Below are positions 1 through 64,000 of a stretch of 64,000 nt of DNA, piece after piece. Made by a program: the position numbers and the translations under genes. Position 1 is the stretch's first letter, and each line of letters starts with the position of its first letter. This stretch comes from Gemmatimonadaceae bacterium (GTDB taxonomy: Bacteria > Gemmatimonadota > Gemmatimonadetes > Gemmatimonadales > Gemmatimonadaceae). Under the pieces are notes generated by a model. The model did not search any database, was not told the origin of the DNA, and was given only the letters and a program-made list of their open reading frames with translations. Location of the stretch: the NCBI GenBank assembly GCA_013361335.1, contig JABFYH010000003.1, forward strand, positions 4,217 to 68,216. The letters are read 5' to 3'.

Positions 1-2062
1 CATCAAGAGCTACCGCATCGCCGATGCGGTGGTGCGCAAGCTCGCGCTGTACGTGAAGCCCAAGCACGTCGCCGATTCCGCCATGTTCTCGAACTTCACG
101 GTGGCGGACCGGTTCGTCCCGGGGACCTACACCCTCGACGTGGAGAAGGACGGTCGCCGTTGGACGCTGAGCCTCATCGACGCCCCCTTCACCGAGAGCG
201 GCGCCGCCGGCGATTCGATCGGGCGGAAGGTCGGCCTGCGGTGGCAGCCGTCGGCGGCGACGCTGTCCCGCTTCTCCAACAAGAAGGTCGACTTCACCGT
301 CGCCACGCCGCGCGAGACGTCGATCGAGCTGATGAAGCGGCTCGATGCCCGCCTGCCCGAGCGGAGCCCGATGCTGGGCCTCACCCTCCAGGACCCGAAC
401 CCCCAGCTCGCCGCGCGCACCCTGAACACCTGGGTCGAGGAGTACGTGGCGGTGGCGGGTGAGCTCAAGCGGCGCAACCTGGTGGAGTTCGCGAACATTC
501 TCGGCGGACAGCTCAGCTTTGCCGAGAACTCGCTGCGCAGCGCCGAAGCGGCGCTGGAAGGCTTCCGCATTCACACGATCACCCTCCCCGCCGAGGGCGG
601 GCCGGTGCAGCCGGGCGTGGAGATGTCGCGGGATCCGGTGCTCAAGAGCTACTTCGATCGGAAGATCGAGTACGATAACCTGCGCAACGATCGCGAGGCG
701 CTCGAGAGAGTGCTGGCCAATGCGCAGAACGGCACGGTGCCGTACGAGTCGCTGCTGCTCATCCCGAGCGTGTCGAACAATCCGGGGGCGTCGGGTCTGC
801 GCAGCTCGTTCGAGGAGCTCAACAAGCGGCAGTCGGAGCTCAACGCCGCACGGCAGATCTATACTGACGCGTTTCCTCAGGTGCGCGACCTGGCGGGAGT
901 GGTCCAGACGCTCAAGACGAAGACGATTCCCGCGCAGGCGAACGCCCTTCTCACGCAGCTGCGGGAGCGCGAGGGCGACTACGATCGCCGCATCCGCGGC
1001 GCGTCGTCGGATCTCCAGCAGATCCCAGCCCGGACGATCGAGGAGATGCGGCTGCGTCGCGCCGTGGCGGTGTCGGAGGGGCTGTACACGACCCTCAAGA
1101 GCCGGTACGCGGAGGCCAAGCTCGCCGAGGCCAGCGCGACGCCGGACGTGAACATCATGGACTCGGCCATCGCGCCTCTCAATCCGACCAAGAACACGAC
1201 GCCGCGCATCATGCTCATGGCGGTGCTGGGCGGCCTTGCCGCCGCGGTCGCCCTGGCGCTGCTGCTGGACAAGATCGACGGACGGATCCGCTACCCCGAT
1301 CAGGCGACGAACGAGCTCGGCCTGCCGATCGCCGCGACCGTGCCGCTGTTCCCGAAGGGCAACGGCGGCCATCACTCGACGGAGCAGGTGAGCCAGCTCG
1401 TGGAGTCCTTCCGAACGCTCCGGATGAACGTGCTCAACTCGGCCGGCGGCCGGGTCACGCTCGCCGTGTCCAGCCCTTCACCGGGCGACGGCAAGTCGTT
1501 CATCTCGTCGAACCTGGCGATGTCGTTCGCCGATGCCGGCTTCCGGACGCTGCTCGTGGACGGGGACACCAGGCGCGGGATCCTACATGAGATCTTCGGC
1601 CTCCCCCGGACCTCGGGGCTGACCGACTATCTGGCCGGCCACGTCGATCAGCAGGCGATCATTCATGCCACGAACCACGACAAGCTGTCCATCATCCCGA
1701 GCGGCAACCCGCGGAAGCGGAGCCCGGAGCTGCTGACGTCGCCGCTGCTGGGGCGGCTGATCGCCGACCTCAAGGCGCGGTACGACGTCGTCATCTTCGA
1801 CACCCCACCGTTGGCGGCGGGGATCGACGGCTACGCGATCGCCGCGGCCACGGGGAGCCTGCTCGTCGTCATCCGGATCGGTCAGACGGCGAAGCGCATG
1901 GCGGCCGCAAAGCTCCTGCTCGTGGACCGGCTGCCGATCAGCGTCGTGGGGACCGTGCTGAACGCCGTCCCCTCCACGGGGGAGTACGAGTACTACGGGT
2001 ACGTCTCGGGGTACGGCACGGAGGATCTGGAGCCGGGCAAGCAGGTCGCGCAGATCTCCTAG
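1..2062 (+). CDS. Polysaccharide co-polymerase (Wzz/GumC-like) fused to BY-type tyrosine autokinase; 5' end outside window
   Basis: The frame is open from nt 2, with no stop before the GTG at 29. Only the second PCP transmembrane helix (IMLMAVLGGLAAAVALALLL) is present, so the N-terminus lies upstream. Walker A SPSPGDGKSF, Walker A' LLVDGDTRRG, Walker B DVVIFDTPP, C-terminal Tyr cluster YEYYGYVSGYG. Confidence 0.85.
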   Translation, partial: IKSYRIADAVVRKLALYVKPKHVADSAMFSNFTVADRFVPGTYTLDVEKDGRRWTLSLIDAPFTESGAAGDSIGRKVGLRWQPSAATLSRFSNKKVDFTVATPRETSIELMKRLDARLPERSPMLGLTLQDPNPQLAARTLNTWVEEYVAVAGELKRRNLVEFANILGGQLSFAENSLRSAEAALEGFRIHTITLPAEGGPVQPGVEMSRDPVLKSYFDRKIEYDNLRNDREALERVLANAQNGTVPYESLLLIPSVSNNPGASGLRSSFEELNKRQSELNAARQIYTDAFPQVRDLAGVVQTLKTKTIPAQANALLTQLREREGDYDRRIRGASSDLQQIPARTIEEMRLRRAVAVSEGLYTTLKSRYAEAKLAEASATPDVNIMDSAIAPLNPTKNTTPRIMLMAVLGGLAAAVALALLLDKIDGRIRYPDQATNELGLPIAATVPLFPKGNGGHHSTEQVSQLVESFRTLRMNVLNSAGGRVTLAVSSPSPGDGKSFISSNLAMSFADAGFRTLLVDGDTRRGILHEIFGLPRTSGLTDYLAGHVDQQAIIHATNHDKLSIIPSGNPRKRSPELLTSPLLGRLIADLKARYDVVIFDTPPLAAGIDGYAIAAATGSLLVVIRIGQTAKRMAAAKLLLVDRLPISVVGTVLNAVPSTGEYEYYGYVSGYGTEDLEPGKQVAQIS

Positions 2063-2087
2063 CCTCATCCGTCCCATTGAGGCCTCA

Positions 2088-2129
2088 GCGCGGCGAGTTC
2101 TCCCCCGGAGCTCGCCGCGCTCCCTTTTT
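2088..2129 (+). terminator. Rho-independent terminator after the Wzz/BY-kinase gene
   Basis: 13-bp stem (2088-2100 pairs with 2108-2120, one G-U) and a 7-nt loop, followed by TCCCTTTTT (T-run 2125-2129). It starts 26 nt after the stop at 2062. Confidence 0.65.
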
Positions 2130-2412
2130 GCATTAGGGCTGTGACGCGGCTGGCATGAGGCCGATGGGCTGGATGGCCCGCTGTTGCGGTCACGCTGAAT
2201 TCTGTGGACCCCGAGCAACAACCGAGGGGCGGGCCCACGCGACCGGGAGGGGAGGGGGGATTTTCAAGTATATGATTCGTAACGAGTTACTGGATAGCAA
2301 CCATAACGGGATGCTGAGCACGCAGAGTGCACAGGGAGTGATCCAAGTCACGGGTGTCCGGCCCACCACGGGCCAGCGCTCAACCCAACGGTTCGACGGA
2401 GAATCGGAGATT

Positions 2413-3240
2413 ATGCACGGAGCGGTATCAGCAGCGCTCGAGTCGACGACTGCCACGCGCACGGGGCGGAAGTCGCGTCCGGCCCGGATCAGCGGGGCAG
2501 AGAGCGCACAGGTTCTCGAGATCGCGCGAGACCTGCAGGTCGTCCCCTTCGCCGATCTGGCGGTCCCGGCGCCGGTGGTGGAGCAGGTGCTCCCGCGCGA
2601 GCGGTCCGAGGTCCTGAGCCGGGGACTGAACATCGTGATGGCCACCATCGGGCTCATCCTCGCGTCTCCGCTGATCCTGCTCATCGCCATCGCGATCAAG
2701 CTGACCTCCCGCGGCCCCGTCCTCTATTCGCAGTCTCGCGTCGGGGTCGATCGCCGCGGACGCTTCGGCAAGGCCGACGAGCGCCGGGTCTACGACCTCG
2801 GCGGCCGGCCGTTCACGATGTACAAGTTCCGCACGATGCACGTGAACGCCGAGGCCGACGGCCGCGCCGTGTGGGCCAAGAAGGTCGATCCGCGCGTCAC
2901 GCTCGTGGGCGGGGTGCTCCGCCGCACGCGCCTCGACGAGCTGCCGCAGCTCTACAATGTCCTGCGCGGCGACATGAACATCGTCGGCCCTCGGCCCGAG
3001 CGCCCCACGATCTTCGCCGACCTGCGCGACAACATCCCCGAGTACCCCATGCGTCAGCGCGTCAAGCCGGGCATCACGGGGTGGGCACAGATCAACCAGT
3101 GCTACGACGTCTCCATGGATTGCGTGCGCGAGAAGGTCCGCTACGATCTGGAGTACCTGCGGCGTCAGAGCATCGCGGAAGACCTGCGGATCATGACGAT
3201 GACGGTTCCGGTCATGCTTTTCCGGAAGGGCGGTTGGTGA
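2413..3240 (+). CDS. Priming sugar transferase (polyprenyl-phosphate hexose-1-phosphate transferase, bacterial sugar transferase family)
   Basis: One TM (LNIVMATIGLILASPLILLIAIAIKL), then the conserved core GPVLYSQSRVG, FTMYKFRTM, DELPQLYNVLRGDMNIVGPRPERP, KPGITGWAQI. The stop is firm. The start is uncertain: ATG 2413 is chosen, with alternatives ATG 2272 and GTG 2575. The ORF-track start 2155 lies 25 nt after a terminator, and GC3 is low up to about 2410. Confidence 0.85.
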   Translation: MHGAVSAALESTTATRTGRKSRPARISGAESAQVLEIARDLQVVPFADLAVPAPVVEQVLPRERSEVLSRGLNIVMATIGLILASPLILLIAIAIKLTSRGPVLYSQSRVGVDRRGRFGKADERRVYDLGGRPFTMYKFRTMHVNAEADGRAVWAKKVDPRVTLVGGVLRRTRLDELPQLYNVLRGDMNIVGPRPERPTIFADLRDNIPEYPMRQRVKPGITGWAQINQCYDVSMDCVREKVRYDLEYLRRQSIAEDLRIMTMTVPVMLFRKGGW

Positions 3241-3281
3241 ACCTCCCGTCCGTGTAGGTTGGTAGGCTGCCGGGACCACAG

Positions 3282-3304
3282 GGCGCCGTTGTCGGGCGCC
3301 TTTT
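3282..3304 (+). terminator. Weak candidate terminator after the sugar transferase
   Basis: GGCGCC (3282-3287) pairs with GGCGCC (3295-3300) across a 7-nt loop, then TTTTGTGTGTT. The stem is only 6 bp. Confidence 0.3.
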
Positions 3305-3427
3305 GTGTGTTGTGCAGCCGGCGCCCACGGTGAGTATTCGTCTGGTGCCTGTCCTATCCGCTGGTTTCCCGTGAGCGCCTCCCGCGTCCCTGTTCAGTCA
3401 GCTCGGTCTTCGCGTACCGAGGTCCCG

Positions 3428-4576
3428 GTGGCCGGCGTCCGGCCTCGGGTCACGGTCGCGTTCGTGATCGACAACATGCGCCTGGGTGGCACGGAGCTGA
3501 ATGCCGTGCGCACCGCCGAACGCCTGGACCCGAGCCGCTTCGACCTGCGGATGTTCTGCCTGAACGCGAACGGCCCACTGGCCGATCGGTACCGCGCGCT
3601 CGGGGTGCCGGTGACCGAGCTGCCCATCCGCAGCCTGTACGGCCCCTCTATGGTGTCGACGGGGCTCCGGTTCGTCCGCGAGCTGCGCCGGCAGGGCGTG
3701 CAGGTCGTCCACGCTCACGACATGTACAGCAACATCTTCGCGTCGCTCTGGGGACGCGTCGCGCGCGTGCCGGTCGTCATCACGAGCCGCCGCTGGTGGC
3801 ACACCTGCCCGAACCGGAAGCTGCGGGCGGGGAACCGCGTCGCCTTCCGGCTGTCGGACGCCGTGCTGGCCAACAGCGCGGCCGTCGCCCGCTCGGTCCA
3901 CGAGGAGGCGGGGATCGCGCCGGCCGACGTGTGGACGGTGTCGAACTTCGCCGACGACAGTGCCTTCGAGCCGCTGGCGCCCGCCGAGCGTGCTCTGCTC
4001 CGCCGCGGGTGGCGCGTACCGCAGGATGCGCTGGTCGTGGGCTGTGTCGCCCGGCTGGACCCGTTGAAGGACCACGCCACCCTGCTGCGCGCGATCGCGT
4101 CGCTCCGGACGACCGGGCGCCGCGTGCATCTCGTGCTGATCGGGGACGGTGAGCTTCGGCGTCCCCTCGAGCAGCTGGCGGCCGACCTCGACATCGGCGA
4201 CGCGGTGACCTTCGTCGGCGAGGTTCGCGACGGTCGGAATCATCACCGCGGCTTCGACGTCTCGGCGCTCTGCTCCCTCAGCGAGGGCTTTCCGAACACT
4301 CTCGTCGAAGCGATGGCGGGTGGACGTCCGGTCGTGGCCACGGCCGTCGGTGGAAGTGTGGACGCCGTCGTCGACGGCGAGACCGGCCTGCTCGTCCCGC
4401 CGAGCGCGGCCGACGACCTGGCGGCGGCGCTTGCGCGCCTGCTGGACGATCCCGAGGCGCGGTCGCGGATGGGCCGCGCCGGTTACGAGCGCGCGCGACG
4501 CTTGTACGGCGCGCAGCAGACCGTTGCCGGCCTCGAAGGGATGTACGACGCGCTCCTTGCCAGGAGCGCCCGGTGA
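3428..4576 (+). CDS. Glycosyltransferase family 4 (GT-B)
   Basis: N-terminal VAFVIDNMRLGGTE and C-terminal SEGFPNTLVEAMAGGRPVVATAVGGSVDAVVDGETGLLV. GTG 3428 is preceded by GAGG (3419-3422). The longer ORF-track start 3305 abuts the putative terminator. Confidence 0.8.
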   Translation: MAGVRPRVTVAFVIDNMRLGGTELNAVRTAERLDPSRFDLRMFCLNANGPLADRYRALGVPVTELPIRSLYGPSMVSTGLRFVRELRRQGVQVVHAHDMYSNIFASLWGRVARVPVVITSRRWWHTCPNRKLRAGNRVAFRLSDAVLANSAAVARSVHEEAGIAPADVWTVSNFADDSAFEPLAPAERALLRRGWRVPQDALVVGCVARLDPLKDHATLLRAIASLRTTGRRVHLVLIGDGELRRPLEQLAADLDIGDAVTFVGEVRDGRNHHRGFDVSALCSLSEGFPNTLVEAMAGGRPVVATAVGGSVDAVVDGETGLLVPPSAADDLAAALARLLDDPEARSRMGRAGYERARRLYGAQQTVAGLEGMYDALLARSAR

Positions 4577-5967
4577 CGGCGCCGATCATCCGGCGCCGGT
4601 CGGTCGGCGGCGCGAGCAAGCCGGCTGTCCCGGCGGGGCAGCCCGAGCGGGGCGCGCCCTTGCTGGCGGGACTCGAGTGGAGTCCCTCCTTCGTCGCCTT
4701 CCTGGTGTACGTATTCGTGATCACGACGTACCGGGTGCCCGTGGGCACGGCGGCGATGAGCGTGGCGCTCCTCGCCCTGCCGCTCGAGCCGCGTACGCTG
4801 CGGCTTCCCCCCTTCGTGCTGTGCCTCGCTGCCCTCCTCGGCTGGGCCTTCATCGGCTGGAGCACGTCGGAGTACCCGACGCTCGTCTGGGACCATCTCG
4901 TCGACTTCTCCAAGATCGTCGCCGTGGTCTTCGTCGCGGTCAACGTGCTCACGACGCGCGCCCGTCTCCGATTCTTCCTGCTCGCGTATCTGGCGTTCTT
5001 CGCCTTCTATCCGGTGCGCGGCGCGTTGTTCAACTACTTCCTGTATGGCGGCACCATGGGCGGCCGGGCGGTGTGGAACTACAGCTACTCCAACCCGAAC
5101 GATCTCGCCGGGATGTGTCTGCTGTTCGTGGCGCTGGCGGCCGGGGCGCTCGTCACCGAGCGGACGCGCTGGATCCGCCTGTGCGCGCTGGCGGGCGTCA
5201 TCGTCCTGCCCTTCCTGATCGTCCTCACGCAGTCCCGGGGCGCGTTCGTCGCCCTGCTCGCCTTCGGGGCGATCGCGCTCAAGGACCAGTGGCGGCGCGG
5301 GCGCATGCTCCTGCTGACCGCCGCGGCGATCGTCGCGGTGCTCGTCGCCGCGCCCGACTCCGTCTGGCGCCGGCTCGGCACGCTCAAGGAGGTCGCTCGG
5401 CAGGACGAGCGCGTGCAGGTGGCCGACGAAGGATCGGCGGAGCAGCGGCTGGAGATCTGGAAGGTCGCTCGCGCGATGATCGCCGATCAGCCGATGACGG
5501 GCGTCGGGTTGGGCGCGTACCCGGAAGCGCACTACATCTACGCGCAGCGGCCGGAGTTCAACCCGACGGCCCGGGGCAAGCGCGACACCCACAGCACGTA
5601 CCTGAACATCCTGGCCGAGATGGGACTTCCGGGGCTGATCCTGTTCGGCCTCGTCGTCGCGCTGCCCCTGATGAAGGCGGAGCAGGTGCGCCGCCGGATC
5701 AAGGCGACCCACCCCGCGCGGGCGCAGCAGCTCCGGTACTTCGTGCTCGGCATGATCGGCTATCTGGTGGCCGGCATCTGGGGCTCGTACGGGGCGCTCG
5801 TTCCCACCTATCTCTATCTGTCGCTCGTGTTCGTGGCCGCGTTGGTGCTGCAGGAGCGGGAGCTGCCCCTGCGTCGTAGTCTCCGGTTGGGAAGCCGAGG
5901 CCGCGCGCGATCGGCTGCGACGGCGACGGCGACGGCGACGCCCATCGTTCGCCGGACGGTGCGCTGA
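4573..5967 (+). CDS. O-antigen polymerase/ligase family membrane protein (Wzy-like)
   Basis: Polytopic, with about 10 hydrophobic segments. Wzy_C-type block LTQSRGAFVALLAFGAIAL and a loop EQRLEIWKVARAMIADQPMTGVGLGAYPE. The GTG start overlaps the upstream stop (GTGA). Confidence 0.7.
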   Translation: MTAPIIRRRSVGGASKPAVPAGQPERGAPLLAGLEWSPSFVAFLVYVFVITTYRVPVGTAAMSVALLALPLEPRTLRLPPFVLCLAALLGWAFIGWSTSEYPTLVWDHLVDFSKIVAVVFVAVNVLTTRARLRFFLLAYLAFFAFYPVRGALFNYFLYGGTMGGRAVWNYSYSNPNDLAGMCLLFVALAAGALVTERTRWIRLCALAGVIVLPFLIVLTQSRGAFVALLAFGAIALKDQWRRGRMLLLTAAAIVAVLVAAPDSVWRRLGTLKEVARQDERVQVADEGSAEQRLEIWKVARAMIADQPMTGVGLGAYPEAHYIYAQRPEFNPTARGKRDTHSTYLNILAEMGLPGLILFGLVVALPLMKAEQVRRRIKATHPARAQQLRYFVLGMIGYLVAGIWGSYGALVPTYLYLSLVFVAALVLQERELPLRRSLRLGSRGRARSAATATATATPIVRRTVR

Positions 5968-7826
5968 TGTGCGGGATCGCCGGTTACGCCGGCCGCTCGC
6001 GCTCGGCCGAGCGCGCCGAGGCGGACCTTGGCGCGATGTGCGCCGCCATCCGTCATCGCGGGCCTGACGAGGAAGGCCATCACGTCGGTCCGGGCGTCGC
6101 GCTCGGAATGCGCCGGCTCAGCGTGATCGACGTGCTGGGTGGATCGCAGCCCATCGCCAACGAGCGCGGCGACGTGCACGTGGTGTTCAACGGTGAGATC
6201 TACAATCACCACGCCATCCGTGCGCGCCTGGCGCCTCGCCACGTCTTCCGGACGCGCAGTGACACCGAAGTGCTCGTCCATCTGTACGAGGAGATGGGCG
6301 ACGCGATGGTCGACGAGCTGCGCGGCATGTTCGCCTTCGCCATCTGGGACGACCGCACGCGCCGCCTCACCGTCGCGCGCGACCGGCTCGGCATCAAGCC
6401 GCTCTACTACTGGCAGACCGCCGACGGCGTCGCCTTCGCGTCCGAGCTGCGCTCCTTTCTCGCGCTGGAGGAGTTCCCGCGGGAGATCGACGCCGACGCG
6501 GTGCGCGAGTATCTGGCGCTCGGATACGTGCCCGACCCGTCGTGCATCTTCCGCGGCGTGCGCAAGCTGCCGCCGGCGCATGTCCTCATCTGGAGCGCCG
6601 AGGAGGGGCTGAGCATCCGCCGGTTCTGGACGCCGGTCCGGCCGGAGTCCCCGATCGCCGACGAGCGGGAAGCGGTGGAGGAGCTCCGCCGTCTCCTTGC
6701 CGACGCGGTCGCGTCGCATCTCGAGTCGGACGTGCGCCTCGGCGCCTTTCTGTCGGGTGGGATCGACTCATCGACGGTGGTCGCGCAGATGGCGCGCCTC
6801 TCCGGCTCCACGGTCGAGACGTTCTCGATCGGATTCGAGGAGCCCGAGTTCAACGAGGCGCCGCACGCCGGCGCGGTTGCGCGCGCGCTCGGCACGAAGC
6901 ACACGGAGCTCATCGTCCGTCCCGAGGCCGATGCGCTGATCGAGCAGCTCGTCCGGACCTTCGACGAGCCCTTCGGCGACTCGTCGGCCCTGCCGACGAT
7001 GCTCGTCTCGGAGCTGGCGAGGCAGCACGTCACGGTCGCCCTTTCCGGCGACGGCGGGGACGAGCTGTTCGGCGGCTACACCCGCTACGGCGAGATGGAC
7101 GGGGCGCGTGAGATGTCGTCGCCGGTGACCCGCAGGCTCGTGCGGGCGGCGGCCGTCCGGTTGCCGCATTCCACCTTCGGGCGCAACCGGCTGTTGCACC
7201 TGTCGCGCGGGCGGCGAGGCCAGTACGCGGGCACGGTGGCGCATGCGCTGCCGGTGTCGGAAGGCGGGGTGCTCACCGAGGTGGATGAGGCGCTGTCGCT
7301 CGACCGGCTGCTCGACCGCTGGTTCGACCCCGCGGCCGACCGCGACTTCCTCACGCAGATGACGCTCGTGGATCTGGGCAGCTACCTCCCCGGCGACATC
7401 CTGACGAAGGTGGATCGCGCGAGCATGCGCGTCTCGCTCGAGGCGCGCGTGCCGCTGCTCGATCATCCGCTCGTGGAGTTCGCCGTGTCGCTGCCCGGAC
7501 GGGTCAAGCGGCGGGACGGTGTGGGGAAGTGGATCCTGCGCCAGGCGGTGACCGGCCTCGTGCCGGACAGCGTCTTCGCGCAGCCGAAGCGGGGATTCGG
7601 TGTGCCACTCGCGCAGTGGCTGCGTCGCGAGCTGCGGCACCGGTTGGAGACGCTGCTGCGCGCCGACCGCGCGGTGTACGAGCACGTGGATCGGGCGAGC
7701 GTGGCTCGTCTGGTGAACGAGCATCTGGCCGGCCGCCGGGACCACAGTCATTTCCTCTGGCGGCTGCTGGTGCTCGATCTGTGGCTGGCCGCGTTCGCGC
7801 GTGGGGAGCTGGCTCGTGCACTCTGA
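5967..7826 (+). CDS. asnB: Asparagine synthase (glutamine-hydrolysing) family amidotransferase, EPS-locus paralog 1
   Basis: N-terminal nucleophile MCGIAGY, a GATase-II domain, and PP-loop LSGGIDSSTV. The ATG shares one base with the upstream stop (TGATG). Confidence 0.9.
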   Translation: MCGIAGYAGRSRSAERAEADLGAMCAAIRHRGPDEEGHHVGPGVALGMRRLSVIDVLGGSQPIANERGDVHVVFNGEIYNHHAIRARLAPRHVFRTRSDTEVLVHLYEEMGDAMVDELRGMFAFAIWDDRTRRLTVARDRLGIKPLYYWQTADGVAFASELRSFLALEEFPREIDADAVREYLALGYVPDPSCIFRGVRKLPPAHVLIWSAEEGLSIRRFWTPVRPESPIADEREAVEELRRLLADAVASHLESDVRLGAFLSGGIDSSTVVAQMARLSGSTVETFSIGFEEPEFNEAPHAGAVARALGTKHTELIVRPEADALIEQLVRTFDEPFGDSSALPTMLVSELARQHVTVALSGDGGDELFGGYTRYGEMDGAREMSSPVTRRLVRAAAVRLPHSTFGRNRLLHLSRGRRGQYAGTVAHALPVSEGGVLTEVDEALSLDRLLDRWFDPAADRDFLTQMTLVDLGSYLPGDILTKVDRASMRVSLEARVPLLDHPLVEFAVSLPGRVKRRDGVGKWILRQAVTGLVPDSVFAQPKRGFGVPLAQWLRRELRHRLETLLRADRAVYEHVDRASVARLVNEHLAGRRDHSHFLWRLLVLDLWLAAFARGELARAL

Positions 7827-9066
7827 GCAGACCTCGCCGCGCGGCGCGCACGTCACGGGGCGCAGCTGGGGCGGGCTCACCGAACTGTGGCAGCGCCCGC
7901 GCGGCCAGCTGCCGGCGCTGGACGCGCTGCGGGCCGCGGCGGTGCTGCTCGTGATCGGGTCGCACTACACGGAGGAGTTCGCGGCCCGATACGCGCCCGT
8001 CGTCGCGGCGTCACGCTTTCGCGCCCTGCCGACGTTCAACTGGGGTTGGACCGGCGTCGACCTCTTCTTCGTCCTCAGCGGCTATCTGATCGGCCGCCAG
8101 CTCTGGCGGGAGCGGCTCGAGACGGGGACGGTGCGCTTCGGCCGGTTCATCCTCCGGCGCGGGTTCCGGATCTGGCCGCTCTACTTCTTCATGCTGCTCG
8201 CCTACGCCGTCACCGGCTATCTGCAGGTGAACGTCTGGGACGTGCTGTTCCTGTCGAACTACAAGTGGGGCGGGTTGAGCCGCGGGTGGTCGCTGTCGAC
8301 CGAGGAGCAGTTCTACATCATCGTGCCCCTGCTCCTCATTGCCACACGTCGAGTGCGGCGGCCCGCGGTGTATGCGTGGGGCATGGCGGGGCTGCTTGTG
8401 GCCGTGTGGCTGTCGCGATGGATGGCGCTTCAGGATTACGCGGCACGTGGGTTCACCGGCCGAGCCCTCTCGGACGCGCTCTACGCGCCGCTGCACCTGC
8501 ACTGCGAGCCATTGCTGGCCGGCCTGGCGATCGCGTTCGCCAGCGTCGTGCGGCCCGACTGGTTCCGCGCGAGCGCCGAGCGGCGGGGCGTGTCGAAGGT
8601 AGGGCTCGGCATCTTCGTCGGCGCGTCGGCGCTGGGGATCGCGTTGCGCACCCTGAACAAGAACGTCTTTCCATTCACGGCGCTGGGGCTCATCTATGGA
8701 TCCCTGGCGTTGTGGCTGATGCTCGATCGTTCCTGGATCCAGCGCGTCGCGTCATGGCGGGTGTTCTATCCCGTCTCGCGTCTGTCGTACGGGATGTACC
8801 TCAACCACTTCTACGTGCTGCCGAGCGTGACGGTATGGACGATCGCCGTCCTGCGGTCGCGCGGTGCGAGCGAGCCGCTGTGGTTTTTCGGCGGGCTGCT
8901 CGTTGGCGCGCTGGTCTCCATGCTCGTCGCCGCAGCGACCTTCCTGCTCGTGGAGCGGCCCTTCCTCCTCCTGCGCGACCGCTTGCTGGGGACGCGGCAC
9001 GTGAACGCCGCGCCGACGCACGCCGCGGAGCCGGCGCGGGGAGAGCCCGCCCCTGCGGTGGCCTGA
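7801..9066 (+). CDS. Acyltransferase family 3 (polysaccharide O-acyltransferase)
   Basis: LDALRAAAVLLVIGSHY, GVDLFFVLSGYLIG, WSLSTEEQFYI, and about 10 TM segments. The start is GTG 7801 or GTG 7816; both overlap the asnB 3' end. Confidence 0.8.
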   Translation: MGSWLVHSEQTSPRGAHVTGRSWGGLTELWQRPRGQLPALDALRAAAVLLVIGSHYTEEFAARYAPVVAASRFRALPTFNWGWTGVDLFFVLSGYLIGRQLWRERLETGTVRFGRFILRRGFRIWPLYFFMLLAYAVTGYLQVNVWDVLFLSNYKWGGLSRGWSLSTEEQFYIIVPLLLIATRRVRRPAVYAWGMAGLLVAVWLSRWMALQDYAARGFTGRALSDALYAPLHLHCEPLLAGLAIAFASVVRPDWFRASAERRGVSKVGLGIFVGASALGIALRTLNKNVFPFTALGLIYGSLALWLMLDRSWIQRVASWRVFYPVSRLSYGMYLNHFYVLPSVTVWTIAVLRSRGASEPLWFFGGLLVGALVSMLVAAATFLLVERPFLLLRDRLLGTRHVNAAPTHAAEPARGEPAPAVA

Positions 9067-9096
9067 GCGCCGCCATCGACCCCTTTCCGACTCGAC

Positions 9097-9957
9097 GTGA
9101 CTTCCACTGAACGTTCCATCGGCGCGTCGCGGTACTCTCTCGCATCCTGGCGTCCCGTGGCGGTGGACGACCTGATTCGGGTCGGGCGCGCACACGACGG
9201 CGGCTACGTCATCAGCCGGCGCTGCGTGGAGGCGTCGACGCTGCTCGTCGGCATGGGCATCAACGACGACTGGTCGTTCGAGCGCGATTTCCAACGGCTC
9301 AACCCGCGAGCCCGGGTCATCGGACTGGACGGGTCGGTGTCGCAGGAGATCTTCCGCAGCCGCGCCACGAACGCCTCGATGCTGGCGATGGGGTATTTCC
9401 TCCGCCTGAAGCGTTGGCGCATGACGGAGCAGCGCCAGGAGGCCGCCCGGTGGAACGAGCGGGCGCGCGACTTCGCGGCGTTCTTCAGCGGGGCCAACGT
9501 CTTCTACCAGAAGTTCGTTTCCGATGCAGACGACGACTCGCACTTGACGTGGTCCACGCTGCGCCGCATGGAGCCCGCGCTGGGGCGGGGCGAGACGCCG
9601 ACGACCTTCGTCAAGGTGGACATCGAGCGGAGCGAGTACCGCGTGCTTGGCGACATCCTCGCGGATGCGGCGCGCATCACCGGCCTCGCGATCGAGTTCC
9701 ACGAGTGCGACATCCTGTGGGCGCGCTTCGCCACGTTGATGGACCACATGCAGGAGCACTTCGCGGTGGTGCACATTCACGGCAACAACTGGTCGCGGTT
9801 GATCCCCGGCACGGCGTGTCCCGAGACGCTCGAGGTCTCGCTGGTGAATCGGGCCCTGCTGCCGGGAATATTGTCTCCAAGCAGGGCGAGCTATCCAATG
9901 CCGGGGCTCGACATGCCGAACAACCGAGAGAAGGGCGATTATCCCCTTGTCTTCTGA
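9097..9957 (+). CDS. Hypothetical protein, FkbM-like methyltransferase (tentative)
   Basis: The 286-aa ORF has a GTG start. FVKVDIERSEYRVLGDIL...ITGLAIEFHE resembles the FkbM-family K-I-D-x-E-G-x-E and E-x-H blocks. VGMGINDDWSFE sits where the SAM loop would be. The family call is tentative. Confidence 0.45.
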   Translation: MTSTERSIGASRYSLASWRPVAVDDLIRVGRAHDGGYVISRRCVEASTLLVGMGINDDWSFERDFQRLNPRARVIGLDGSVSQEIFRSRATNASMLAMGYFLRLKRWRMTEQRQEAARWNERARDFAAFFSGANVFYQKFVSDADDDSHLTWSTLRRMEPALGRGETPTTFVKVDIERSEYRVLGDILADAARITGLAIEFHECDILWARFATLMDHMQEHFAVVHIHGNNWSRLIPGTACPETLEVSLVNRALLPGILSPSRASYPMPGLDMPNNREKGDYPLVF

Positions 9958-11059
9958 GCCCGTCACCCAGCTGCCGATCGGCCGCGTCGAGGAGGCGCCT
10001 GCCTACGGGGCGTACACCCGGACCACGAGCGGATCGCGCATTCCCTCGCTCGACGGCATTCGTGCGGTGGCGATCCTGCTCGTGCTGTGGGCGCACACCT
10101 CAGGGGCGCGAGGGTATCCGGATTGGGCGAACGTCTGGACGTCGAACTCGCATTACCGGCTCGGTGGGCTCGGAGTCCGCATCTTCTTCGTGCTCTCCGG
10201 GTTCCTCATCACCGGCCTTCTGCTGAAGGAGCGTGCGGCCACCGGCACGGTGTCGCTCGGGCGCTTCTACTACCGGCGGGCGCTGCGCATCATGCCGGCG
10301 TACCTGGCCTACCTCGCCGTGATCGGCCTGCTCGTCGCCGCCGGCTTCGCCACCCTATCGCGCAGCGACGCGCTCCATGCACTGACCTACACGATCAACT
10401 ACGAGTCGGACCGAGGCCGCCTCGTCGATCACCTGTGGTCACTCGCCGTCGAAGAGCAGTTCTACCTGCTCTGGCCGGCGGCGTTGATGGCCCTCTCGCT
10501 GGCCGGATCAGCGCGGGCTGCGGTTGCCGTCGTCGTGCTGGCACCGCTGGTGCGCGTCGTAGCGGTCACCCTGGCACCGGGATCGCCGCAGGCTGCCGGC
10601 GCCGCGTTCGAGGCGACCGCTGATTCCCTGGCGGTCGGGTGTCTGTTGGCGCTCTGGCGGGATCAGCTCTGGGAGTCGTCGTCGACCTACCGCCGCATCG
10701 TCCTCTCCCGATGGTGCATCCCCGCGCTGTTCGCCGTCGGCATGGTGGCGGGCGTCTCGGTGAAGCTCGGTATGCTGGTCGGACAGTCGCTGATCTCCAT
10801 CGCGATCGCACTCGGCATCGATCGGTCCGTCCGCCGCCCGTACGGGATCGCCGGCCGAGCGCTGAACTGGCGCCCGGTGGCAGCCGTCGGCGTCGGCTCG
10901 TACTCGCTCTACCTCTGGCAGCAGCTCGTGGTGGACGCCAGCCCGGGATCGACCTTCCCCTTTCCGCTCAATCTCGCCCTGGCCGGCCTGCTGGCGTGGG
11001 CCAGTTACCGTTGGGTCGAGCAAACGGCGCTGCGGTTCCGGGACACGAGGACGCGGTAA
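9947..11059 (+). CDS. Acyltransferase family 3
   Basis: LDGIRAVAILLVLWAH, GVRIFFVLSGFLITG, WSLAVEEQFYL. TTG 9947 is the only in-frame start upstream of the conserved N-terminus, and it overlaps the upstream gene by 11 nt. Confidence 0.8.
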   Translation: MSSEPVTQLPIGRVEEAPAYGAYTRTTSGSRIPSLDGIRAVAILLVLWAHTSGARGYPDWANVWTSNSHYRLGGLGVRIFFVLSGFLITGLLLKERAATGTVSLGRFYYRRALRIMPAYLAYLAVIGLLVAAGFATLSRSDALHALTYTINYESDRGRLVDHLWSLAVEEQFYLLWPAALMALSLAGSARAAVAVVVLAPLVRVVAVTLAPGSPQAAGAAFEATADSLAVGCLLALWRDQLWESSSTYRRIVLSRWCIPALFAVGMVAGVSVKLGMLVGQSLISIAIALGIDRSVRRPYGIAGRALNWRPVAAVGVGSYSLYLWQQLVVDASPGSTFPFPLNLALAGLLAWASYRWVEQTALRFRDTRTR

Positions 11060-11088
11060 GCGCGGCGGGCGCCGAGCGCGGCACGCCG

Positions 11089-12312
11089 TCAGGGTGTGCT
11101 GAGCGGGCTGGCTGTCTGGCCCGATCGCGCCGCCATCGTATGACGCGGCGCGTACGGGAAGTAGCGCTTGAGCGCGAGGGCAGGCCGCTCGAGAATCGTC
11201 CAACTGAGCAGAGCGAGCACCGTCGTCGTGGCGAGCTGCAGCGCCAGCTCCCAGAACAGGTGCGGAAGGGCCGAACCGAAGGCGCGTGCCGGCACGAGCC
11301 CGACGAGCGGTGTGACCGCGAGCAGCACGGCCGCGATTCCGCCGAGCACGTACATCCCGTACGCGTAGCGGCCGAAGAAGCGCAGCGCACGCGACGCCAC
11401 GGCGCGATGTGCCAGTGATCGCTGATGCGCGACCACGGAGATGAGCAGCGCTGCCGACGTGATCGCCGTGCACGTGATGCCGAGCGTCACCATCCACGCG
11501 CTGTCCCACCCTGCATAGCCGCTGCGAGCCACGATCACGGCGAGGCAGGCGAGGGCACCCGCGCCGGCGTAGGGTGCTCTGGCCGCCAGGCGATCCAGGC
11601 CCCCCGGCTGCCGCGCGACGATCGCCAGCCAGGCGCCGATCGCCAGACCGTCCATTCGCGACGGCAGCAGCACGTACGCCGCGAACATATGCCCGGACCG
11701 CACCATCGCGACGCGCCAGAGCAATGCGACCACGACCAAGACCAGGCAGAGCCGCGCCAGTCCGTCGAGCCCGAGCCGCGCGACCGTGGCCGGCCAGATC
11801 AGGTAGAACTGCTCCTCCACGCACAGGCTCCAGAAGAACGCCGTACCGGCCACCGAGGCGCCCGTCCATCCGTTGGCCAGCGCGACGCGCACGTTCATCA
11901 TGTACGTCAGGTACCAGGGCGCCGCAGCCGTCAGCTCCGCCGAGCCTGGCGTGCCGAGCCCGCGCCAGAACGGAAGCACGAGGAAGAGCACCGCGCAGTA
12001 GCCGTAGAACAGCGGAAAGATCCGCAGCGTGCGACGGACGTAGAAGGTCCGATAGTAGCCAGGACCGCCGCGCGCCTGCAGCAGAATGCCCGTGATGAGG
12101 AACCCGGACAGCACGAAGAACAGGTCCACCCCCGCCCAGCCGAACATCATTCCCAGTTGAACGAGCCGTTCGACGGGGCCGTACACCTCGAACCCCGGAA
12201 CGTGCACGATGATGACGGCGAGGATGGCAATGCCCCGGATGCCATCGAGGACCGGCAGATGCCCCTCGATTCGGGAATCCCGCGTCGAAGTCGCGTCAGG
12301 CGGCACGCTCAT
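11089..12312 (-). CDS. Acyltransferase family 3
   Basis: LDGIRGIAILAVIIVH, GVDLFFVLSGFLITG, WSLCVEEQFYL. ATG 12312 overlaps the upstream GT4 stop (ATGA). The ORF-track start 12345 would overlap it by 37 nt. Confidence 0.8.
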   Translation of the reverse strand: MSVPPDATSTRDSRIEGHLPVLDGIRGIAILAVIIVHVPGFEVYGPVERLVQLGMMFGWAGVDLFFVLSGFLITGILLQARGGPGYYRTFYVRRTLRIFPLFYGYCAVLFLVLPFWRGLGTPGSAELTAAAPWYLTYMMNVRVALANGWTGASVAGTAFFWSLCVEEQFYLIWPATVARLGLDGLARLCLVLVVVALLWRVAMVRSGHMFAAYVLLPSRMDGLAIGAWLAIVARQPGGLDRLAARAPYAGAGALACLAVIVARSGYAGWDSAWMVTLGITCTAITSAALLISVVAHQRSLAHRAVASRALRFFGRYAYGMYVLGGIAAVLLAVTPLVGLVPARAFGSALPHLFWELALQLATTTVLALLSWTILERPALALKRYFPYAPRHTMAARSGQTASPLSTP

Positions 12313-13388
12313 CCTCCGCTTCGGCCCGCGTAGGCGGATCGCCATTCCGGATGGACCGCACGCCAGGTGTACTTCGCCAGGAGCTCCTGCCGCGCCGCTC
12401 GCGCGAGACGCTGGCCAAGCGCCGGATCGGCCAGCAGCCGTAGCGCACCTTCGGCGAGCGAGCGATGATCCTCCGGTGACACGAGCAGACCGGTCTGCTC
12501 ATGGGTCACAATGTAGGGGATGCCTCCCGCGCTCGTCGTGACCACCGGCAGCCCGGCGGCGAACGACTCGATGATCGAGTTCGGCATGTTGTCGACGTTC
12601 GGCGCGTTGAGATACACGTCCGCCGCGTCGTAGAGTTCGGCCATCGCGGTCGGTGTCACCTGACCCACGAAATCCACGTGGCGCAGGTCCAGCTCACGCG
12701 CCAACGCGTGCAGCCTCTCACGCTCCTCGCCGTCGCCCGCGACGACGAGTCGCGCCTCGGGGTGCTCGTCCTGGATCAGCCGGAACGCCCGCAGCACGCA
12801 CGACACGTTGTAGTGCGGCGCGAAGTTGCGGTTGCCGAGGAAGCGCGGGCGCAGCGGGCCGCGCTCGCGATAGGGGATCGAGCTCACGTCCACGAAGTTG
12901 AAAATCGATGTCGCCACCAATCCGTGGCGGGCGAAGACGTCCACCAGGTAATTCGACGGTACGACGATCAGGCTGGCGCGTCGCATCACCGCCGGCGCGA
13001 GCCACCGCCATCGCGTCAGATGGTCGTCCGCCTCACCGCTCCGATAGTTCAGGATCACCCGCTTGCCGAACAGACGCCCCAACAGCACGGCGGGCGTCGG
13101 CGCGAGCAGGAACGACCAGTACGAGGCCGAGAAGACGTGAATGACGTCATGACGCGGCAGCTCGCGAAGCAGGGACACGACATACGCCACCGACGTCGTG
13201 ATCGTGCGGAGATACTTCACTCGCTGCAGGGCGCGCAGGACGCCGGGCAGCCGTGGATTGTGCGGCAGGAAGGAGATGGCGAGGTCGGCGTCGCCCGCGA
13301 GGTGCTGCATCAACCGCTGCGCCACCACCGCCTGGCCACCGACGATATCCAGCGACGGCGCGACGATGCAGACCCGGAGCCGCGTCAC
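12309..13388 (-). CDS. Glycosyltransferase family 4
   Basis: MTRLRVCIVAPSLDIVGGQ at the N-terminus and NMPNSIIESFAAGLPVVTTSAGGIPYIVTHEQTGLLV at the C-terminus. The GTG start overlaps the upstream stop (GTGA). Confidence 0.85.
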   Translation of the reverse strand: MTRLRVCIVAPSLDIVGGQAVVAQRLMQHLAGDADLAISFLPHNPRLPGVLRALQRVKYLRTITTSVAYVVSLLRELPRHDVIHVFSASYWSFLLAPTPAVLLGRLFGKRVILNYRSGEADDHLTRWRWLAPAVMRRASLIVVPSNYLVDVFARHGLVATSIFNFVDVSSIPYRERGPLRPRFLGNRNFAPHYNVSCVLRAFRLIQDEHPEARLVVAGDGEERERLHALARELDLRHVDFVGQVTPTAMAELYDAADVYLNAPNVDNMPNSIIESFAAGLPVVTTSAGGIPYIVTHEQTGLLVSPEDHRSLAEGALRLLADPALGQRLARAARQELLAKYTWRAVHPEWRSAYAGRSGG

Positions 13389-15274
13389 GCCGATCGGCTG
13401 AAGGCGACAGGCGCTCCACCGGCCCGCGTCATGTCACGCTCCGCGCGCAGCCACTCTTCCAGCACCCACAGATACCAGAGTCGGCGTGACGCGCGACCCG
13501 TCCGTACGCTCTGGCTGAGCTCACGCTCCAGAGCGGCCTGGCTGATCCATCCATCGGACACCAGGAGCGAATCGGTGAGGCTCTGGCTGACCTGCCGGTG
13601 CCACCGCCGGCCCATCCAGTCCTCAACGGGAACGGTGAAGCCGCGCTTGGGGGCGTGGGCCACGCCAGTACCGAGCTTCCGGCGTGCCAGCTCGCGCAGC
13701 ACGGCCTTCAGCTCTCCGCCGTGCAGGAGCTGCGCGTAAGGCAGCGCGCCGGCGAACTCCCACAGCTGCTGATCCAGGAAGGGCGACCGCGCCTCGAGCC
13801 CGTAGTACATGGACGCGCCATCGACCTTCACCAGATACTCGGAGACGAACTGCGTGGCGCGGTCGTGCTCCAGATACTCCGTGAGCACATGACGCGCCGA
13901 CTCCATCGACCACGGCAGGCCGGCCCTCGTCTGCTCGGCCATCCGCGGGCCGAGCAGACCGTGCGCGCGGAAGTCCGCGAGCCCGGGGTTGGCCGCGATG
14001 TACGCGCCCAATCCGCCGGCCACGTAGTCCGCGAGATGGACCGCACGCTTGAGCGGTCCCACCCGAGGGACGGAGCTGCGGAGCGCCCGCCAGGCCGCTC
14101 CTCCGGCGCTCGGCATCCTCCGCGCCGTCCGCTCCACCTGATACAGCAGTCGGTGACGCGGATAGCCGAGAAACAGGTCGTCGCCCCCGTCGCCTGTCAG
14201 GAAGACACGCGCCGGCGTGCCGGCGATCGCCCTCGAGAGACGCAGCATCCCCAGCGCCGAGGAGCACGCGAACGGCTCGGGGTAGGCCGCGCTCAGTGCG
14301 CGGACGTCCGGGTCGTCGGCGTCGGAGAGCGACAGAATCTCGTGACGGATCCCGAGCCGGGCTGCGGTCTGGGTCGCCAGGGCTGTCTCGTCGCTCGGGT
14401 GGCCCGGCGCGCTGATCGTGAAAGCGGTGACGTCGCCGCCCAGCGTGGCGATCGCCCAGCACACCAGGCTCGAATCGATGCCGGCGCTGAGCAACGCCGC
14501 CACCGGCACGTCGGCATGGAGACGGCGCTCCACTGCACGCACCAGAAGCCGCTCGGTCTCCTGCACCGCATCCTCGAACGTCACCCCACTCTGCTCGGCC
14601 GCGAGCGGCGGCCGCCAGTAGACGCGCGTGCGCGCGCGACCGCCCGACCACTCGAGGATCGTGGCCGGCGCGAGCTTCTGCGCCCCCGCGTAGATGGCGT
14701 GCGTCTCCCCGACGAAGCCGTCCTGGAGGAAGTCGGCGACCGCCGCGGCGGACAGCTCCGTGACCGCTCCAGCCGCGCGCAGGGCGCGAACCGTGGACGC
14801 GAACGCCAGCCCTCCGTCGCGCTGCTCCACGTACACGAGCGGCTTCACCCCGAGTCGGTCGCGCACGAGGAACAGCCGGTCGGCCGGCGCGTCCCACAGC
14901 GCGAAGGCGAACATCCCCTGGCAGCGCTCGACGAGGCGATCGATCCCCCACGCCCGGTAGCCAGCGAGCAGCACCTCGGTATCGGTGTCCGAGTGGAACG
15001 CATAGCCCGAGCGCGCGAGCTCCGCGCGCAGCTCGAGGAAGTTGTAGATCGCCCCGTTGAACACGACGCCGAGGGCGCCGTCCGGGGTGATCATGGGCTG
15101 CGCGCCGGCGTCGCTGAGGTCGAAGATCGCCAGCCGGCGATGCCCGAAGGTGGCACCGGGCCAGGAGTAGATCCCCTCGCTGTCCGGGCCACGACGCTGG
15201 AGCGCGCGCAGCATGGCAGGGAGCGGCTCGGCCGCTCCCCGCCCCATGCTCACCACGCCGGCAATGCCGCACAT
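13385..15274 (-). CDS. asnB: Asparagine synthase family amidotransferase, EPS-locus paralog 2
   Basis: MCGIAG nucleophile, a GATase-II domain, and PP-loop LLSAGIDSSLV. It is roughly 40% identical by eye to the 5967 paralog. Confidence 0.9.
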   Translation of the reverse strand: MCGIAGVVSMGRGAAEPLPAMLRALQRRGPDSEGIYSWPGATFGHRRLAIFDLSDAGAQPMITPDGALGVVFNGAIYNFLELRAELARSGYAFHSDTDTEVLLAGYRAWGIDRLVERCQGMFAFALWDAPADRLFLVRDRLGVKPLVYVEQRDGGLAFASTVRALRAAGAVTELSAAAVADFLQDGFVGETHAIYAGAQKLAPATILEWSGGRARTRVYWRPPLAAEQSGVTFEDAVQETERLLVRAVERRLHADVPVAALLSAGIDSSLVCWAIATLGGDVTAFTISAPGHPSDETALATQTAARLGIRHEILSLSDADDPDVRALSAAYPEPFACSSALGMLRLSRAIAGTPARVFLTGDGGDDLFLGYPRHRLLYQVERTARRMPSAGGAAWRALRSSVPRVGPLKRAVHLADYVAGGLGAYIAANPGLADFRAHGLLGPRMAEQTRAGLPWSMESARHVLTEYLEHDRATQFVSEYLVKVDGASMYYGLEARSPFLDQQLWEFAGALPYAQLLHGGELKAVLRELARRKLGTGVAHAPKRGFTVPVEDWMGRRWHRQVSQSLTDSLLVSDGWISQAALERELSQSVRTGRASRRLWYLWVLEEWLRAERDMTRAGGAPVAFSRSA

Positions 15275-15312
15275 CTGACGACCTCCCTGAGTGAAGCGCC
15301 GACGTCAGCCGC

Positions 15313-16632
15313 CTACCACGCGACGCCGCGATACGTCCGGTCCGACGTCCGGGCACCGAAGGCACGCACGAGGTCGACCACGACCTGCCCGTCGCGCAGC
15401 AATGGCTCGATGCGGCGGAACTCCGGCGTGCCGTTCCCGATCACCACGACGTCGCCGAACTCCACGACTTCGTCCACCGAGCCCCGCATCAGCGACCAGA
15501 TGTGCGGAATCTCGTGCTCGATGTACTCGCGGTTCGACCCGATCAGCTTGGCCTTGGAGACGTGGCCATCATAGATCGCGAGCTGCATGCCCTTGCCGAT
15601 CAGGCGCTCCACGAGCGTCACGATCGGCGACTCCCGTAGATCGTCCGTGCCCGCCTTGAACGCCAGACCGAGCACGCCGACCCGACGCGAGCCGGTGGCA
15701 CGCACCATCTCGTATGCCCGCGCGATCTGGGTCTCATTGCTCGACAACGCAGCCTGGAGCACCGGTGTCTCGACGTCGAGCTGGCGCGCGCGGTGCGACA
15801 GCGCCCGCAGATCCTTCGGCAGGCACGAGCCGCCGAATGCAAAGCCGGGCCGAAGGTATGTCGGCGCGATGTTGAGCTTCGTGTCCTCACAGAAGATCCG
15901 CATGACCTCGTGGCTGTCCACGTTGAGCGCCTTGCAGATGCTCCCGATCTCGTTGCCGAAAGCCACCTTGAGCCCGTGAAAGCTGTTGCACGCGTATTTC
16001 ACCATCTCGGCCACCGCGAGCGGCACGACGCGCACCGGGGCCGACAGCGAGCCGTAGAGCGATGCCACCGTGGCCGCGGTCCGCTCGTCCTGCGCTCCGA
16101 TCACGGTGAACGGCGGATCGTCGAAGTCGCGGATCGACGTGCCCTCGCGCAGGAACTCGGGGTTCATCGCCACGCCGAAATCCCGGCCTGCCCGCTTGCC
16201 CGACGCCTGCTCGAGCAGCGGGATCACGACCTCCGCCGTCGTACCGGGCAGCACCGTGCTCCGGATGACGACCACGTGCCAGTCACTCTTCTCCCGTAGC
16301 GCTTCGCCGATCTGCGACGCGACACGACGCACGTACGCGAGGTCGAGCCCACCATTCGCCTGACTCGGTGTACCGACGCACACGAGCGAGATCTGCGTGT
16401 CGAGCACGGCCTGGCGAACGTCCGTCGTCGCGGACAACCGGCCGGCCGCCACCATCTGCCCCACCAGCTCGCCGATGCCGTTCTCCACGATCGTCGCGTT
16501 TCCCGAGCGCACCGTGTCGACCTTGCTGGCGCTGACGTCCACGCCGACGACCCTATGTCCTTCACGGGCGAGACAGGCCGCGCTGACGCAACCCACGTAA
16601 CCCAGCCCGAACACGCTGACAGTGCTTGGCAT
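15313..16632 (-). CDS. algD: GDP-mannose 6-dehydrogenase-like nucleotide-sugar dehydrogenase
   Basis: It is colinear with Pseudomonas AlgD as I remember that sequence. Shared blocks: VFGLGYVGCVSAACLAREGHRVVGVD, VCVGTPS, NPEFLREG, catalytic GFAFGGSCLPKD, FKAGTDDLRESP, and a C-terminal GVAW. Confidence 0.85.
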   Translation of the reverse strand: MPSTVSVFGLGYVGCVSAACLAREGHRVVGVDVSASKVDTVRSGNATIVENGIGELVGQMVAAGRLSATTDVRQAVLDTQISLVCVGTPSQANGGLDLAYVRRVASQIGEALREKSDWHVVVIRSTVLPGTTAEVVIPLLEQASGKRAGRDFGVAMNPEFLREGTSIRDFDDPPFTVIGAQDERTAATVASLYGSLSAPVRVVPLAVAEMVKYACNSFHGLKVAFGNEIGSICKALNVDSHEVMRIFCEDTKLNIAPTYLRPGFAFGGSCLPKDLRALSHRARQLDVETPVLQAALSSNETQIARAYEMVRATGSRRVGVLGLAFKAGTDDLRESPIVTLVERLIGKGMQLAIYDGHVSKAKLIGSNREYIEHEIPHIWSLMRGSVDEVVEFGDVVVIGNGTPEFRRIEPLLRDGQVVVDLVRAFGARTSDRTYRGVAW

Positions 16633-16707
16633 CTCGAAGAGGAAAGTCCGATTGACCGGCCGCCACGAGCTCGCGTCGCACGCGACTGGCTTGCCGGCCG
16701 AGGAAAG

Positions 16708-19065
16708 TTACTGGCGCGACCGCTCCACGATGTGGCCGTCTCCGATGACCGACCACCCGCTGGCGGTACGATGCATCTCGGCCGAGCCGCCGGCCTCGAA
16801 GCTGAGCCCATCCGCCTCGAGGCGCCCTGCGGAACCGAGCAATGCCACCGCCTCGATCGGCCCGGCGGCCGATCCCCGCCGGACGACGGCGACGTCTGCG
16901 TCGATCTGGATCGCGCCTACCTGGGCGGTTCCGCGCTCGCGAAGAACGATCACATCGTACACACCCGGACGATCGACGACCACGGCGCGTCCCCCGGAGC
17001 AGGGCAACTCTCGAACCACCGGACTCGGCCCTGCCGTCAGCGGGATCAGAACGGTGACCAGGTCCCGCCGACCGGCGCCTCGACTCACCAGGCGGGCCGC
17101 CGGGGCCAGGGTCCTCACCCCGTAGACCGGGGAGACCCATTCGTCGCTCCACAGCAGCCCGTCGACGTTGCCGAGCGCACGCAACACAACTGTCGCGTCG
17201 CCGCCGGCACAAGGGACGGTGATGCGCGCTTCCAGGTCCCCGACTGCCGCGACAGTGGCGCCAGGCGTCAAGTGGAGGTGCGCTGCGGCCTCGTGCACTC
17301 CCCGGGTCTCGACGGTATCCACGATGACCCAGTAGGCGCTGCGCACGAACAGCACCCGTCGGCGGTGGGTGGCCGGCTCAGGGAGTCGCTGGAACCCGTC
17401 GTGGCTTCCCAGGAACGAGTCGACGAGCTGCCCCGTCCACCAGTGCTCCACCCGCGCATCGGCCCGTGAGGCCCAGGCGAACGGGCCGGCGGGCACCGAA
17501 GCGGTCTGGCCGTCGATCGAGACCGTGTTGTGCATCGCCGAGTGGCGAAACCGGTCCCGCTCCGTCGGCGAGCCCGTATATGTGAACGTGCCAGGGTCCA
17601 CGACGACCGGGCACCCGGCCACCGCAAGCTCGAAAGAGAGCGCATCCGAATGCGCGTGGCCACCGTGCATTGCCCCGAGCGGTCCGGCGTCGATGACGGC
17701 GTGATGGGAGCCGCTGTCCCACCCGTCGCGCATCACTGCGTAGCCACCGACAGGGTACAGCCGGGAGGCATGCGTTGGCGGCGCCGCGGTCAGGGCAGCC
17801 CCCACCCGACCTGCTCCGTCGGGGCCGAGCAGCCAGAGCACCTCCTGTGTCACCCGACCGGCCACTCGGCTCAGATCGGGCCGCTCGAGCACCACACTCG
17901 CGACGCCCAGCGCAGCCCGCACGTCGGCGGGCATCCGCTCCTCGAGGGCGACCAGGCGGCCCCCATCGTCGTCGCCGATCATCGGGATCGTGCCATCGAC
18001 GCGTGTCAGGTCGGCGAGATGATCGACCGCGAGCTCGAGCCGATCCAGCATCGCCGGCGGAACGGGCAGCCCGTTCCGCCGGGCCAGGATCACCGCGTGC
18101 AGGTAGAAGTCGACGGTGTAGCGGTGGTAGTACGACGCCTGCTCGAAGTAGACGCCATCCTCGTGGACCTGACGCGGCAGCTCGCGCTCCAGGATGGCCC
18201 AGCCGCGGGCCCGCCACCGAGCGGACCGACGGAGCTCCGGCAGGAGCGTGCCGAGGTAGAACAGCCCCAGCGCCTCGCCGGTGAGGTGGGTGTTCGGGCT
18301 GAAATAGGTGGAGAGATATCTCTCCAGATGACGGCCGTGGAGGTACAGCAGTGTGAGCATCCGCTCCAGCAGCGCCGGCGTCAACGCCGGCGAGCGTCGG
18401 AACAGCTCGAGCGCCCACAGCCACGAGATCGCGCGAAATGCCACCTCGAGGCTGCTCGCCCAGTTCACCCCTCGCTTGGGCGGATTGGCCTCCATCCACG
18501 ATGTCAGCTGCTCGGCGAACGCGATGGCGTACCTCTCGTCGCCGGTCGCCTGGTACGCTCGCCCGAGAACGACCAGGTGCTGATGCCGATTGAGCTCCCA
18601 GATGACCTTGTGGTCTCCGATCGACGCGGCATCGAGGTATGGGATGCGGCTCCAGTGACGGTCGGGCGCGCGCCGGCCGGTCGTGGGATCGAGGTGCCAG
18701 TCGATGGGAGAGCCGAAGTCGAGCCCCGGGTGGCCGAGCAGGTCGAAACGTCCGGCGCGTACGAGGTCGGCGGCGCCGCGCAACGCCTCGAGCGCGTCGC
18801 GCCAGGGGTCGCTGCGGAGGAGGGCGGCGGACGTGCCGTCGCGGACGCCGGCGAAGAACGCCGGACGTCCGCGGGCGACGAAATGCTCGTGCAGCGCCGC
18901 ACGAGTGCCGGCGCGTCCGACGACCGCCGGATCCAGGAGCTTCCGGAATGTCGCGTCGCTGGGCTCCCGAGCGAGCGCGCTCAGGCCCAGTGCCTCCAAC
19001 GCGGCCGAGAGTGCCTGGCCGGCCCGCTCGCGCAGCTCGGCAAGCGTCCGACCGCGCAGCTTCAC
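16708..19065 (-). CDS. Heparinase II/III (alginate-lyase-like) family protein
   Basis: ASSLEVAFRAISWLWALE, YFSPNTHLTGEALGLFYLG, GGHAHSDALSFEL. The stop is firm. The start is uncertain: GTG 19065 gives VKLRGRTLAELRER, with TTG 19110 as an alternative. The ORF-track start 19293 lies in the loop of a 19-bp hairpin, and GC3 is low until about 19110. Confidence 0.75.
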   Translation of the reverse strand: MKLRGRTLAELRERAGQALSAALEALGLSALAREPSDATFRKLLDPAVVGRAGTRAALHEHFVARGRPAFFAGVRDGTSAALLRSDPWRDALEALRGAADLVRAGRFDLLGHPGLDFGSPIDWHLDPTTGRRAPDRHWSRIPYLDAASIGDHKVIWELNRHQHLVVLGRAYQATGDERYAIAFAEQLTSWMEANPPKRGVNWASSLEVAFRAISWLWALELFRRSPALTPALLERMLTLLYLHGRHLERYLSTYFSPNTHLTGEALGLFYLGTLLPELRRSARWRARGWAILERELPRQVHEDGVYFEQASYYHRYTVDFYLHAVILARRNGLPVPPAMLDRLELAVDHLADLTRVDGTIPMIGDDDGGRLVALEERMPADVRAALGVASVVLERPDLSRVAGRVTQEVLWLLGPDGAGRVGAALTAAPPTHASRLYPVGGYAVMRDGWDSGSHHAVIDAGPLGAMHGGHAHSDALSFELAVAGCPVVVDPGTFTYTGSPTERDRFRHSAMHNTVSIDGQTASVPAGPFAWASRADARVEHWWTGQLVDSFLGSHDGFQRLPEPATHRRRVLFVRSAYWVIVDTVETRGVHEAAAHLHLTPGATVAAVGDLEARITVPCAGGDATVVLRALGNVDGLLWSDEWVSPVYGVRTLAPAARLVSRGAGRRDLVTVLIPLTAGPSPVVRELPCSGGRAVVVDRPGVYDVIVLRERGTAQVGAIQIDADVAVVRRGSAAGPIEAVALLGSAGRLEADGLSFEAGGSAEMHRTASGWSVIGDGHIVERSRQ

Positions 19066-19272
19066 GGCGCGACGGCGTAGCGCCGTGAGCCAGGACCGGA
19101 TCGTAGCCAAGGCGAATCGGGAGGGGTGAGCGTCGCCGTGGGCGACATCGGTGATTGAGCACGCACGGCCGCGCGTCAACGATGAGTGGCGCCGGCGAAA
19201 GCTATCCACCCTGCGAACACTGCAACAAGCGCGGCGACTTCCGGCCTCGATGGACGGCAATGACCCGGATGC

Positions 19273-19313
19273 GACGATGCCCTCGATCGGCACTGCCGAT
19301 CGAGGGCATCGTC
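19273..19313 (-). terminator. Perfect 19-bp hairpin between the beta-helix gene and the heparinase-like gene (attenuator or terminator; no U-tract)
   Basis: GACGATGCCCTCGATCGGC (19273-19291), loop ACT, GCCGATCGAGGGCATCGTC (19295-19313). It starts 18 nt downstream of the stop at 19332. The downstream sequence on the minus strand is not U-rich. Confidence 0.4.
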
Positions 19314-19331
19314 AGTCGGATGGGAAAGCCG

Positions 19332-21302
19332 TCAGGGCAGCACGACCCCGTTCGTCGCGGCGAGCAGCGCGCTCATGTCGACACCCGGATCCTTGCCATC
19401 GCTCGCTTTGCCCTTGAAGGGGCTGGAGGTGAGGAGGCTGAAGTCACCGGCCGCCGCATTCGAGAAGCCGACATCGCTCACGGCCGGCACGAAGTAGTTG
19501 CCGGTCGGATAGCCTGCGCCGGCATTGCCGGCAAAGACGTTCGCGGTGAGCGTACCACCGGGAGCGTATGCCGCCATGGTTGCAGTCCCGGCGCCGACGT
19601 CGCTGAACACGCCCCAGTTCGTCGCCGTCGCGGTGAGGTTGTTGGAGAAGTTGAACCGCACCAGCTGGTCTGTCGGCGACCCCATCAGGATGAGGGCGCC
19701 GTACGGCGCGGTCTCGTTGTAGACGGTGTTGTGGGTGATGGAGAGATCGGCGATGCCGCCTTGCGCGAGGAACACGCGCCCTGAGCCGTTGAAGTCGCCG
19801 ACGTTGATGGTGCTGACGAGGTTGTCGCTGATCGAGACGTTGTGCAGCGGCTCGACCGGGAAGGTCTCGGGATGCGCGGCGATGTTGAACGCCGCGCCGG
19901 TGTTGCGGACGATGTTGAGCCGGAAGGTCACGTGAGTCGTACCGCTCCAGGGCGCAGTGCCGTCCTGGTCGGTCGACTTCAGGACGATCCCCGTTCCGTC
20001 CTGCGCAGCGATCCAGTTGTTCTCCATCACGTTGCCCTCGACCAGCACCCGGCGAGCGTTCTTGAGCTCGAAGAGGTTCTTGATCAGCCACACGCCCTTC
20101 CAGCTCACCGGCCGCGTGAGATGATTGTGGCGCACCTCGATGTCGCTCGGGACGAGATTGGGGATGTTCGGGCTGCCGCCGCCGAACATGATGATCTCGC
20201 CGGCGGACTGGAGGTAGTTGTTGACGATCTTGTACGGTCCAGGTCCGGTCCAGCCCATGATCGCCTGGGAATCGGCGCCCTTCTCGTGCACCTCGCTGAT
20301 GTACGAGTCGATGACCGCCGACGTCGCGGAGTTCAGCGCGACGCCTCGGCGCAGGACCACGGTCGAGTTGCCGTGGATGTACATGCGGTCGAGCACGATG
20401 TGGTGGGGCACCGACGCCAGCGTCGTCTGGCCGCCGGATGCATCGTTGCCGAGCGCGATGAGCGTGTTCACGATCGTCGCCGCCGGCGCGACACCCACGT
20501 CGAGGCCGATCAGGCGGTAGTAGTGCGCGCTGGGCTCGGTCTGGATGGCCGGCGAGTTGTTCGGTGTCTGGATACGCGGCAGGTTCGCCGCAGCGGCGAG
20601 CGCCGGCGTCATGCGGCGGCCGAGTGCAGGCAGGGCTGTTGCAGCGTTGGCAGGACGGATGACGATCCACGCCGTCGACGTACCGGCCTTGTTGCGCAGC
20701 GTGTAGTTGCCGGTGAACACCGCGCCCGGGGCGAGCTCGATCACGTCGCCAGGATTCGCGCGGTCGATCGCCGCCTGCAGGTCATCCGTCGCGCTCACGG
20801 GGATGACTGCGCCACCCGCGGCGGGAGCGTCGGGCATCGGCGTGTCGAACATCGCCGGCAAGGTGGCCGGGCTTGGCGCCGTGGACACGGGCGGCGTCAC
20901 CGGCGGCGTGGCTGGCGTCCCGGCAGGCTGCACCGTGATCACCGTCTGACCCTTCGCCTTGCCGCTGGTAGCCGTGATCGTGACGGTGCCGGAGCTCAGT
21001 GCGCTGACCATGCCGTCGATCGCGACCGTCGCGATCGACACGTCAGACGTGGACCAGGACACGACTGCCTCGGGCAGCACGTTGCCGGTCGCATCCTTGA
21101 TCGTGGCAGCGACTTTCGTCGACTGTCCGACGGTCAGCGCAGGAGCGCTGGCGATGGTGATGGACGCCGGCGTGTTGCCGACGAGATCAGCGGGTGCGTA
21201 GAGCGCGTCGAAGGGAGTGCTGCAGCCCGCACTTCCGGCAAGGAGCAGGGCGAGGGCGATGCTCACGGGCTTCCACCCGTGGCGAAGGTCGGTGCGCCGC
21301 AT
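19332..21302 (-). CDS. Secreted lipoprotein with a Big_2 domain and a right-handed parallel beta-helix (candidate polysaccharide lyase, epimerase or depolymerase)
   Basis: Signal peptide MRRTDLRHGWKPVSIALALLLAGSAGC. One Big_2 domain (TVGQSTKVAATIKDATGNVL...SSGTVTITATSG), a Pro/Thr linker, then beta-helix-type repeats (IVNNYL, EGNVMENN, ISDNLV, ITHNTV). ATG 21302 is preferred over 21347. Confidence 0.7.
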   Translation of the reverse strand: MRRTDLRHGWKPVSIALALLLAGSAGCSTPFDALYAPADLVGNTPASITIASAPALTVGQSTKVAATIKDATGNVLPEAVVSWSTSDVSIATVAIDGMVSALSSGTVTITATSGKAKGQTVITVQPAGTPATPPVTPPVSTAPSPATLPAMFDTPMPDAPAAGGAVIPVSATDDLQAAIDRANPGDVIELAPGAVFTGNYTLRNKAGTSTAWIVIRPANAATALPALGRRMTPALAAAANLPRIQTPNNSPAIQTEPSAHYYRLIGLDVGVAPAATIVNTLIALGNDASGGQTTLASVPHHIVLDRMYIHGNSTVVLRRGVALNSATSAVIDSYISEVHEKGADSQAIMGWTGPGPYKIVNNYLQSAGEIIMFGGGSPNIPNLVPSDIEVRHNHLTRPVSWKGVWLIKNLFELKNARRVLVEGNVMENNWIAAQDGTGIVLKSTDQDGTAPWSGTTHVTFRLNIVRNTGAAFNIAAHPETFPVEPLHNVSISDNLVSTINVGDFNGSGRVFLAQGGIADLSITHNTVYNETAPYGALILMGSPTDQLVRFNFSNNLTATATNWGVFSDVGAGTATMAAYAPGGTLTANVFAGNAGAGYPTGNYFVPAVSDVGFSNAAAGDFSLLTSSPFKGKASDGKDPGVDMSALLAATNGVVLP

Positions 21303-21629
21303 GGAGGTCCCACAGAGGAGAGGTCCGTTCGGCAGCCCGGCTGGCATAGCGATGTTCCGCCGTAGCCCCGCAGCTTTCCGTCGCCGGCTTTCGCCGGGTA
21401 TGGCCTTGTCGCGTTCCCCACCGCAGTGGGTGCGATCGTCCGATCACGTGGCGCAACAGCGCGCCTCAGCGCGCGCTTCGTTCCGCCACGAACAGTGACC
21501 GCGGCGCGAGAAGAGATCACGACGCGGTCCGAGATCAAGACGCGTAACGCGCTGTGTCGCAACGAGTTTATTCTCGTGATCTGGATGGTTTGCACAGGGT
21601 GAGCGCCCTCACGATTGCGCCGTGATCGT

Positions 21630-22766
21630 TCACGCGTCGAGTGCGCCGCAAAGCTCTTCGTAGAGATGACGCAACGCGCTCGCCATGGTGGCGCGCCCGA
21701 AATGATTGCCCACGTGCGACCGTCCCGCGGCGCCGATGCGAAGGGCGAGCTCGGGGTCGTCCAGCAGCGCAACGAGCGCTCGGGCGAGGGCAGGAGCGTC
21801 GCCGAGAGGCACGAGCAATCCGGTGGTCCCGTTGTCGATGATCTCCGGGATGCCGCCGACGTTGGTGGCCACGACCGGCTTGCCCTGCGCCATCGCCTCG
21901 AGGATGGCGAGCGGCACACCCTCGGCGAAGGTGGGGAGGACACACACGTCCATCGCCGCGATGAGTCGGTCGACGTCCTCCCGATGATCCGTGAAGACGA
22001 AGTGCGATGTGAGCCCTGCCTCCGCGATCAGCGCCGAGACCAGGGCGAAATGCTCGACGTATTCCGGGACGCCGGATCGCTGGCCGACGACGACGAACAA
22101 CGCGGTGGGGTGCGCTCGGACCACCGTGGCCGCGGCCTTGATGAGCGTGGGATAGTCCTTGGCTGGCGCCACGCGGGCGACCATCCCGATCACCGGCGCC
22201 CCCGCGGCGACGTGCAGCTCGGCGCGGATCGCGGCGCGTGCGTCTGGCTCGGGTGTCGCCGGATCGATCCCGTCGTACAGCACGGTCGCCCGCGCGTCGC
22301 GCAGTCGCATGGCGAACGACGCGCGCGCCTCCGCCGACACGAAGACGAAGCGCCGGACCGGCCACAGGAAGCTGCGGTCGCGAACCGATATCCTGGGAAC
22401 GCGTCCGCGCACGTGACTGATCACCGGCACACCCGCGAGCACGCCGGCCAGCCCACAGCGAAAGGCGGCCAGGATGTCGGCGCAGTGCACCAGGTCCGCG
22501 CCGGCGGCACGAAGCTGCCCGGCGAGCGTGCGAGAGGCGCCGACGTACGAGCGCGCGTGCCGGTAGCTTGGTTCCGGTGCATCGTACTCTATCACCGGAA
22601 GGCCGGCTCGCTCGAACAGCGTGCGCACCGCTTCGCCACCGCGAGGCGTGAATGCCACGCTCGTGAGTGTGGCGCCCTCCACTGCCTGCGCCATGCGAAG
22701 CGTTGCTACCTCGACGCCTCCGACGCTCGGCCAGGGGAGAATGTGCGCAATGCGGCGCGGCGCCAT
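21630..22766 (-). CDS. Glycosyltransferase family 4
   Basis: IAHILPWPSVGGVE at the N-terminus and FAEGVPLAILEAMAQGKPVVATNVGGIPEIIDNGTTGLLV at the C-terminus. The ATG shares one base with the upstream stop. Confidence 0.85.
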   Translation of the reverse strand: MAPRRIAHILPWPSVGGVEVATLRMAQAVEGATLTSVAFTPRGGEAVRTLFERAGLPVIEYDAPEPSYRHARSYVGASRTLAGQLRAAGADLVHCADILAAFRCGLAGVLAGVPVISHVRGRVPRISVRDRSFLWPVRRFVFVSAEARASFAMRLRDARATVLYDGIDPATPEPDARAAIRAELHVAAGAPVIGMVARVAPAKDYPTLIKAAATVVRAHPTALFVVVGQRSGVPEYVEHFALVSALIAEAGLTSHFVFTDHREDVDRLIAAMDVCVLPTFAEGVPLAILEAMAQGKPVVATNVGGIPEIIDNGTTGLLVPLGDAPALARALVALLDDPELALRIGAAGRSHVGNHFGRATMASALRHLYEELCGALDA

Positions 22767-23749
22767 CAGTACTTGGTGCGCGTTCCGCCGAACAGAAGCC
22801 GGTCGCGCACGTCATAGAGCAGCGAGACGAGGCCCGGCGCGGTGTGCAGCACGAGCAGGATGACACCGAGCTTCACGCTGCGCATGGTGCGGTTCGCCTC
22901 GCCGAGCGCCTCCCTGGCCGTCGCAAAATCGCCGCGAAAGAAGGCGCGCTTGCCTTCGTGGAAGCCTTCGAGGGCGGCAAAGTGCGCACGCTGCGCGGCG
23001 ACGAGCTGACGCTCCGCCTCGGTCAGATCCATCTGCGCAAGGCACTTGTCGAGCACCTTGACGATCGATCGGCACATCCACGCCGGATCCGAGGACAAGC
23101 TGCCGCTCCGCTTGCGATAGCGGGCCAGGACGCGACGGGTATAGTTGAAGCGCCCCCCCGCGTGTGCCAGCCGCAGCCAGAGGTCGAAGTCCTCCGAGCT
23201 CTTGAGCGCCTCGTCGAACAGCCCTACACGGTCGAACACCGAGCGGTGCACGAGTGCCGAGACCATCACGTTGCACCGCTGCGTCACGAGGCTCTCGAAC
23301 GTCACCTCTCCGACGGAGGGAGAGAACTCCATGAACCGCCGGCCGGCGTGCGGCACGTCGCCGAAGATCTCGGCGTCCCCGTAGCAGACGTCGGCCGACC
23401 GGTCGGCCATGACGCGGGCGACCTGGTCCTCGAGGTAGTGCGGCAGCCACAGGTCGTCGGCATCGAGCAACGCGACGTATTCACCGCTGGACGCGCTGAT
23501 GCCCGTGTTTCGTGCCGAGCTGAGGCCCCCGTTCTTCTTCACGAGGTAAACGATATCGGCCCGGAAGGGCGCCAGCGCTGCCTCGAGCGCTTCGGTGTCC
23601 GGGGTCCCGTCGTTCACGACGATCACCTCGCGGTTCGGGTAGGTCTGCGCGAGCGCGGAGCGCACCGCATCCGCTACGAACTCCGTCACCTTGTATGCCG
23701 GGATGATGACGCTGACGAAGGGGCCGGCACTCGTCGCGGGGTGCGTCAT
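22766..23749 (-). CDS. Glycosyltransferase family 2
   Basis: VSVIIPAYKVTEFVADAVRSALAQTYPNREVIVVNDGTPD and the ALLDADD acidic motif. The ATG overlaps the upstream stop (ATGA). Confidence 0.85.
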   Translation of the reverse strand: MTHPATSAGPFVSVIIPAYKVTEFVADAVRSALAQTYPNREVIVVNDGTPDTEALEAALAPFRADIVYLVKKNGGLSSARNTGISASSGEYVALLDADDLWLPHYLEDQVARVMADRSADVCYGDAEIFGDVPHAGRRFMEFSPSVGEVTFESLVTQRCNVMVSALVHRSVFDRVGLFDEALKSSEDFDLWLRLAHAGGRFNYTRRVLARYRKRSGSLSSDPAWMCRSIVKVLDKCLAQMDLTEAERQLVAAQRAHFAALEGFHEGKRAFFRGDFATAREALGEANRTMRSVKLGVILLVLHTAPGLVSLLYDVRDRLLFGGTRTKY

Positions 23750-24777
23750 GCGAGCGGGGCGCTCGATCCAGGGCGGGATCGCAGCAGAGCCGAAAGTGCG
23801 GACACCGCCTCCCGGAAAATGCCGCGGCGTCCCGTCGCCCCGTATTCGCTCCGACGTGCCTCGATGAAGCCCGCCGCGAAGGCGACCCGCGTCATTGCGG
23901 CAAAGGCACCCGGCACGTCGCCCTTGAGGCGAAGCAGCGGCGCCGCGAACAGGGACCTGACGGCGTCGCGATACAGGTGCACGGGAACGTCGAACAAGCG
24001 GGCACGTGACTGCTCCATCGCCGGATCGCGCATCATGGCGTACGACGCGCCGTGGCCGCGGTGCCAGCGGCGATGGTATGCCCGCGTGGTCCGATGCGAC
24101 TGGACCTTGTGCTCGAATCGAACCTCAGGCAGATAGACGCCGTAGCACCCGGCCGCCCAGAGTCGCTGCAAGAGCTCGATGTCTTCGACCCCACCGATGC
24201 GATCGCCACTGACAGCGAGCCGGCTGTCGTAGCCGCCCACCGCGCGCACGCTCTCGGCGTCGAAGGTGCAGGCGAGCAGACAGAGCTCACGGTGGGCGTC
24301 CACCCGGAGCTCGGCATCCCCATAGTCGGCCAGCGCCAAGGCCGACCAGTGGGCCGGCGTGAGCCATTCCGGCGGAGGCGATTCCCAGCGCGGCAGTACC
24401 TTGCCGCCGACGAATGCGGCGGCCGGATGCCGGCCGAACCCGGCGTCGATGCGGAGCAGCCAGTCCGGCGGGAGGACGAAGTCGTCATCGACGATCGCAT
24501 ACCGACGCCCGCGCATCGCCTCGAGGCCCGTGTTCAGCGCATTCGACTTGCCCTGGCGAGGCTCGAACAGGTACCGGATCACCTCCGGCGCGGCGGCGAT
24601 GAACCGCTGCACGAGCGCCCGCGTCCCGTCGGTGGAGTTGTTGTCCACCACCAGCACTTCGTAGGTGAACCGCCCGCCGGTGCGTTGCCTGAGCGCGGTC
24701 TCGAGCAGCTCGGCGAGATCACCGGCGCGGTTGTAGGTGCAGACCAGCATCGTGTAGTCGACGGCGGCGCCGGACAT
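23746..24777 (-). CDS. Glycosyltransferase family 2
   Basis: Only the last 343 codons of the 665-aa ORF look real. They contain MSGAAVDYTMLVCTYNRAGDLAELLETALRQ, EVLVVDNNSTDGT and AIVDDDF. The upstream part overlaps the GT4 gene in another frame. Confidence 0.8.
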   Translation of the reverse strand: MSGAAVDYTMLVCTYNRAGDLAELLETALRQRTGGRFTYEVLVVDNNSTDGTRALVQRFIAAAPEVIRYLFEPRQGKSNALNTGLEAMRGRRYAIVDDDFVLPPDWLLRIDAGFGRHPAAAFVGGKVLPRWESPPPEWLTPAHWSALALADYGDAELRVDAHRELCLLACTFDAESVRAVGGYDSRLAVSGDRIGGVEDIELLQRLWAAGCYGVYLPEVRFEHKVQSHRTTRAYHRRWHRGHGASYAMMRDPAMEQSRARLFDVPVHLYRDAVRSLFAAPLLRLKGDVPGAFAAMTRVAFAAGFIEARRSEYGATGRRGIFREAVSALSALLRSRPGSSAPLA

Positions 24778-24788
24778 CGCAGTACCAC

Positions 24789-25958
24789 CTATTGGAGCAA
24801 TGGACGCAGCGCCTCGGTCACCCGGCGCACGAAGGCAGCCTTGCTGAACGTCTGCGCGCGCTCGCGTGCGGCAGCGCTCATCCTGGTCAGCAGCTCGGGA
24901 CTGCTCGTCAGACGTGCCGAGTACTCCTTCAGCTCGTCCAGCGTGCTCCAGAGAAATCCGCTCACGCCATGCTCCACGATCTCCGGTTGGCCGCCCCGCG
25001 CGATCACCACGGGGACGCAGCCGGCCGACATCGCCTCGACAGTCACGATGCCGAAGTGCTCCATCAGCAGAGGGTCGTCGGGGGCCGTGAGGCCGGCCCC
25101 GTGCCAGAAGATCCTCGCCTCCCCGTAGAGTGCCGTCAACTGCTCGCGAGACACGTTCGGGAGGATCTGCGTGGTGACGCCGGCGCCAGCCGCCCTGACT
25201 CGGTCGAGGTATGCGAGGTCGGCGGGGTTGTCGCTCAGGCCACCCACCGTTTTGTAAGTCCACCCTGGCGCCACCCTCGGCCCGAAGTCGGCGAAGGCCG
25301 TCATGAGCTCGAGCTGATTCTTGCTCGTCCCCCCAGTCGCAAAGCGCCCGACGCTGAGGATCGTGTCGCGCTTGGCATCCCGGGTGTCGATCTCGGTCGC
25401 CGCCGGCGCATAGACCGCCTCGGATTCGACGTCCCACCAGCGGCGGGTGTAATCCCGGCTGAAAGCCGAGCAGCTCATGGCCACCTGATACCCTCCGAAG
25501 CGACGCCGCCATTCCCAATTCGCGTAGAGCCGTCGAATTGTGCGCTTCGCCCCGCGGCCGTCCCGGACCCACGGCCACGTGGCGTGTCGGTCGAAGTACG
25601 GGAAATAGATGAACAAGGCGCCGCGCGGCGCCGGGCAAAAGGGCGGCACGTCGTGCACCGACGCGATGTACAGATCGTACCCGCGGCCCGCCTCCTCGTA
25701 CCGCGCACGTTCGCGTCGATAGCGGCGCCACGGATTCGTCCACGCGTTCGACGTGCGGTCCTTGGCGACGTACCGTAGCCCCACCCGGGACACGTCGGTG
25801 CCATACGCGCGCTCGAGCGCCGCAGTCGTCAGCTCCGGCTTGTGATGGATGATGTCGACGGCATGCTCGTGGCTCAGCGCCTCCGCAATGACCGCCACCA
25901 CGTACTCGGCCCCGCCGACGACGCCGTCAGCATGCTCATGGTAAATCGCGACCTTCAT
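24789..25958 (-). CDS. Glycosyltransferase family 4
   Basis: The start MKVAIYHEHADGVVGGAEYV (ATG 25958) is typical of GT4. C-terminal EHFGIVTVEAMSAGCVPVVIARGGQPEIVEHGVSGFLW. Confidence 0.85.
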   Translation of the reverse strand: MKVAIYHEHADGVVGGAEYVVAVIAEALSHEHAVDIIHHKPELTTAALERAYGTDVSRVGLRYVAKDRTSNAWTNPWRRYRRERARYEEAGRGYDLYIASVHDVPPFCPAPRGALFIYFPYFDRHATWPWVRDGRGAKRTIRRLYANWEWRRRFGGYQVAMSCSAFSRDYTRRWWDVESEAVYAPAATEIDTRDAKRDTILSVGRFATGGTSKNQLELMTAFADFGPRVAPGWTYKTVGGLSDNPADLAYLDRVRAAGAGVTTQILPNVSREQLTALYGEARIFWHGAGLTAPDDPLLMEHFGIVTVEAMSAGCVPVVIARGGQPEIVEHGVSGFLWSTLDELKEYSARLTSSPELLTRMSAAARERAQTFSKAAFVRRVTEALRPLLQ

Positions 25959-25969
25959 GGATGAACCGG

Positions 25970-27193
25970 TCAGCCGCCCACAGCGTGGGCTTGTGCGAGG
26001 AGCGTCCATTGGTGGCCCATGTAGAAGCTACCCTGGACGGTCTTGCCCGGATCCACCCGCAGCGCCAGCGCACCGTGCTGCCAGTCGAGCGCGTCCGGCG
26101 CGCCACGTTCACGGATCGCGACGCTCGCGTAGTACATCCCGGGAATCAGTCCCAGCTCGGCGCACTGAAACTCCAGCACGCCCTCGCCGGGCTGAAGGGC
26201 GATGGCTTGTCCGCTCACTTCGGTCGTCCACTGGGCGACGACCTGCTGTTCGGCGTTGGTGAACAGCACCTCGAAGACCACGTCGGCGAGGGGCCGCCGA
26301 ACGACGTAGGCGATGCGAAGCGCAAGGGGCGATCCGGTGCGCACGGGAGGGGTGAGCTGACCCTCGAGATCACAGAGCTGCAGCGACTCGATCTCCGCAC
26401 TGCTGTCGGCGACCGCGGTCTCCAGGATGTTGTGGTGCGCGATTGCGGGCAGCCGCTGGTACTCCGCGATCACCTCGGCCGGCGTTCCGGAAAGGGCGAT
26501 CTGTCCCTGACGCATCAGGATGACCCGCGAGCAGATCCGTTCCACCGCGGCCAGGTCGTGCGAGATGAAGACGATCGTCTTGCCCGCCTCACGCAGCTCG
26601 CCGATGCGGCGCAGACACTTCTCCTGGAACGCCGCGTCGCCGACCGCGAGCACCTCGTCCAGGAGGAGAATGTCAGGATCGAGGTGGGCGGCAATGGCGA
26701 ATCCCAGGCGGACGTACATTCCAGACGAGAATCGCTTGACCGGCACGTCGAGGAAGGGGCGGATACCGGCAAAGTCCGCAATGCTGTCCAGCTTGGCCGC
26801 GATCTCCTCCCGCCGCATGCCAAGGATCGCGCCGTTCAGAAAGATGTTCTCGCGACCCGTCAGCTCGGGATGAAACCCCGATCCCACCTCGATGAGCGCC
26901 GAGAGGCGGCCGTTGATCCGGATCCGGCCAGTCGTCGGCGAGGTGATGCTGGAGAGCAGCTTCAGGATCGTGCTCTTGCCCGCCCCGTTGTGGCCGATGA
27001 TGCCAAGCACCTCCCCGCGCTCCACGGCGAAGCTCACGTCGCGAACCGCCCAGAAGTCCTCGACCGGGAGCCGCAGGGCCCGGAGACGGCCCAGCAGCGA
27101 GCGCGTGCCGTTGCTCGGGCGCTCTCGCCTCACGACGTACCGCTTCGAGACATGCTCGAACGAGAGATCGATCTCCTTCGGCGGAGCGCTCAT
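25970..27193 (-). CDS. wzt: Polysaccharide ABC exporter ATP-binding protein (Wzt/TagH-like) with a C-terminal extension
   Basis: Walker [13 protein letters not shown], signature [10 protein letters not shown], Walker [13 protein letters not shown], and about 160 aa beyond the NBD. ATG 27193 overlaps the permease stop (ATGA). Confidence 0.85.
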
Positions 27194-28014
27194 CAGATGA
27201 CGTCCGCCACGGTCGCTTCGACCCGCTTGAAGTACGCGTAGGCCAGCGGCAGGAGACCGATGCTGACCACCGCCGCCACCCCCAGCAGCCGCATGTCCGG
27301 GGCGGTTCCGAGGACGGAGACCCGGCGAAAACTCTCGATGATACCGACCATCGGATTCAGCTCGTAGAACGTCCGGAACCTCGCCGGGACCTTGTCGAGC
27401 GGGTACACCACGGGGCTCGCGTACATCCAGAGCTGCATGAGCAGCGGCATCGCCATCCCGATGTCCCGAAACCGCACCTGCGTTGCCGAGAAGACGAGGG
27501 AGATGGCGGTGACGAAGGCGGCGAGCACCACCACGATCGGCACCAGCCAGAACACCTGCGTCGTGATCGCGACGTGATAATAGACCATCAGCCCCGCCAT
27601 CACCGTCGACGCGACGAGCAGATCGAAGAGCGCGGCGATGACGTAGGAGAGCGGGAGGATCTCCCGCGGGAAGTACACCTTCGTCACGAGATGGGCATGA
27701 GACACCAGCCCGTTCGTCGCGTTGGTCAGCGCCGTCGAGAAGAAGGTCCACGGTAACAGGGCCGCATAGGCGAACACCGGATACGGGATCGCGCCGCTCG
27801 GCACCCTGGCGATGACCGAGAAGACCAGGGTGTAGATGAGCATCAACGACAGCGGCTGGAGCACGGCCCACGCAAGCCCGAGCAGCGACTGCTTGTATCG
27901 GACGTTGATGCGGTGTGCGCTGAGGGTCCACAGGAGATCCCCGTACTCCCGCAGCCGAACCATCCCTTGCTGGAGGTCGCGCAGGGAGAGCGACGGGGGC
28001 TGGATGACCTTCAC
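27193..28014 (-). CDS. wzm: ABC-2 type polysaccharide exporter permease (Wzm/TagG-like)
   Basis: [34 protein letters not shown] followed by 6 TM segments. GTG 28014 is chosen because GC3 drops to about 70% upstream. The ORF-track start GTG 28152 remains possible. Confidence 0.8.
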
Positions 28015-28199
28015 TTGCCGGGCGGTGCGATGCAACAGAAACCTCGAGCGGAATCCTGGTACGTGAAGACGAGCGGAGGCGGCTCGGGTAAGGCCGGCGG
28101 CGCCAGCCTCGGCGAACGAGCACTCACCCTCCTGGCCGGCCGCCAGTGACACGAAGGGTAACGGCTACACGGTCGATCGGCTGCCGGTGGCTGGACGGT

Positions 28200-28898
28200 T
28201 CAGGACGCCGGTGGGGTGCTGGCGGGCGTCCGTGAGGCCGACCTCGTTCCGGGATGCGGAAGGGCCACGTCCACCTCGTCCATCAGGCGGGAGGCCATGC
28301 GCAGGCCAAGCTCGTCGGCCCGCGCCTGTGCCGCCGGCGATGCCTCGACGGGGAGCACGATCCGGACGAGCGCTTCCTCCGTGTGGCCGGTCAGCGCCGC
28401 GTCGCGCAGCAGGTTCAACTTCACCGTGTACTCGTTCGCCACCACCCGCCCGCGACCCTGGTACCAGTAGTACACGACGGCGTGCGACAGCCCGTTCTTG
28501 AGCAGGTACCGGTTGACGACGTGGGGGCCGGTGGACGAGGTCACCGTCGCCGTGCGGCTCTCCAGGATCTCCCACCCGGCGCCCGGCAGGCAGTTGCGCG
28601 GAGAGTGGATGGTCTTCCCCTGCATCTGCCGCTCGTAGTAGCCCACGTAGGTGCTGAAGGCCATCGTGGTGTCCCGCATGTAGAGGCGCGCCACGTAGTC
28701 CGACATCCCCGCCACCTTGCGCTCCTCGTCGCTCACGCGCTGATCCTGGACGGTGTAGCCGTCCACGTGCGCCATGATGCGGTCGAGTGGACCGGCGAGC
28801 GGGACCGCCACCTGTTCGCGCGTGCCCTGAAAAAGGAGCAGGCAGCCGGCGAGCAGGACGAGCCCCGGCATGTAGGCGCGCAGCTGGCCCTCACGCAT
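28200..28898 (-). CDS. epsI: EpsI family exosortase-associated protein
   Basis: N-terminal anchor PGLVLLAGCLLLF and the EpsI signature HSPRNCLPGAGWE. Its start overlaps the exosortase stop by 8 nt. Confidence 0.8.
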   Translation of the reverse strand: MREGQLRAYMPGLVLLAGCLLLFQGTREQVAVPLAGPLDRIMAHVDGYTVQDQRVSDEERKVAGMSDYVARLYMRDTTMAFSTYVGYYERQMQGKTIHSPRNCLPGAGWEILESRTATVTSSTGPHVVNRYLLKNGLSHAVVYYWYQGRGRVVANEYTVKLNLLRDAALTGHTEEALVRIVLPVEASPAAQARADELGLRMASRLMDEVDVALPHPGTRSASRTPASTPPAS

Positions 28899-29844
28899 CG
28901 GCCACCTCCACGAGCTGCCCCCGTGAGGTCCAGCGCCGCTCGACCACCGCGGCCAGCCAGGTGATGGCCGCGATGCAGACGAAGGAGACGATGAACAGGA
29001 GCCAGCCTTCGGTCATGTGCATGAAGCCGGTGCCGAGCGAAGGATCGACGAAGTACACGAGGAAGCCCGTCAGGAACACCCGGACCCCATTGATGGCGAT
29101 GGCGATCGGGATGGCCAGGGCGACGAGGAGCACGCGAACGAGGGGGAGCCGCAGCATGAGCCCACCCATCAGCACGGCGAGGCTGAGCAGCGCCGTGAGC
29201 GAGCGCAGCCCGCTGCAGGCCTCGGTGACGAAGAGCTCGTGCCCCGGGATGCGGATCACGTTGCCGGTGAGCAGCACGGGGATGTCCCGCGTGCGGAGCA
29301 GCGCCGCCCCGAGCTGCGATGCCTTGAACTGAAGGGGGAGGGCGAGCGCCTGCGTCACCAGCTCGGGGAGCGGGATGGAGAGGCCGATGAGCAGGAAGGG
29401 GAGCCACCACCGGAGCAGCTGGCGGAACCCGAAGTGGTAGACCGTCAATCCGCCCAACGCCAGCACGACCGAGGCCCGCATCGTGAACAGCTCCGCCGCC
29501 AGGCCCGCCATGTAGCGGATCACCACCGCGAGGGCGAGCATGCCGAGGCCCAGCCCGACGTTGCCCCTGGCGTCGCCGCGAATGCCCGCCTTCCACGCGA
29601 GCCAGACGGCGAGAGGCGCCAGCAGCAGACCGTGGCCGGCTTCGGGCAGCGACCACCAGTCGCGGACGAGCAGCGCGATCGGCTGCGCGAACAGCACGAT
29701 GAAGGCGGCACCGGCGAGCAGGGCGGGGAAGAGCAGCCGCACACCGGCGAGCGGGTCGACGCGCGCGGTGCCGACGATGCCGGCGGCATACTGGCGCACG
29801 CTCGCGTACGATCCGTTGGGGGTCGTGGTGCCGGCCTGAGTCAC
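28891..29844 (-). CDS. epsH: Exosortase (EpsH family transpeptidase for PEP-CTERM proteins)
   Basis: Polytopic, with WWSLPEAGHGLLL near the N-terminus, the active-site context TEACSGLRSL, and IAIAINGVRVFL. GTG 29844 is chosen because GC3 is about 90% downstream and about 75% upstream. ATG 29898 and ATG 29991 are alternatives. Confidence 0.85.
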   Translation of the reverse strand: MTQAGTTTPNGSYASVRQYAAGIVGTARVDPLAGVRLLFPALLAGAAFIVLFAQPIALLVRDWWSLPEAGHGLLLAPLAVWLAWKAGIRGDARGNVGLGLGMLALAVVIRYMAGLAAELFTMRASVVLALGGLTVYHFGFRQLLRWWLPFLLIGLSIPLPELVTQALALPLQFKASQLGAALLRTRDIPVLLTGNVIRIPGHELFVTEACSGLRSLTALLSLAVLMGGLMLRLPLVRVLLVALAIPIAIAINGVRVFLTGFLVYFVDPSLGTGFMHMTEGWLLFIVSFVCIAAITWLAAVVERRWTSRGQLVEVADA

Positions 29845-30239
29845 GTGTGAGCCTGTGTCATTCGGGTGTGGACGGCGCGCGGTCGGGCCGCCCTGCATTC
29901 GGAAGCTGTGCGCCGGGAAGGCCGGAGACAAGCGCGCGGATGTCGGCGCCGGGCCCCGCTCGTGTCGCAGTCCGCCACGCGCGCGAACCACGAGCGGCCA
30001 GCCGTCCCGGAGGGCGCGGCTGGTGCCTCGGCGCCGACGATTCCGCGAGGATCAATCCTCGTCTGCGCCCATCTGGCTCAGGCAATCAGAGGGCCAGTGA
30101 TGTAGATCACTAAACTCAAACACGGCAAAGACTTGCGGGCTATGGTCCAGGAGCGGCGGCAGGTCCCGTTGCGTCCACGCCACACCTCCGTAGCGTGGCC
30201 GCGACGAGCCGGCGCCACAGTCCGCGCGGGAAAGGCAGC

Positions 30240-30269
30240 GGGGTCATGCCTCGAGTGAGGCATGACCCC
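30240..30269 (-). terminator. Terminator hairpin after the Big_2 lipoprotein gene
   Basis: GGGGTCATGCCTC (30240-30252), loop GAGT, GAGGCATGACCCC (30257-30269). The 13-bp stem is perfect and starts 8 nt after the stop at 30277. On the minus strand it is followed by GCUGCCUUUCC. Confidence 0.6.
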
Positions 30270-30276
30270 CTTCCGA

Positions 30277-31881
30277 TCAGCTCCGCGTGACGACGATGAA
30301 GGCGCCGATGGTGTGCGCGCTGACGTTCCCCGCGGCGTCGACGGCGGTGAAGGTTTGCGTCCAGAGGCCCGGATCGGAGCCCTTGGGGATCGTGACGCTG
30401 CAGCCCCAGCGGCCATTCTTCGGCGTGCCCGACAACAGGGTTCCGGAGCACTCGACGAACTTGCTCGGATTGCCCGGCGCCGTGAGCCGATAGGTGAAGC
30501 TCGCCACCCCCGACAGATCGTCGGAGTAGTCGGCGGCGGCGTCGATCCGCTGGTCCGCGGTGGTCACGTCGACCGTAGTCGGGGAGACGGTGATGTTGGC
30601 CGGGCCCGAGGGCTCGACTCTATCCTCGTCGCTCGTCACCGTGAACTTCGCCCCGTAGCTGGCGGACAGCTGATCCGCGCCGTAGCTCGTCGTCTGAGAC
30701 GCGTTGTCGGTGATCACCACCGAGGAGAGCACCCACTGCCCCGCGGCCGCGCCGGCAGGGATCGTCAGGTCGCAGCTCCATGCGCCGTTCGCGATGGCGG
30801 TGCCCGATGCCGTGCAGCGCACCACCGGATCGCCGTGGGTCGTGGAGATCGTGTGGCCCGTCGCCGAGACGACGACGCTCTTGATCCCTTTGCCGCTGCC
30901 GTCGGCCACCCGTCCCGAGACGGTGACCGTCTGCGCGGTGGTGCGGACGTCGACGCTCGCCGGGGCGATCGTCAGCCCCGTCAGCGTCGGCGCACCCGCG
31001 ACGGCGACATCGATCGTCGCGTTGGCGAACTTGCCGTCGGCGGTCGCCGTGATGACCACCGAGCCAACCGACACGCCGGTGACGAGGCCGTTGGCGTCCA
31101 CGGTCGCGTTGGCGCCGTTGCTGGACCAGGAGACCGTCTTGCCGGTGATCGGCTGCCCATTCGCGTCCGACAGCGTGGCCGTGAGCTGAAGCGTCTTCCC
31201 GACGGACACCGTGCCGCTCGCCGGCGTGATGGCCACCCGCGCGACGCTGACCGGATTCACGTTCACGACCGCGGTGCCGGTCTTTCCCTCGACCGACGCG
31301 GTGATGTTCGCGCTGCCGAGCGCCTTCGCCGTGACGAGCCCCGTCGTCGAGACGGAGGCGATCGCGTCGTTGCTCGAGGCCCAGGTGACCGTGCGCCCGG
31401 TGATCGTGCCGCCGTTCGCGTCCTGCAGAGACGCCGTGAGCTGCACCGTCTGCCCCGTCGTGAGCGCGTTCGGCGTCGGCGTCACGGTGACGGTGGAGAC
31501 GGCGGGGATGATGGTGAGCGCGGCCGTCTGCGAGACGGAGCCGCTCGTCGCGGTGAGCGTCGCGGAGCCCGGCTTGAGCGCGGTGACGACGCCATTCGAG
31601 ACCTGCGCGACGCTCGGGTCGTTGATGGACCAGCCGACGACCAATCCATTCACCGGATTGCCCGAGGCATCCTTTGGTTGCGCGGTGAAGGTCGCCGTCT
31701 GTCCGGCGATGATGGTCGCCGAGCCGGGCGAGATCGTCACCTGTGTGACGGTGGGCGTCGGGGGCGTGATGTCGCCGCCACCACCGCCGCCGCCGCACGC
31801 CGCAGCGATCGCGAGAAGTGCCGACGTCGCCAGCCTGGCCGTTCCATTCGCTGTGGCGCAACCCAGCTTCATTCGCCTCAC
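30277..31881 (-). CDS. Lipoprotein with three Big_2 domains and two C-terminal Cys-pair modules
   Basis: Lipobox LLAIAAAC followed by a Gly7 run. Big_2 repeats at aa ~44-125, 127-209 and 211-293 (for example GQTVQLTASLQDANGGTI...ALGSANITASV). Two modules of about 105 aa follow, each with C...G(A/R)W(S/G)C..TIP.G...G.W. Confidence 0.8.
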   Translation of the reverse strand: MRRMKLGCATANGTARLATSALLAIAAACGGGGGGGDITPPTPTVTQVTISPGSATIIAGQTATFTAQPKDASGNPVNGLVVGWSINDPSVAQVSNGVVTALKPGSATLTATSGSVSQTAALTIIPAVSTVTVTPTPNALTTGQTVQLTASLQDANGGTITGRTVTWASSNDAIASVSTTGLVTAKALGSANITASVEGKTGTAVVNVNPVSVARVAITPASGTVSVGKTLQLTATLSDANGQPITGKTVSWSSNGANATVDANGLVTGVSVGSVVITATADGKFANATIDVAVAGAPTLTGLTIAPASVDVRTTAQTVTVSGRVADGSGKGIKSVVVSATGHTISTTHGDPVVRCTASGTAIANGAWSCDLTIPAGAAAGQWVLSSVVITDNASQTTSYGADQLSASYGAKFTVTSDEDRVEPSGPANITVSPTTVDVTTADQRIDAAADYSDDLSGVASFTYRLTAPGNPSKFVECSGTLLSGTPKNGRWGCSVTIPKGSDPGLWTQTFTAVDAAGNVSAHTIGAFIVVTRS

Positions 31882-31963
31882 CGCTTCTGATCAGATGGAA
31901 GATGATCGCATTCGCATGTGTGACGCAGCGCACATGTGGCAAGCGACCAGGTCGCAAACGCGC

Positions 31964-31999
31964 GACGGGGAGTCGTGCCCGATGGCACGACTCCCCGTC
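31964..31999 (-). terminator. Terminator hairpin after the PEP-CTERM gene
   Basis: GACGGGGAGTCGTGCC (31964-31979), loop CGAT, GGCACGACTCCCCGTC (31984-31999). The 16-bp stem is perfect. On the minus strand it is followed by GCGCGUUUGCG. Confidence 0.65.
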
Positions 32000-32048
32000 T
32001 CAAAGCGCAACTAGTACGCCAGCAGCAGAGCTTACTTCGTCGACGGTG

Positions 32049-32687
32049 TTACGAGTTCTTCCGACGACGTGCGATGCCGAACAGACCGACCAGACCCGTC
32101 GCGAGCAGACCGAGCGAGGCGGGCTCCGGCGTCGTGTTCACGATCGCCTTCACCGACGTCGGCTGGTTCACGTCGAGCGAGACCTTGATCCCGTTGTAGT
32201 CGACCAGCGGGCCCTGATCGAAGATCAGCGTGTAGGTCGTGTTGCCGATCGTCACCACCTGGTTCGGGGAGAAGACCAGCGTGCTGTTGCCCGTGCCGCC
32301 GCTGAGCGTGACGGTGCCGGTGAAGTTGCCGACCGCGCTGCCCGTGCCGGTGCTCGGCGACACCTGGTTGATCGCCAGGTTGAACACCACCGCGCCGGCC
32401 GGAACGGTCACCGTGCCGCCCGTCGTGGGCTGGAGCAGGAAGTTCCCGAGGAACGCCGGCGCCCCGTTGCCGTAGTTGATCGGGTTGATGTCCGTGCCCG
32501 TGAACGTGAGAATGAACCCCGCCCCCGGGCCGGTGCACGTGACGACCGTCAGCGGCACCGCGTTGTTGCACGTCGCTACACCCGACGTGAACTGCCCCGC
32601 CGTGGTGTAGTTGATCTGCGCTTCTGCCGGCGCGGCAACCGCCGCCGCCAGTAGCGCTCCTGCCATGAGTCTCGCCGCAATCCTCAT
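32049..32687 (-). CDS. PEP-CTERM sorting-domain protein (exosortase substrate)
   Basis: Signal peptide MRIAARLMAGALLAAAVAAPAEA and C-terminal PEP-CTERM signal TPEPASLGLLATGLVGLFGIARRRKNS. The SD-like GGGAGGAGG ends 3 nt upstream of ATG 32687. The rest of the 301-aa ORF-track extension is leader. Confidence 0.9.
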   Translation of the reverse strand: MRIAARLMAGALLAAAVAAPAEAQINYTTAGQFTSGVATCNNAVPLTVVTCTGPGAGFILTFTGTDINPINYGNGAPAFLGNFLLQPTTGGTVTVPAGAVVFNLAINQVSPSTGTGSAVGNFTGTVTLSGGTGNSTLVFSPNQVVTIGNTTYTLIFDQGPLVDYNGIKVSLDVNQPTSVKAIVNTTPEPASLGLLATGLVGLFGIARRRKNS

Positions 32688-33091
32688 ACGCCTCCTCCCA
32701 CCCTGGAAATAAGGTTTTCCCCTGACACTTGGTGAGTCACCGCCCTGGTGATCGCACCTCGGCACGCGGACTGAGGTCGGCGCGACCGTCGGACCTGCTC
32801 TCCGCCCCGTCCCACCCGACCGAGGGTGAAAAGCAGGCGGTGAACACGAGAACACCTCGGGCATTAAGCATACCGCTCGATCTTCGGCGGGCGGCCTACC
32901 CGCGGTCCCCCTTTCGAGGATCCGACATATCCACCCAAGTGCTTGCCGGACCAAACGTTAGACCCAAATACCACGGGTGCGACACGCACCAGCCCGCCAG
33001 CCTTTCGACCACTCCGCGGCCCCCCAGGGGTGTTGCACCGGATGAACACTTTGCCTAGAGGGCGCAACACCGCTCCACGAGGCCGTCAGCC

Positions 33092-33631
33092 TCAGCTCCG
33101 CTCCGGCGCCTGACCCACAACCAGCGGAGAGCCGCTCCGAGCCCGGACCGTGGTGCGTCCGTCACGCCGTGCCGCCTGGAACGACCCCCGCGCGAGCAGC
33201 GCGTTGCCGACCGCGAACAGCAGAATCTTCGCCAGCGCTTCCGCCGCCGCGCCGTCGTACCGATGGAGCGCACCGGGCGTGACCCGGGCCCGCGTCTGCA
33301 CCGCGTCGAGCGTGAAGATCACCGAGCTCCCGAGCAGGATGACGGCGATGACCGCCGTGATCGCGCCGAGCGTGAGCAGCACACGGCGCTGGTTGGCGAA
33401 CAGCGCGAGCACGACGAGCAGAAAGAGCTCGATGGTCGCGCCCATCGCATAGTTCGAGAACAGGCCCACGGCACCGAAGCGCCAGGTGGCGCTCTCGAAG
33501 TGCATGGGCCAGAGGCTCATGATCAGATCGGCGAACGGGAAGGTCGCGGCCAGGCCGAGAATCACGTAGCCGCTGGTGCGCACCGTCTTCAGATAACTTT
33601 CCGTCATGTATGGAGCTGCGGGGCTGCTCAT
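33092..33631 (-). CDS. Hypothetical integral membrane protein (about 4 TM)
   Basis: The 179-aa protein runs from ATG 33631 (MSSPAAPYMTES...). It has four hydrophobic segments and high GC3. I recognise no family. Confidence 0.6.
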   Translation of the reverse strand: MSSPAAPYMTESYLKTVRTSGYVILGLAATFPFADLIMSLWPMHFESATWRFGAVGLFSNYAMGATIELFLLVVLALFANQRRVLLTLGAITAVIAVILLGSSVIFTLDAVQTRARVTPGALHRYDGAAAEALAKILLFAVGNALLARGSFQAARRDGRTTVRARSGSPLVVGQAPERS

Positions 33632-33809
33632 CGCCGGGTCTCCGGACGAGGGTGACGATGGCAGAAAAGGGCGAGGATACGGCGGGCCATTGGAATCTCG
33701 AAAGGGCTGAAGGGATGGTCGGCGGGCATACTTACATGAAATGCCCGGGTGGGGCAAGTCGATGGGCCCGGCACGGGCACCTTCCGCGCCGCGGCGGATA
33801 TATTCCGAC

Positions 33810-34169
33810 ATGATCCGCAACGACAAGGAGCTCATCGTCGTCGGTGACCGCGTGGTCGTGCAGATGGAGGACGGCGAGGAGCGCACCAAGGTGGGGCTCT
33901 ACCTCCCCTCGACCGCCATCGACAGCCAGGCGGTGCAGGGGGGGACCATCATGGCCACCGGCCCCGGCACGCCGATGCCAAGCTTCGACGCGCAGGCCGG
34001 CGAGGAGCCGTGGAAGGAGCCGCTGCGCGAGCTGCGGTTCGTGCCCATGCAGGCGCGTCGCGGCGACTACGCGCTGTTCTTTCGCAAGGCTGCCGTCGAG
34101 ATCACCTTCGAGGGCGAACGCTTCCTGGTCGTGCCCCAGGCGGCCATTCTCGCGCTGGTGCGCGAGTAG
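33810..34169 (+). CDS. GroES (Cpn10) family protein, stand-alone
   Basis: VGDRVVVQMEDGEERTKVGLYLPSTA...GGTIMATGPG...GDYALF...AILALV follows the GroES pattern (GDRV.V, T.GGI.LP, G.V.AVG.G, ILA.V). No groEL gene follows. The start is ATG 33810. Confidence 0.65.
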   Translation: MIRNDKELIVVGDRVVVQMEDGEERTKVGLYLPSTAIDSQAVQGGTIMATGPGTPMPSFDAQAGEEPWKEPLRELRFVPMQARRGDYALFFRKAAVEITFEGERFLVVPQAAILALVRE

Positions 34170-34211
34170 ACCGCCGCCGCCAACATCGCTGCCATTCCAG
34201 AGGATGCTTAC

Positions 34212-34640
34212 ATGATGTATGACGAACGCTTCGTCACGCCGATGCGCCAGGAGCTCACCCGCCTCGGCGTGGAAGAGCTGCGCACCGCCGCCGAGGTCGA
34301 CGCGGCGCTCAAGGACGCCCCGGGGACGACGCTCGTGGTCGTGAACTCGATCTGCGGCTGTGCCGCGCGCAACGCGCGCCCCGCCGTGGCCGCGGCGCTC
34401 CAGCACGGGGTGAAGCCGGACCGCCTCACGACGGTCTTCGCGGGCCAGGACGTCGAAGCCGCGGCCCGCGCGCGCAGCTACTTCACCGGCTATCCGCCCA
34501 GCTCGCCCTCCATCGGCCTCCTCAAGGACGGCCGGATCGTGTTCATGCTCGAGCGCTATCAGATCGAAGGGCGCGGTGCCGACGAGATCTCGCGGGATCT
34601 GGTGGAGGCGTTCGACAGGCATTGCGGGCAGACGGTCTGA
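34212..34640 (+). CDS. Bacilliredoxin (BrxA/BrxB, YphP/YqiW family)
   Basis: It is near-colinear with B. subtilis YphP as I remember it. Shared blocks: PMRQELT..G.EEL.TA.EV, GTTLVVVNSICGCAA (CGC redox motif), TVFAGQD, YFTG.PPSSPS, and a C-terminal AFD.HC. Confidence 0.85.
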   Translation: MMYDERFVTPMRQELTRLGVEELRTAAEVDAALKDAPGTTLVVVNSICGCAARNARPAVAAALQHGVKPDRLTTVFAGQDVEAAARARSYFTGYPPSSPSIGLLKDGRIVFMLERYQIEGRGADEISRDLVEAFDRHCGQTV

Positions 34641-34706
34641 CGGTCTCACCGTCTCACCGTCTCACCGTCTCACCGTCTCATCGTCTCACCGTCTCACCGT
34701 CTCACC
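34631..34706 (+). repeat. 8-bp tandem array (about 9.5 copies) overlapping the bacilliredoxin stop codon
   Basis: GACGGTCT x2 is followed by CACCGTCT x7 (one CATCGTCT variant) and a partial CACC. The TGA stop at 34638-34640 straddles the junction of the first two units. The reverse complement of the unit is AGACGGTG, so the array reads GGTGAGAC in another register. Confidence 0.95.
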
Positions 34707-34779
34707 ATCCTTCAACGGCACGCACCCTGCACTCCGACCGAGTCCTCGGCAGTAGGGACTTCACACGGCGGAGATCGAT

Positions 34780-35379
34780 ATGGAGCGCAACGCGAACGAC
34801 ACTTTCGGCAGCAGCAACACCGGCGAGTCTTCATCGAGCAGCTACGGCACGGGCACCGGCTCGGCCGGCAGCGCCAACTCGCCCTCCAGCTTCGGCGGCA
34901 GCGCGTCCACTGGCGGCATGGGTGCCAGCGGGACCTCCGACGCGAGCTTCTCGCGTGACAGCTCCACGGATGCGGCTGGTCTGGCCGATCGTGCCCGCAA
35001 CGCCGCGAGCACCGCGGGAGAGAAGCTGAGCGACGTCGGGTCGACCGTCCGCGATCGCGCGGGCAGCCTGAAGAACACGCTCGCCAACGCCCTGGAGTCG
35101 GGCGCCGAGCGGCTGCGCGCGCAGGGCGCGGGCGGTGGGCAGATCGCCGGCTCATCGGTCACGGGCGGCAGCAGCACGATGGTCGGTGAGGGCAACCGGC
35201 TCAGCGAAGCGACGAACCAGCTCGCCGGCGGCCTGCAGGCGTCGGCCGACTGGCTCCGCGACGCGGATCTCGACGGCCTCAAGGCGGGCGTCGAGCGGCA
35301 GGTGAAGGAGCACCCGGGTCGCACGCTGGCCGTCGCGGTCGGTGTCGGCTACCTGCTCGGCAAGGCCTTCCGCAAGTAG
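34780..35379 (+). CDS. DUF883/YqjD-ElaB-like membrane-anchored protein with a Ser/Gly-rich N-terminus
   Basis: GGAGA lies 6 nt upstream of the ATG. The N-terminal ~70 aa are low complexity (S/G/T). Helical repeats follow, and the C-terminal anchor HPGRTLAVAVGVGYLLGKAFRK is typical of DUF883 tails. Confidence 0.6.
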   Translation: MERNANDTFGSSNTGESSSSSYGTGTGSAGSANSPSSFGGSASTGGMGASGTSDASFSRDSSTDAAGLADRARNAASTAGEKLSDVGSTVRDRAGSLKNTLANALESGAERLRAQGAGGGQIAGSSVTGGSSTMVGEGNRLSEATNQLAGGLQASADWLRDADLDGLKAGVERQVKEHPGRTLAVAVGVGYLLGKAFRK

Positions 35380-35388
35380 GCGGGTCCC

Positions 35389-35820
35389 GTGACGGTCGAC
35401 ATCAGATCCGACGGCCGTCGCGGCCTGGGCGCCCTCCTCCGCGATCTGGCGGAGGGGAGCGCCGGGCTCGTACGCGGCGAGGTGCGCCTCGCGCGGCTCG
35501 AGCTCGGCACAGCGGCGGCGGCGGCGGGGCGTGGCACGGCGTTCGTCGCCGTGGGCGGCGTTCTGCTCCTGCTTGGCACCCTCGCCACGTTCACGGGAAT
35601 CATTCTGCTCATCGGCGATCAGTGGCTGCCGCGCGACCTGTACTGGGTGGGCGCGCTGCTCTTCGTCATCGTCACCGGCGGCATCGCCGCCTGGCTCGCA
35701 AACCGAGGGCGCAGCATGCTCTCGCCGGCCGCGCTCGCGCCGCACGAGACGGTCGCGACGCTCAAGGAGGACAAGGAATGGCTGAAACACCCGCTGACGT
35801 CCGGCGCGACATCGAGCTGA
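35389..35820 (+). CDS. Holin-X / DUF1469 (YqjE-like) membrane protein
   Basis: LLRDLAEGSAGLVRGEVRLARLEL followed by two TM helices. The GTG start lies 9 nt after the upstream stop. Confidence 0.55.
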   Translation: MTVDIRSDGRRGLGALLRDLAEGSAGLVRGEVRLARLELGTAAAAAGRGTAFVAVGGVLLLLGTLATFTGIILLIGDQWLPRDLYWVGALLFVIVTGGIAAWLANRGRSMLSPAALAPHETVATLKEDKEWLKHPLTSGATSS

Positions 35821-36230
35821 CGCGCAACCGGATCTCGGATACGCTTCAGGAGCTGGAACAGAAGATGAACGTCGCGCAGATCATCAAGGACAATCCATGG
35901 CCCGCCCTCGCGTTGGCGGTCGGGGCCGGCGTGCTGCTCAGCGGATCGAAGGCCGACGTGAAGGCGGCGGCGGCGACCGTCGTGGCGACGAAGGGCACCG
36001 GCAGCCGGCTCAGTGGCGTGCTCGACGACCTCGTGTCGCAGGTCGTGGCCGGCTTCCATGGTGCCATCGAATCGCGGATCGAAGGGCTCGCCAGTGATGT
36101 GAAGCGCGCGATCGGCGCACCGGCCGGTGGCTCGAACGGCGCACGCACCGCCTCCGCGCACAGCGGGGCGTCGTTCGCGTCGGGCACGTCGTCCGAGGCT
36201 GCTGGCGCGAGCATTCCGCGCGCCGACTGA
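35778..36230 (+). CDS. DUF3618-like small membrane protein
   Basis: AAGGAGG lies 7 nt upstream of ATG 35778. MAETPADVRRDIELTRNRISDTLQELEQKM is followed by the TM WPALALAVGAGVLL. It overlaps the upstream gene by 43 nt. Confidence 0.55.
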   Translation: MAETPADVRRDIELTRNRISDTLQELEQKMNVAQIIKDNPWPALALAVGAGVLLSGSKADVKAAAATVVATKGTGSRLSGVLDDLVSQVVAGFHGAIESRIEGLASDVKRAIGAPAGGSNGARTASAHSGASFASGTSSEAAGASIPRAD

Positions 36231-36248
36231 TCGACCCGACGGTCGATG

Positions 36249-36288
36249 ACGAGGGGCCGGCTCGTCGCCGGCCCCTCGTTGCGTTCTG
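36249..36288 (+). terminator. Rho-independent terminator after the YqjD/E/K-like operon
   Basis: ACGAGGGGCCGG (36249-36260), loop CTCGTCG, CCGGCCCCTCGT (36268-36279), then TGCGTTCTG. It begins 19 nt after the stop at 36230. Confidence 0.65.
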
Positions 36289-36398
36289 CAACCGCTTCGC
36301 CAGCGGGTATAGTTCTTGAGTTCGCTGTTGGCGGTGAGGCTCCGGCGAGCCGTCATGAAGCGCGACTTCCTCTCGCGGGCAGAGACCTGCCAGGCCGC

Positions 36399-37469
36399 AT
36401 GCGACCAAAAGAGGTGATCTTCAGGATCGCAAAGCGAGTCGGGGCGTTCGCGCTCGTGCGGGACAGCGAGTGGCGGCGGCTGCGCCTGTTGATTCTGTGC
36501 TATCACGGCGTGTCGCTCCGCGACGAGCACGAGTGGAACGGAGAGCTGTACGTGACGCCGGCGCATCTGCGCGAGCGGCTCCGGCTGTTGCGCGACCGCG
36601 GCTACACCATCCTGCCGCTCGACGAAGCATGTCGGATGCTGCGCGAGGACCGGCTTCCGCCCAGAAGCGTGTCGATCACCTTCGACGATGCGACAGTGGA
36701 CTTCGAGCGGGCGGCGCTTCCCATCCTGCGCGAGTTTCGCGCGCCGACCACGCTCTACCTGACGTCATTCTACACGGAATTCAGGATTCCCGTGTTCGAT
36801 ACCGTCCTCTCCTACGTGCTCTGGAAGGGGCGGGGGAGCGGCGCCGAGGTCGGTGCGCTGTGCGGCAGCCCCGACCCGCTTCCCATCGCGACGGCGGCCG
36901 ATCGCGAGCGTGCGCATGCCAGGCTCCGCTGCCATGCGGCGACGTACTCGCTCGACGCGCTGGCCAAGGATGCGCTGGTGGCGCGGGTCGCCGCGTGCGT
37001 CGGCGTGGACTATGCCGAGATTCTCTCGAGCGAGATCCTCCAGCTCATGACGCCGGCCAGCGTGGCTGCGCTGCCGCATGATCTGGTGAACGTGCAGATG
37101 CACACGCACCGCCACCGCGCACCGCGCGAGCGTGTCCTCTTCCGTCGCGAGCTGACGGACAATGCCTGCCGGATCATCGAGATGCGGGGAGCGGACTCGC
37201 GGCTCACCCACTTCTGCTACCCGAACGGCGAGTATCGCGGCGACCTCCTGCGCTGGCTGAGCGAGTTCGGCGTGGAGTTCGCGACGACCTGCCTGCCCGG
37301 CATCGCGAGCACCCACGACCATCCGCTGCTGCTCCCCCGATTCGTCGACAACTGCCTGCAGTCGCCCACGACGTTCGAGGCCTGGGCGAGCGGCTTCGCC
37401 GCGCTGCTGCCGAAGAGCCGACAGTATCGGATCGACGACGACCTGTTGCGCGTGGGCGCGAGTGGCTGA
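36399..37469 (+). CDS. Polysaccharide deacetylase (NodB-fold), PEP-CTERM-locus type
   Basis: LCYHGVS, NodB motif 1 SITFDDATVDF, motif 2 HTHRH. ATG 36399 is chosen because the ORF-track start 36246 lies inside the upstream terminator. Confidence 0.8.
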   Translation: MRPKEVIFRIAKRVGAFALVRDSEWRRLRLLILCYHGVSLRDEHEWNGELYVTPAHLRERLRLLRDRGYTILPLDEACRMLREDRLPPRSVSITFDDATVDFERAALPILREFRAPTTLYLTSFYTEFRIPVFDTVLSYVLWKGRGSGAEVGALCGSPDPLPIATAADRERAHARLRCHAATYSLDALAKDALVARVAACVGVDYAEILSSEILQLMTPASVAALPHDLVNVQMHTHRHRAPRERVLFRRELTDNACRIIEMRGADSRLTHFCYPNGEYRGDLLRWLSEFGVEFATTCLPGIASTHDHPLLLPRFVDNCLQSPTTFEAWASGFAALLPKSRQYRIDDDLLRVGASG

Positions 37470-38181
37470 CGACGCGCTCCCGCCATCGTCGGGGGGCGCA
37501 CACAGCGAGCGCGCGTCGGCCGCGGCGGGCGAGACGATCGCGTGGGTCGGCCCCTTCGCCGTCTTCGCGCTCTGGCTCGCGCTCGACACGCGGCTTCCGC
37601 TCGCCAATCCGGCGAAGGAGGTCGCGCGCGATCTCGTGCTGCTTGCCGCGATCGTCGGATTTTCCTGGCGGATCCTCCCGCGGCGGATCTCGCACTGGCT
37701 GCCGAGCATCGCGCTGGGGCTCGCCGTGTTCGCACTCTGGGTCGCACCCGATCTGCTCGTCCCCGGATGGCGCCGCCACTGGCTCTTTCAGAACGGGATC
37801 ACCGGGCAGCTCACGACGTCGATCCCGCCGGCCGATCTGACGGCCTTCATGCTCGTGCTGCGGACGGCGCGAGCCGCGCTGCTGGTTCCGATCATCGAAG
37901 AGCTGTTCTGGCGCGGCTGGCTCCCGCGCTGGCTGCAGAACACGCGGTTCGAGCGCGTCCCCCTCGGGCAGTACTCGGCCTTCGCCTTCTGGGCGACGGC
38001 GGTGCTCTTCGCGCTCGAGCATGGGCCGTTCTGGGAGGTCGGCCTGCTGTGCGGCATCGTCTACAACTGGTGGATGCGCCGCACGCGATCGCTCGGCGAT
38101 CTCATGCTCGTGCATGCGGTGACGAATCTCGCGCTGTCACTCTTCGTGATCGCGACGGGCCGTTGGACCTTCTGGATGTGA
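37462..38181 (+). CDS. CPBP (CAAX protease/bacteriocin-processing) family intramembrane glutamic endopeptidase
   Basis: Motif 1 IIEELFWRGWLPRW, motif 2 LFALEHG, motif 3 LVHAVTNL, and 6-7 TM segments. The GTG start overlaps the deacetylase gene by 8 nt. Confidence 0.8.
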   Translation: MADDALPPSSGGAHSERASAAAGETIAWVGPFAVFALWLALDTRLPLANPAKEVARDLVLLAAIVGFSWRILPRRISHWLPSIALGLAVFALWVAPDLLVPGWRRHWLFQNGITGQLTTSIPPADLTAFMLVLRTARAALLVPIIEELFWRGWLPRWLQNTRFERVPLGQYSAFAFWATAVLFALEHGPFWEVGLLCGIVYNWWMRRTRSLGDLMLVHAVTNLALSLFVIATGRWTFWM

Positions 38182-38191
38182 GCCACCAAAC

Positions 38192-38227
38192 GACGCGAGG
38201 GCCGGCAAGGATGCCGGCCCTCGCGTC
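38192..38227. terminator. Bidirectional terminator hairpin between convergent CPBP and PEP-CTERM genes
   Basis: GACGCGAGGGCCGGCA (38192-38207), loop AGGA, TGCCGGCCCTCGCGTC (38212-38227). The 16-bp stem is perfect. The minus-strand transcript continues GUUUGGUGG. Confidence 0.65.
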
Positions 38228-38239
38228 CCGCTGCCACCG

Positions 38240-39013
38240 CTAGCGCCGCGTCTTCCGTCGCCGCATGAGGGCGATCCCCGCGAGCCCGGTCGCGACGAGC
38301 GTCATCGTCATCGGTTCCGGCACCGTGGTCGTGGGCGGCACGACGGGTGGTGTCACCGGCGGGACCTCCGGGGGCGTGACCGGCGGGGTCGTCGGCGGGG
38401 TCGTCGGCGGCGTCGTCGGCGGGGTCGTCGGCGGCGTCGTCGGTGGCGTCGTCGGTGGCGTCGTCGGTGGCGTCGTTGGCGGCGTCGTTGGCGGCGTCGT
38501 TGGCGGCGTCGTCGGCGGCGTCGTTGGCGGCGTCGTTGGCGGCGTCGTTGGCGGCGTCGTTGGCGGCGTCGTTGGCGGCGTCGTTGGCGGCGTCGTCGGC
38601 GGCACCTCCGGAATCACCGTGGGTGGAGTGTCTCCACCGCCACCGTTGCCGTGATCCAGGTTGCTCGCCAGGATGCCCGCGCCGAGCAGGCCGAGCAGCG
38701 GAAACCAGGGCAGACCGCGGGAGGACGCCACCGGTGCGCGCTCGACGATCACCGTGCCGGGGCCCGCCTCCGTGAGGACGATATCCGACACGAGACGCTC
38801 GGGCGGCAGCAGCACCTCCCTCTTGGTGCCGGGCACCAGGACCGTCACCGGCGGCTTCGGCGGGGTCGGTACCTGCTCTTCCTTCTTCAGCGGAATGCTG
38901 ACGTCGCTCTTGGCCCGCTTCTCCGCGACCTTTTGCGCGCCCGCTGCTGGCCCCATGAGGCTGGCAAGCACGAGCGTGCATTCCAACGTCCGCCACGACG
39001 ACCGTCTCAGCAT
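38240..39013 (-). CDS. PEP-CTERM protein with an 18-unit Pro/Thr (PPTT) repeat stalk
   Basis: Signal peptide MLRRSSWRTLECTLVLASLMGPAAGA. An internal hydrophobic segment LPWFPLLGLLGAGILASNL, then G4, then the PPTT repeats, then the C-terminal VPEPMTMTLVATGLAGIALMRRRKTRR (PEP motif, TM, Arg cluster). Confidence 0.85.
   Translation of the reverse strand: MLRRSSWRTLECTLVLASLMGPAAGAQKVAEKRAKSDVSIPLKKEEQVPTPPKPPVTVLVPGTKREVLLPPERLVSDIVLTEAGPGTVIVERAPVASSRGLPWFPLLGLLGAGILASNLDHGNGGGGDTPPTVIPEVPPTTPPTTPPTTPPTTPPTTPPTTPPTTPPTTPPTTPPTTPPTTPPTTPPTTPPTTPPTTPPTTPPTTPPTTPPVTPPEVPPVTPPVVPPTTTVPEPMTMTLVATGLAGIALMRRRKTRR
38388..38603 (-). repeat. 18 tandem 12-bp units (GTCGTYGGNGGN on the plus strand) encoding the PPTT repeat
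   Basis: The units are in phase from 38388 to 38603. They fall into sub-blocks of identical units: GTCGTCGGTGGC x3, GTCGTTGGCGGC x3, then x6. Degenerate copies flank both ends. Confidence 0.95.
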
Positions 39014-39170
39014 TGCATCTCCCTGCTGCATCCACACTCGCGACACGCGCCGGAAGCATCCCGGTATCGTCGCACCTAGGGGCCCCTAGTGCTCAAAGCG
39101 TGCCACCAACGGATGAGCTCCCGAGGACACTCCCCATGGTCCTGCTCGCCAAAGGCACCGCGACATCGCA

Positions 39171-39440
39171 TCACCCGCCCCTGTGAAGACCTCGTCGTCG
39201 CACGACACGCCACAAGAGCGTGAGAATCGTTGCAGCCGCCAGCCCGCCGAGCAACACCCCAGCGTCGAGACCGCCCTTCCTGATGCGTCCGCTCGATGAG
39301 GCAACCGTAATGACCTTCGCGCCCCGCGCCGGAGCGGAGGGCATGCGCGTGTCGACAATCACGCGCGGGAGCTCGGGCGCTCGAGGCCCACCGCTCCGAC
39401 CATCAGTGGGACGAGCGACGGGCGCCGATCGTTGCATCAT
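39171..39440 (-). CDS. Possible small membrane protein coupled to the natB-like gene
   Basis: The 89-aa ORF has its ATG (39440) overlapping the natB-like stop (ATGA). It ends with a hydrophobic helix GVLLGGLAAATILTLLW followed by RVVRRRG. GC3 is only about 70%, so coding status is uncertain. Confidence 0.3.
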   Translation of the reverse strand: MMQRSAPVARPTDGRSGGPRAPELPRVIVDTRMPSAPARGAKVITVASSSGRIRKGGLDAGVLLGGLAAATILTLLWRVVRRRGLHRGG

Positions 39441-40744
39441 CCGGCGTGGCGCACCCAACGGGCGAGCTCACCGAACGTCGGGCGCTTGCCGTACATCAAC
39501 AGCCCCACGCGATAGATCCGCGCCGATACCCAGATGGCGGCGAGACACGCCACGACTACGCCGGCGAGCGAGCCCGCCACCTCGTACCAGGGCACGGACA
39601 CGAGCGTCATGCGCAGCGGCATGAGGATGGGCGCGGAGAAGGGCAGCAGCGACATCGTCCGCGCGAGCGCGCTCCCCGGATTCGTCGTGATCGGCGTCAT
39701 GAAGATGACGGTCGAGACGAGCAGCAGCATCACCGGCATCGACGCCTGCTGCACGTCTTCCTGACTGTTCACCATCGCGCCGATGGCGGCGAACAGCGAC
39801 GCGTAGAAGATGAACCCCAACACGAAATACAGCAGCAGCGCGCCGAGGGCAGGCACCGAAATCGACGGTATCGCGCTCGCGGCGAACGCACCGGCGCCAA
39901 GCTTCTTCGCCAGCAGGGGCCCGCCGTACACCGCCAGCGCGATCGAGAGCGCGACCCACGCCAGCACCTGCGTCACCGCCACGAGACCGATCCCGAAGAT
40001 CTTGCCGGCGAGCAGCGTGTCGGTGTCGACGCTCGACACCACCACCTCGGCCACGCGCGTCGTCTTCTCCTCCATGACGCCGCGCAGCACCGTCTGACCG
40101 TAGAGCACGATCATCATGTACAGCAGGAGCGCGACGATGTACCCCAGAAACGCGGCGCCGAGCCCGCTCCCCTGTTCGCGGCCGCTGTCGCCGATGCGCT
40201 CCGTACGCACCTCCAGCCGCGTGCCCGTCAGGGCGGCGACGCGCTTCGCGTCGATCCCCTCGGACTGCAGCCGCTGCGCGAGCACCTGCTGCCGGACGAT
40301 GCTCGTGATCTGCTCCACGTCGCCGATGGAGCCGGCGTTGCGCCCGGCGTAGCGCGCCGAGGTGCCGGCCACGGTGGTCGAATCGAGCACGAGGTAGCCG
40401 CGCGTCTCCTTGTCGCGCACGGCGAGCATCGCGCGGTCCTCCTCCGCGCCGATCGAGGCGGCGTCTACCGAGCGGACCTGCGGCACCGGCGAGAGGGGAA
40501 AGCGCTGCCGGAGCGCGCCGGCGACGCGCTCGCCGATCCCCGATCCGGTCGCGTCGATGATGGTGACGTTGGCGAGATCGGTCGATGCGTGGGTCTTCGT
40601 CGAGATCAGGATCGGCAACACGGTGATCATGGCGAAGAACACCGGGCCGAGCAGGGTGCCGACGAGGAACCACTTCGAGCGGACGCGCTCGAGGTATTCC
40701 CGCTTGAAGACGACACCGAGCTTCCGCAGGCTAACCTTGTCCAC
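39437..40744 (-). CDS. ABC-2 family transporter permease (NatB-like)
   Basis: An N-terminal TM, then an extracytoplasmic domain of about 150 aa, then 5 C-terminal TMs. The GTG start overlaps the ATPase gene by 14 nt. Confidence 0.75.
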   Translation of the reverse strand: MDKVSLRKLGVVFKREYLERVRSKWFLVGTLLGPVFFAMITVLPILISTKTHASTDLANVTIIDATGSGIGERVAGALRQRFPLSPVPQVRSVDAASIGAEEDRAMLAVRDKETRGYLVLDSTTVAGTSARYAGRNAGSIGDVEQITSIVRQQVLAQRLQSEGIDAKRVAALTGTRLEVRTERIGDSGREQGSGLGAAFLGYIVALLLYMMIVLYGQTVLRGVMEEKTTRVAEVVVSSVDTDTLLAGKIFGIGLVAVTQVLAWVALSIALAVYGGPLLAKKLGAGAFAASAIPSISVPALGALLLYFVLGFIFYASLFAAIGAMVNSQEDVQQASMPVMLLLVSTVIFMTPITTNPGSALARTMSLLPFSAPILMPLRMTLVSVPWYEVAGSLAGVVVACLAAIWVSARIYRVGLLMYGKRPTFGELARWVRHAG

Positions 40745-41696
40745 TCATCCCCTCCTCGACGCCGCTTGCGCCGACTCTCTCCAGGAAGATCTGGTGCAAC
40801 GAGGGCTGTACGAGCTCGAAGCGCTGGATCGCCGCGCCGGTCTCCACGACGCGCTGCAGGAGGCGCTGCGGATCGGCGCCCGGTGCGAGGTTGATCTCGT
40901 AGAAGCGGTTCTGGTCGTCGACGCGGGACACCAGCGTCCGGTCGGCCAGGATGTGCGCGATGGCCGGCCGCGACTCACCGCCCACGGCCAGGGCGATGAC
41001 GCGTCCTCCGTGCGCCGCCTTCACCGCGGTCACGGGCCCGTCGAGCACCTTGTCGCCGCGCGCGATGATGCACACCGCGTCGCACAGCCGCTCGGCGTTG
41101 TCCATCAGGTGGGTGCTGAAGATGACCGTCTTGCCGCGCGCCTTGAGGTCGACGACGGTGTCCTTGAGCGCCTGCGCGTTGATCGGATCGAGCCCCGAGA
41201 ACGGCTCATCGAGGATCACGAGATCGGGGTCGTGGAGCAGCGTGCCGATGAACTGGACCTTCTGCTGCATGCCGCGCGACAGCTCGTCGATCTTCGCGAG
41301 ACCCCAGTCCTTCTCCGGGGTGCGGAGCTGAAAGCGCTCGAGCCACTCCTCGATGCGCGCTTCCGCCAGCTTACCCGGCACGCCCTTGAGCTCCGCGAGA
41401 AAGCGGAGCACGCGTCGGACCTGCATCTTCTTGTAGAGGCCGCGCTCCTCGGGCAGATAGCCGATGCGGTCGGTGGCGCCGTTGGTGAGGTGCGGCTGCC
41501 CGAACAGCTCGATCGTCCCGCTGTCCGGGACGATGATGTTCAGGATCATGCGAATGGTGGTCGTCTTGCCGGCGCCGTTGGGGCCCAGGAGCCCGTAGAC
41601 GGCGCCGCGCGGCACCTGGAGCGAGAGGTCGCGCACCGCGACGTGCTCCGCGTACCGCTTGGCGACGTTCCGGATGTCGATCGCGAGGTCGGACAT
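40731..41696 (-). CDS. ABC transporter ATP-binding protein (NatA-like)
   Basis: Walker A LLGPNGAGKTTTIRM, signature LSRGMQQKVQF, Walker B LVILDEPFSGLD. The start is ATG 41696; the longer ORF-track N-terminus is Arg/Gly-rich shadow sequence. Confidence 0.85.
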   Translation of the reverse strand: MSDLAIDIRNVAKRYAEHVAVRDLSLQVPRGAVYGLLGPNGAGKTTTIRMILNIIVPDSGTIELFGQPHLTNGATDRIGYLPEERGLYKKMQVRRVLRFLAELKGVPGKLAEARIEEWLERFQLRTPEKDWGLAKIDELSRGMQQKVQFIGTLLHDPDLVILDEPFSGLDPINAQALKDTVVDLKARGKTVIFSTHLMDNAERLCDAVCIIARGDKVLDGPVTAVKAAHGGRVIALAVGGESRPAIAHILADRTLVSRVDDQNRFYEINLAPGADPQRLLQRVVETGAAIQRFELVQPSLHQIFLERVGASGVEEGMSGQG

Positions 41697-41819
41697 GGAT
41701 GCGGGTTGAGGGCTGCCCAATATACGACCGGGGCTCACTCCTGTTACGGCGTCGTCGCCGCCCTTGCTGACCGCGTCGCCCGGCCGCGAGATTCGCGGCG
41801 TGCCTGCACATCCGCATCC

Positions 41820-42623
41820 ATGAACGGTCGACCGGCGCACCGTCTCGCCGCGGCGGGGGTGGCCGTCGGGTCGCTGCTGTTGCTCGGGCTGCTGGTGCTC
41901 CCCGTGAGCGCGCTCGTGCTGCGCGGCGGTGCGGCCGGGTTCCGCCAGCTCGGCACCGACGCCGAGCTCCGCGCGTCGCTGCTCCTGACGGCATCTACCG
42001 CCACGCTGGCCACCCTCGTGGCGGTGGTGCTCGGTACGCCGATCGCCTGGCTCCTCGCGCGCGGGCGCATGCCCGCCGCCGCGCTGGTGGGCGCCCTGCT
42101 CGATCTGCCCCTGCTCATCCCGCATCCCGTGGCGGGGATCGCGCTGCTGCTCGCGTTCGGCCGCGCGAGTCCGTTGGGCGGCGCGCTCGACCGGGCGGGG
42201 ATCGCGCTCCTGGGGAGCCCGCTCGCCATCGGCCTGGCGATGCTGTTCGTGGCGGCCCCGCTGTACGTCAGCGCCGCGCGCGAGGCGATCGCTCGAGTGG
42301 ATGCGCGGTACGAGTCGGTGGCGCGCACGCTCGGCGATTCCGCGTGGCGCGCGGCCTGGCGCGTCACTCGCCCCCTGGCCGGCCGCGGCCTCGTCGCGGC
42401 GGCGGTCGTGATGTGGGCGCGCGCGGCGAGCGAGTTCGGCGCGATCGTGATCCTCACCTACAATCCCAAGGTCGCGAGCGTGTTGAGCTACGACCGCTTC
42501 AACGCCTTCGGGCTCGACGCCGCGCTTCCCGTGGCCGCGGTGCTCGTGCTGCTCGCCGTGATCCCGCTCCTGGTGCTTCGCTCGCTGCGGGTCCGCGCCG
42601 CGCTCGGCGAGCCGGCGCGATGA
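41820..42623 (+). CDS. ABC transporter permease, molybdate/tungstate/sulfate (ModB/WtpB-like) type
   Basis: Only the last 267 codons of the 737-aa ORF are plausible. They contain LLIPHPVAGIALLLAFGR, an EAA-like loop AAREAIARVDARYESVARTLG, and ASEFGAIVIL. Confidence 0.7.
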   Translation: MNGRPAHRLAAAGVAVGSLLLLGLLVLPVSALVLRGGAAGFRQLGTDAELRASLLLTASTATLATLVAVVLGTPIAWLLARGRMPAAALVGALLDLPLLIPHPVAGIALLLAFGRASPLGGALDRAGIALLGSPLAIGLAMLFVAAPLYVSAAREAIARVDARYESVARTLGDSAWRAAWRVTRPLAGRGLVAAAVVMWARAASEFGAIVILTYNPKVASVLSYDRFNAFGLDAALPVAAVLVLLAVIPLLVLRSLRVRAALGEPAR

Positions 42624-43669
42624 TCGAGGCGCGCGCGCTGGGGACGCAGGCTGGCGCCTTCGCGCTGTCCGGCGTCAGCTTCACCCTCCCGCGCGGCGCG
42701 TGGGGGATCGTGCTCGGACCCGCCGGGGCGGGGAAGACCACCCTTCTCGAGACGATCGCCGGCGTGCGCCCCGCGACCACCGGCCAGGTGCTGCTGCGCG
42801 ACGTGGACGTCACGCGCCTCGCGCCCGAGCAGCGCCGCCTGGGGATCGTGTATCAGCACGGCTATCTCTTTCCGCACCTCAGCGTCGAGGCGAACGTGCG
42901 CTACGGTGCGACCGACCGTGCGCACGCCGCGATGGTGAGCGAACGACTCGGCGTGACGCCGCTCTACGAGCGGACCGTCGGCAGCCTGAGCGGAGGGGAG
43001 CGGCAGGTCGTCGCGCTCGCGCGGGCGCTCGGCCCGCGGCCGGACATCCTCCTCCTGGACGAGCCCTTCGCGGCGCTCGATCCACGTCGTCGCACCCGGG
43101 TGCGACGCGAGCTGCACGCGATGCAGCGCGAGCTGGGCTTCACGGTGCTGCAGGTGACGCACGACTTCGGCGAGGCGGGCACCCTGGGCGATCTCGCGCT
43201 GCTCGTGGAGGAGGGGCGGTTGGTGCAGGCGGCGCCACCGGCGCAGCTCTTTCGTCGCCCCGCGACCGCGGCGATCGCCGAGTTCCTCGGCGCCGAGAAC
43301 GTCTATGCGGGCACGGCGGAGACGGTCGATCGTGGTGGGCAGTCGGGACCCGACACCGTGCGGTTCCAGACCGGCGGCCTGACGCTGATCGGGATCGGGA
43401 CGTACGACGGGGAGCGGCGGCACGCCGTCGTCCGGGGCGAGGACGTGGTGCTGGCACGGTCGCGGCCCGGTGCGAGCTCCGCGCGCAACGTGCTCGACGG
43501 CGTCGTCGTCGAGATCGCGCCGGAAGGTGCCCTCGCGCGGGTCACCGTCGACGTCGCCGGTGTACCGCTCGTCGCATGCCTCACCACGGCGTCGGTGGCC
43601 GAGCTCGGTTTGCGTCAGGGTGTGCCCGTGGTCGCGATGGTCAAGGCGACGGCGGTGCATCTCTGCTAG
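42620..43669 (+). CDS. ABC transporter ATP-binding protein with a TOBE-like C-terminal domain (ModC/WtpC-like)
   Basis: Walker A VLGPAGAGKTTLLE, signature LSGGERQVVALARAL, Walker B ILLLDEPFAALD. The C-terminal NVLDGVVVEI...VVAMVKATAVHL is TOBE-like. The ATG overlaps the permease stop (ATGA). Confidence 0.8.
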   Translation: MIEARALGTQAGAFALSGVSFTLPRGAWGIVLGPAGAGKTTLLETIAGVRPATTGQVLLRDVDVTRLAPEQRRLGIVYQHGYLFPHLSVEANVRYGATDRAHAAMVSERLGVTPLYERTVGSLSGGERQVVALARALGPRPDILLLDEPFAALDPRRRTRVRRELHAMQRELGFTVLQVTHDFGEAGTLGDLALLVEEGRLVQAAPPAQLFRRPATAAIAEFLGAENVYAGTAETVDRGGQSGPDTVRFQTGGLTLIGIGTYDGERRHAVVRGEDVVLARSRPGASSARNVLDGVVVEIAPEGALARVTVDVAGVPLVACLTTASVAELGLRQGVPVVAMVKATAVHLC

Positions 43670-43714
43670 AGCGGATCGCTCGGCGGTAGTTGCTCGCCCG
43701 TCGCGGCGGTCGTC

Positions 43715-45670
43715 ATGCGAGGTACGCCACCCTCCACCAGAACGCCGTTGTCCAGCCTTGCCGTTCCACCCGCTCGCCCGCCGGCCGTCGAGGTGCGCGA
43801 GCGCATCGCGCCCGCGTCGCCCCGGTGGGCGTGGCGCGAGCCGGAAAGCCGGCTGGTGCTGTTCGTGGTGCTCGCGATCTGCGTCGCGTGGCTGGGGCGC
43901 AACCTGGGGCGTGGCTGGATGCCGTTCGACGACGGCGCCCTCGCGCAGACCGCCGAGCGTCTGCTCCGGGGCGAGCTGCCCCACCGCGACTTCGACGACC
44001 CGTATACCGGCGGCCTCGCGTTTCTGAACGCAGGGGCCTTCCGGCTGTTCGGTCTGTCGCTCTGGTCCATGCGGCTCGCGCTGCTCGCCGCGTTCGTGGT
44101 ATGGGTGCCGGCGTTCTACTACGTCGCCTCGCGGCTCGTTCGGCCGCTGGCGGCGGGCGCGATCACCATTCTCGCGGTGGCCTGGTCGGTGCCGAACTAC
44201 ACGGCGGCGATGCCGTCGTGGTACAACCTCTTTCTCGCCACCTTCGGCGCCGCGGCGCTCCTGCGTCATCTGGAGGACGACCGCCGACGCTGGCTGGTCG
44301 CGGCGGGTGTCGCGGGGGGCCTGTCGTTTCTCGTGAAGGTCGTCGGCCTGTATTACGTGGCCGGCGTGCTGCTCTACCTCGTGTTCCGGGCGCACGATGA
44401 GGCGCGTGCCGCCGTTGGATCGAACGCGTCGCGCGGCACCGGCTACGCCGCGTTCGTGACGGCTGCGCTGGTCGCGTTCGTCGGCATGCTGGCGCTGCTC
44501 GTGCGCCGCCAGCTCGCGGCGGCGGAGCTCTCGCAGTTCGTCGTGCCCGGGGCAGCGATCGCCACGCTGCTCGCCTACAACGAATGGGCGCAGCCAGCCG
44601 GCGACAGCGGCGCGCGCTTCCGCCGGCTGTTCGGGCTCATCGCGCCATTCCTGGCCGGCGTGCTCCTGCCGGTGGTGGTGTTCCTCGTTCCCTACGTGCG
44701 CAGCGGGTCGGTCGGCGCGCTGGTCTACGGCGTGTTCGTGCTGCCGATGAAGCGGTTCGGCGTCGCGGTGTCGGCGGTGATCCCGCTCCTCGCGATGACT
44801 GCCGGCATTCCGTTGATCCTGCTCGCCTTCGTGGCGCGGACGCTCCAGGGGCGGGTGGCGTGGATCGCGGGTGCGACGGCTGCCGCGGCGCTCGCCCTCC
44901 TGCTGGTCGTGACCGGGCGGAGCGATCCGGCGTACCGCGGCGTGTGGTACGCTGTGCAGACGATGCTTCCCTGGTTGATCGTCGCCGGCGTGGTGGTCGT
45001 GGCTCGTCCGCGTCGGGCGGACGCCGAGGACCCGATGCTTCGCGCGCGGACAATGGTGCTGCTGTGCATCGCCGCGCTGTGCAACCTGATCCAGTATCCC
45101 TTCTTCGTCCCGAACTACTTCTGCTACGTGGCGCCGCTGGTGATCCTGGCCGCAGTGGCGCTCGGCCGCTACGTCCGGCCGCGAACGGTGATGATTCCGT
45201 GGGCGGTGCTCGTGTTCTTCGTGACGTTCGCCGCGCTGCGCGTCAACGACAGCACGCTCTACGCGATGGGGATCGCCTATCGGCCCTACCTGCGCACCAT
45301 GCCGCTTGGCGTCGAGCGCGGCGGCCTGGACGTCCCGGTCGTGCATGCCGAGGCCTATCGCACGCTCGTGCCGCTGCTGCGCGCGCACGCGCGCGGCGGG
45401 TATATATGGGCGTCGCCGGACTGTCCGGAGATCTACTTTCTCTCCGGTCTGCGCAATCCCGGCCGTTCGCTCTTCGACTTCTTCGACGACCCCGCCGGGC
45501 GGACGCAGCGAGTGCTCGACATGCTCGACACACACGGCGTGACGGTCATCGTGCTCAACGCGCGCCCCGCGTTCTCGCCCGCGCCCACGGAGGACCTCAT
45601 CGCCGCGCTCGAGTCGCGCTACCCGTACGCGAGGAACGTCGGACCATTCCACGTCCGGTGGCGCCCGTGA
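43715..45670 (+). CDS. Polytopic GT-C-like glycosyltransferase (PMT/ArnT-type), paralog 1
   Basis: 651 aa with at least 10 hydrophobic segments. The first-loop acidic motif is WMPFDDGAL...ELPHRDFDDPYTGG. A soluble C-terminal domain of about 130 aa follows (GYIWASPDCPEIYFLSGLRNPGRSLFDFFDD). The functional call is an inference. Confidence 0.6.
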   Translation: MRGTPPSTRTPLSSLAVPPARPPAVEVRERIAPASPRWAWREPESRLVLFVVLAICVAWLGRNLGRGWMPFDDGALAQTAERLLRGELPHRDFDDPYTGGLAFLNAGAFRLFGLSLWSMRLALLAAFVVWVPAFYYVASRLVRPLAAGAITILAVAWSVPNYTAAMPSWYNLFLATFGAAALLRHLEDDRRRWLVAAGVAGGLSFLVKVVGLYYVAGVLLYLVFRAHDEARAAVGSNASRGTGYAAFVTAALVAFVGMLALLVRRQLAAAELSQFVVPGAAIATLLAYNEWAQPAGDSGARFRRLFGLIAPFLAGVLLPVVVFLVPYVRSGSVGALVYGVFVLPMKRFGVAVSAVIPLLAMTAGIPLILLAFVARTLQGRVAWIAGATAAAALALLLVVTGRSDPAYRGVWYAVQTMLPWLIVAGVVVVARPRRADAEDPMLRARTMVLLCIAALCNLIQYPFFVPNYFCYVAPLVILAAVALGRYVRPRTVMIPWAVLVFFVTFAALRVNDSTLYAMGIAYRPYLRTMPLGVERGGLDVPVVHAEAYRTLVPLLRAHARGGYIWASPDCPEIYFLSGLRNPGRSLFDFFDDPAGRTQRVLDMLDTHGVTVIVLNARPAFSPAPTEDLIAALESRYPYARNVGPFHVRWRP

Positions 45671-47598
45671 GCCGGCAGCCGACCGTCGGCCGCGACACCT
45701 TCGCGCCGTATGCACCCGGCTCCGACGCTGCACACGTGGAAGACGGCGTGACCTCCCGAGCGCGCCGCGAGATCGACTGGCGCCTCCTCCTGCTGGGGGT
45801 CATGACGGTGAGCGCCGTCTACGTGGCCTGGCATCTGGGCCGCGGCTGGGTGGCACACGACGAGGGGACGCTGGGGCAGAGCGCCGAGCGGCTGCTGCAG
45901 GGCGAGCTCCCGCATCGCGACTTCGACGAGATCTACTCCGGCGGGCTCACGTACCTGAACGCCGCCGCCTTCCGGCTGCTCGGCACGACGCTGTTCAGCC
46001 TCCGCGTCGTGCTGTTCGCCGTGTTCCTCGCCTGGGTGCCGGCGGTCTTCTACGTGGCGTCGCGGCTCGTGCGCCCGGTGACCGCGGCGGCGATCACGCT
46101 GCTCTGCGTCGTGTGGAGCTTGCCCAACTATCCGGCGCCGCTCCCCTCCTGGTACAACCTGTTCCTGGCGACGTTCGGCGTCGCGGCGCTGTTCCGGTGG
46201 CTGGAGGACCGGCGTGTTCGCTGGCTCTTCGCGGCCGGTGTCGCGGGCGGGCTGTCGCTGACGGTGAAGGTGATCGGCCTCTACTATGTCGCGGGCGTCC
46301 TGCTCTTCCTGGTGCACCAGGAACAGGAGCAGTCGGGGCGCGTGCCCGGTACGACGGAACGCCGAGCCAGCGCCTACGGGCTGTTCACCACCGCGTCGCT
46401 CGTCGTCTTCGCGGCGGCGCTGGTGCTGCTCGTCCGCCGCCAGCTCTACCTGGCGGAGCTGATCCAGTTCGTGCTGCCGGGGGCGATCCTGGCCGCGCTG
46501 CTGATCCACGGTGAGTGGGTGCGGGGCGCCTTGCCGAGTCGTGCGAGGTTCGTCGAGCTGGGACGACTGCTCGTCCCGTTCCTGTCGGGCGTCGCTCTGC
46601 CGGTTGCGGTGTTTCTCGTGCCGTTCATCCGGTCCGGTGCGGTGGGCGCGCTCGTCAACGACGTCTTCCTGCTGTCGACGAAGCGCTTCGGCACCGCGGC
46701 GTATCGCATGCTGTCGCCGTGGTCGATGCTGGGCCTCGTGCCCTTCGCCGTGATGACCTGGTACGCGAGACGCGTGGCCGGCCGCCTGCGCTGGTGGCAT
46801 GTGGCGGCGCTCGCGGGGGCGCTCGCCGCGTATCTCGTCGCGGCCGGCTCCGTGCCGGTCCTCTATCGGATCGTGTGGTACGGGCTGCGCGCGCTGCTGC
46901 CGGTCCTCGTGCTGCTCGGTGGGCTCGCCCTCTCGCGGCCGCGGCCGGCGGACGCCGCCTCTCCGTTGCTGCGGGCGCAGACGATGCTGCTGCTCAGCGT
47001 GTCCGCGCTGTTCACCCTCGTGCAGTTTCCCTTCTCGGCGCCCATCTACTTCTGCTACGTGGCCCCGCTCGTCGTGCTCTGCACGGTGGCGTTGCTCCGC
47101 TACGCGCCGCCGATGGCGAGGGCGGTGCCGGCGCTCGGCGTCGGCTTCCTCACGGCGTTCGCCGTCTTCCGCGTGAACACCAGCCTCCTGTTCGGGATGG
47201 GCGTGCTCTTCGTGCCCTATCCGCCGACGGCGTCGATCGGCGTTCCGCGCGCGGGGCTTCGCATCCCCGACCACGAGGCCACGATGTACCACGTGGCGGT
47301 GACGATGCTGCAGCAGCACGCGCGGGGGGGATACACCTGGGCGTCGCCCGATTGCCCGGAAATTTATTTTCTTTCGGGCTTACGAAATCCTACCAGGTCT
47401 CTTTTCGACTTCTTCGACGACCCGACCGGCCGGACCCCGCGCATCCTCGCGGCGCTCACGCGGCACGACGTCACGGCGGTCGTGCTCAATCGCTTCCCGC
47501 AGTTCTCCCCGCACGTCGCCGACGACCTCGTGACGGCGATCGAAGAGCGGTATCCCTACGGTGCCGACGTCGGCAAATTCCAGGTTCGGTGGCGGTGA
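45667..47598 (+). CDS. Polytopic GT-C-like glycosyltransferase, paralog 2
   Basis: GTG 45667 overlaps the paralog 1 stop (GTGA); ATG 45802 is an alternative. It is about 65-70% identical by eye to paralog 1 (WVAHDEGTL, ELPHRDFDEIYSGG, PSWYNLFLATFG, GYTWASPDCPEIYFLSGLRNP). Confidence 0.6.
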   Translation: MSRQPTVGRDTFAPYAPGSDAAHVEDGVTSRARREIDWRLLLLGVMTVSAVYVAWHLGRGWVAHDEGTLGQSAERLLQGELPHRDFDEIYSGGLTYLNAAAFRLLGTTLFSLRVVLFAVFLAWVPAVFYVASRLVRPVTAAAITLLCVVWSLPNYPAPLPSWYNLFLATFGVAALFRWLEDRRVRWLFAAGVAGGLSLTVKVIGLYYVAGVLLFLVHQEQEQSGRVPGTTERRASAYGLFTTASLVVFAAALVLLVRRQLYLAELIQFVLPGAILAALLIHGEWVRGALPSRARFVELGRLLVPFLSGVALPVAVFLVPFIRSGAVGALVNDVFLLSTKRFGTAAYRMLSPWSMLGLVPFAVMTWYARRVAGRLRWWHVAALAGALAAYLVAAGSVPVLYRIVWYGLRALLPVLVLLGGLALSRPRPADAASPLLRAQTMLLLSVSALFTLVQFPFSAPIYFCYVAPLVVLCTVALLRYAPPMARAVPALGVGFLTAFAVFRVNTSLLFGMGVLFVPYPPTASIGVPRAGLRIPDHEATMYHVAVTMLQQHARGGYTWASPDCPEIYFLSGLRNPTRSLFDFFDDPTGRTPRILAALTRHDVTAVVLNRFPQFSPHVADDLVTAIEERYPYGADVGKFQVRWR

Positions 47599-48200
47599 TG
47601 AAGCCCTACGCACGCTTGATGGAGAACACCCTCGCCTACCGTGTCTGGCAGGCGCCCTTCGCCGAGCAGAAGCTGGCGCCGCTCTACGCGCACAACGACG
47701 TGGCGCGGGCGCGCCGTGTGCTCGACGTCGGGTGCGGGCCCGGCACGAACACGGCGCACTTCGCGCATGCCGATTACCTCGGCATCGACTTCAACCCGGC
47801 GTACATCGACAGCGCGCGGGAGCGGTATGGCCGCGAGTTCGTGGTCGCCGACGTGACGAAATACGAGGTGGCGCCGGATCAGCGGTTCGATCTCATCCTC
47901 GCCAACAGCCTCTTTCACCACATCGACACCGCCAGCACGCGGCGGATCCTGGCGCACCTCGCGACGCTGCTCTCCGACGACGGCCACGTGCACGTCTTCG
48001 ACCTCGTGCTCCCGGAAGGTCCGTCCGTCTCCCGCCTGCTCGCTCGCGCCGATCGGGGCGAGTTTCCCCGCCCGCTCGAGGAATGGCGCGCGCTCTTCAC
48101 CGCCGCCTTCGAGCCGGTGGTGTTCGAGCCGTATCCCCTCGGCGCCGCCGGCATGACGCTATGGAACATGATCTACTTCAAGGGACGCGCTCGCCGATGA
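47598..48200 (+). CDS. Class I SAM-dependent methyltransferase
   Basis: Motif I VLDVGCGPGTNT, followed by FDLILANSLFHH. The ATG shares one base with the upstream stop (TGATG). Confidence 0.8.
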   Translation: MKPYARLMENTLAYRVWQAPFAEQKLAPLYAHNDVARARRVLDVGCGPGTNTAHFAHADYLGIDFNPAYIDSARERYGREFVVADVTKYEVAPDQRFDLILANSLFHHIDTASTRRILAHLATLLSDDGHVHVFDLVLPEGPSVSRLLARADRGEFPRPLEEWRALFTAAFEPVVFEPYPLGAAGMTLWNMIYFKGRARR

Positions 48201-49213
48201 TCTCCGCTACCCGCCTGTCCGTCGCCATCCCGCTGCACAACGAGGAGGCCGGCGTCCCGGAGCTGCTGCGGCGGCTCGGGGCGGTGCTCGACTCCATTCC
48301 CGGCGGCCCACACGAAGTCGTGCTCGTCGACGACGGCAGCCGCGACCGGACGCTCGAGCTGGTCCAGGCCGCGGCACGGCGCGACCCTCGCCTGGTCGTC
48401 GTCGCCCTCTCGCGCAACTTCGGGCACCAGGCCGCGCTGAGCGCCGCGCTGGACTACGTCTCGGGCGACGTCGTGGTCGCGATGGACGGCGATCTGCAGG
48501 ACCGCCCCGAAGCCATCCCGACGCTCCTCGCCAAGCACCGGGAGGGGTTCGACGTCGTGTACGCGCAACGCGTGAAGCGGAAGGAGAGCTGGCCGCTCCG
48601 GCTCAGCTATTTCGTCTTCTACCGCCTGCTCGCCTCGCTCGCCGACACCAGGCTGCCGCTCGACTCGGGTGACTTCGCGCTGATGACGCGGCAGGTGGTG
48701 GACCAGATGCGCGCCGCGCCCGAGCACAACCGCTACCTGCGTGGCTTGCGGAGCTGGGTCGGCTTCCGGCAGGCCGGGGTGATCGTCGAGCGCGACGAGC
48801 GGTTCGCCGGCACCACCAACTACGGGCCGTTGAAGTTGATGAAGCTCGCGTCGGACGGGCTCTTCTCCTTCTCGATCGTGCCGCTCCGCGCGGCGGCGAT
48901 GCTGGGGCTCGTCGCGATCCTGCTCTCGGCGGCGTTCTCCGTCTATACGCTCTACGCGAAGCTCTTCCTCGACCGCACGCCGGCCGGCTTCACGTCGATC
49001 ATGCTGTTCATGTCCTTCCTGACCGGCGTACAGCTCTTCTTCCTCGGCATCATCGGCGAGTACATCGGACGGATCTATCAGGAGACCAAACGGCGACCGC
49101 TGTACGTGGTGGGATCGGTCGTGCGCCAGGGCGCGGGGATGCCGATCGAGACCCACCGCTTCGTCACCCCGCAGTACACGCCGGTCGTGCCGGCGCGCCG
49201 CACCGGGCCGTAG
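48197..49213 (+). CDS. Family 2 glycosyltransferase of the polyprenyl-phosphate sugar synthase type (GtrB/ArnC/Ppm1-like)
   Basis: LSVAIPLHNEEAGV, VVLVDDGSRDRT, VVAMDGDLQDRPE, plus two C-terminal TM helices (IVPLRAAAMLGLVAILL, FMSFLTGVQLFFLGIIGEYIGRIY). The ATG overlaps the upstream stop (ATGA). Confidence 0.8.
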   Translation: MISATRLSVAIPLHNEEAGVPELLRRLGAVLDSIPGGPHEVVLVDDGSRDRTLELVQAAARRDPRLVVVALSRNFGHQAALSAALDYVSGDVVVAMDGDLQDRPEAIPTLLAKHREGFDVVYAQRVKRKESWPLRLSYFVFYRLLASLADTRLPLDSGDFALMTRQVVDQMRAAPEHNRYLRGLRSWVGFRQAGVIVERDERFAGTTNYGPLKLMKLASDGLFSFSIVPLRAAAMLGLVAILLSAAFSVYTLYAKLFLDRTPAGFTSIMLFMSFLTGVQLFFLGIIGEYIGRIYQETKRRPLYVVGSVVRQGAGMPIETHRFVTPQYTPVVPARRTGP

Positions 49214-49218
49214 GGCGC

Positions 49219-49998
49219 GTGGACGCCGACTACGGCGCTCGCTACCGCGAGCTGTTCCAGCGCCACTGGTGGTGGCGCGCGCGCGAGCGCGTGATCCTCG
49301 ACGCCCTGTGTGCGCACCAGCCGGCCGCCGGTTGGCGCGACGTGCTCGACGTCGGGTGCGGCGATGGCCTCTTCTTCGACGAGCTAGCGCGGCTGCCGGG
49401 CGTCCGCTCGGTGGAGGGGGTGGAGCCGGCGGCGGATCTGGTGTCGCCCGACGGACCGCATCGCGGACGCATCCACGTCGCGCCCTTCGACGCCAGCTTC
49501 GAGCCGGGACGGCGATACTCGCTCATCGTGATGCTCGACGTCCTGGAGCACCTCCCCGATCCGGCCGCGTCGCTGCGCCACGCGTTGTCCCTGCTCGAGC
49601 CGGACGGCGTGTTCCTCGCCACCGTGCCGGCGTTCATGTCGCTGTGGACGCGGCACGACGACCTGAACCACCACTACACCCGCTACGACAAGGCGAGCTT
49701 CGCGCGGCTCGCCGCCGAGGCGGGGCTGCGCCTCGACGACGTCCGCTACTTCTTTCACTGGACGGCCGTCGGCAAGCTCGCCACGCGCCTGAAGGAGGCG
49801 CTCGTCCCCGGTGAGCCTGCGTCGCCTGCGCTGCCCCCCGCGCCGCTGAACCGCGCGCTCTATGCAGCGTCGCGGCTCGAGCAGAGACTGCTCGGCGAGG
49901 TGCCGGTGCCTTTCGGAAGCTCCCTCCTTGCCGTGGGAGGGCGTCGTCGTGCCGCCACCGATGATTCATTGAACGGATCCTCGACCGCGGCGCGCTGA
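49219..49998 (+). CDS. Class I SAM-dependent methyltransferase
   Basis: Motif I VLDVGCGDGLFF and MLDVLEHLPDP. The GTG start lies 6 nt after the GT2 stop. Confidence 0.75.
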   Translation: MDADYGARYRELFQRHWWWRARERVILDALCAHQPAAGWRDVLDVGCGDGLFFDELARLPGVRSVEGVEPAADLVSPDGPHRGRIHVAPFDASFEPGRRYSLIVMLDVLEHLPDPAASLRHALSLLEPDGVFLATVPAFMSLWTRHDDLNHHYTRYDKASFARLAAEAGLRLDDVRYFFHWTAVGKLATRLKEALVPGEPASPALPPAPLNRALYAASRLEQRLLGEVPVPFGSSLLAVGGRRRAATDDSLNGSSTAAR

Positions 49999-50072
49999 CC
50001 GCGCTTGCCGCGCGCCGCGCGCGCCGTCTAGGTTGCGAGTCGACGTCAACTCCACCCTCCCTGACCCGCCGC

Positions 50073-51329
50073 ATGTCCCGACTCGTCCTTCGTTCCGCGC
50101 TCGCCCTCGTCCTCGCCGCGGTGCCGGGCGCGATCGCCCAGGCGCCCGCGCAGCTCGCCGCGCGCTCCGACGTGCGCGCGGTGCTCGACGCCATCAGGTC
50201 CACCAACGAGTGGACTCTGCAGCAGCAGGTGGCGCTGTGCGAGATCCCCGCGCCGCCGTTCATGGAGACGGCGCGCGGCGTCGCCTACAAGGCGGCATTC
50301 GAGAAGATCGGTCTCGCCAACGTGCGGGTTGATGCCGTCGGCAACGTGATCGGCGAGCGGCCTGGCACCGGGAGCGGCCCGACGGTGGTCCTGGCAGGCC
50401 ACCTCGACACGGTGTTCCCCGAAGGCACCAACGTGCGGGTGAAGAATGAGCGCGGCCGCCTCACCGGACGCGGCATCGGCGACGACTGCCGAGGTCTCGC
50501 CGTCGTGCTGGCCACGGCGCGCGCGCTCCAGTCGTCGAAGATCCGGACGCCGGGCACGATCATCTTCGTCGGCAACGTCGGGGAGGAGGGGCCCGGCAAC
50601 CTGCGCGGTACGCGCCACCTGTTCGACAAGGAGCTGGCCGGGAAGATCGATTACTTCATCTCCGTGGACGGGATCGGCGACGGCATCACGAGCCGCGCGG
50701 TGGGAAGTCATCGCTATCGGGTCACGTACAAGGGACGCGGCGGCCACAGCTACGGCGCCTTCGGCAACCCGAACCCCGCGCACGCCCTCGGCCGCGCCAT
50801 CGCCGCCATCGCGGATCTGCAGGTGCCCACCTCGCCGAAGACGACCTTCAACGTCGGCATCGTGCGTGGCGGGACGTCGGTCAACTCGATCCCCTTCGAG
50901 GCGTCGATGGACGTCGACATGCGCTCCGAGTCAGCGACGTCGCTCGCCGCGCTCGACGCGCAGGTCCAGGACGCCATCCGCCGAGCGCTGGCGGCGGAGA
51001 ACGCGCGGTGGCCGAAGGCGACGGATCATCTCGTGGTCGCGATCGACACCGTCGGCATCCGGCCGGCCGGCACGCAGCCGGATTCCGCGCGGATCGTTCG
51101 CGTCGCGAGCGACGCCGCCCGGATCCTCGGCTGGAGCGCCGAGCTCTCGGCGTCGAGCACCGACGCCAACGTGCCGATCGGGATGGGGAAGCCCGGCATC
51201 ACGATCGACGGCGGCGGCTCGGGCGGCGGCGCCCATGGCCTCGACGAATGGTACGAGGACGGTCCGCGCGGCTGGCTCGGGCCTCAGTGGGCGACGCTGA
51301 TCGTGCTCTCGCTCGCGAGCAACCGGTGA
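50073..51329 (+). CDS. M20 family metallopeptidase, secreted
   Basis: Signal peptide MSRLVLRSALALVLAAVPGAIAQA and M20 blocks LAGHLDTVFPEG, GRGIGDDCRGLAV, VGNVGEEGPGNLRG. Confidence 0.8.
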   Translation: MSRLVLRSALALVLAAVPGAIAQAPAQLAARSDVRAVLDAIRSTNEWTLQQQVALCEIPAPPFMETARGVAYKAAFEKIGLANVRVDAVGNVIGERPGTGSGPTVVLAGHLDTVFPEGTNVRVKNERGRLTGRGIGDDCRGLAVVLATARALQSSKIRTPGTIIFVGNVGEEGPGNLRGTRHLFDKELAGKIDYFISVDGIGDGITSRAVGSHRYRVTYKGRGGHSYGAFGNPNPAHALGRAIAAIADLQVPTSPKTTFNVGIVRGGTSVNSIPFEASMDVDMRSESATSLAALDAQVQDAIRRALAAENARWPKATDHLVVAIDTVGIRPAGTQPDSARIVRVASDAARILGWSAELSASSTDANVPIGMGKPGITIDGGGSGGGAHGLDEWYEDGPRGWLGPQWATLIVLSLASNR

Positions 51330-51365
51330 ACGGTGAACCGTGAACGGTGAATGGTGAACGGTAGA
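51324..51365 (+). repeat. 7-bp tandem array (CGGTGAA x6) overlapping the M20 peptidase stop codon
   Basis: CGGTGAA, CGGTGAA, CCGTGAA, CGGTGAA, TGGTGAA, CGGTAGA. The TGA stop at 51327-51329 lies inside the first unit. Confidence 0.95.
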
Positions 51366-51390
51366 GGCGTTGGAAGGCCGCAACCGCGTG

Positions 51391-51429
51391 AAGGGCACAC
51401 CGGGCTGAATCTGGTGTGCCTTTGTCGTT
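51391..51429 (+). terminator. Terminator hairpin between convergent M20 and yciI-like genes, flanked by heptamer arrays
   Basis: AAGGGCACACC (51391-51401), an 11-nt loop, GGTGTGCCTTT (51413-51423). The 11-bp stem has one G-U and is followed by GTCGTT. Confidence 0.55.
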
Positions 51430-51430
51430 A

Positions 51431-51451
51431 CGGATCACGGATCACGGATCA
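51431..51451 (-). repeat. 7-bp tandem array (GTGATCC register on the minus strand, x3) just after the yciI-like stop
   Basis: The plus strand reads CGGATCA x3 (51431-51451). It lies 4 nt from the TAA stop at 51456-51458 and is inverted relative to the 51324 array. Confidence 0.9.
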
Positions 51452-51455
51452 CCAG

Positions 51456-51749
51456 TTATAGTCTGTCCAGATCCTCTCGCCCCGTGTTCACCGTCCATGG
51501 CAGCAGCTCATACTGGGCGACCCCGAAGGTGACGTAGGGATCGGCGTCGCGCACCGCGTCCAGGGCGCGGTGGGCGTCGGCGTCGGGGACGCGAAGGAGC
51601 AGCGCGCCCCCGGCACGCGGATCGAGCGGGCCGGAGGCGATGAGCGTGCCCGCCTCTTTCAGTGAGCGCAGGTAGGCGCGATGCTGCTCCTGCACGGCGA
51701 GCACGTCCTCGAGGGGACGGCGATAGCGGATGATGGCGATGGCGTACAT
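51456..51749 (-). CDS. YciI family protein
   Basis: 97 aa. MYAIAIIRYRRPLEDVLAVQEQHRAYLRSLKEAGTLIASGPL...PYV fits the YciI-like pattern. Confidence 0.75.
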   Translation of the reverse strand: MYAIAIIRYRRPLEDVLAVQEQHRAYLRSLKEAGTLIASGPLDPRAGGALLLRVPDADAHRALDAVRDADPYVTFGVAQYELLPWTVNTGREDLDRL

Positions 51750-51877
51750 GGGTGCACGCTCGCCAGCCCGCCGGCAAAGCGCAAGCCGAGCCGGAGCGGT
51801 CTTGCCGAGGTGCGCGGCATGCAGCAGCGTAGAGCCAGTCGTCGTCCACAGGATTCCGCGTTCCGGAGGCCTTCTCG

Positions 51878-52624
51878 ATGCGTCTGCTTCGCATAGCTCC
51901 GCTGCTCCTCGTCTGCTCGGTCACCGCAGGCGCGCAGGCACCCGGCAAGTTCCCTCCCGATTCGCTGGTCAACACGAAGGTCATCCCGCACAACACGCCG
52001 GTGCCACAGGTGCTCGGCCTGATGCGCAACATCTCGGGCGACCTCGGCGTGCGCTGCCAGTTCTGCCACGTCGGCCGAGAGGGACAACCGCTCGCGCAGT
52101 TCGACTTCACGAGCGACGACAAGCGCACCAAGCAGGTGGCGCGACAGATGATGCTCATGCTGCAGGAGATCAATCGCCGGCTCGACACCATTCCGGCGCG
52201 GCCCACGCCCGGACTCCAGGCGACCTGCGGTACCTGTCACCGCGGCCTGAGCCGACCGATGCCGCTCGCAACCGCGATGGTGGAGACGGCGACGGCCGCC
52301 GGCGCCGACTCGGCCGTCCGCGCGTATCGCGCCCTTCGCACACGCTACTACGGGCGCGACGCGTACGACTTCGGGGAGACGTCGCTCAATCAGGCGGCGT
52401 TCCGGCTCGCCCGCGCCGGCAAGTTCGACGAGGCATTGGCGCTGCTCAAGCTCAACGAGGAGCAGTTCCCCACCTCGTCGGGGCTGTACGTCTTCCGCGG
52501 CAACGTTGCGCTGATGCGCGGCGACACGACGGGAGCCGCCGCGGCATTCCACGAGGCCGTGCGGCGCGATTCCACCAACAACGAAGCGCGCGGGCGGCTG
52601 CGCGACATCGGGCAGCGACCCTAA
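51878..52624 (+). CDS. Dihaem c-type cytochrome (reaction-centre cytochrome c family-like N-terminus) with a TPR-like C-terminus
   Basis: GGAGG lies 9 nt upstream of the ATG. Signal peptide, then two CxxCH motifs (LGVRCQFCH, CGTCH). The C-terminus is helical and TPR-like. The subfamily call is from memory only. Confidence 0.7.
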   Translation: MRLLRIAPLLLVCSVTAGAQAPGKFPPDSLVNTKVIPHNTPVPQVLGLMRNISGDLGVRCQFCHVGREGQPLAQFDFTSDDKRTKQVARQMMLMLQEINRRLDTIPARPTPGLQATCGTCHRGLSRPMPLATAMVETATAAGADSAVRAYRALRTRYYGRDAYDFGETSLNQAAFRLARAGKFDEALALLKLNEEQFPTSSGLYVFRGNVALMRGDTTGAAAAFHEAVRRDSTNNEARGRLRDIGQRP

Positions 52625-53748
52625 GCTGCCCCGACGCTCGTGATCTGAGCGGGTGGTGCGAGGGCTGCGGCGGCCGCCCCGGCTGTCGCGTTCAGACGTG
52701 CGCGCAGGAAGGCGAGCACCTCGTTCTCGTGGTGGCGCAGCATCGGACCGGAGGCCTGGCGCTGCTGCCACTCGGGCTTGAGCTCGGGGGGCAGCACGTC
52801 ACCGTCGAGATACGCCGTGAGGAGCGCCGGATGGATGTAGTACTTCCGGCAGACGCTGCGCGTGTTGCCGAGCATGGCTGCCGTGCGATCCACGGCGACC
52901 TTGATGTTCTTCTCGGCTGCCTTCCTCGTCGGCGCGGGCCCGAGCTCGCGCAGCGCGGCCGCGGCGTGCATCGTCCCCGCCCAGGTCCGGAAATCCTTCG
53001 CCGTCACCTCGCGACCCGCAGCCTCGCGCAGATACGCGTTGACGTCCTCCGCCTGCACCACCTGCCGCTGCCCGGTGTCGTCGACGTACTGGAACAGCTC
53101 GTAGCCGGGCAGCTCGGCGCAGCGCTGCACGATGCGCGCGATGCGGCGGTCCGTCACCGAGACCGCGTGTGCCACCCCGCTCTTCCCGCGGAACTCGAAC
53201 CGCATCCGTGAGCCCTCGATCTGCACGTGCTTGCGGCGCAGCGTCGTGAGACCGTAGGACTTGTTCGCCTTCGCGTACTCCTGCGTGCCGACGCGAATCA
53301 GCGTGCGCTCGAGCAGCCACACGACCGTCGCCATCACCTTGTCGCGCGGGAGATCGGGGAGCGCGATGTCCGACTCGACGCGCTCACGCACCTTCCACAG
53401 CACGTCGCTCAGCGCGATCATGCGCTCGAACTTCGTGCCGTCGCGCTGATCGCGGAACGACTGATGGTAGCGGTACTGCTTGCGGCCGCGTAGATCGCGC
53501 GCCGTCACCTGGAGATGCCCGTCGGGGTCGGGGCAGATCCAGACGTCGGTCCATGCCGGCGGGATGACGAGCGACCGGAAGCGCCGCAGCATCGCGCGGT
53601 CGCGAATGACCTTCCCCTCTGGATCGGTATACGTGAAGCCTCGGCCATGCCGCTTGCGACGAATGCCGGGCATCGCATCCGTCACGTAGCGAAGCCCCAC
53701 CGCCTCGGCGGAGCTCACGTACTCGGCGACAGCGGGGTTGACCAACAC
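52621..53748 (-). CDS. DNA topoisomerase IB (bacterial, poxvirus-like)
   Basis: AVGLRYVTD, RGRKQYRYH, LERTLIRVG, and the catalytic-Tyr region SVCRKYYIHP. The start is GTG. The stop overlaps the convergent cytochrome stop by 4 nt. Confidence 0.85.
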   Translation of the reverse strand: MLVNPAVAEYVSSAEAVGLRYVTDAMPGIRRKRHGRGFTYTDPEGKVIRDRAMLRRFRSLVIPPAWTDVWICPDPDGHLQVTARDLRGRKQYRYHQSFRDQRDGTKFERMIALSDVLWKVRERVESDIALPDLPRDKVMATVVWLLERTLIRVGTQEYAKANKSYGLTTLRRKHVQIEGSRMRFEFRGKSGVAHAVSVTDRRIARIVQRCAELPGYELFQYVDDTGQRQVVQAEDVNAYLREAAGREVTAKDFRTWAGTMHAAAALRELGPAPTRKAAEKNIKVAVDRTAAMLGNTRSVCRKYYIHPALLTAYLDGDVLPPELKPEWQQRQASGPMLRHHENEVLAFLRARLNATAGAAAAALAPPAQITSVGAA

Positions 53749-53916
53749 GTCCTCCTCGAACGGCGGCGTCCGATGGTGGTGGCTGGCCCCACATGAGCCA
53801 GCTTCTGCACAGGAGGACGGAGAAGGGCGTCCGAAGCAACTCCGCTACCGAACAGAGCCCGAACATTATTCTCGCCGTCGCTGGTTGGCGGGACGGGCGA
53901 GGCCTATCGTTCGGCC

Positions 53917-54375
53917 ATGCACTCCATCGCCACGATCGGATACGAGGGCGCTACCGTCGCCACCTTCCAGCAGGCGATCCGCGACGCCGGGATCGACCTG
54001 GTAGTGGACGTCCGCGCGCTCGCCAGCTCACGTCGCCCCGGCTTCGCCAAGACGCGCCTCGCTGCGAACGCGAAGGAGGCCGGAGCCGAGTACCTGCACC
54101 TGCGGGCGCTGGGCACGCCGGCCGAAGGGCGTGCCGCTGCCCGCGCCGGCCATCATGCGGAGATGCAGCGCATCTTCCGGCAGCAGCTCGCCACGCCGGA
54201 AGCGCAGGAGGAGCTGGCGCTCGCGGCAGATCTCGTCAGGCAGGGGCGGCGCATCTGCCTCCTCTGCTTCGAGGCCGATCCGGCCCACTGCCACCGCCGG
54301 ATCGTCGCCTCGGCACTGTCCGCGCTCGTATCGATGCCCGTCGTCGATCTCTTTCCGGGTGACGAGGACCTGTGA
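53917..54375 (+). CDS. DUF488 family protein
   Basis: IATIGYEG, LVVDVRA, RPGFAK, and LLCFEADPAHCHRRIV. Confidence 0.8.
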   Translation: MHSIATIGYEGATVATFQQAIRDAGIDLVVDVRALASSRRPGFAKTRLAANAKEAGAEYLHLRALGTPAEGRAAARAGHHAEMQRIFRQQLATPEAQEELALAADLVRQGRRICLLCFEADPAHCHRRIVASALSALVSMPVVDLFPGDEDL

Positions 54376-54462
54376 CGGGCGTCACTTGAATTGAGCGGCC
54401 GAGCTCGGTAGCCTGAAGCCGCTGCTTCCCGCTGTCCAACCGCGGCCAACCCGGAGCGCACC

Positions 54463-55305
54463 GTGCCGACCCACTCGACCTCTTCGCCGCAGGATCTGTC
54501 CGCCCTCGTCCACAAGAAGGAGCGGCTCTATCACGCCGTCATGCTGGCGTTCAGCGCCGTCGTGTACGGCAGCCTGGCGCTGATGGTGGTGAACGTGCCG
54601 GCGACGGGTGGCGTCGTCCTCGGCTACGGCGTCCTCTTCGCCCTGCTGTTCTTCATGATGCACGGCTTGATGCTCGGCAACGTGCGCGGCAATGGCGTCC
54701 GCGTCACCGCGACGCAGTTCCCGACGCTGCACGCCACGGTGGCGCGTCATGCCGAGGCGCTGGGGCTGAAGAAGGCGCCCGACGTCTTCCTGCTGCAGGC
54801 GGGCGGTCTGCTCAACGCGTTCGCCACCCGGTTCCTCGGCCGCGACTTCGTCGTGCTGTATTCGGACGTCCTGGCGATGGCGGAGAAGGAAGGACAGGCG
54901 GTGGTCGGTTGGATCATCGCGCACGAGCTGGCGCATGTCCGCCGCGGGCACCTCAGGCGCCGGTGGATGATCATGCCGGGCCGGCTCATCCCCTACCTCG
55001 GCGCCGCGTACTCCCGCGCGTGCGAGTACACCTGCGACCGTTTCGCCGCGCACTGTCAGCCCGATGGCGCCGTGGACGGGCTGCTGGCCCTTGCCGCCGG
55101 ACCGGAGCTGTACCGCCGCGTGGATGCGCGCGAGTTCGCCGAGCAGGTGCAGACCGAGGGTGGCTTCTGGGTGCGGCGCGCCGAGCTGCTCGCTTCGCAT
55201 CCCACGCTGCCGAAGCGCGTCGCCGCGGTGATCGCGGCGGGGGCCAACGTGCCGGCCTACTCACCTGTCCACGCCGACGCGCCCGCCTGGCTGACGAGCG
55301 CCTGA
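54463..55305 (+). CDS. M48 family zinc metalloprotease, membrane-bound
   Basis: Two N-terminal TM helices, the HExxH motif in IIAHELAHVRRGH, and a downstream CEYTCDRFAA. The start is GTG. Confidence 0.75.
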   Translation: MPTHSTSSPQDLSALVHKKERLYHAVMLAFSAVVYGSLALMVVNVPATGGVVLGYGVLFALLFFMMHGLMLGNVRGNGVRVTATQFPTLHATVARHAEALGLKKAPDVFLLQAGGLLNAFATRFLGRDFVVLYSDVLAMAEKEGQAVVGWIIAHELAHVRRGHLRRRWMIMPGRLIPYLGAAYSRACEYTCDRFAAHCQPDGAVDGLLALAAGPELYRRVDAREFAEQVQTEGGFWVRRAELLASHPTLPKRVAAVIAAGANVPAYSPVHADAPAWLTSA

Positions 55306-55348
55306 CCGAGTCACGCTCGCCGCGCTCGCCCCGGCGGTCGAACCGGCG

Positions 55349-56566
55349 TCAGCCGACGGCCGCCGGGCCGAACAGAACCTTGGCCCGCTCGATCGACCGC
55401 ACCAGCGCATCCACGTCGCCCTCGTCGCTGTAGACGTAGAACGACGCGCGCGCCGTGGCGGAGACACCGAGGCGCCGCATCAGCGGCTGCGCGCAGTGGT
55501 GACCGGCGCGGATGCACACGCCGTCCTGATCGAGCACCGTCGCGAGGTCGTGCGGGTGGATGTCGCTCACCGTGAAGCTGACCACCCCACTCCGCTGGTT
55601 CGCCGGCGGCCCGTAGACGCGCAGCCCTTCGATCCCGGCCAGACGCTCCGTCGCGAGTCGCACCAGCCCCTGCTCGTGCGCCAGCACGGCGTCCATCCCG
55701 ATCGCGTCGAGATAGTCGCACGCTGCGGCGAGGCCGACGGCGTCGCCGACGTTCGGCGTGCCTGCCTCGAACTTGTGCGGGAGCACGTTCCAGGTGGAGT
55801 GATCGTCGCGGACGAACTCGATCATGTCGCCACCGAACTGGTAGGGCGACATCGCCTCGAGAGTGGCCCGACGTCCGATCAACCCGCCGATCCCCATCGG
55901 CCCGCACATCTTGTGGCCGCTGAAGGCGTAGAAGTCGACACCGAGGCCGTCGAAGCCGACCCGAAGGTGGGGCACCGCCTGCGCACCGTCGCACACCGCG
56001 AGCGCGCCGACGCCGTGCGCGATCTCGGCCAGCGTGCGCACGTCGTTCATCGTGCCGAGCGCGTTGGACACATGGCTGAATGCGACCAGCCGGGTACGCG
56101 GGCCGACCAGGCGACGCATCGCGTCCAGGTCCACGTGATGGTCGGCGGTCAGCGGGCAGACGACGAACCGCGCACCGCGGGCCAGGGCGAGCTGCTGCCA
56201 GGGGACGAAGTTGGCGTGGTGCTCCAGTCCGGTGACGACGATCTCGTCGCCAGGCCCGACGTTGGCCGGACCCCAGGCCGTCGCGACGAGGTTGAGAGCC
56301 TCTGTGGTGCCCCGCGTGAAGATGAGGCAGTCGGCATCGGCGACTCCGACGAAGCGGGCGACCCGCTCGCGCGCCGCATGATACCGCTCGGTCGCCCGCG
56401 CCGAGAGGTCGTAGGCGCCGCGGTGGGGATTGGCGTTGTCGCGCTCGTAGTAATCGCGCATCGCGTCCAGCACGACGCGTGGCTTCTGCGAGGTGGCCGC
56501 GGAGTCGAGGTAGTGCAACCCCGGTGTGGCGGCGAGCAGGGGAAAGTCCTGGCGGCGCGCGCTCAT
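55349..56566 (-). CDS. sufS: Cysteine desulfurase SufS
   Basis: RQDFPLL...YLDSAATSQKP, PLP-Lys block FSGHKMCGPMGIGGL, and catalytic Cys loop IRAGHHCAQPLM. ATG 56566 overlaps the upstream stop (ATGA). Confidence 0.9.
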   Translation of the reverse strand: MSARRQDFPLLAATPGLHYLDSAATSQKPRVVLDAMRDYYERDNANPHRGAYDLSARATERYHAARERVARFVGVADADCLIFTRGTTEALNLVATAWGPANVGPGDEIVVTGLEHHANFVPWQQLALARGARFVVCPLTADHHVDLDAMRRLVGPRTRLVAFSHVSNALGTMNDVRTLAEIAHGVGALAVCDGAQAVPHLRVGFDGLGVDFYAFSGHKMCGPMGIGGLIGRRATLEAMSPYQFGGDMIEFVRDDHSTWNVLPHKFEAGTPNVGDAVGLAAACDYLDAIGMDAVLAHEQGLVRLATERLAGIEGLRVYGPPANQRSGVVSFTVSDIHPHDLATVLDQDGVCIRAGHHCAQPLMRRLGVSATARASFYVYSDEGDVDALVRSIERAKVLFGPAAVG

Positions 56567-56907
56567 GCGCTGCGTCCCATCGCACCGCCGAGCCGGGGCC
56601 CGACCAGCACGCGCCCCCCTTCGACGCGCACGGAGTAGACCGCGAGCGGGTCGATCGCCGGCGGGCGGCGCACGACGCCGGTGCGGCAGTCGAACCGCGC
56701 GCCGTGCCACGCGCACTCGATCGTGCCGTCGCCGTGCAGCGTGCCGTCCGCCATCGCGAACTCGGCGTGGGTGCACTGGCCGCCGACCGCGCCGATCTCC
56801 CCGTCCCGATTGTAGAGGCAGACCACCGTGCCGTCGGGGAGGGTCGCGCCGAGCAGTCCACCCTCGGCGAGGTCGGTGGTCGCGGCGACGTCGACGTGGC
56901 TACTCAC
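56563..56907 (-). CDS. Rieske [2Fe-2S] domain protein embedded in the suf operon
   Basis: Cluster ligand motifs CTHAEF (CxH) and CAWHGARF (CxxH). 114 aa with a GTG start that overlaps the sufU 3' end by 8 nt. Confidence 0.8.
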   Translation of the reverse strand: MSSHVDVAATTDLAEGGLLGATLPDGTVVCLYNRDGEIGAVGGQCTHAEFAMADGTLHGDGTIECAWHGARFDCRTGVVRRPPAIDPLAVYSVRVEGGRVLVGPRLGGAMGRSA

Positions 56908-57346
56908 GCGCCGCCTCGTCGCGCATCGCGCTCTGCAGCGAATGCCAGGCCATGCTCGCGCACTTCACGCGAATCGGAAAGCGCGACACGCCGCTGAACG
57001 CCGCCATCTCGCCGAGCGACCGAGCTTCTTGCGGTGTGGGCTTGAGCTTCCCGGTCACCAGCTCGTGGAACTGCGTGAACAGCCGCTCGGCCTCGGCCCT
57101 GGTCTTTCCCTTGACCGTCTGCGTCATGATGGACGCGGAGGCGCGGGAGACGGCGCAGCCCTCCGACGTGAAGCGGACGTCGGCGATGATGTCGTTCTCG
57201 ACCTTCAGCTCCAGCACGATCTCGTCGCCGCAGGCCGGATTGCGGTCGTGGCGCCGCGTCGTGGCCCCTTCCAGCGGGCCGTAGTTCTTGGGCCGCCGGT
57301 TGTGGTCGAGGATGATCGACTGGTACAGCTCGTTGAGGTCGGACAT
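56900..57346 (-). CDS. sufU: SUF-system Fe-S scaffold / sulfur acceptor SufU (NifU N-terminal-like)
   Basis: LYQSIILDHNRRPKNYG, NPACGDEI, EGCAVSRASAS, RVKCASMAW. Confidence 0.85.
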   Translation of the reverse strand: MSDLNELYQSIILDHNRRPKNYGPLEGATTRRHDRNPACGDEIVLELKVENDIIADVRFTSEGCAVSRASASIMTQTVKGKTRAEAERLFTQFHELVTGKLKPTPQEARSLGEMAAFSGVSRFPIRVKCASMAWHSLQSAMRDEAARE

Positions 57347-57356
57347 CTTAAGCCCT

Positions 57357-58663
57357 TCACGACTCCGTGTACCGCTTCAAGACGGCGGCCTCGAGCCCCT
57401 CACGCACCTCCGCCAGCTCGATCGTCTCGAGGACGTCCGCGGCGAAGGCATAGGTGAGCAGCTCGCGCGCCGTGCGCGCGTTGATGCCGCGGCTCTTCAT
57501 GTAGAAGAGCGACGTCTCGTCCAGCCGACCGACCGTGGCGCCGTGCGTGCACTTGACGTCGTCGGCGAAGATCTCCAGCTGCGGCTTGGTGTCGATCTGG
57601 GCGCGCTCGGACAGCAGCAGGGTGTTGTTCGTCTGCTTGCCGTCCGTCTTCTGCGCCGCGGGATGCACGTAGACCTTGCCGTTGAACACCCCGTGCGACG
57701 CGCCGTCCAGAATCCCCTTGTACAGCTCGCGGCTGTAGCAGTTGGGTGCGATGTGCTCGATCCGCGTCTGGTGGTCGATATGCTGGCGGTCGTCACCCAG
57801 ATACAGGCCATTGAGAGTCGCGCCACATCCCTCGCCGCGCAGCTCCGTGTACACGTTCGTGCGCGAGAGCGCGGCGCCGATGGCGAAGCTGAACGACACG
57901 AGGTGGCTGTCGCGTCCCTGCTGCACGTCGAGCGTGCCGACGTGATACGCCTGCGCGGACTCCCGCTGGAGCTTGAGGTGGGTGAGCGTCGCACCCTCGC
58001 CGATCGTCGCCTCCGTCACCGTGTTGGTGAAGTACGCGCCCGCTCCGCGCGCCACCGTGGCGTAGCTCTCGATCACCGTCGCCTTCGCGAAGCGATCGAG
58101 CACGATCAGGTTGCGCGGCTGGGCGATCCCGTCCACCGCCTTCGCGTCGCTCACGAAGAGCAGATGGATCGGGCGCGCCACCTCGATGTCCTTCCCGACG
58201 TGCACCACGGCGCCGTCGTTGATGAACGCCGTGTTGAGCGCGGTGAAGGTGTGCGCGTCGATCGACGCGATGCGCCCCACGTGCTGCTCGAGCAGCAGGG
58301 GCAGCTCGTCGTAGGCGCGGGCCAGCGGCAGGACGGAGACGCCGTCCGGCAGCCCGGCCGCGCTCGAGAGCCCTGCGTCGTACCGGCCGTTCACGAATAC
58401 CAGCGTGTGCCACCCCTCGCCGCCGAAGGTGAACGGGGCGAGCTGCGCCGCGGATACCCCGCTCGTCGCCGAGGTGAGCGGCGCGAAGTCGCGCTCGGCG
58501 ATCGGCGCCACCGAGGTGAAGTGCCAGTCCTCGTTGCGGGTGCTCGGAAAGCCCAGCTCCTCGAACCGGGTGATGCCCGACAGGCGCAGCGAGCGCGCCC
58601 AGGAGGGCGCGGCGGCGCCGCCGTTCCGCGAGAACGCCTCGAACCCCTTGAGGTACGTCTCGA

Positions 58664-58667
<4 letters not shown>
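57357..58667 (-). CDS. sufD: Fe-S cluster assembly protein SufD
   Basis: GTG 58667 overlaps the sufC stop (GTGA). The 436-aa protein has a SufB/D-type beta-helix region and a C-terminal LFYMKSRGINARTARELLTYAF. Confidence 0.85.
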
Positions 58668-59416
<749 letters not shown>

Positions 59417-59430
59417 GAGTACCGATGTGT

Positions 59431-59510
59431 GTGAACCGTGATCCGTGAACCGTGAACCGTGAACCGTGAGTGCCGCCGTGACGGTTCACGGTTCACGGAT
59501 CACCGTTCAC
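59431..59510 (-). repeat. Inverted heptamer arrays forming a long hairpin in the sufB-sufC intergenic region
   Basis: The plus strand reads GTGAACC GTGATCC GTGAACC x3 ... then GGTTCAC-type units in inverse orientation. 59438-59460 pairs perfectly (23 bp) with 59481-59503. Pairing extends to 59431/59510 with one mismatch, and alternative 7-nt registers are possible. Confidence 0.95.
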
Positions 59511-59513
59511 CGG

Positions 59514-60950
59514 CTATCCAACCGAACCCTCCAGGGTGATACCAAGCAGCTGCTGCGCCTCGAGGGCGAACTCCATCGGCAGCTCCTTGAACACTTCCTT
59601 GCAGAAGCCGCTCACGATCATGCTCACCGCCTGCTCGGCGCTGAGCCCGCGCTGCTTCAGGTAGAAGATCTGGTCCTCGCCGATCTTGCTCGTCGAGGCC
59701 TCGTGCTCCACCTGCGCGCTGTTGTTTCCCACCTCGATGTACGGAAAGGTGTGCGCCCCGCACTCGTTGCCGACGAGCATGGAGTCGCACTGCGTGTAGT
59801 TGCGCGCCCCTTCCGCCTTCGGCATCACCTTGACCTGCCCGCGGTAGCTGTTCTGCCCGCGGCCGGCCGAGATGCCCTTGCTCACGATGTTGGACTTCGT
59901 GTTGCGGCCGATGTGGATCATCTTGGTGCCGGTGTCCGCCTGCTGGCGGTTGTTCACGACGGCCACGCTGTAGAACTCACCCGTCGAGTTGTCCCCCTGC
60001 AGGATGACGCTCGGATACTTCCAGGTGATCGCGCTGCCGGTCTCCACCTGCGTCCACGAGATCTTCGAGTTCGCCCCCGCGCACTTGCCGCGCTTGGTCA
60101 CGAAGTTGTAGATGCCCCCCTGACCCTCCTTGTCGCCGGCATACCAGTTCTGCACGGTCGAGTACTTGATCGTCGCGTCCTTGAGCGCGACCAGCTCGAC
60201 GACCGCGGCATGGAGCTGGTTCGTCGAGCGCTTGGGCGCCGTGCACCCCTCGAGGTAGCTCACGTAGGCCCCCTCGTCGGCGACGATCAGCGTGCGCTCG
60301 AACTGCCCCGTCCCCTCCGCGTTGATGCGGAAGTAGGTGCTCAGCTCCATCGGGCAGCGCACTCCCTTGGGGACGTACACGAACGACCCGTCGCTGAACA
60401 CCGCGGCGTTGAGCGCGGCGAAGAAGTTGTCCGAATGCGGCACCACCGAGCCGAGATACTTCTCCACCAGCTCCGGGTGCTCCTTCACCGCCTCGCCCAG
60501 CGAGCAGAAGATGATCCCCAGCTCGGCCAGCTCCGCCTTCATCGTCGTTCCGACGCTCACCGAGTCGAAGATGGCGTCCACCGCGACGCCCGAGAGGAAC
60601 TTCTGCTCGTTGAGCGGAATGCCCAGCTTCTCGTAGGTGCGCAGCAGCTCCGGATCCACCTCGTCCAGCGACTGGAGAGGAGTAACTGACTTTGGAGCAG
60701 AATAGTACGACTGCTCCTGATAGTCGATCGGCGGGTAGGTGACGTTCGCCCAGTGCGGCTCCTTCATCGTGAGCCAGCGGCGATACGCCTTGAGGCGCCA
60801 GTCGAGCAGCCACGCCGGCTCCTGCTTCTTTGCCGAGATGAGGCGGATGACCGCTTCGCTCAGGCCGGGCGGGATCGTATCGGTGTCGACGTCCGTGACG
60901 AAGCCGTACTGGTACTCCCGATTGACGAGCGTTTCGATGGACGAGCTCAT
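59514..60950 (-). CDS. sufB: Fe-S cluster assembly protein SufB
   Basis: 478 aa. [36 protein letters not shown], and a C-terminal [24 protein letters not shown]. Confidence 0.95.
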
Positions 60951-61024
60951 GACCGCAGACCCCTTGGACCGGAAATGCTGGCGTTCGCCACGTCGGCCTC
61001 GATGGGCGGCGGCGATACAAGACT

Positions 61025-61053
61025 AAAGTAGTCGGTAATGGTCGCGGAGTCAA
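61025..61053 (-). promoter_or_regulatory. Candidate sigma70-type promoter of the suf operon
   Basis: On the minus strand: TTGACT (61053-61048), a 17-nt spacer, then TACTTT (61030-61025). It lies about 70 nt upstream of the sufB ATG in the only AT-rich patch of the intergenic region. This is pattern matching only. Confidence 0.35.
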
Positions 61054-61194
61054 CGCGGGTGCAATCGATCTAAACGTAATGATCGCATGTGCTTAGACCA
61101 TTTTTCGCGCGTCGGTTCCCCGGCCGCCGCGCTGGCTGCCCCGAGGTGCACGCGCCATCTTGCAGCCACATCGAACACGAGCGGAGCCATCACG

Positions 61195-61554
61195 ATGATC
61201 CCACAGCCGACGTCGAGGGCGGTTGGGCAGGAATACGGGTGGGGAGACGGGTGTCAGGGGTGGCACCTGGTCCGCGCGCAGAACCTCAGCGTGATCGAGG
61301 AGCGCATGCCGCCGGGCACCTGCGAGACGCGGCACTGGCACGCCCGCGCTCGCCAGTTCTTCTACGTCCTCAGCGGCACGCTCACCCTCGAAGTCGAAGG
61401 GATGACCCATAGCCTGGCCCCACGCACCGGGATGGAGCTGCCACCGGGAATGGCTCATCAGGTCCTCAACGAGACGATCGCCGACGTGGAGTTTCTCGTC
61501 ATCTCGGAGCCGCCCACCCGCGGCGACCGCCACGAGACCGGGCTGACGCAGTAG
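61195..61554 (+). CDS. Cupin domain protein
   Basis: Cupin motif 1 ETRHWHARARQFFYVLSGT and motif 2 PPGMAHQV. ATG 61195 is chosen. Confidence 0.75.
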   Translation: MIPQPTSRAVGQEYGWGDGCQGWHLVRAQNLSVIEERMPPGTCETRHWHARARQFFYVLSGTLTLEVEGMTHSLAPRTGMELPPGMAHQVLNETIADVEFLVISEPPTRGDRHETGLTQ

Positions 61555-62390
61555 TGGGCGCACTCCCGAGCTACTGCGCGTCGCGCTACGTCCAGCCCCT
61601 GCGCGAAGGAGGATCGCTCCCCGCCGTCGTCGACACCGAGGGCGGCCTCTTCGTCGTCAAGTTTCGCGGCGCAGGGCAGGGAACCAAGGTGCTCGTCGCC
61701 GAGCTCATCGTCGGTGGCCTGGCGCTGCGGCTCGGCCTGCCGACGCCGGAGCTCGCCCTCGTGGAGATCTCATCCCGCTTCGGTCGCAGCGAGCCCGACC
61801 CCGAGATTCAGGACCTCCTGCGAAAGAGTCACGGCGTCAACGTCGGGAACCGCTACCTCGACGGTGCGTTCAACTTCGACCTCTCGGCCGCCGGCTCGCT
61901 CGTCCCGTCCGACCTCGCGGCACGGATCGTCTGGCTCGACGCCTTCACGACGAACCCCGATCGCACCGCGCGCAACCCGAACCTGCTCGTCTGGCAGCGA
62001 CAGCCCTGGCTCATCGACCATGGCGCCGCGCTCTACGCGCATCACGACTGGGCATCGGTGGACGGCGAGCGCACTCGCACCCCCTTTCCGCTCATCCGTT
62101 CGCACGTGCTGTTGCGGCAGAGCGGCGACCTGACCGTCGCCGACCGCGAGTGCGCCGCGCGGCTGACCGACGATGCGATCCGGGACGTCGTCTCGTCGGT
62201 GCCCGACAGCCTGCTCGTGGACCCGGCCGGCGGCGCGAACGACTTCGCCAGCGGCGACGAAGCCCGCGACCGCTACCTGCGCTATCTCACGGAACGCCTG
62301 GCCGAGCCGCGAGAGTTTCTGCGTGAAGCGATCGCCGCGCAGGAGCAGGTTCGTCTGGAGCCGCCCCTGCACCTGAAGGCGCGCCGGTGA
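61554..62390 (+). CDS. HipA-like / PI3-4-kinase-fold protein kinase
   Basis: Catalytic-loop-like TNPDRTARNPNLLV (D-R-x-x-x-N), metal-binding LIDHGAAL, and an N-terminal VVKFRGAGQG. The GTG start shares one base with the cupin stop (TAGTG). Confidence 0.55.
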   Translation: MGALPSYCASRYVQPLREGGSLPAVVDTEGGLFVVKFRGAGQGTKVLVAELIVGGLALRLGLPTPELALVEISSRFGRSEPDPEIQDLLRKSHGVNVGNRYLDGAFNFDLSAAGSLVPSDLAARIVWLDAFTTNPDRTARNPNLLVWQRQPWLIDHGAALYAHHDWASVDGERTRTPFPLIRSHVLLRQSGDLTVADRECAARLTDDAIRDVVSSVPDSLLVDPAGGANDFASGDEARDRYLRYLTERLAEPREFLREAIAAQEQVRLEPPLHLKARR

Positions 62391-62791
62391 GCGCGGCGCC
62401 GCTGGACTACGATTTCGCCGTGCTTCGCGTGGTGCCGCGGGTGCACCTGGGCGCGTTCGTGAACGTCGGCGTCGTGCTGCACGCGCGGGCCGCCGAGTTC
62501 CTGGCGCTGCGCGTGCTCACGGACGTCGCCGCCCTTCAGGCCCGTCTTCCGGGGATGGATGCCGAGCTCCTCGCGCGCTACCTGCGCGCCAGCGAAGCGA
62601 TCTGCGCCGGCGATCCGACCGCCGGCCCGGTCGCCCTTGCCCCGCCGTCCGAGCGGTTCCACTGGCTCACCGCGCCGCGCTCCGACGTCCTTCAGAGCTC
62701 GCCGGTGCACGAGGGCGTGTGCGGCGACCTGCCACGCGAGCTCGAACGGCTATATGGGGCGTACGTGCTCGAGCCGGCAACTCATGGCTGA
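62387..62791 (+). CDS. DUF3037-like protein
   Basis: YDFAVLRVVPRVHLGAFVNVGVVLH matches my memory of DUF3037 N-termini. The GTG start overlaps the kinase stop (GTGA). Confidence 0.5.
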   Translation: MSAAPLDYDFAVLRVVPRVHLGAFVNVGVVLHARAAEFLALRVLTDVAALQARLPGMDAELLARYLRASEAICAGDPTAGPVALAPPSERFHWLTAPRSDVLQSSPVHEGVCGDLPRELERLYGAYVLEPATHG

Positions 62792-62844
62792 CAGCCATCG
62801 GCTTCGGTTGTAGCTTGAGACAGACCCTGCACCGGGAGCGGTTG

Positions 62845-63033
62845 ATGAACGACGCCCAGCTCAAGGCTCTGCTGCGGAAGACCCAGGCCGCCGCCGCGGC
62901 CGCGAAGCCGAAGAAGAATCGCACCTACGACGCGACCCTCGACGCGACCCGCCCGCCGACGACCGAAGAGGGCGAGGCGGCCGACGCCGATGCGGCGGAC
63001 CTGTTCGCGCAGATGAAGAAGCGCGAGTTCTGA
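62845..63033 (+). CDS. Possible small charged protein (62 aa)
   Basis: ATG 62845 follows GGGAGCGG. The sequence is Lys/Ala-rich and then acidic (MNDAQLKALLRKTQAAAAAAKPKKNR...EEGEAADADAADLF). I recognise no family. Confidence 0.3.
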   Translation: MNDAQLKALLRKTQAAAAAAKPKKNRTYDATLDATRPPTTEEGEAADADAADLFAQMKKREF

Positions 63034-63041
63034 GCACGGCG

Positions 63042-63314
63042 ATGTCTCGCGCGTTCGTCAACGAGGATGCCGGCGGCACCGCGCCACGCCGCGGCTATGG
63101 CCTTCCGCCGCGTGAGGATCCCGGCTTCGACGCGGCGGCGGCCGAGGCGCTGCTCGAGGCGGCGCGGGCTGGTGAGACGGAGAGCGCCGAGCTCGCGACG
63201 GGCTACTATTGGGGCGAGCCGCGCCTTCGCGAGCATGTGCAGCGCATCCTCGCCCGCGCGCGATCGACCGGTGACGACCGCCTGGAGCAGCTGGCCGAGC
63301 GCTATCTGCGGTGA
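63042..63314 (+). CDS. Hypothetical protein (90 aa)
   Basis: MSRAFVNEDAGG... with high GC3. Its stop overlaps the GTG of the downstream mutarotase gene (GTGA). Confidence 0.5.
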   Translation: MSRAFVNEDAGGTAPRRGYGLPPREDPGFDAAAAEALLEAARAGETESAELATGYYWGEPRLREHVQRILARARSTGDDRLEQLAERYLR

Positions 63315-64000
63315 TCGCAGCGCTCCGGACGCGGCCCGATGCCGGTGGGTTGTCGCTCGTCTCGCTGCGCGCCGATGACGGTGCGGCCGCGGACGTGTAC
63401 CTGCACGGCGCCCACGTCACCTCGTGGCGGCCGGCGCCCGGCGACGAGGAGCGCCTCTTCCTCAGTGGCCGCTCGGAGTTCCGGAACGGGGCCGCGATTC
63501 GTGGCGGCATTCCGGTGATCTTCCCGCAGTTCGCCGCCGAAGGTCCGCTCCCGCGACACGGCTTCGCGCGGACCGCCACGTGGAGCCTCGACGACGTGGG
63601 ACGCGCCGCCGACGGCGGCCACGTCGCCACCCTGTCGCTTCGTGACTCACCGGAGACGCGCGCGATCTGGGACGCGCGCTTCCTCGCGACGCTCACCGTG
63701 CGCGTCGTCGGCGCGACGCTGACGACCACGCTCGCCGTCGAGAACGTCGGCGCGTCCGCCCTCTCGTTCACCGGGGCGTTGCACACCTATCTCCGCGTGC
63801 ACGACGTCGCTCGCGCCGAAGTCGTCGGACTCGAGGGCGCACGGTACCGTGACGCCGCCGACCGTACGACGCTACGCACCGAGAACACACCCATGCTGCG
63901 CGTGACAGGTGCGCTCGATCGCGTGTACGTCGGCGCGCCCACGGCGCTGCTCGTGCGCGAGCCGGAACGCGCGGTGCGCGTGTCGACGCGCGGCTTCCCC
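63311..64000 (+). CDS. D-hexose-6-phosphate mutarotase (aldose 1-epimerase family), 3' end outside window
   Basis: This frame is not in the ORF track because it has no stop in the window. My translation from GTG 63311 gives ...YLHGAHVTSWRP, IRGGIPVIFPQF, PRHGFARTATW, FTGALHTYLRV. Confidence 0.75.
   Translation, partial: MIAALRTRPDAGGLSLVSLRADDGAAADVYLHGAHVTSWRPAPGDEERLFLSGRSEFRNGAAIRGGIPVIFPQFAAEGPLPRHGFARTATWSLDDVGRAADGGHVATLSLRDSPETRAIWDARFLATLTVRVVGATLTTTLAVENVGASALSFTGALHTYLRVHDVARAEVVGLEGARYRDAADRTTLRTENTPMLRVTGALDRVYVGAPTALLVREPERAVRVSTRGFP

Follow-up and report, generated by a model that had tools for sequence, protein, structure and literature searches.

A cassette of GT-C-type transferases, a GtrB/ArnC-type glycosyltransferase and two methyltransferases recurs across soil phyla and probably decorates a cell-surface molecule

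The cell envelopes of Gemmatimonadota and Acidobacteriota, two phyla that abound in soil, have to our knowledge hardly been studied. A chain of five genes in a Gemmatimonadaceae bacterium (43715-49998, + strand) lies in the 64,000-nucleotide stretch of DNA analysed here as a whole (the window) and consists of two genes for polytopic proteins of the GT-C type, a methyltransferase gene, a glycosyltransferase gene and a second methyltransferase gene. A first-pass annotation had read it as a candidate periplasmic (methyl)glycosylation system, possibly dedicated to PEP-CTERM proteins. We find that the cassette recurs across soil phyla; its probable role is to decorate a molecule of the cell surface outside the cytoplasm. 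The five genes all lie on the + strand, where the first-pass annotation had placed them:

43715-45670, + strand: GT-C1, 651 aa, polytopic glycosyltransferase of predicted GT-C fold
45667-47598, + strand: GT-C2, 643 aa, paralogue of GT-C1
47598-48200, + strand: MT1, 200 aa, class I SAM-dependent methyltransferase
48197-49213, + strand: GT2, 338 aa, GtrB/ArnC-type polyprenyl-phosphate glycosyltransferase by family
49219-49998, + strand: MT2, 259 aa, class I SAM-dependent methyltransferase

These genes are one operon, because three of the junctions are start/stop overlaps and the fourth is a gap of a few nucleotides. The GT-C1 stop overlaps the GTG start of GT-C2 (GTGA, 45667-45670), the GT-C2 stop overlaps the ATG start of MT1 (TGATG, 47596-47600) and the MT1 stop overlaps the ATG start of GT2 (ATGA, 48197-48200). 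The overlaps are as first described, whereas the gap between the GT2 stop and the MT2 start is 5 nt (49214-49218) and not 6 nt. A promoter and terminator scan of 41500-50400 gave counts near those of shuffled sequence and was uninformative.

The three soluble or donor-side enzymes carry the following motifs:

47718-47744, + strand: SAM motif VLDVGCGPG of MT1
48485-48502, + strand: DGDLQD, which holds the DxD, residues 97-102 of GT2
49342-49368, + strand: SAM motif VLDVGCGDG of MT2

Judged by sequence, the GT2 is a polyprenyl-phosphate glycosyltransferase of the GtrB/ArnC type, as had been claimed. It matches Pfam Glycos_transf_2 (108 bits), its translation has two hydrophobic C-terminal TM helices, and it aligns over nearly its full length (residues 5-307 of 338) with Synechocystis GtrB sll0501 (5ekp; E = 1.5e-77). 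GtrB is closer than ArnC (E = 1e-47), and DPM synthase is matched at E = 3.6e-16 only. The best NCBIfam match is PgfS (NF047588), with 236 bits against an equivalog cut-off of 500; the NCBIfam ArnC model (NF007986) likewise stays below its equivalog cut-off (175 against 529 bits).

MT1 and MT2 match Pfam Methyltransf_25 (65 bits) and Methyltransf_23 (79 bits), respectively, and MT1 has neither a signal peptide nor a TM segment. The best 120 database matches of MT1 are 83-100% identical to it; MT1 has no NCBIfam equivalog and no specific solved relative in the PDB, and for MT2 the PDB gives generic solved relatives only. Since the PDB and NCBIfam matches are all generic class I enzymes at similar weak scores (including BioC, Tam, UbiG, CpaM and phospholipid N-methyltransferases), they do not allow a substrate to be inferred, and MT1 and MT2 could act on something other than a sugar.

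The two GT-C proteins are 54% identical to each other and share these features:

43925-43942, + strand: FDDGAL, residues 71-76 of GT-C1, just after TM1
43973-43996, + strand: ELPHRDFD in GT-C1
from near 45257, + strand: C-terminal soluble alpha/beta domain of GT-C1
45407-45460, + strand: motif WASPDCPEIYFLSGLRNP in the C-terminal domain of GT-C1
45856-45873, + strand: HDEGTL, residues 64-69 of GT-C2
45904-45927, + strand: ELPHRDFD in GT-C2
47338-47391, + strand: C-terminal motif of GT-C2, the same as that of GT-C1

The pairing of FDDGAL or HDEGTL with a following ELPHRDFD was thus correctly recognised at first pass. Across 23 family members (alignment A1), D72 is invariant and followed by D or E, and H90-R-D-F-D94 forms a second invariant block; GT-C2 keeps every invariant residue. 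D72-D73 within FDDGAL of GT-C1 is the putative catalytic Asp pair. The N-terminus is positively charged and loop 1 is acidic, which is consistent with a periplasmic loop 1.

The family is large (about 1,150 clusters at 50% identity, E <= 1e-30) and appears from profile searches to lie at the edge of Pfam PMT_2 (PF13231). The PMT and PMT_2 matches are marginal and cover the first third of the protein: GT-C1 passes PMT_2 (28.3 bits, cut-off 26.1) and scores 22.7 bits against PMT, exactly its cut-off, but GT-C2 stays below the PMT_2 cut-off (22.1 against 26.1 bits), so that the PMT_2 search proposed at first pass scores above the cut-off for one paralogue and below it for the other. Among the 23 family members, 21 match PMT_2 at E <= 0.01 (best 4e-9). 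No NCBIfam model matches GT-C1 or GT-C2, and PDB sequence searches with GT-C1 alone and with the family profile A1 gave no relevant match, solved ArnT included; the GT-C proteins could therefore be placed by fold comparison only.

On the evidence of an AlphaFold2 model of GT-C1 (pLDDT 82.5, pTM 0.84), both polytopic proteins are divergent GT-C enzymes. The first-pass annotation had allowed for their falling into a non-glycosyltransferase family, and the Foldseek comparison gave GT-C enzymes only at E < 1e-3: all 14 PDB matches at E <= 0.001 belong to this group (ArnT, AglB, STT3, AftA, PglB), with TM-scores of only 0.26-0.39. Of the two structures that it had proposed for comparison, ArnT is the best match (5f15, E = 4.4e-6; TM-scores to ArnT 0.32-0.37) and PMT lies lower, Pmt4 and Pmt1-Pmt2 ranking below ArnT and the oligosaccharyltransferases at E = 1.4e-2 or worse. 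Further top matches are AglB (3wak), STT3, AftA, PglB, EmbB and Pmt4. The C-terminal domain reaches a Foldseek probability > 0.9 only with the C-terminal globular domain of the archaeal oligosaccharyltransferase AglB (3vu0), a weak match (E = 2.5e-3, TM about 0.45). The family is thus like the PMT enzymes (GT39; actinobacterial Ppm1/Pmt) in its marginal Pfam matches, in the acidic pair of loop 1 and in having Pmt4 and Pmt1-Pmt2 among its structural matches. It is unlike them in that the Pfam scores lie about or under the gathering thresholds, PMT structures rank low, and the accompanying donor synthase is GtrB-like and not Ppm1-like, as its DPM synthase match indicates; we also know of no bacterial Pmt with the extra C-terminal domain of this family.

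Whether the five genes belong together beyond this genome was assessed in 79 related loci, 52 of which have flanks of at least 4 kb on either side. The order GT-C (1-3 copies)-MT-GT2-MT recurs in members of Gemmatimonadota and Acidobacteriota and in a single Pirellulaceae genome. The GT-C pair described at first pass is not a core feature, as the copy number ranges from 1 to 3 in tandem, with dispersed paralogues in addition. MT1 and GT2 lie beside GT-C in 22 of the 52 well-flanked loci, and MT2 (at >= 40% identity) adjoins 17 of the 52; about half of the well-flanked loci have no MT1 and GT2 nearby, from which we infer that some paralogues act from a distance or use other donors. Where MT1 and GT2 orthologues are both found (32 loci), MT2 is present in 21 (46-82% identical, median 62%). 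MT1 is 54-92% identical in related cassettes, and the median identities over the 32 loci are 66% for MT1, 64% for GT2 and 46% for GT-C. GT-C is less conserved than MT1 and GT2 in every one of these loci (32/32), a sequence pattern of conserved donor genes and diversifying transferases. Between phyla, MT1 retains 54-69% and GT2 57-67% identity.

When the ORFs from the 79 loci were clustered all against all, the only real genes with wide conservation were GT-C, GT2, MT1 and MT2; antisense shadows of these four made up the remaining large clusters, and no conserved acceptor gene emerged. The ModBC-like transporter directly upstream of the operon was considered as a member of the system and rejected, its linkage being confined to close Gemmatimonadaceae relatives. 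Variant cassettes keep GT-C, GT2 and the methyltransferases and add other sugar-pathway genes. One type encodes a glucose-1-P cytidylyltransferase (384 bits, cut-off 300) and a CDP-glucose 4,6-dehydratase (496 bits, cut-off 278), another a WecE-type aminotransferase (566 bits, cut-off 375). The gene content of the variants indicates that the donor sugar is the variable element and methylation the constant one.

These comparisons bear on the possibility of mere adjacency, in which the methyltransferases and perhaps also the GT2 would belong to unrelated pathways, leaving the GT-Cs to draw on a different donor. The generic family matches of the methyltransferases would fit such a view, as would the GT-C loci that have no MT1 and GT2 nearby. 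However, the overlapping start and stop codons, the GT-C-MT1-GT2-MT2 order kept between phyla at the identities given above, the lack of any other conserved neighbour in the 79 loci and the methyltransferases carried by the variant cassettes all argue against it, and we consider it highly improbable. The general reading proposed at first pass, a polyprenyl-phosphate GT2 feeding GT-Cs with methyltransferases in the same unit, fits the fold, the sequence and the cross-phylum cassette.

Among the known systems to which this unit can be compared is the Gtr type, which comprises a GtrA flippase, the Und-P-glucose synthase GtrB and a serotype-specific GT-C (relatives reviewed in PMC11127046). As in Gtr systems, the gene for a GtrB-family GT2 adjoins those for GT-C-fold transferases whose first loop carries an acidic motif, and conserved donor enzymes are combined with GT-Cs that diversify and duplicate. 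Unlike Gtr systems, the cassette has two SAM methyltransferases as constant members, its GT-Cs are all homologous and have a conserved C-terminal domain in common, and no GtrA- or SMR-sized flippase is linked to it among the ORFs scanned in the window (85-230 aa) and in the 79 loci (95-190 aa). In agreement with the first-pass annotation, the window scan turned up nothing resembling a GtrA or SMR flippase, its one small polytopic ORF being an antisense artefact of the PPTT repeat (see below). Small polytopic ORFs (95-190 aa) occur within 7 kb in 8 of the 79 loci and are mutually unrelated, except for one similar pair (L070 and L078). The large transporter clusters in the window and the loci are ABC and MFS only. 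Our literature searches found no description of a GT-C/GtrB/methyltransferase system, nor of GT39 enzymes in these phyla.

In the Arn pathway, the GT2 ArnC and the GT-C ArnT serve to place L-Ara4N on lipid A, and ArnT, FlmK, LgmB and RgtA-D are transferases that modify lipid A phosphates or core sugars. The GT-Cs of the cassette might likewise add a (methylated) sugar, taken from the undecaprenyl-phosphate donor, to these positions, given that ArnT is their best structural match, that both proteins combine a polytopic domain with a C-terminal periplasmic alpha/beta domain, and that relatives are publicly annotated as 'ArnT family' or '4-amino-4-deoxy-L-arabinose transferase-like'. The relation of the GT2 to ArnC points the same way, and in some variant cassettes an ArnB/WecE-type aminotransferase adjoins the ArnC-like GT2. 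We nevertheless regard an ArnT-type modification of lipid A or LPS core as distinctly unlikely: the TM-scores to ArnT are low, even the family profile finds no sequence-level match to solved ArnT, the GT2 is nearer GtrB and falls under the ArnC equivalog cut-off, the window has no ArnA, ArnB, ArnD or ArnE/F, and lipid A modifiers do not usually come as 1-3 tandem copies with further paralogues dispersed elsewhere.

The acceptor suggested at first pass was a protein, and the window holds candidates for it:

28200-29991, in the window: exosortase and EpsI
38240-39046, - strand: PPTT-repeat PEP-CTERM protein (PEP-CTERM tail 22.1 bits, cut-off 20.7)

The upstream PEP-CTERM protein with 18 PPTT repeats described there is real: a 12-bp unit that codes for PPTT occurs 18.6 times in its gene, and it is one of two PEP-CTERM proteins in the window. 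Protein O-glycosylation would have the GT-Cs act like PMT, PgtC2 and PgfM1 and put a (methyl)hexose on Ser/Thr of Thr/Pro-rich disordered exported segments, including PEP-CTERM cargo such as the PPTT protein. The Pfam PMT and PMT_2 matches and the AglB-like C-terminal domain point weakly to peptide acceptors; AglB, STT3 and PglB also rank with ArnT for the whole GT-C, and an exosortase and EpsI accompany the PEP-CTERM genes in the window. Thr, Ser and Asn are overrepresented in PEP-CTERM proteins (PMC1569441), and streptococcal systems of GtrB and GT-C modify Ser/Thr-rich disordered regions (PMC12041528, PMC5856776). Like the streptococcal Pgf operons, ours has one GT-A polyprenyl-phosphate glycosyltransferase and two GT-C genes, with PgfS as the best NCBIfam match of the GT2 and a Thr/Pro-rich surface protein in the neighbourhood. 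The differences are that PgfM1, PgfM2 and PgtC2 are YfhO-family GT-Cs (PMC12041528) whereas GT-C1 and GT-C2 are PMT_2-like, that the streptococcal operon has an epimerase in place of methyltransferases, and that adhesin genes lie inside the pgf cluster, unlike the cassette, which has no conserved acceptor gene near it.

Gene context also speaks against a protein acceptor of this kind. Within 10 kb, none of the 79 related loci (0/79) has an exosortase, EpsI, a homologue of the window's PEP-CTERM proteins, the CPBP protease or the deacetylase, and none (0/79) has a Thr/Pro-repeat ORF. A PEP-CTERM-like ORF occurs in a single locus (1/79) and is unrelated to the PEP-CTERM proteins of the window. 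In the window itself, the PPTT gene and the operon lie on different strands, and two unrelated transporter units, encoding an ABC-2 exporter and a ModBC-like importer, stand between them. The dedicated PEP-CTERM/exosortase module proposed at first pass thus has no conserved linkage behind it; a PEP-CTERM/exosortase link receives no support from gene context and is unsupported rather than refuted. Taking these points together with the weakness of the C-terminal structural match, we consider protein O-glycosylation possible but unlikely, and a dedicated PEP-CTERM system is not the reading that we prefer. Still more doubtful, in our view, is its most specific form, an O-glycosylation machine of diderm soil bacteria that would assemble methylated sugars on a lipid carrier and attach them to mucin-like Thr/Pro-rich exported segments, PEP-CTERM cargo included, with the oligosaccharyltransferase-related C-terminal domain recognising the peptide.

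The three-component scheme itself is established (PMC11127046, PMC12041528). We propose, with a confidence slightly better than even, that the operon is a variant of the Gtr/Arn/Pgf scheme of periplasmic glycosylation with methylation built in, and with a surface glycoconjugate as the likeliest acceptor. The GtrB-like GT2 would load a sugar, presumably a hexose, from a nucleotide sugar onto polyprenyl (undecaprenyl) phosphate at the cytoplasmic face. MT1 and MT2, as cytoplasmic enzymes, would methylate the nucleotide sugar or the lipid-linked sugar before export. A flippase encoded elsewhere, or one of the membrane proteins itself, would move the lipid-linked (methyl)sugar across the membrane. 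The GT-C paralogues, with the fold and motif described above, would use the Asp pair after TM1 to hand the sugar on to acceptors at the periplasmic side of the membrane. By analogy, the acceptor is most likely a cell-surface glycoconjugate (LPS/O-antigen or exopolysaccharide), a preference that we base on precedents from diderm bacteria and on the way in which the GT-Cs diversify; GT-C1 and GT-C2 would serve separate sites or steps on it.

Methylated sugars are hydrophobic and resistant to degradation. The cassette is not a demonstrated new mechanism; it couples a lipid-carrier sugar synthase and two methyltransferases to a fast-evolving family of periplasmic transferases, and it points to widespread surface decoration with methylated sugars. 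Once its donor and acceptor are defined, the three-component glycosylation scheme would gain a methylating branch, the means by which a donor crosses the membrane with no flippase gene linked to the cassette would come into question, and a concrete gene set would be at hand for testing PEP-CTERM and other Thr/Pro-rich proteins for glycosylation.

Five consecutive genes form an operon in this window from a Gemmatimonadaceae bacterium, whose G+C content is ~69% throughout:

43715-45670, +, GT-C1, polytopic protein, 651 aa
45667-47598, +, GT-C2, polytopic protein, 643 aa
47598-48200, +, MT1, methyltransferase, 200 aa
48197-49213, +, GT2, glycosyltransferase, 338 aa
49219-49998, +, MT2, methyltransferase, 259 aa
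45257-45670 and 47188-47598, +, conserved alpha/beta C-terminal domain of the GT-C family, ~135 aa

The GTGA, TGATG and ATGA overlaps reported at the gene junctions by the first-pass annotation are exact in the sequence, and the gap before MT2 is short as described, at 5 nt rather than 6. The acidic motifs it had picked out in the polytopic proteins (FDDGAL and HDEGTL, with ELPHRDFD after each) were also found; the two proteins are 54% identical. A ModB/ModC-like importer (41859-43669, +) lies upstream and an M20 peptidase downstream. Two further downstream genes, encoding a CytoC_RC-like cytochrome c with fused TPR repeats (51878-52624, +) and a type IB topoisomerase of the bacterial kind (52621-53748, -), have no relation to the operon. 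Long antisense ORFs at 38265-38654 (+), 42488-45733 (-) and 45619-47319 (-) were rejected as high-G+C artefacts; that facing GT-C1 spans 1081 aa, a GGVV-repeat ORF is the antisense of the PPTT repeat described below, and such shadow ORFs cluster even between loci.

The PMT_2 membership to be checked in the membrane proteins was recovered for GT-C1, which passes narrowly (28.3 bits, threshold 26.1) and equals the threshold of Pfam PMT, but not for GT-C2 (22.1 bits); 21 of 23 GT-C relatives match PMT_2 at E ≤ 0.01. NCBIfam holds no model for either protein, and sequence searches of solved structures with the GT-C protein or family profile gave no match. Every structure that the AlphaFold2 model (pLDDT 82.5, pTM 0.84) matches at E < 1e-3 is a GT-C enzyme (ArnT, archaeal AglB, STT3, AftA or PglB), which assigns the polytopic proteins a GT-C fold without a close characterised relative. 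EmbB and Pmt4 come next, and the matches have low TM-scores (0.26-0.39); the proposed comparison with ArnT and PMT returned both. D72, invariant in the family alignment, directly follows TM1, between a basic N-terminus and an acidic loop, at the usual site of the GT-C catalytic acid. The C-terminal domain carries the motif W-A-S-P-D-x-P-E-x-Y-F-L-x-G-x-x-N-P and has no Pfam model. Modelled separately (pLDDT 81.7), its only Foldseek match at probability > 0.9 is a weak one (E = 2.5e-3, TM about 0.45) to the C-terminal globular domain of AglB-S2 (3vu0), an archaeal oligosaccharyltransferase.

Family searches also upheld the annotation of the remaining genes as SAM methyltransferases and a GtrB/ArnC-type GT2. 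By sequence, GT2 is clearly assignable as a polyprenyl-phosphate glycosyltransferase of that type (Synechocystis GtrB, E = 1.5e-77; ArnC, E = 1e-47), under both the PgfS and ArnC equivalog cut-offs. ArnT-like modification of lipid A would suit the ArnT and ArnC matches and sits less well with the closer match of GT2 to GtrB; we consider it improbable. MT1 and MT2 are both class I SAM enzymes of the cytoplasm; searches of Pfam, NCBIfam and solved structures placed neither in a specific family.

The best GT-C database matches are 54-100% identical (54-88% without the identical sequence itself); some are named 'GT family 39' or 'ArnT family' at source, and the few organism-labelled ones are Gemmatimonadaceae or Gemmatimonadetes. 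The family comprises 1,147 clusters (50% identity) at E ≤ 1e-30. A genome scan gave 79 loci from Gemmatimonadota, Acidobacteriota (Terriglobia, Vicinamibacterales), two Pirellulaceae, an Eisenbacteria MAG and a 'delta proteobacterium' MAG; several genomes have more than one (e.g. JBDUCR, OZ252219). L015, a contig whose label names an uncultured Streptomycetaceae MAG, encodes a GT-C 66% identical to GT-C2 and is probably mis-binned Gemmatimonadota. Tblastn and ORF clustering of the 79 loci brought out a single arrangement that is widely conserved, GT-C(1-3 copies)-MT1-GT2-MT2, and MT1 and GT2 both adjoin GT-C in 22 of the 52 loci with at least 4 kb on each side. GT-C copies vary: three in tandem in L004 (201-5425), an extra third copy 3' of GT2 in L011 (10001-17271), and tandem pairs without a nearby methyltransferase or GT2 in L056 and L066. 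In all 32 loci with orthologues of MT1 and GT2, both are more conserved than GT-C (median identities 66%, 64% and 46%, respectively), and the best 120 MT1 database matches are 83-100% identical. Conserved donor synthesis with diversifying transferases reads as the pattern of a Gtr-type system.

Two variant cassettes were found:

L045, L048, L050, L054, L072, L077, about 9900-17000 in each, Terriglobia CDP-glucose variant: ParA-like gene, GT-C, MT1-like gene (opposite strand; none detected in L050), glucose-1-phosphate cytidylyltransferase, CDP-glucose 4,6-dehydratase, SDR, methyltransferase, GtrB-like GT2
L070, L073, 10000-15500, complete WecE-type variant (partial or rearranged in L024, L032, L039): GT-C, ArnC-like GT2, WecE-type dTDP-4-amino-4,6-dideoxyhexose aminotransferase, two methyltransferases

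The first implies a methylated 6-deoxyhexose donor, and the second points to an amino sugar donor with N- or O-methylation. Since the cassettes keep methyltransferases and add different sugar genes, the donor sugar would differ between lineages while methylation stays constant.

The operon had been proposed as a module dedicated to exosortase cargo, with the upstream PPTT protein as candidate acceptor. Upstream of the operon lie these genes:

24789-26009, GT1 glycosyltransferase
27193-28152, -, ABC-2 permease
28200-28898, -, EpsI/DUF3485
28891-29991, -, exosortase (Exosortase_EpsH, E = 1.4e-57)
30277-31881, -, 534-aa protein with three Big_2 domains, adjoining the next gene
32049-32954, -, second PEP-CTERM protein (24.9 bits)
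36246-37469, +, polysaccharide deacetylase, directly beside the PPTT gene region
37462-38181, +, CPBP/Rce1-like intramembrane protease, directly beside the PPTT gene
38240-39046, -, PPTT protein with PEP-CTERM tail

Some 14 kb before the operon, the genes at 27193-29991 (-) appear to be an exosortase/EPS locus, and the protease could be linked to processing of the PPTT protein. The roughly 18 PPTT repeats claimed for the latter are real (18.6 copies of a 12-bp unit). PEP-CTERM proteins are enriched in Thr, Ser and Asn (Haft et al., PMC1569441), and their glycosylation is a fair premise. Gene context lent dedication no support: two transporters, an ABC-2 exporter and the ModBC-like importer, stand between the PPTT gene and the operon, and the 10-kb flanks of the 79 loci, among which the closest relatives' contigs stop short of the PPTT gene position, contain nothing homologous to the exosortase, EpsI, PEP-CTERM proteins, protease or deacetylase of this window. 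A PEP-CTERM-like ORF occurs in a single locus (L007), and a nearby Thr/Pro-repeat protein in this window only. A PEP-CTERM-specific role, which would be much more interesting, is quite unlikely. Protein O-glycosylation in general has a precedent in streptococci, where GtrB and GT-C systems modify Ser/Thr-rich disordered regions (PMC12041528, PMC5856776); those GT-Cs, however, belong to the YfhO family (PMC12041528), unlike the PMT_2-like GT-C1 and GT-C2, and we regard it as unlikely here.

We lean instead towards a surface glycan or LPS as acceptor, since diderm bacteria offer a precedent (PMC11127046) and GT-C has diversified and been duplicated. Most likely, GT2 would load a hexose onto undecaprenyl phosphate, MT1 and MT2 would methylate it in the cytoplasm, a flippase encoded elsewhere would export the lipid-linked sugar, and the GT-C paralogues would pass it to periplasmic acceptors. 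The analysis establishes the operon's structure, the protein families and fold, the conservation of the cassette and the stronger conservation of the donor genes than of GT-C; the identity of the sugar, its methylation site and the acceptor are our inference. As first noted for GtrA-like proteins, no flippase was seen among small polytopic ORFs of the 64-kb window, nor was a linked one among those scanned in the 79 loci.

Periplasmic glycosylation of this general kind is well known, and the component genes carry generic annotation in public databases. The literature searched gives no account of a constant two-methyltransferase pairing, an absent linked flippase or a distinct GT-C subfamily and, within it, what is new here is this fixed pairing, without a linked flippase, around a GT-C subfamily of its own kind.

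What the first reader, a model, noticed from the sequence alone, without database searches (positions are those of the whole stretch)
61195..62791. Translationally coupled cupin / HipA-like kinase / DUF3037-like trio
Seen: three ORFs are linked by stop-start overlaps (TAGTG at 61552-61556, GTGA at 62387-62390).
- The middle protein has a PI3/4-kinase or HipA-like catalytic loop (NPDRTARNPN) and LIDHG.
- It has no HipB-like HTH partner.
- The third protein has the hydrophobic YDFAVLRVVPRV...GVVLH start that I associate with DUF3037.

Established: HipA-family kinases act as toxins or regulators and are neutralised by adjacent small proteins.

Inference: this could be an uncharacterised kinase-based toxin-antitoxin, stress or defence module. 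DUF3037 would be the partner and the cupin a sensor or small-molecule-binding component. To my knowledge neither the pairing nor a function has been worked out.
Basis: partly seen in the sequence, partly recalled or inferred. Interest (0 to 1): 0.65.

Follow-up and report, generated by a model that had tools for sequence, protein, structure and literature searches.

The report
Short-form HipA-like kinase / DUF3037 gene pair
This is a real two-gene module, a small HipA-like protein kinase translationally coupled to a DUF3037 protein. Its longer relatives were recently shown to be kinase-toxin/antitoxin anti-phage systems, so the pairing is not new, and the upstream cupin is only a local neighbour.

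Summary
Three overlapping ORFs sit at 61195-62791: Cupin_2, a PF20613 HipA_2 kinase with intact catalytic residues, and a PF11236 DUF3037 protein.

- **Pair, not trio.** In 83 related loci from at least eight phyla, kinase and DUF3037 are adjacent on the same strand in 83 of 83. The cupin occurs in only 6 of 83, all close Gemmatimonadaceae/Gemmatimonadales relatives that also sit beside the suf operon.
- **Not unknown.** The pairing is PADLOC candidate PDC-M66. E. coli DS-6 ("HipAD") and the pair beside Retron-Sda1 were shown in 2025-26 to defend against phage. The kinase is required, and deleting DUF3037 is toxic.

What is distinct here is a "short form".
- The DUF3037 protein is 134 aa and lacks the roughly 150-aa C-terminal domain of the validated systems.
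- The kinase matches only half of the Pfam model.
- Neighbours are housekeeping genes, base composition is native, and the family was found in 0 viral contigs and 9 of 72,556 plasmids.

The DUF3037 model is confident but has no solved structural relative. The kinase model is closest to H. pylori CtkA, then PI4KII-alpha and HipA.

Most likely it is a kinase-toxin/DUF3037-antitoxin module. A defence role for the short form is untested.

The parts
61554..62390 (+). HipA_2-type (PF20613) Ser/Thr-kinase-like protein, 278 aa; putative toxin or effector
   Evidence: Pfam HipA_2 E = 7e-15 over aa 28-163, profile positions 21-155 of 240. PADLOC PDC-M66A E = 4e-21. K36, D136, N143, D155, G157 and H184 are invariant, and N141 and H156 nearly so, in 33 diverse homologues. 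AF2 model pLDDT 89.2, pTM 0.90. Foldseek top hit is H. pylori CtkA (E = 1e-5, TM 0.55), followed by Fam20A, PI4KII-alpha and Shewanella HipA.
62387..62791 (+). Short-form DUF3037 protein, 134 aa, domain only; putative kinase-binding neutraliser (antitoxin)
   Evidence: Pfam DUF3037 E = 4e-33 covering profile 1-118 of 118. PADLOC PDC-M66B E = 7e-12, but only profile positions 3-129 of 281. Directly downstream of the kinase in 83 of 83 loci. AF2 pLDDT 88.6, pTM 0.83. No PDB fold match, best E = 0.67. Four uncharacterised phage proteins share the fold.
61195..61554 (+). Cupin_2 protein, 119 aa; lineage-specific upstream neighbour, probably co-transcribed here, not part of the conserved module
   Evidence: Cupin_2 E = 6e-15. 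A homologue is adjacent in only 6 of 83 loci, L001-L006. Separated from the kinase by 69 nt in L002.
61552..61556 (+). TAGTG stop/start overlap between cupin and kinase
   Evidence: Read from the sequence.
62387..62390 (+). GTGA start/stop overlap between kinase and DUF3037 (translational coupling)
   Evidence: Read from the sequence. A 4-nt overlap is seen in 8 related loci where the start is unambiguous, and a 23-nt overlap is common in Bacteroidota, Acidobacteriota and Cyanobacteria.
61659..61661 (+). Codon of K36, the invariant presumed ATP-binding lysine (VVKFRG)
   Evidence: Invariant column in alignments A1, A2 and A6.
61953..61982 (+). Catalytic loop NPDRTARNPN (N134, D136, N141, N143)
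   Evidence: N134, D136, R137 and N143 are invariant and N141 nearly invariant.
62010..62024 (+). LIDHG, a metal-binding DFG-like motif (D155, H156, G157)
   Evidence: D155 and G157 are invariant; I154 and H156 are nearly invariant.

Best explanation
The locus holds a self-contained two-gene module. A 278-aa atypical protein kinase of Pfam family HipA_2 is followed by, and translationally coupled to, a 134-aa protein made of the DUF3037 domain alone. It is a minimal, chromosomal 'short-form' relative of the HipA-like/DUF3037 systems known as PADLOC PDC-M66, E. coli DS-6 (HipAD) and the pair beside Retron-Sda1.

Proposed mechanism:
1. The kinase is catalytically competent (shown only by residue conservation).
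2. It phosphorylates an essential cellular target and so arrests growth (inferred from homologues).
3. The DUF3037 protein, made in fixed proportion through the overlapping GTGA junction, binds and silences the kinase (inferred).
4. Loss or displacement of DUF3037 under phage infection or stress frees the kinase (inferred).

This variant lacks the C-terminal domain of the validated partners, so the DUF3037 domain itself would be the kinase-neutralising element. Any DNA binding or autoregulation attributed to the long partners is unlikely here. The upstream cupin is a neighbour specific to Gemmatimonadaceae/Gemmatimonadales that is probably co-transcribed. It is not part of the module.

The confidence given refers to the two-gene kinase/neutraliser reading. 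That this short form acts specifically in phage defence I put at only about 0.4.
For: - **Family hits.** HipA_2 and DUF3037 both pass the Pfam cut-offs. PDC-M66A E = 4e-21 and PDC-M66B E = 7e-12.
- **Homology to a long-form phage pair.** hhalign against the pair on Klebsiella phage Kp4864-1 gives E = 1e-12 for the kinase over 199 columns, and E = 1e-12 for DUF3037 over 118 columns. That pair matches PDC-M66B over its full length.
- **Adjacency.** Kinase and DUF3037 lie on the same strand in 83 of 83 loci (kinase identity 44-83%). The maximal DUF3037 ORF overlaps the kinase end in 80 of 83. No other neighbour is conserved.
- **Co-divergence.** Pairwise identities of the two proteins correlate at r = 0.85.
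- **Catalytic residues.** K36, D136, N143 and D155 are invariant.
- **Kinase fold.** Confident model with CtkA, PI4KII-alpha and HipA as structural neighbours.
- **Experiments on homologues.** Deleting DUF3037 is toxic and deleting the kinase abolishes defence against phage Bas51 (PMC12548924). A DS-6A catalytic mutant loses defence, and AF3 predicts a DS-6A/DS-6B complex (PMC13092281).
- **Cassette behaviour.** Flanking genes differ even between species of one genus in Pedobacter, Hymenobacter, Ferruginibacter and Pseudoxanthomonas.
Against: - No experiment exists for any short-form pair.
- The validated systems are only 19-26% identical to this one and carry an extra C-terminal domain on the partner.
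- The context is not defence-like. Neighbours are suf, polyphosphate kinase and aldose epimerase here, and Rrf2, PfkB, MsrB and a siderophore-interacting protein elsewhere.
- Synteny is stable across the close Gemmatimonadaceae clade and GC3 is native.
- The family gave 0 confirmed hits in 2.9 million viral contigs. It matched 9 of 72,556 plasmid records, mostly megaplasmids, and its single match among 50,697 phage records is a long form.
- No physical interaction, toxicity or kinase target was tested here.
- No RNA data were available to confirm co-transcription.
Confidence: 0.6

Rival explanations
1. Domesticated regulatory pair. The short-form kinase and DUF3037 form a vertically inherited signalling or metabolic-control unit. 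DUF3037 would be a regulatory subunit, activator or substrate. The pair would not be a poison/antidote system or a phage-defence system.
For: - Housekeeping neighbourhoods.
- Conserved synteny, with 72-83% kinase identity and 73-90% DUF3037 identity across Gemmatimonadaceae/Gemmatimonadales.
- Native composition.
- Absent from viral contigs and nearly absent from plasmids, whereas the long form is in at least 44 viral contigs.
- The partner lacks the extra domain of the defence-type proteins.
- DUF3037 has a strongly conserved polar motif, RFHWLTAPRS-x3-Q-x-S-x-VH-x-G, which would suit an active or phospho-acceptor site.
Against: - Homologous pairs behave as toxin and antitoxin (PMC12548924).
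- Outside one clade the cassette sits at different genomic positions even within a genus. This is more typical of autonomous modules than of core genes.
- Both genes evolve faster than the adjacent SufB and SufC, at 72-83% against 88-96% identity.
Confidence: 0.25
2. One reading: a three-component system in which the cupin senses a small molecule and controls the kinase/DUF3037 pair.
For: - A 1-nt stop/start overlap joins cupin and kinase in the window, and the two genes also abut or overlap in L001 and L003.
- The cupin is kept next to the pair in all six close relatives, at 62-83% identity.
- The cupin has an intact PxGxxHxxxN metal-site motif (read from the sequence).
Against: - The cupin is absent next to the pair in 77 of 83 loci. 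These include other Gemmatimonadales and Longimicrobiales at 57-67% kinase identity.
- In L002 a 69-nt gap separates cupin and kinase.
- The cupin matches no PADLOC model.
- At most this is a lineage-specific add-on.
Confidence: 0.08
3. Canonical HipBA-type or HipBST-type persistence module. The kinase would be a true HipA/HipT that phosphorylates an aminoacyl-tRNA synthetase, and DUF3037 would play the HipS or HipB role.
For: - Pfam places the kinase in a 'HipA-like' family and NCBI names relatives 'HipA family kinase'.
- Foldseek gives probability 0.98 to Shewanella HipA.
- One short local match covers the alpha-C/LGLxVP region of E. coli HipA.
Against: - No HipA_C, HipA_N or Couple_hipA hit at E <= 1.
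- hhalign against E. coli HipA gives probability 3%.
- The protein is 278 aa against 440 aa for HipA and has no N-terminal subdomains.
- TM-score to HipA is only 0.40-0.43, and CtkA is closer.
- There is no HTH partner.
- The DUF3037 model matches no PDB chain at E <= 0.001, so it is not HipS-like or HipB-like.
Confidence: 0.05

Closest known systems
PADLOC PDC-M66; E. coli DS-6 ('HipAD', DefensePredictor, PMC13092281; Brenes & Laub 2025, cited there); HipA-like/DUF3037 pair beside Retron-Sda1 (PMC12548924)
   Same: - The same two Pfam families in the same order: kinase first, then DUF3037 overlapping its end.
- No HipB partner.
- The kinase catalytic residues are conserved.
- Homology to the long-form phage pair, which matches PDC-M66B over its full length, is detectable over the whole kinase and the whole DUF3037 domain.
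   Different: - The partner here is 134 aa and DUF3037-only. The validated partners are about 280 aa with a C-terminal domain (DUF1829 in DS-6B; similar to retron type III DNA-binding proteins in Sda1).
- The window kinase covers only positions 21-155 of the Pfam profile at 55 bits, against a full-length 261 bits for a phage-borne long form.
- Long forms sit on prophages, with at least 44 IMG/VR contigs for one subgroup.
- The short form is chromosomal, lies among housekeeping genes, and was absent from viral contigs.
HipBA type II toxin-antitoxin (E. coli HipA/HipB)
   Same: - A protein-kinase-like fold with a HipA-type catalytic loop (D-x-x-x-x-N) and a downstream metal-binding Asp.
- A two-gene operon with overlapping genes.
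- A presumed kinase toxin neutralised by a small partner.
   Different: - No significant sequence similarity.
- No HipA N-terminal domains.
- The partner lies downstream, is not an HTH protein, and has an unrelated fold.
- There is no evidence for a synthetase target.
Helicobacter pylori CtkA (JHP0940), PDB 3akj/3akk/3akl
   Same: Closest solved structure to the kinase model (Foldseek E = 1e-5, TM 0.53-0.57) and of similar size, about 280-300 aa.
   Different: - 12-13% sequence identity.
- From my own knowledge, CtkA is a secreted kinase that acts on host cells and has no DUF3037 partner.
HipBST tripartite system (HipS antitoxin = HipA N-terminal subdomain)
   Same: A truncated HipA-like kinase neutralised by a small non-DNA-binding protein would be the functional analogy.
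   Different: - The DUF3037 model has no structural match in the PDB. From my own knowledge, the PDB holds HipBST structures.
- The gene order is reversed.
- There is no HipB.

Membership tests
HipA_2 kinase / DUF3037 two-gene systems (PDC-M66, DS-6/HipAD) | Gene A belongs to Pfam HipA_2 (PF20613) and PADLOC PDC-M66A | tested here: met
   55.3 bits against a cut-off of 27, E = 7e-15. PDC-M66A E = 4e-21. Only the N-terminal and catalytic half aligns to either model.
HipA_2 kinase / DUF3037 two-gene systems (PDC-M66, DS-6/HipAD) | Gene B, directly downstream on the same strand, carries a DUF3037 domain (PF11236) | tested here: met
   114.5 bits, E = 4e-33, with a 4-nt overlap. The arrangement is conserved in 83 of 83 loci.
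HipA_2 kinase / DUF3037 two-gene systems (PDC-M66, DS-6/HipAD) | Gene B has the C-terminal domain of the validated partners (about 280 aa; DUF1829 or DNA-binding-like) | tested here: not met
   The protein is 134 aa and matches PDC-M66B only at profile positions 3-129 of 281. All 83 relatives are also short. The phage long form matches positions 6-271.
HipA_2 kinase / DUF3037 two-gene systems (PDC-M66, DS-6/HipAD) | Kinase catalytic residues are intact | tested here: met
   K36, D136, N143 and D155 are present and invariant among homologues.
HipA_2 kinase / DUF3037 two-gene systems (PDC-M66, DS-6/HipAD) | Kinase is toxic without gene B, and the pair protects against phage | not testable with these tools
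   Shown only for long-form homologues (PMC12548924, PMC13092281).
HipA_2 kinase / DUF3037 two-gene systems (PDC-M66, DS-6/HipAD) | Located on a prophage, mobile element or defence island | tested here: not met
   The flanks are suf, aldose epimerase and similar genes. 0 confirmed viral contigs. 9 of 72,556 plasmid records.
Canonical HipA (HipBA type II TA) | HipA_C catalytic domain plus HipA_N/Couple_hipA N-terminal domains | tested here: not met
   No such Pfam hit at E <= 1. hhalign against E. coli HipA gives probability 3%. The protein is only 278 aa.
Canonical HipA (HipBA type II TA) | Upstream HipB HTH antitoxin/repressor | tested here: not met
   The upstream gene is a Cupin_2 protein without an HTH. 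The downstream small ORFs have no family hit.
Canonical HipA (HipBA type II TA) | Protein-kinase-like fold resembling HipA | tested here: met
   Foldseek against Shewanella HipA 4pu4/4pu5 gives probability 0.98 and TM 0.40-0.43. CtkA is closer at TM 0.55. This is similarity at fold level only.
HipBST (HipS-type antitoxin) | The small partner has the fold of the HipA N-terminal subdomain (HipS) | tested here: not met
   The DUF3037 model (pLDDT 88.6) has no PDB match at E <= 0.001. Best hit E = 0.67, TM 0.24.
Cupin_2 small proteins | Cupin_2 domain with metal-site motifs | tested here: met
   PF07883 E = 6e-15 over aa 36-103. HWH and PPGMAHQVLN motifs were read from the translation.

The most novel reading that the evidence does not exclude
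The short-form pairs may be an old, mostly chromosomally inherited branch of the family. In this reading the DUF3037 domain alone, a fold with no solved relative, is the kinase-controlling element. The module would have been recruited for endogenous growth or stress control rather than phage defence. In Gemmatimonadaceae it would additionally be wired to a metal-binding cupin and placed divergently from the suf Fe-S assembly operon with its IscR-like operator. The phage-borne long forms would then be derived weaponised versions that gained a sensor or DNA-binding domain.
Probability: 0.12. Interest if true: 0.6.

Novelty: new variant of a known kind. Interest (0 to 1): 0.33.

Why it matters
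The HipA-like/DUF3037 pairing has only just entered the list of validated anti-phage toxin-antitoxin systems, and its mechanism is still open. The kinase target, the trigger, and which part of the partner silences the kinase are all unknown.

The short form is widespread. It keeps only the DUF3037 domain, yet it is always paired with and coupled to the kinase. That points to the DUF3037 domain as the minimal kinase partner and offers a simpler system for structural and biochemical work.

Its chromosomal, non-mobile lifestyle also raises a question. Not every PADLOC 'PDC-M66' call may be a defence system. For this particular window the finding is otherwise an ordinary member of an already annotated family.

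Tried and rejected
- **Locus scan with 33 sequences.** The search for related loci on the 33-sequence kinase alignment failed because no stretch was conserved enough. I repeated it with 11 closer sequences.
- **Structure prediction from locus translations.** I rebuilt the alignments from two further database searches.
- **DUF3037 as a HipS-, HipB- or HTH-like fold.** Rejected. There was no PDB fold match, and the sequence search of the PDB found only chance-level hits.
- **Sequence-level kinship to E. coli HipA.** Rejected. phmmer of the kinase against PDB sequences found nothing.
- **A third conserved gene.** The only recurrent flanking clusters were antisense shadow ORFs, generic ABC ATPases, histidine kinases and short-chain dehydrogenases at varying positions.
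- **A general Fe-S/Rrf2 link.** This was suggested by the suf operon here and an Rrf2 regulator in Pseudoxanthomonas. I rejected it because no Rrf2 homologue occurs in the other 83 loci.
- **Transcript evidence.** Only soil DNA metagenomes hold the sequence, and no RNA run was found.
- **Promoter and terminator consensus scan.** Nothing found. That is uninformative for this phylum.
- **Brenes & Laub 2025 (HipAD).** The paper is not held in the library. The Payne 2024 preprint does not mention M66 or HipA.
Full report
**1. Observation**

The three ORFs exist as described.
- A cupin at 61195-61554 (119 aa).
- A kinase-like protein at 61554-62390 (278 aa, GTG start).
- A DUF3037-like protein at 62387-62791 (134 aa, GTG start).

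Reading the sequence confirms both junctions. TAG and GTG share a G at 61554, giving TAGTG at 61552-61556. GTG and TGA overlap as GTGA at 62387-62390.

Pfam supports all three assignments above the curated cut-offs:
- Cupin_2, E = 6e-15.
- HipA_2 (PF20613), 55.3 bits against a cut-off of 27.
- DUF3037 (PF11236), 114.5 bits against a cut-off of 22.6.

NCBIfam has no model for the kinase or DUF3037. Homologue alignments agree with all three start codons. The intergenic alignment rules out the longer 61087 start for the cupin. No HTH protein lies in or next to the operon.

**2. Source organism and family size**

The closest kinase homologues are 74-91% identical, 278-290 aa long, and named as Gemmatimonadaceae, Gemmatimonadales or Gemmatimonadetes where a name exists. 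NCBI already calls them 'HipA family kinase'. Older records carry the misnomer 'aminotransferase class I and II'.

The DNA itself is found in soil metagenomes. An exhaustive search of 1.84 billion cluster representatives found 2,590 clusters at E <= 1e-3 and 223 at E <= 1e-30. This is a sizeable family.

**3. What belongs together**

I collected 83 loci for the first analysis.
- Three came from exact-protein look-ups.
- Eighty came from a scan of one genome per species. Their kinase identity to the window ranges from 44% to 83%.
- The taxa include Gemmatimonadota, Bacteroidota, Chlorobiota, Acidobacteriota (Pyrinomonadaceae), Xanthomonadales, Burkholderiales, Cyanobacteria, Chloroflexota and Rubrobacteria.

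Iterated profile searches over all six-frame ORFs of these loci gave a clear result.
- A DUF3037 ORF lies directly downstream of the kinase on the same strand in 83 of 83 loci.
- The maximal DUF3037 ORF overlaps the kinase end in 80 of 83. Where the start is unambiguous the overlap is 4 nt (as here) or 23 nt.
- Every one of these DUF3037 proteins is short. The stop codon lies about 385-400 nt after the kinase stop in nearly all loci.
- A cupin homologue is adjacent in only 6 of 83 loci (L001-L006). All six are close Gemmatimonadaceae/Gemmatimonadales relatives that also keep the suf operon on the other side.
- More distant Gemmatimonadales and Longimicrobiales (57-67% kinase identity) have the pair but neither the cupin nor suf.

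All-against-all clustering of flanking ORFs found no other conserved neighbour. The only recurrent clusters were antisense shadows and generic families at variable positions. Pairwise identities of kinase and DUF3037 across loci correlate at r = 0.85. So the unit is a pair, not a trio.

**4. The kinase**

In 33 diverse homologues K36, N134, D136, R137, N143, D155, G157 and H184 are invariant, and N141 and H156 are nearly so. This is the pattern of an active kinase: an ATP-binding Lys, a catalytic Asp with Asn, and a metal-binding Asp.

The AF2 model is confident (pLDDT 89.2, pTM 0.90). Its Foldseek neighbours in the PDB, in order, are:
- H. pylori CtkA (E = 1e-5, TM 0.53-0.57).
- Fam20A.
- PI4KII-alpha.
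- Shewanella HipA (probability 0.98, TM 0.40-0.43).

At sequence level it is not a canonical HipA. There is no HipA_C or HipA_N hit, no PDB sequence hit, and hhalign against E. coli HipA gives probability 3%. 'HipA-like' therefore holds at the fold or clan level only.

**5. The DUF3037 protein**

The short proteins are well conserved, with mean column identity of 46% across phyla. The motifs are YDYAVIRVVPRVEREEF-x-NVGVIL at the N-terminus and RFHWLTAPRST-x-IQTSPVH-x-G near the C-terminus. G28, F91, S99, Q103 and G110 are invariant.

The AF2 model is confident (pLDDT 88.6, pTM 0.83). It has no solved structural relative; the best PDB hit has E = 0.67 and TM 0.24. It is therefore neither HipB-like nor HipS-like. 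In the viral predicted-structure library only four uncharacterised phage proteins (125-287 aa) share the fold.

**6. What is already known**

PADLOC models PDC-M66A and PDC-M66B hit the two proteins (E = 4e-21 and 7e-12). The literature in the library adds two experimental studies.

González-Delgado et al., PLoS Biol 2025 (PMC12548924):
- DUF3037 is strongly associated with HipA-like genes, and PADLOC labels the pair PDC-M66.
- In the Retron-Sda1 operon, deleting the kinase abolished defence against phage Bas51.
- Deleting DUF3037 was toxic.
- Neither the retron RT nor the ncRNA was needed.

DefensePredictor, Science 2026 (PMC13092281):
- It validated DS-6. DS-6A is a HipA-like kinase and DS-6B carries DUF3037 plus DUF1829.
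- Defence was lost in a catalytic mutant.
- AF3 predicted a DS-6A/DS-6B complex.
- The system was renamed HipAD with reference to Brenes & Laub 2025, which I could not read.

Its toxin-antitoxin/defence guess was a good one.

**7. How this locus differs from the validated systems**

The only phage record matching the window kinase is Klebsiella phage Kp4864-1. It carries a 250-aa kinase overlapped by a 280-aa DUF3037 protein, immediately after a CI/LexA-like repressor gene.
- That kinase matches Pfam HipA_2 over the full profile at 261 bits.
- Its partner matches PDC-M66B over positions 6-271 of 281.
- The window kinase matches only profile positions 21-155 at 55 bits. The window partner matches only positions 3-129.

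Profile comparison still shows clear homology across the whole kinase and the whole DUF3037 domain (E = 1e-12 each, 19-26% identity).

The two forms also differ in lifestyle.
- Close relatives of the phage-borne long form occur in at least 44 IMG/VR viral contigs.
- The degenerate patterns that found at least 600 short-form genes in bacterial genomes found no confirmed relative in the same viral collection.
- Only 9 of 72,556 plasmid records match, mostly megaplasmids or chromids.
- Around short-form pairs the annotated neighbours are housekeeping or metabolic: suf, polyphosphate kinase, aldose epimerase, Rrf2, PfkB, MsrB and a siderophore-interacting reductase.
- GC and GC3 of the three genes are native to the window.

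Against a simple 'core gene' reading, two points stand out. The flanks of the pair differ even between species of one genus in Pedobacter, Hymenobacter, Ferruginibacter and Pseudoxanthomonas. The pair also evolves faster than SufB and SufC next door. It behaves as an autonomous two-gene cassette that is stable within some clades.

**8. Mechanism**

Shown here:
- The gene pair, its coupling, and its universal co-occurrence and co-divergence.
- An intact kinase active site and a kinase fold.
- A partner with an unsolved fold that lacks any extra domain.
- Homology to experimentally validated toxin/antitoxin-type defence pairs.

Inferred:
- The kinase phosphorylates an essential target and stops growth.
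- DUF3037 binds and silences the kinase.
- Release occurs on infection or stress.

The short form keeps only the DUF3037 domain and is always paired with the kinase. The simplest inference is that this domain is the kinase-binding, neutralising part. The C-terminal domain of the long forms would then add something else, such as DNA binding, autoregulation or sensing.

I put about 0.6 on the kinase-toxin/DUF3037-neutraliser reading for this locus, and about 0.4 on a phage-defence role specifically. The main rival, at about 0.25, is a domesticated regulatory pair. The cupin-as-sensor model gets about 0.08, and a canonical HipBA/HipBST-type reading about 0.05.

**9. Verdict**

The feature is real, and its main claim (kinase plus DUF3037 module) is right. 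The cupin is a lineage-specific neighbour. The kind of system is already known and annotated.

This instance belongs to an uncharacterised short-form, chromosomal variant, and one defining feature of the validated family (the long partner) is not met. I therefore file it as a new variant of a known kind, of modest interest.

Noticed in passing
window 61015-61039 (core palindrome 61021-61033): ATACAAGACTAAAGTAGTCGGTAAT lies in the divergent sufB/cupin intergenic region and contains a GACT-N5-AGTC inverted repeat. The block is conserved in all six syntenic relatives. From memory it resembles an IscR/Rrf2 type-1 operator, so it is probably the suf operator.
   Followed up: partly
window 62845-63033 (+) and 63042-63314 (+): Two small ORFs (62 and 90 aa) downstream of DUF3037 have no Pfam or NCBIfam hit. 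The 62-aa ORF is 85-96% identical in L001-L006. The 90-aa ORF was found in only two of them (L002, L003), at 93%. Both are better conserved than the kinase, so they look like real small proteins of unknown function.
   Followed up: partly
L088 (Klebsiella phage Kp4864-1, OK490416.1) 2121-4514: An unannotated phage record carries a long-form HipA_2 kinase (2938-3690) and a 280-aa DUF3037 protein (3672-4514) directly after a CI/LexA-like S24 repressor gene (2121-2843). Close relatives are in at least 44 IMG/VR contigs.
   Followed up: partly
window 57357-60950 (- strand): A suf Fe-S cluster assembly operon runs divergently from the cupin: sufB at 59514-60950, sufC at 58664-59416, and a sufD-like ORF upstream of these. 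In relatives it continues with NifU-like, Rieske and cysteine desulfurase genes.
   Followed up: no
L084 6351-6815 (-) / L085: In Pseudoxanthomonas winnipegensis the short-form pair is divergent from an Rrf2-family regulator and is followed by ACBP and flavodoxin-like genes. No Rrf2 homologue was found in the other 83 loci, so this is not a general link.
   Followed up: yes
L023 4746-6320 and L032 5804-6413: Two exceptions to the tight junction. In a Rubricoccaceae MAG the kinase reading frame runs on past the usual stop, across the DUF3037 gene. In a Dehalococcoidia MAG DUF3037 lies 608 nt downstream of the kinase. These could be assembly errors, frameshifts or insertions.
   Followed up: no
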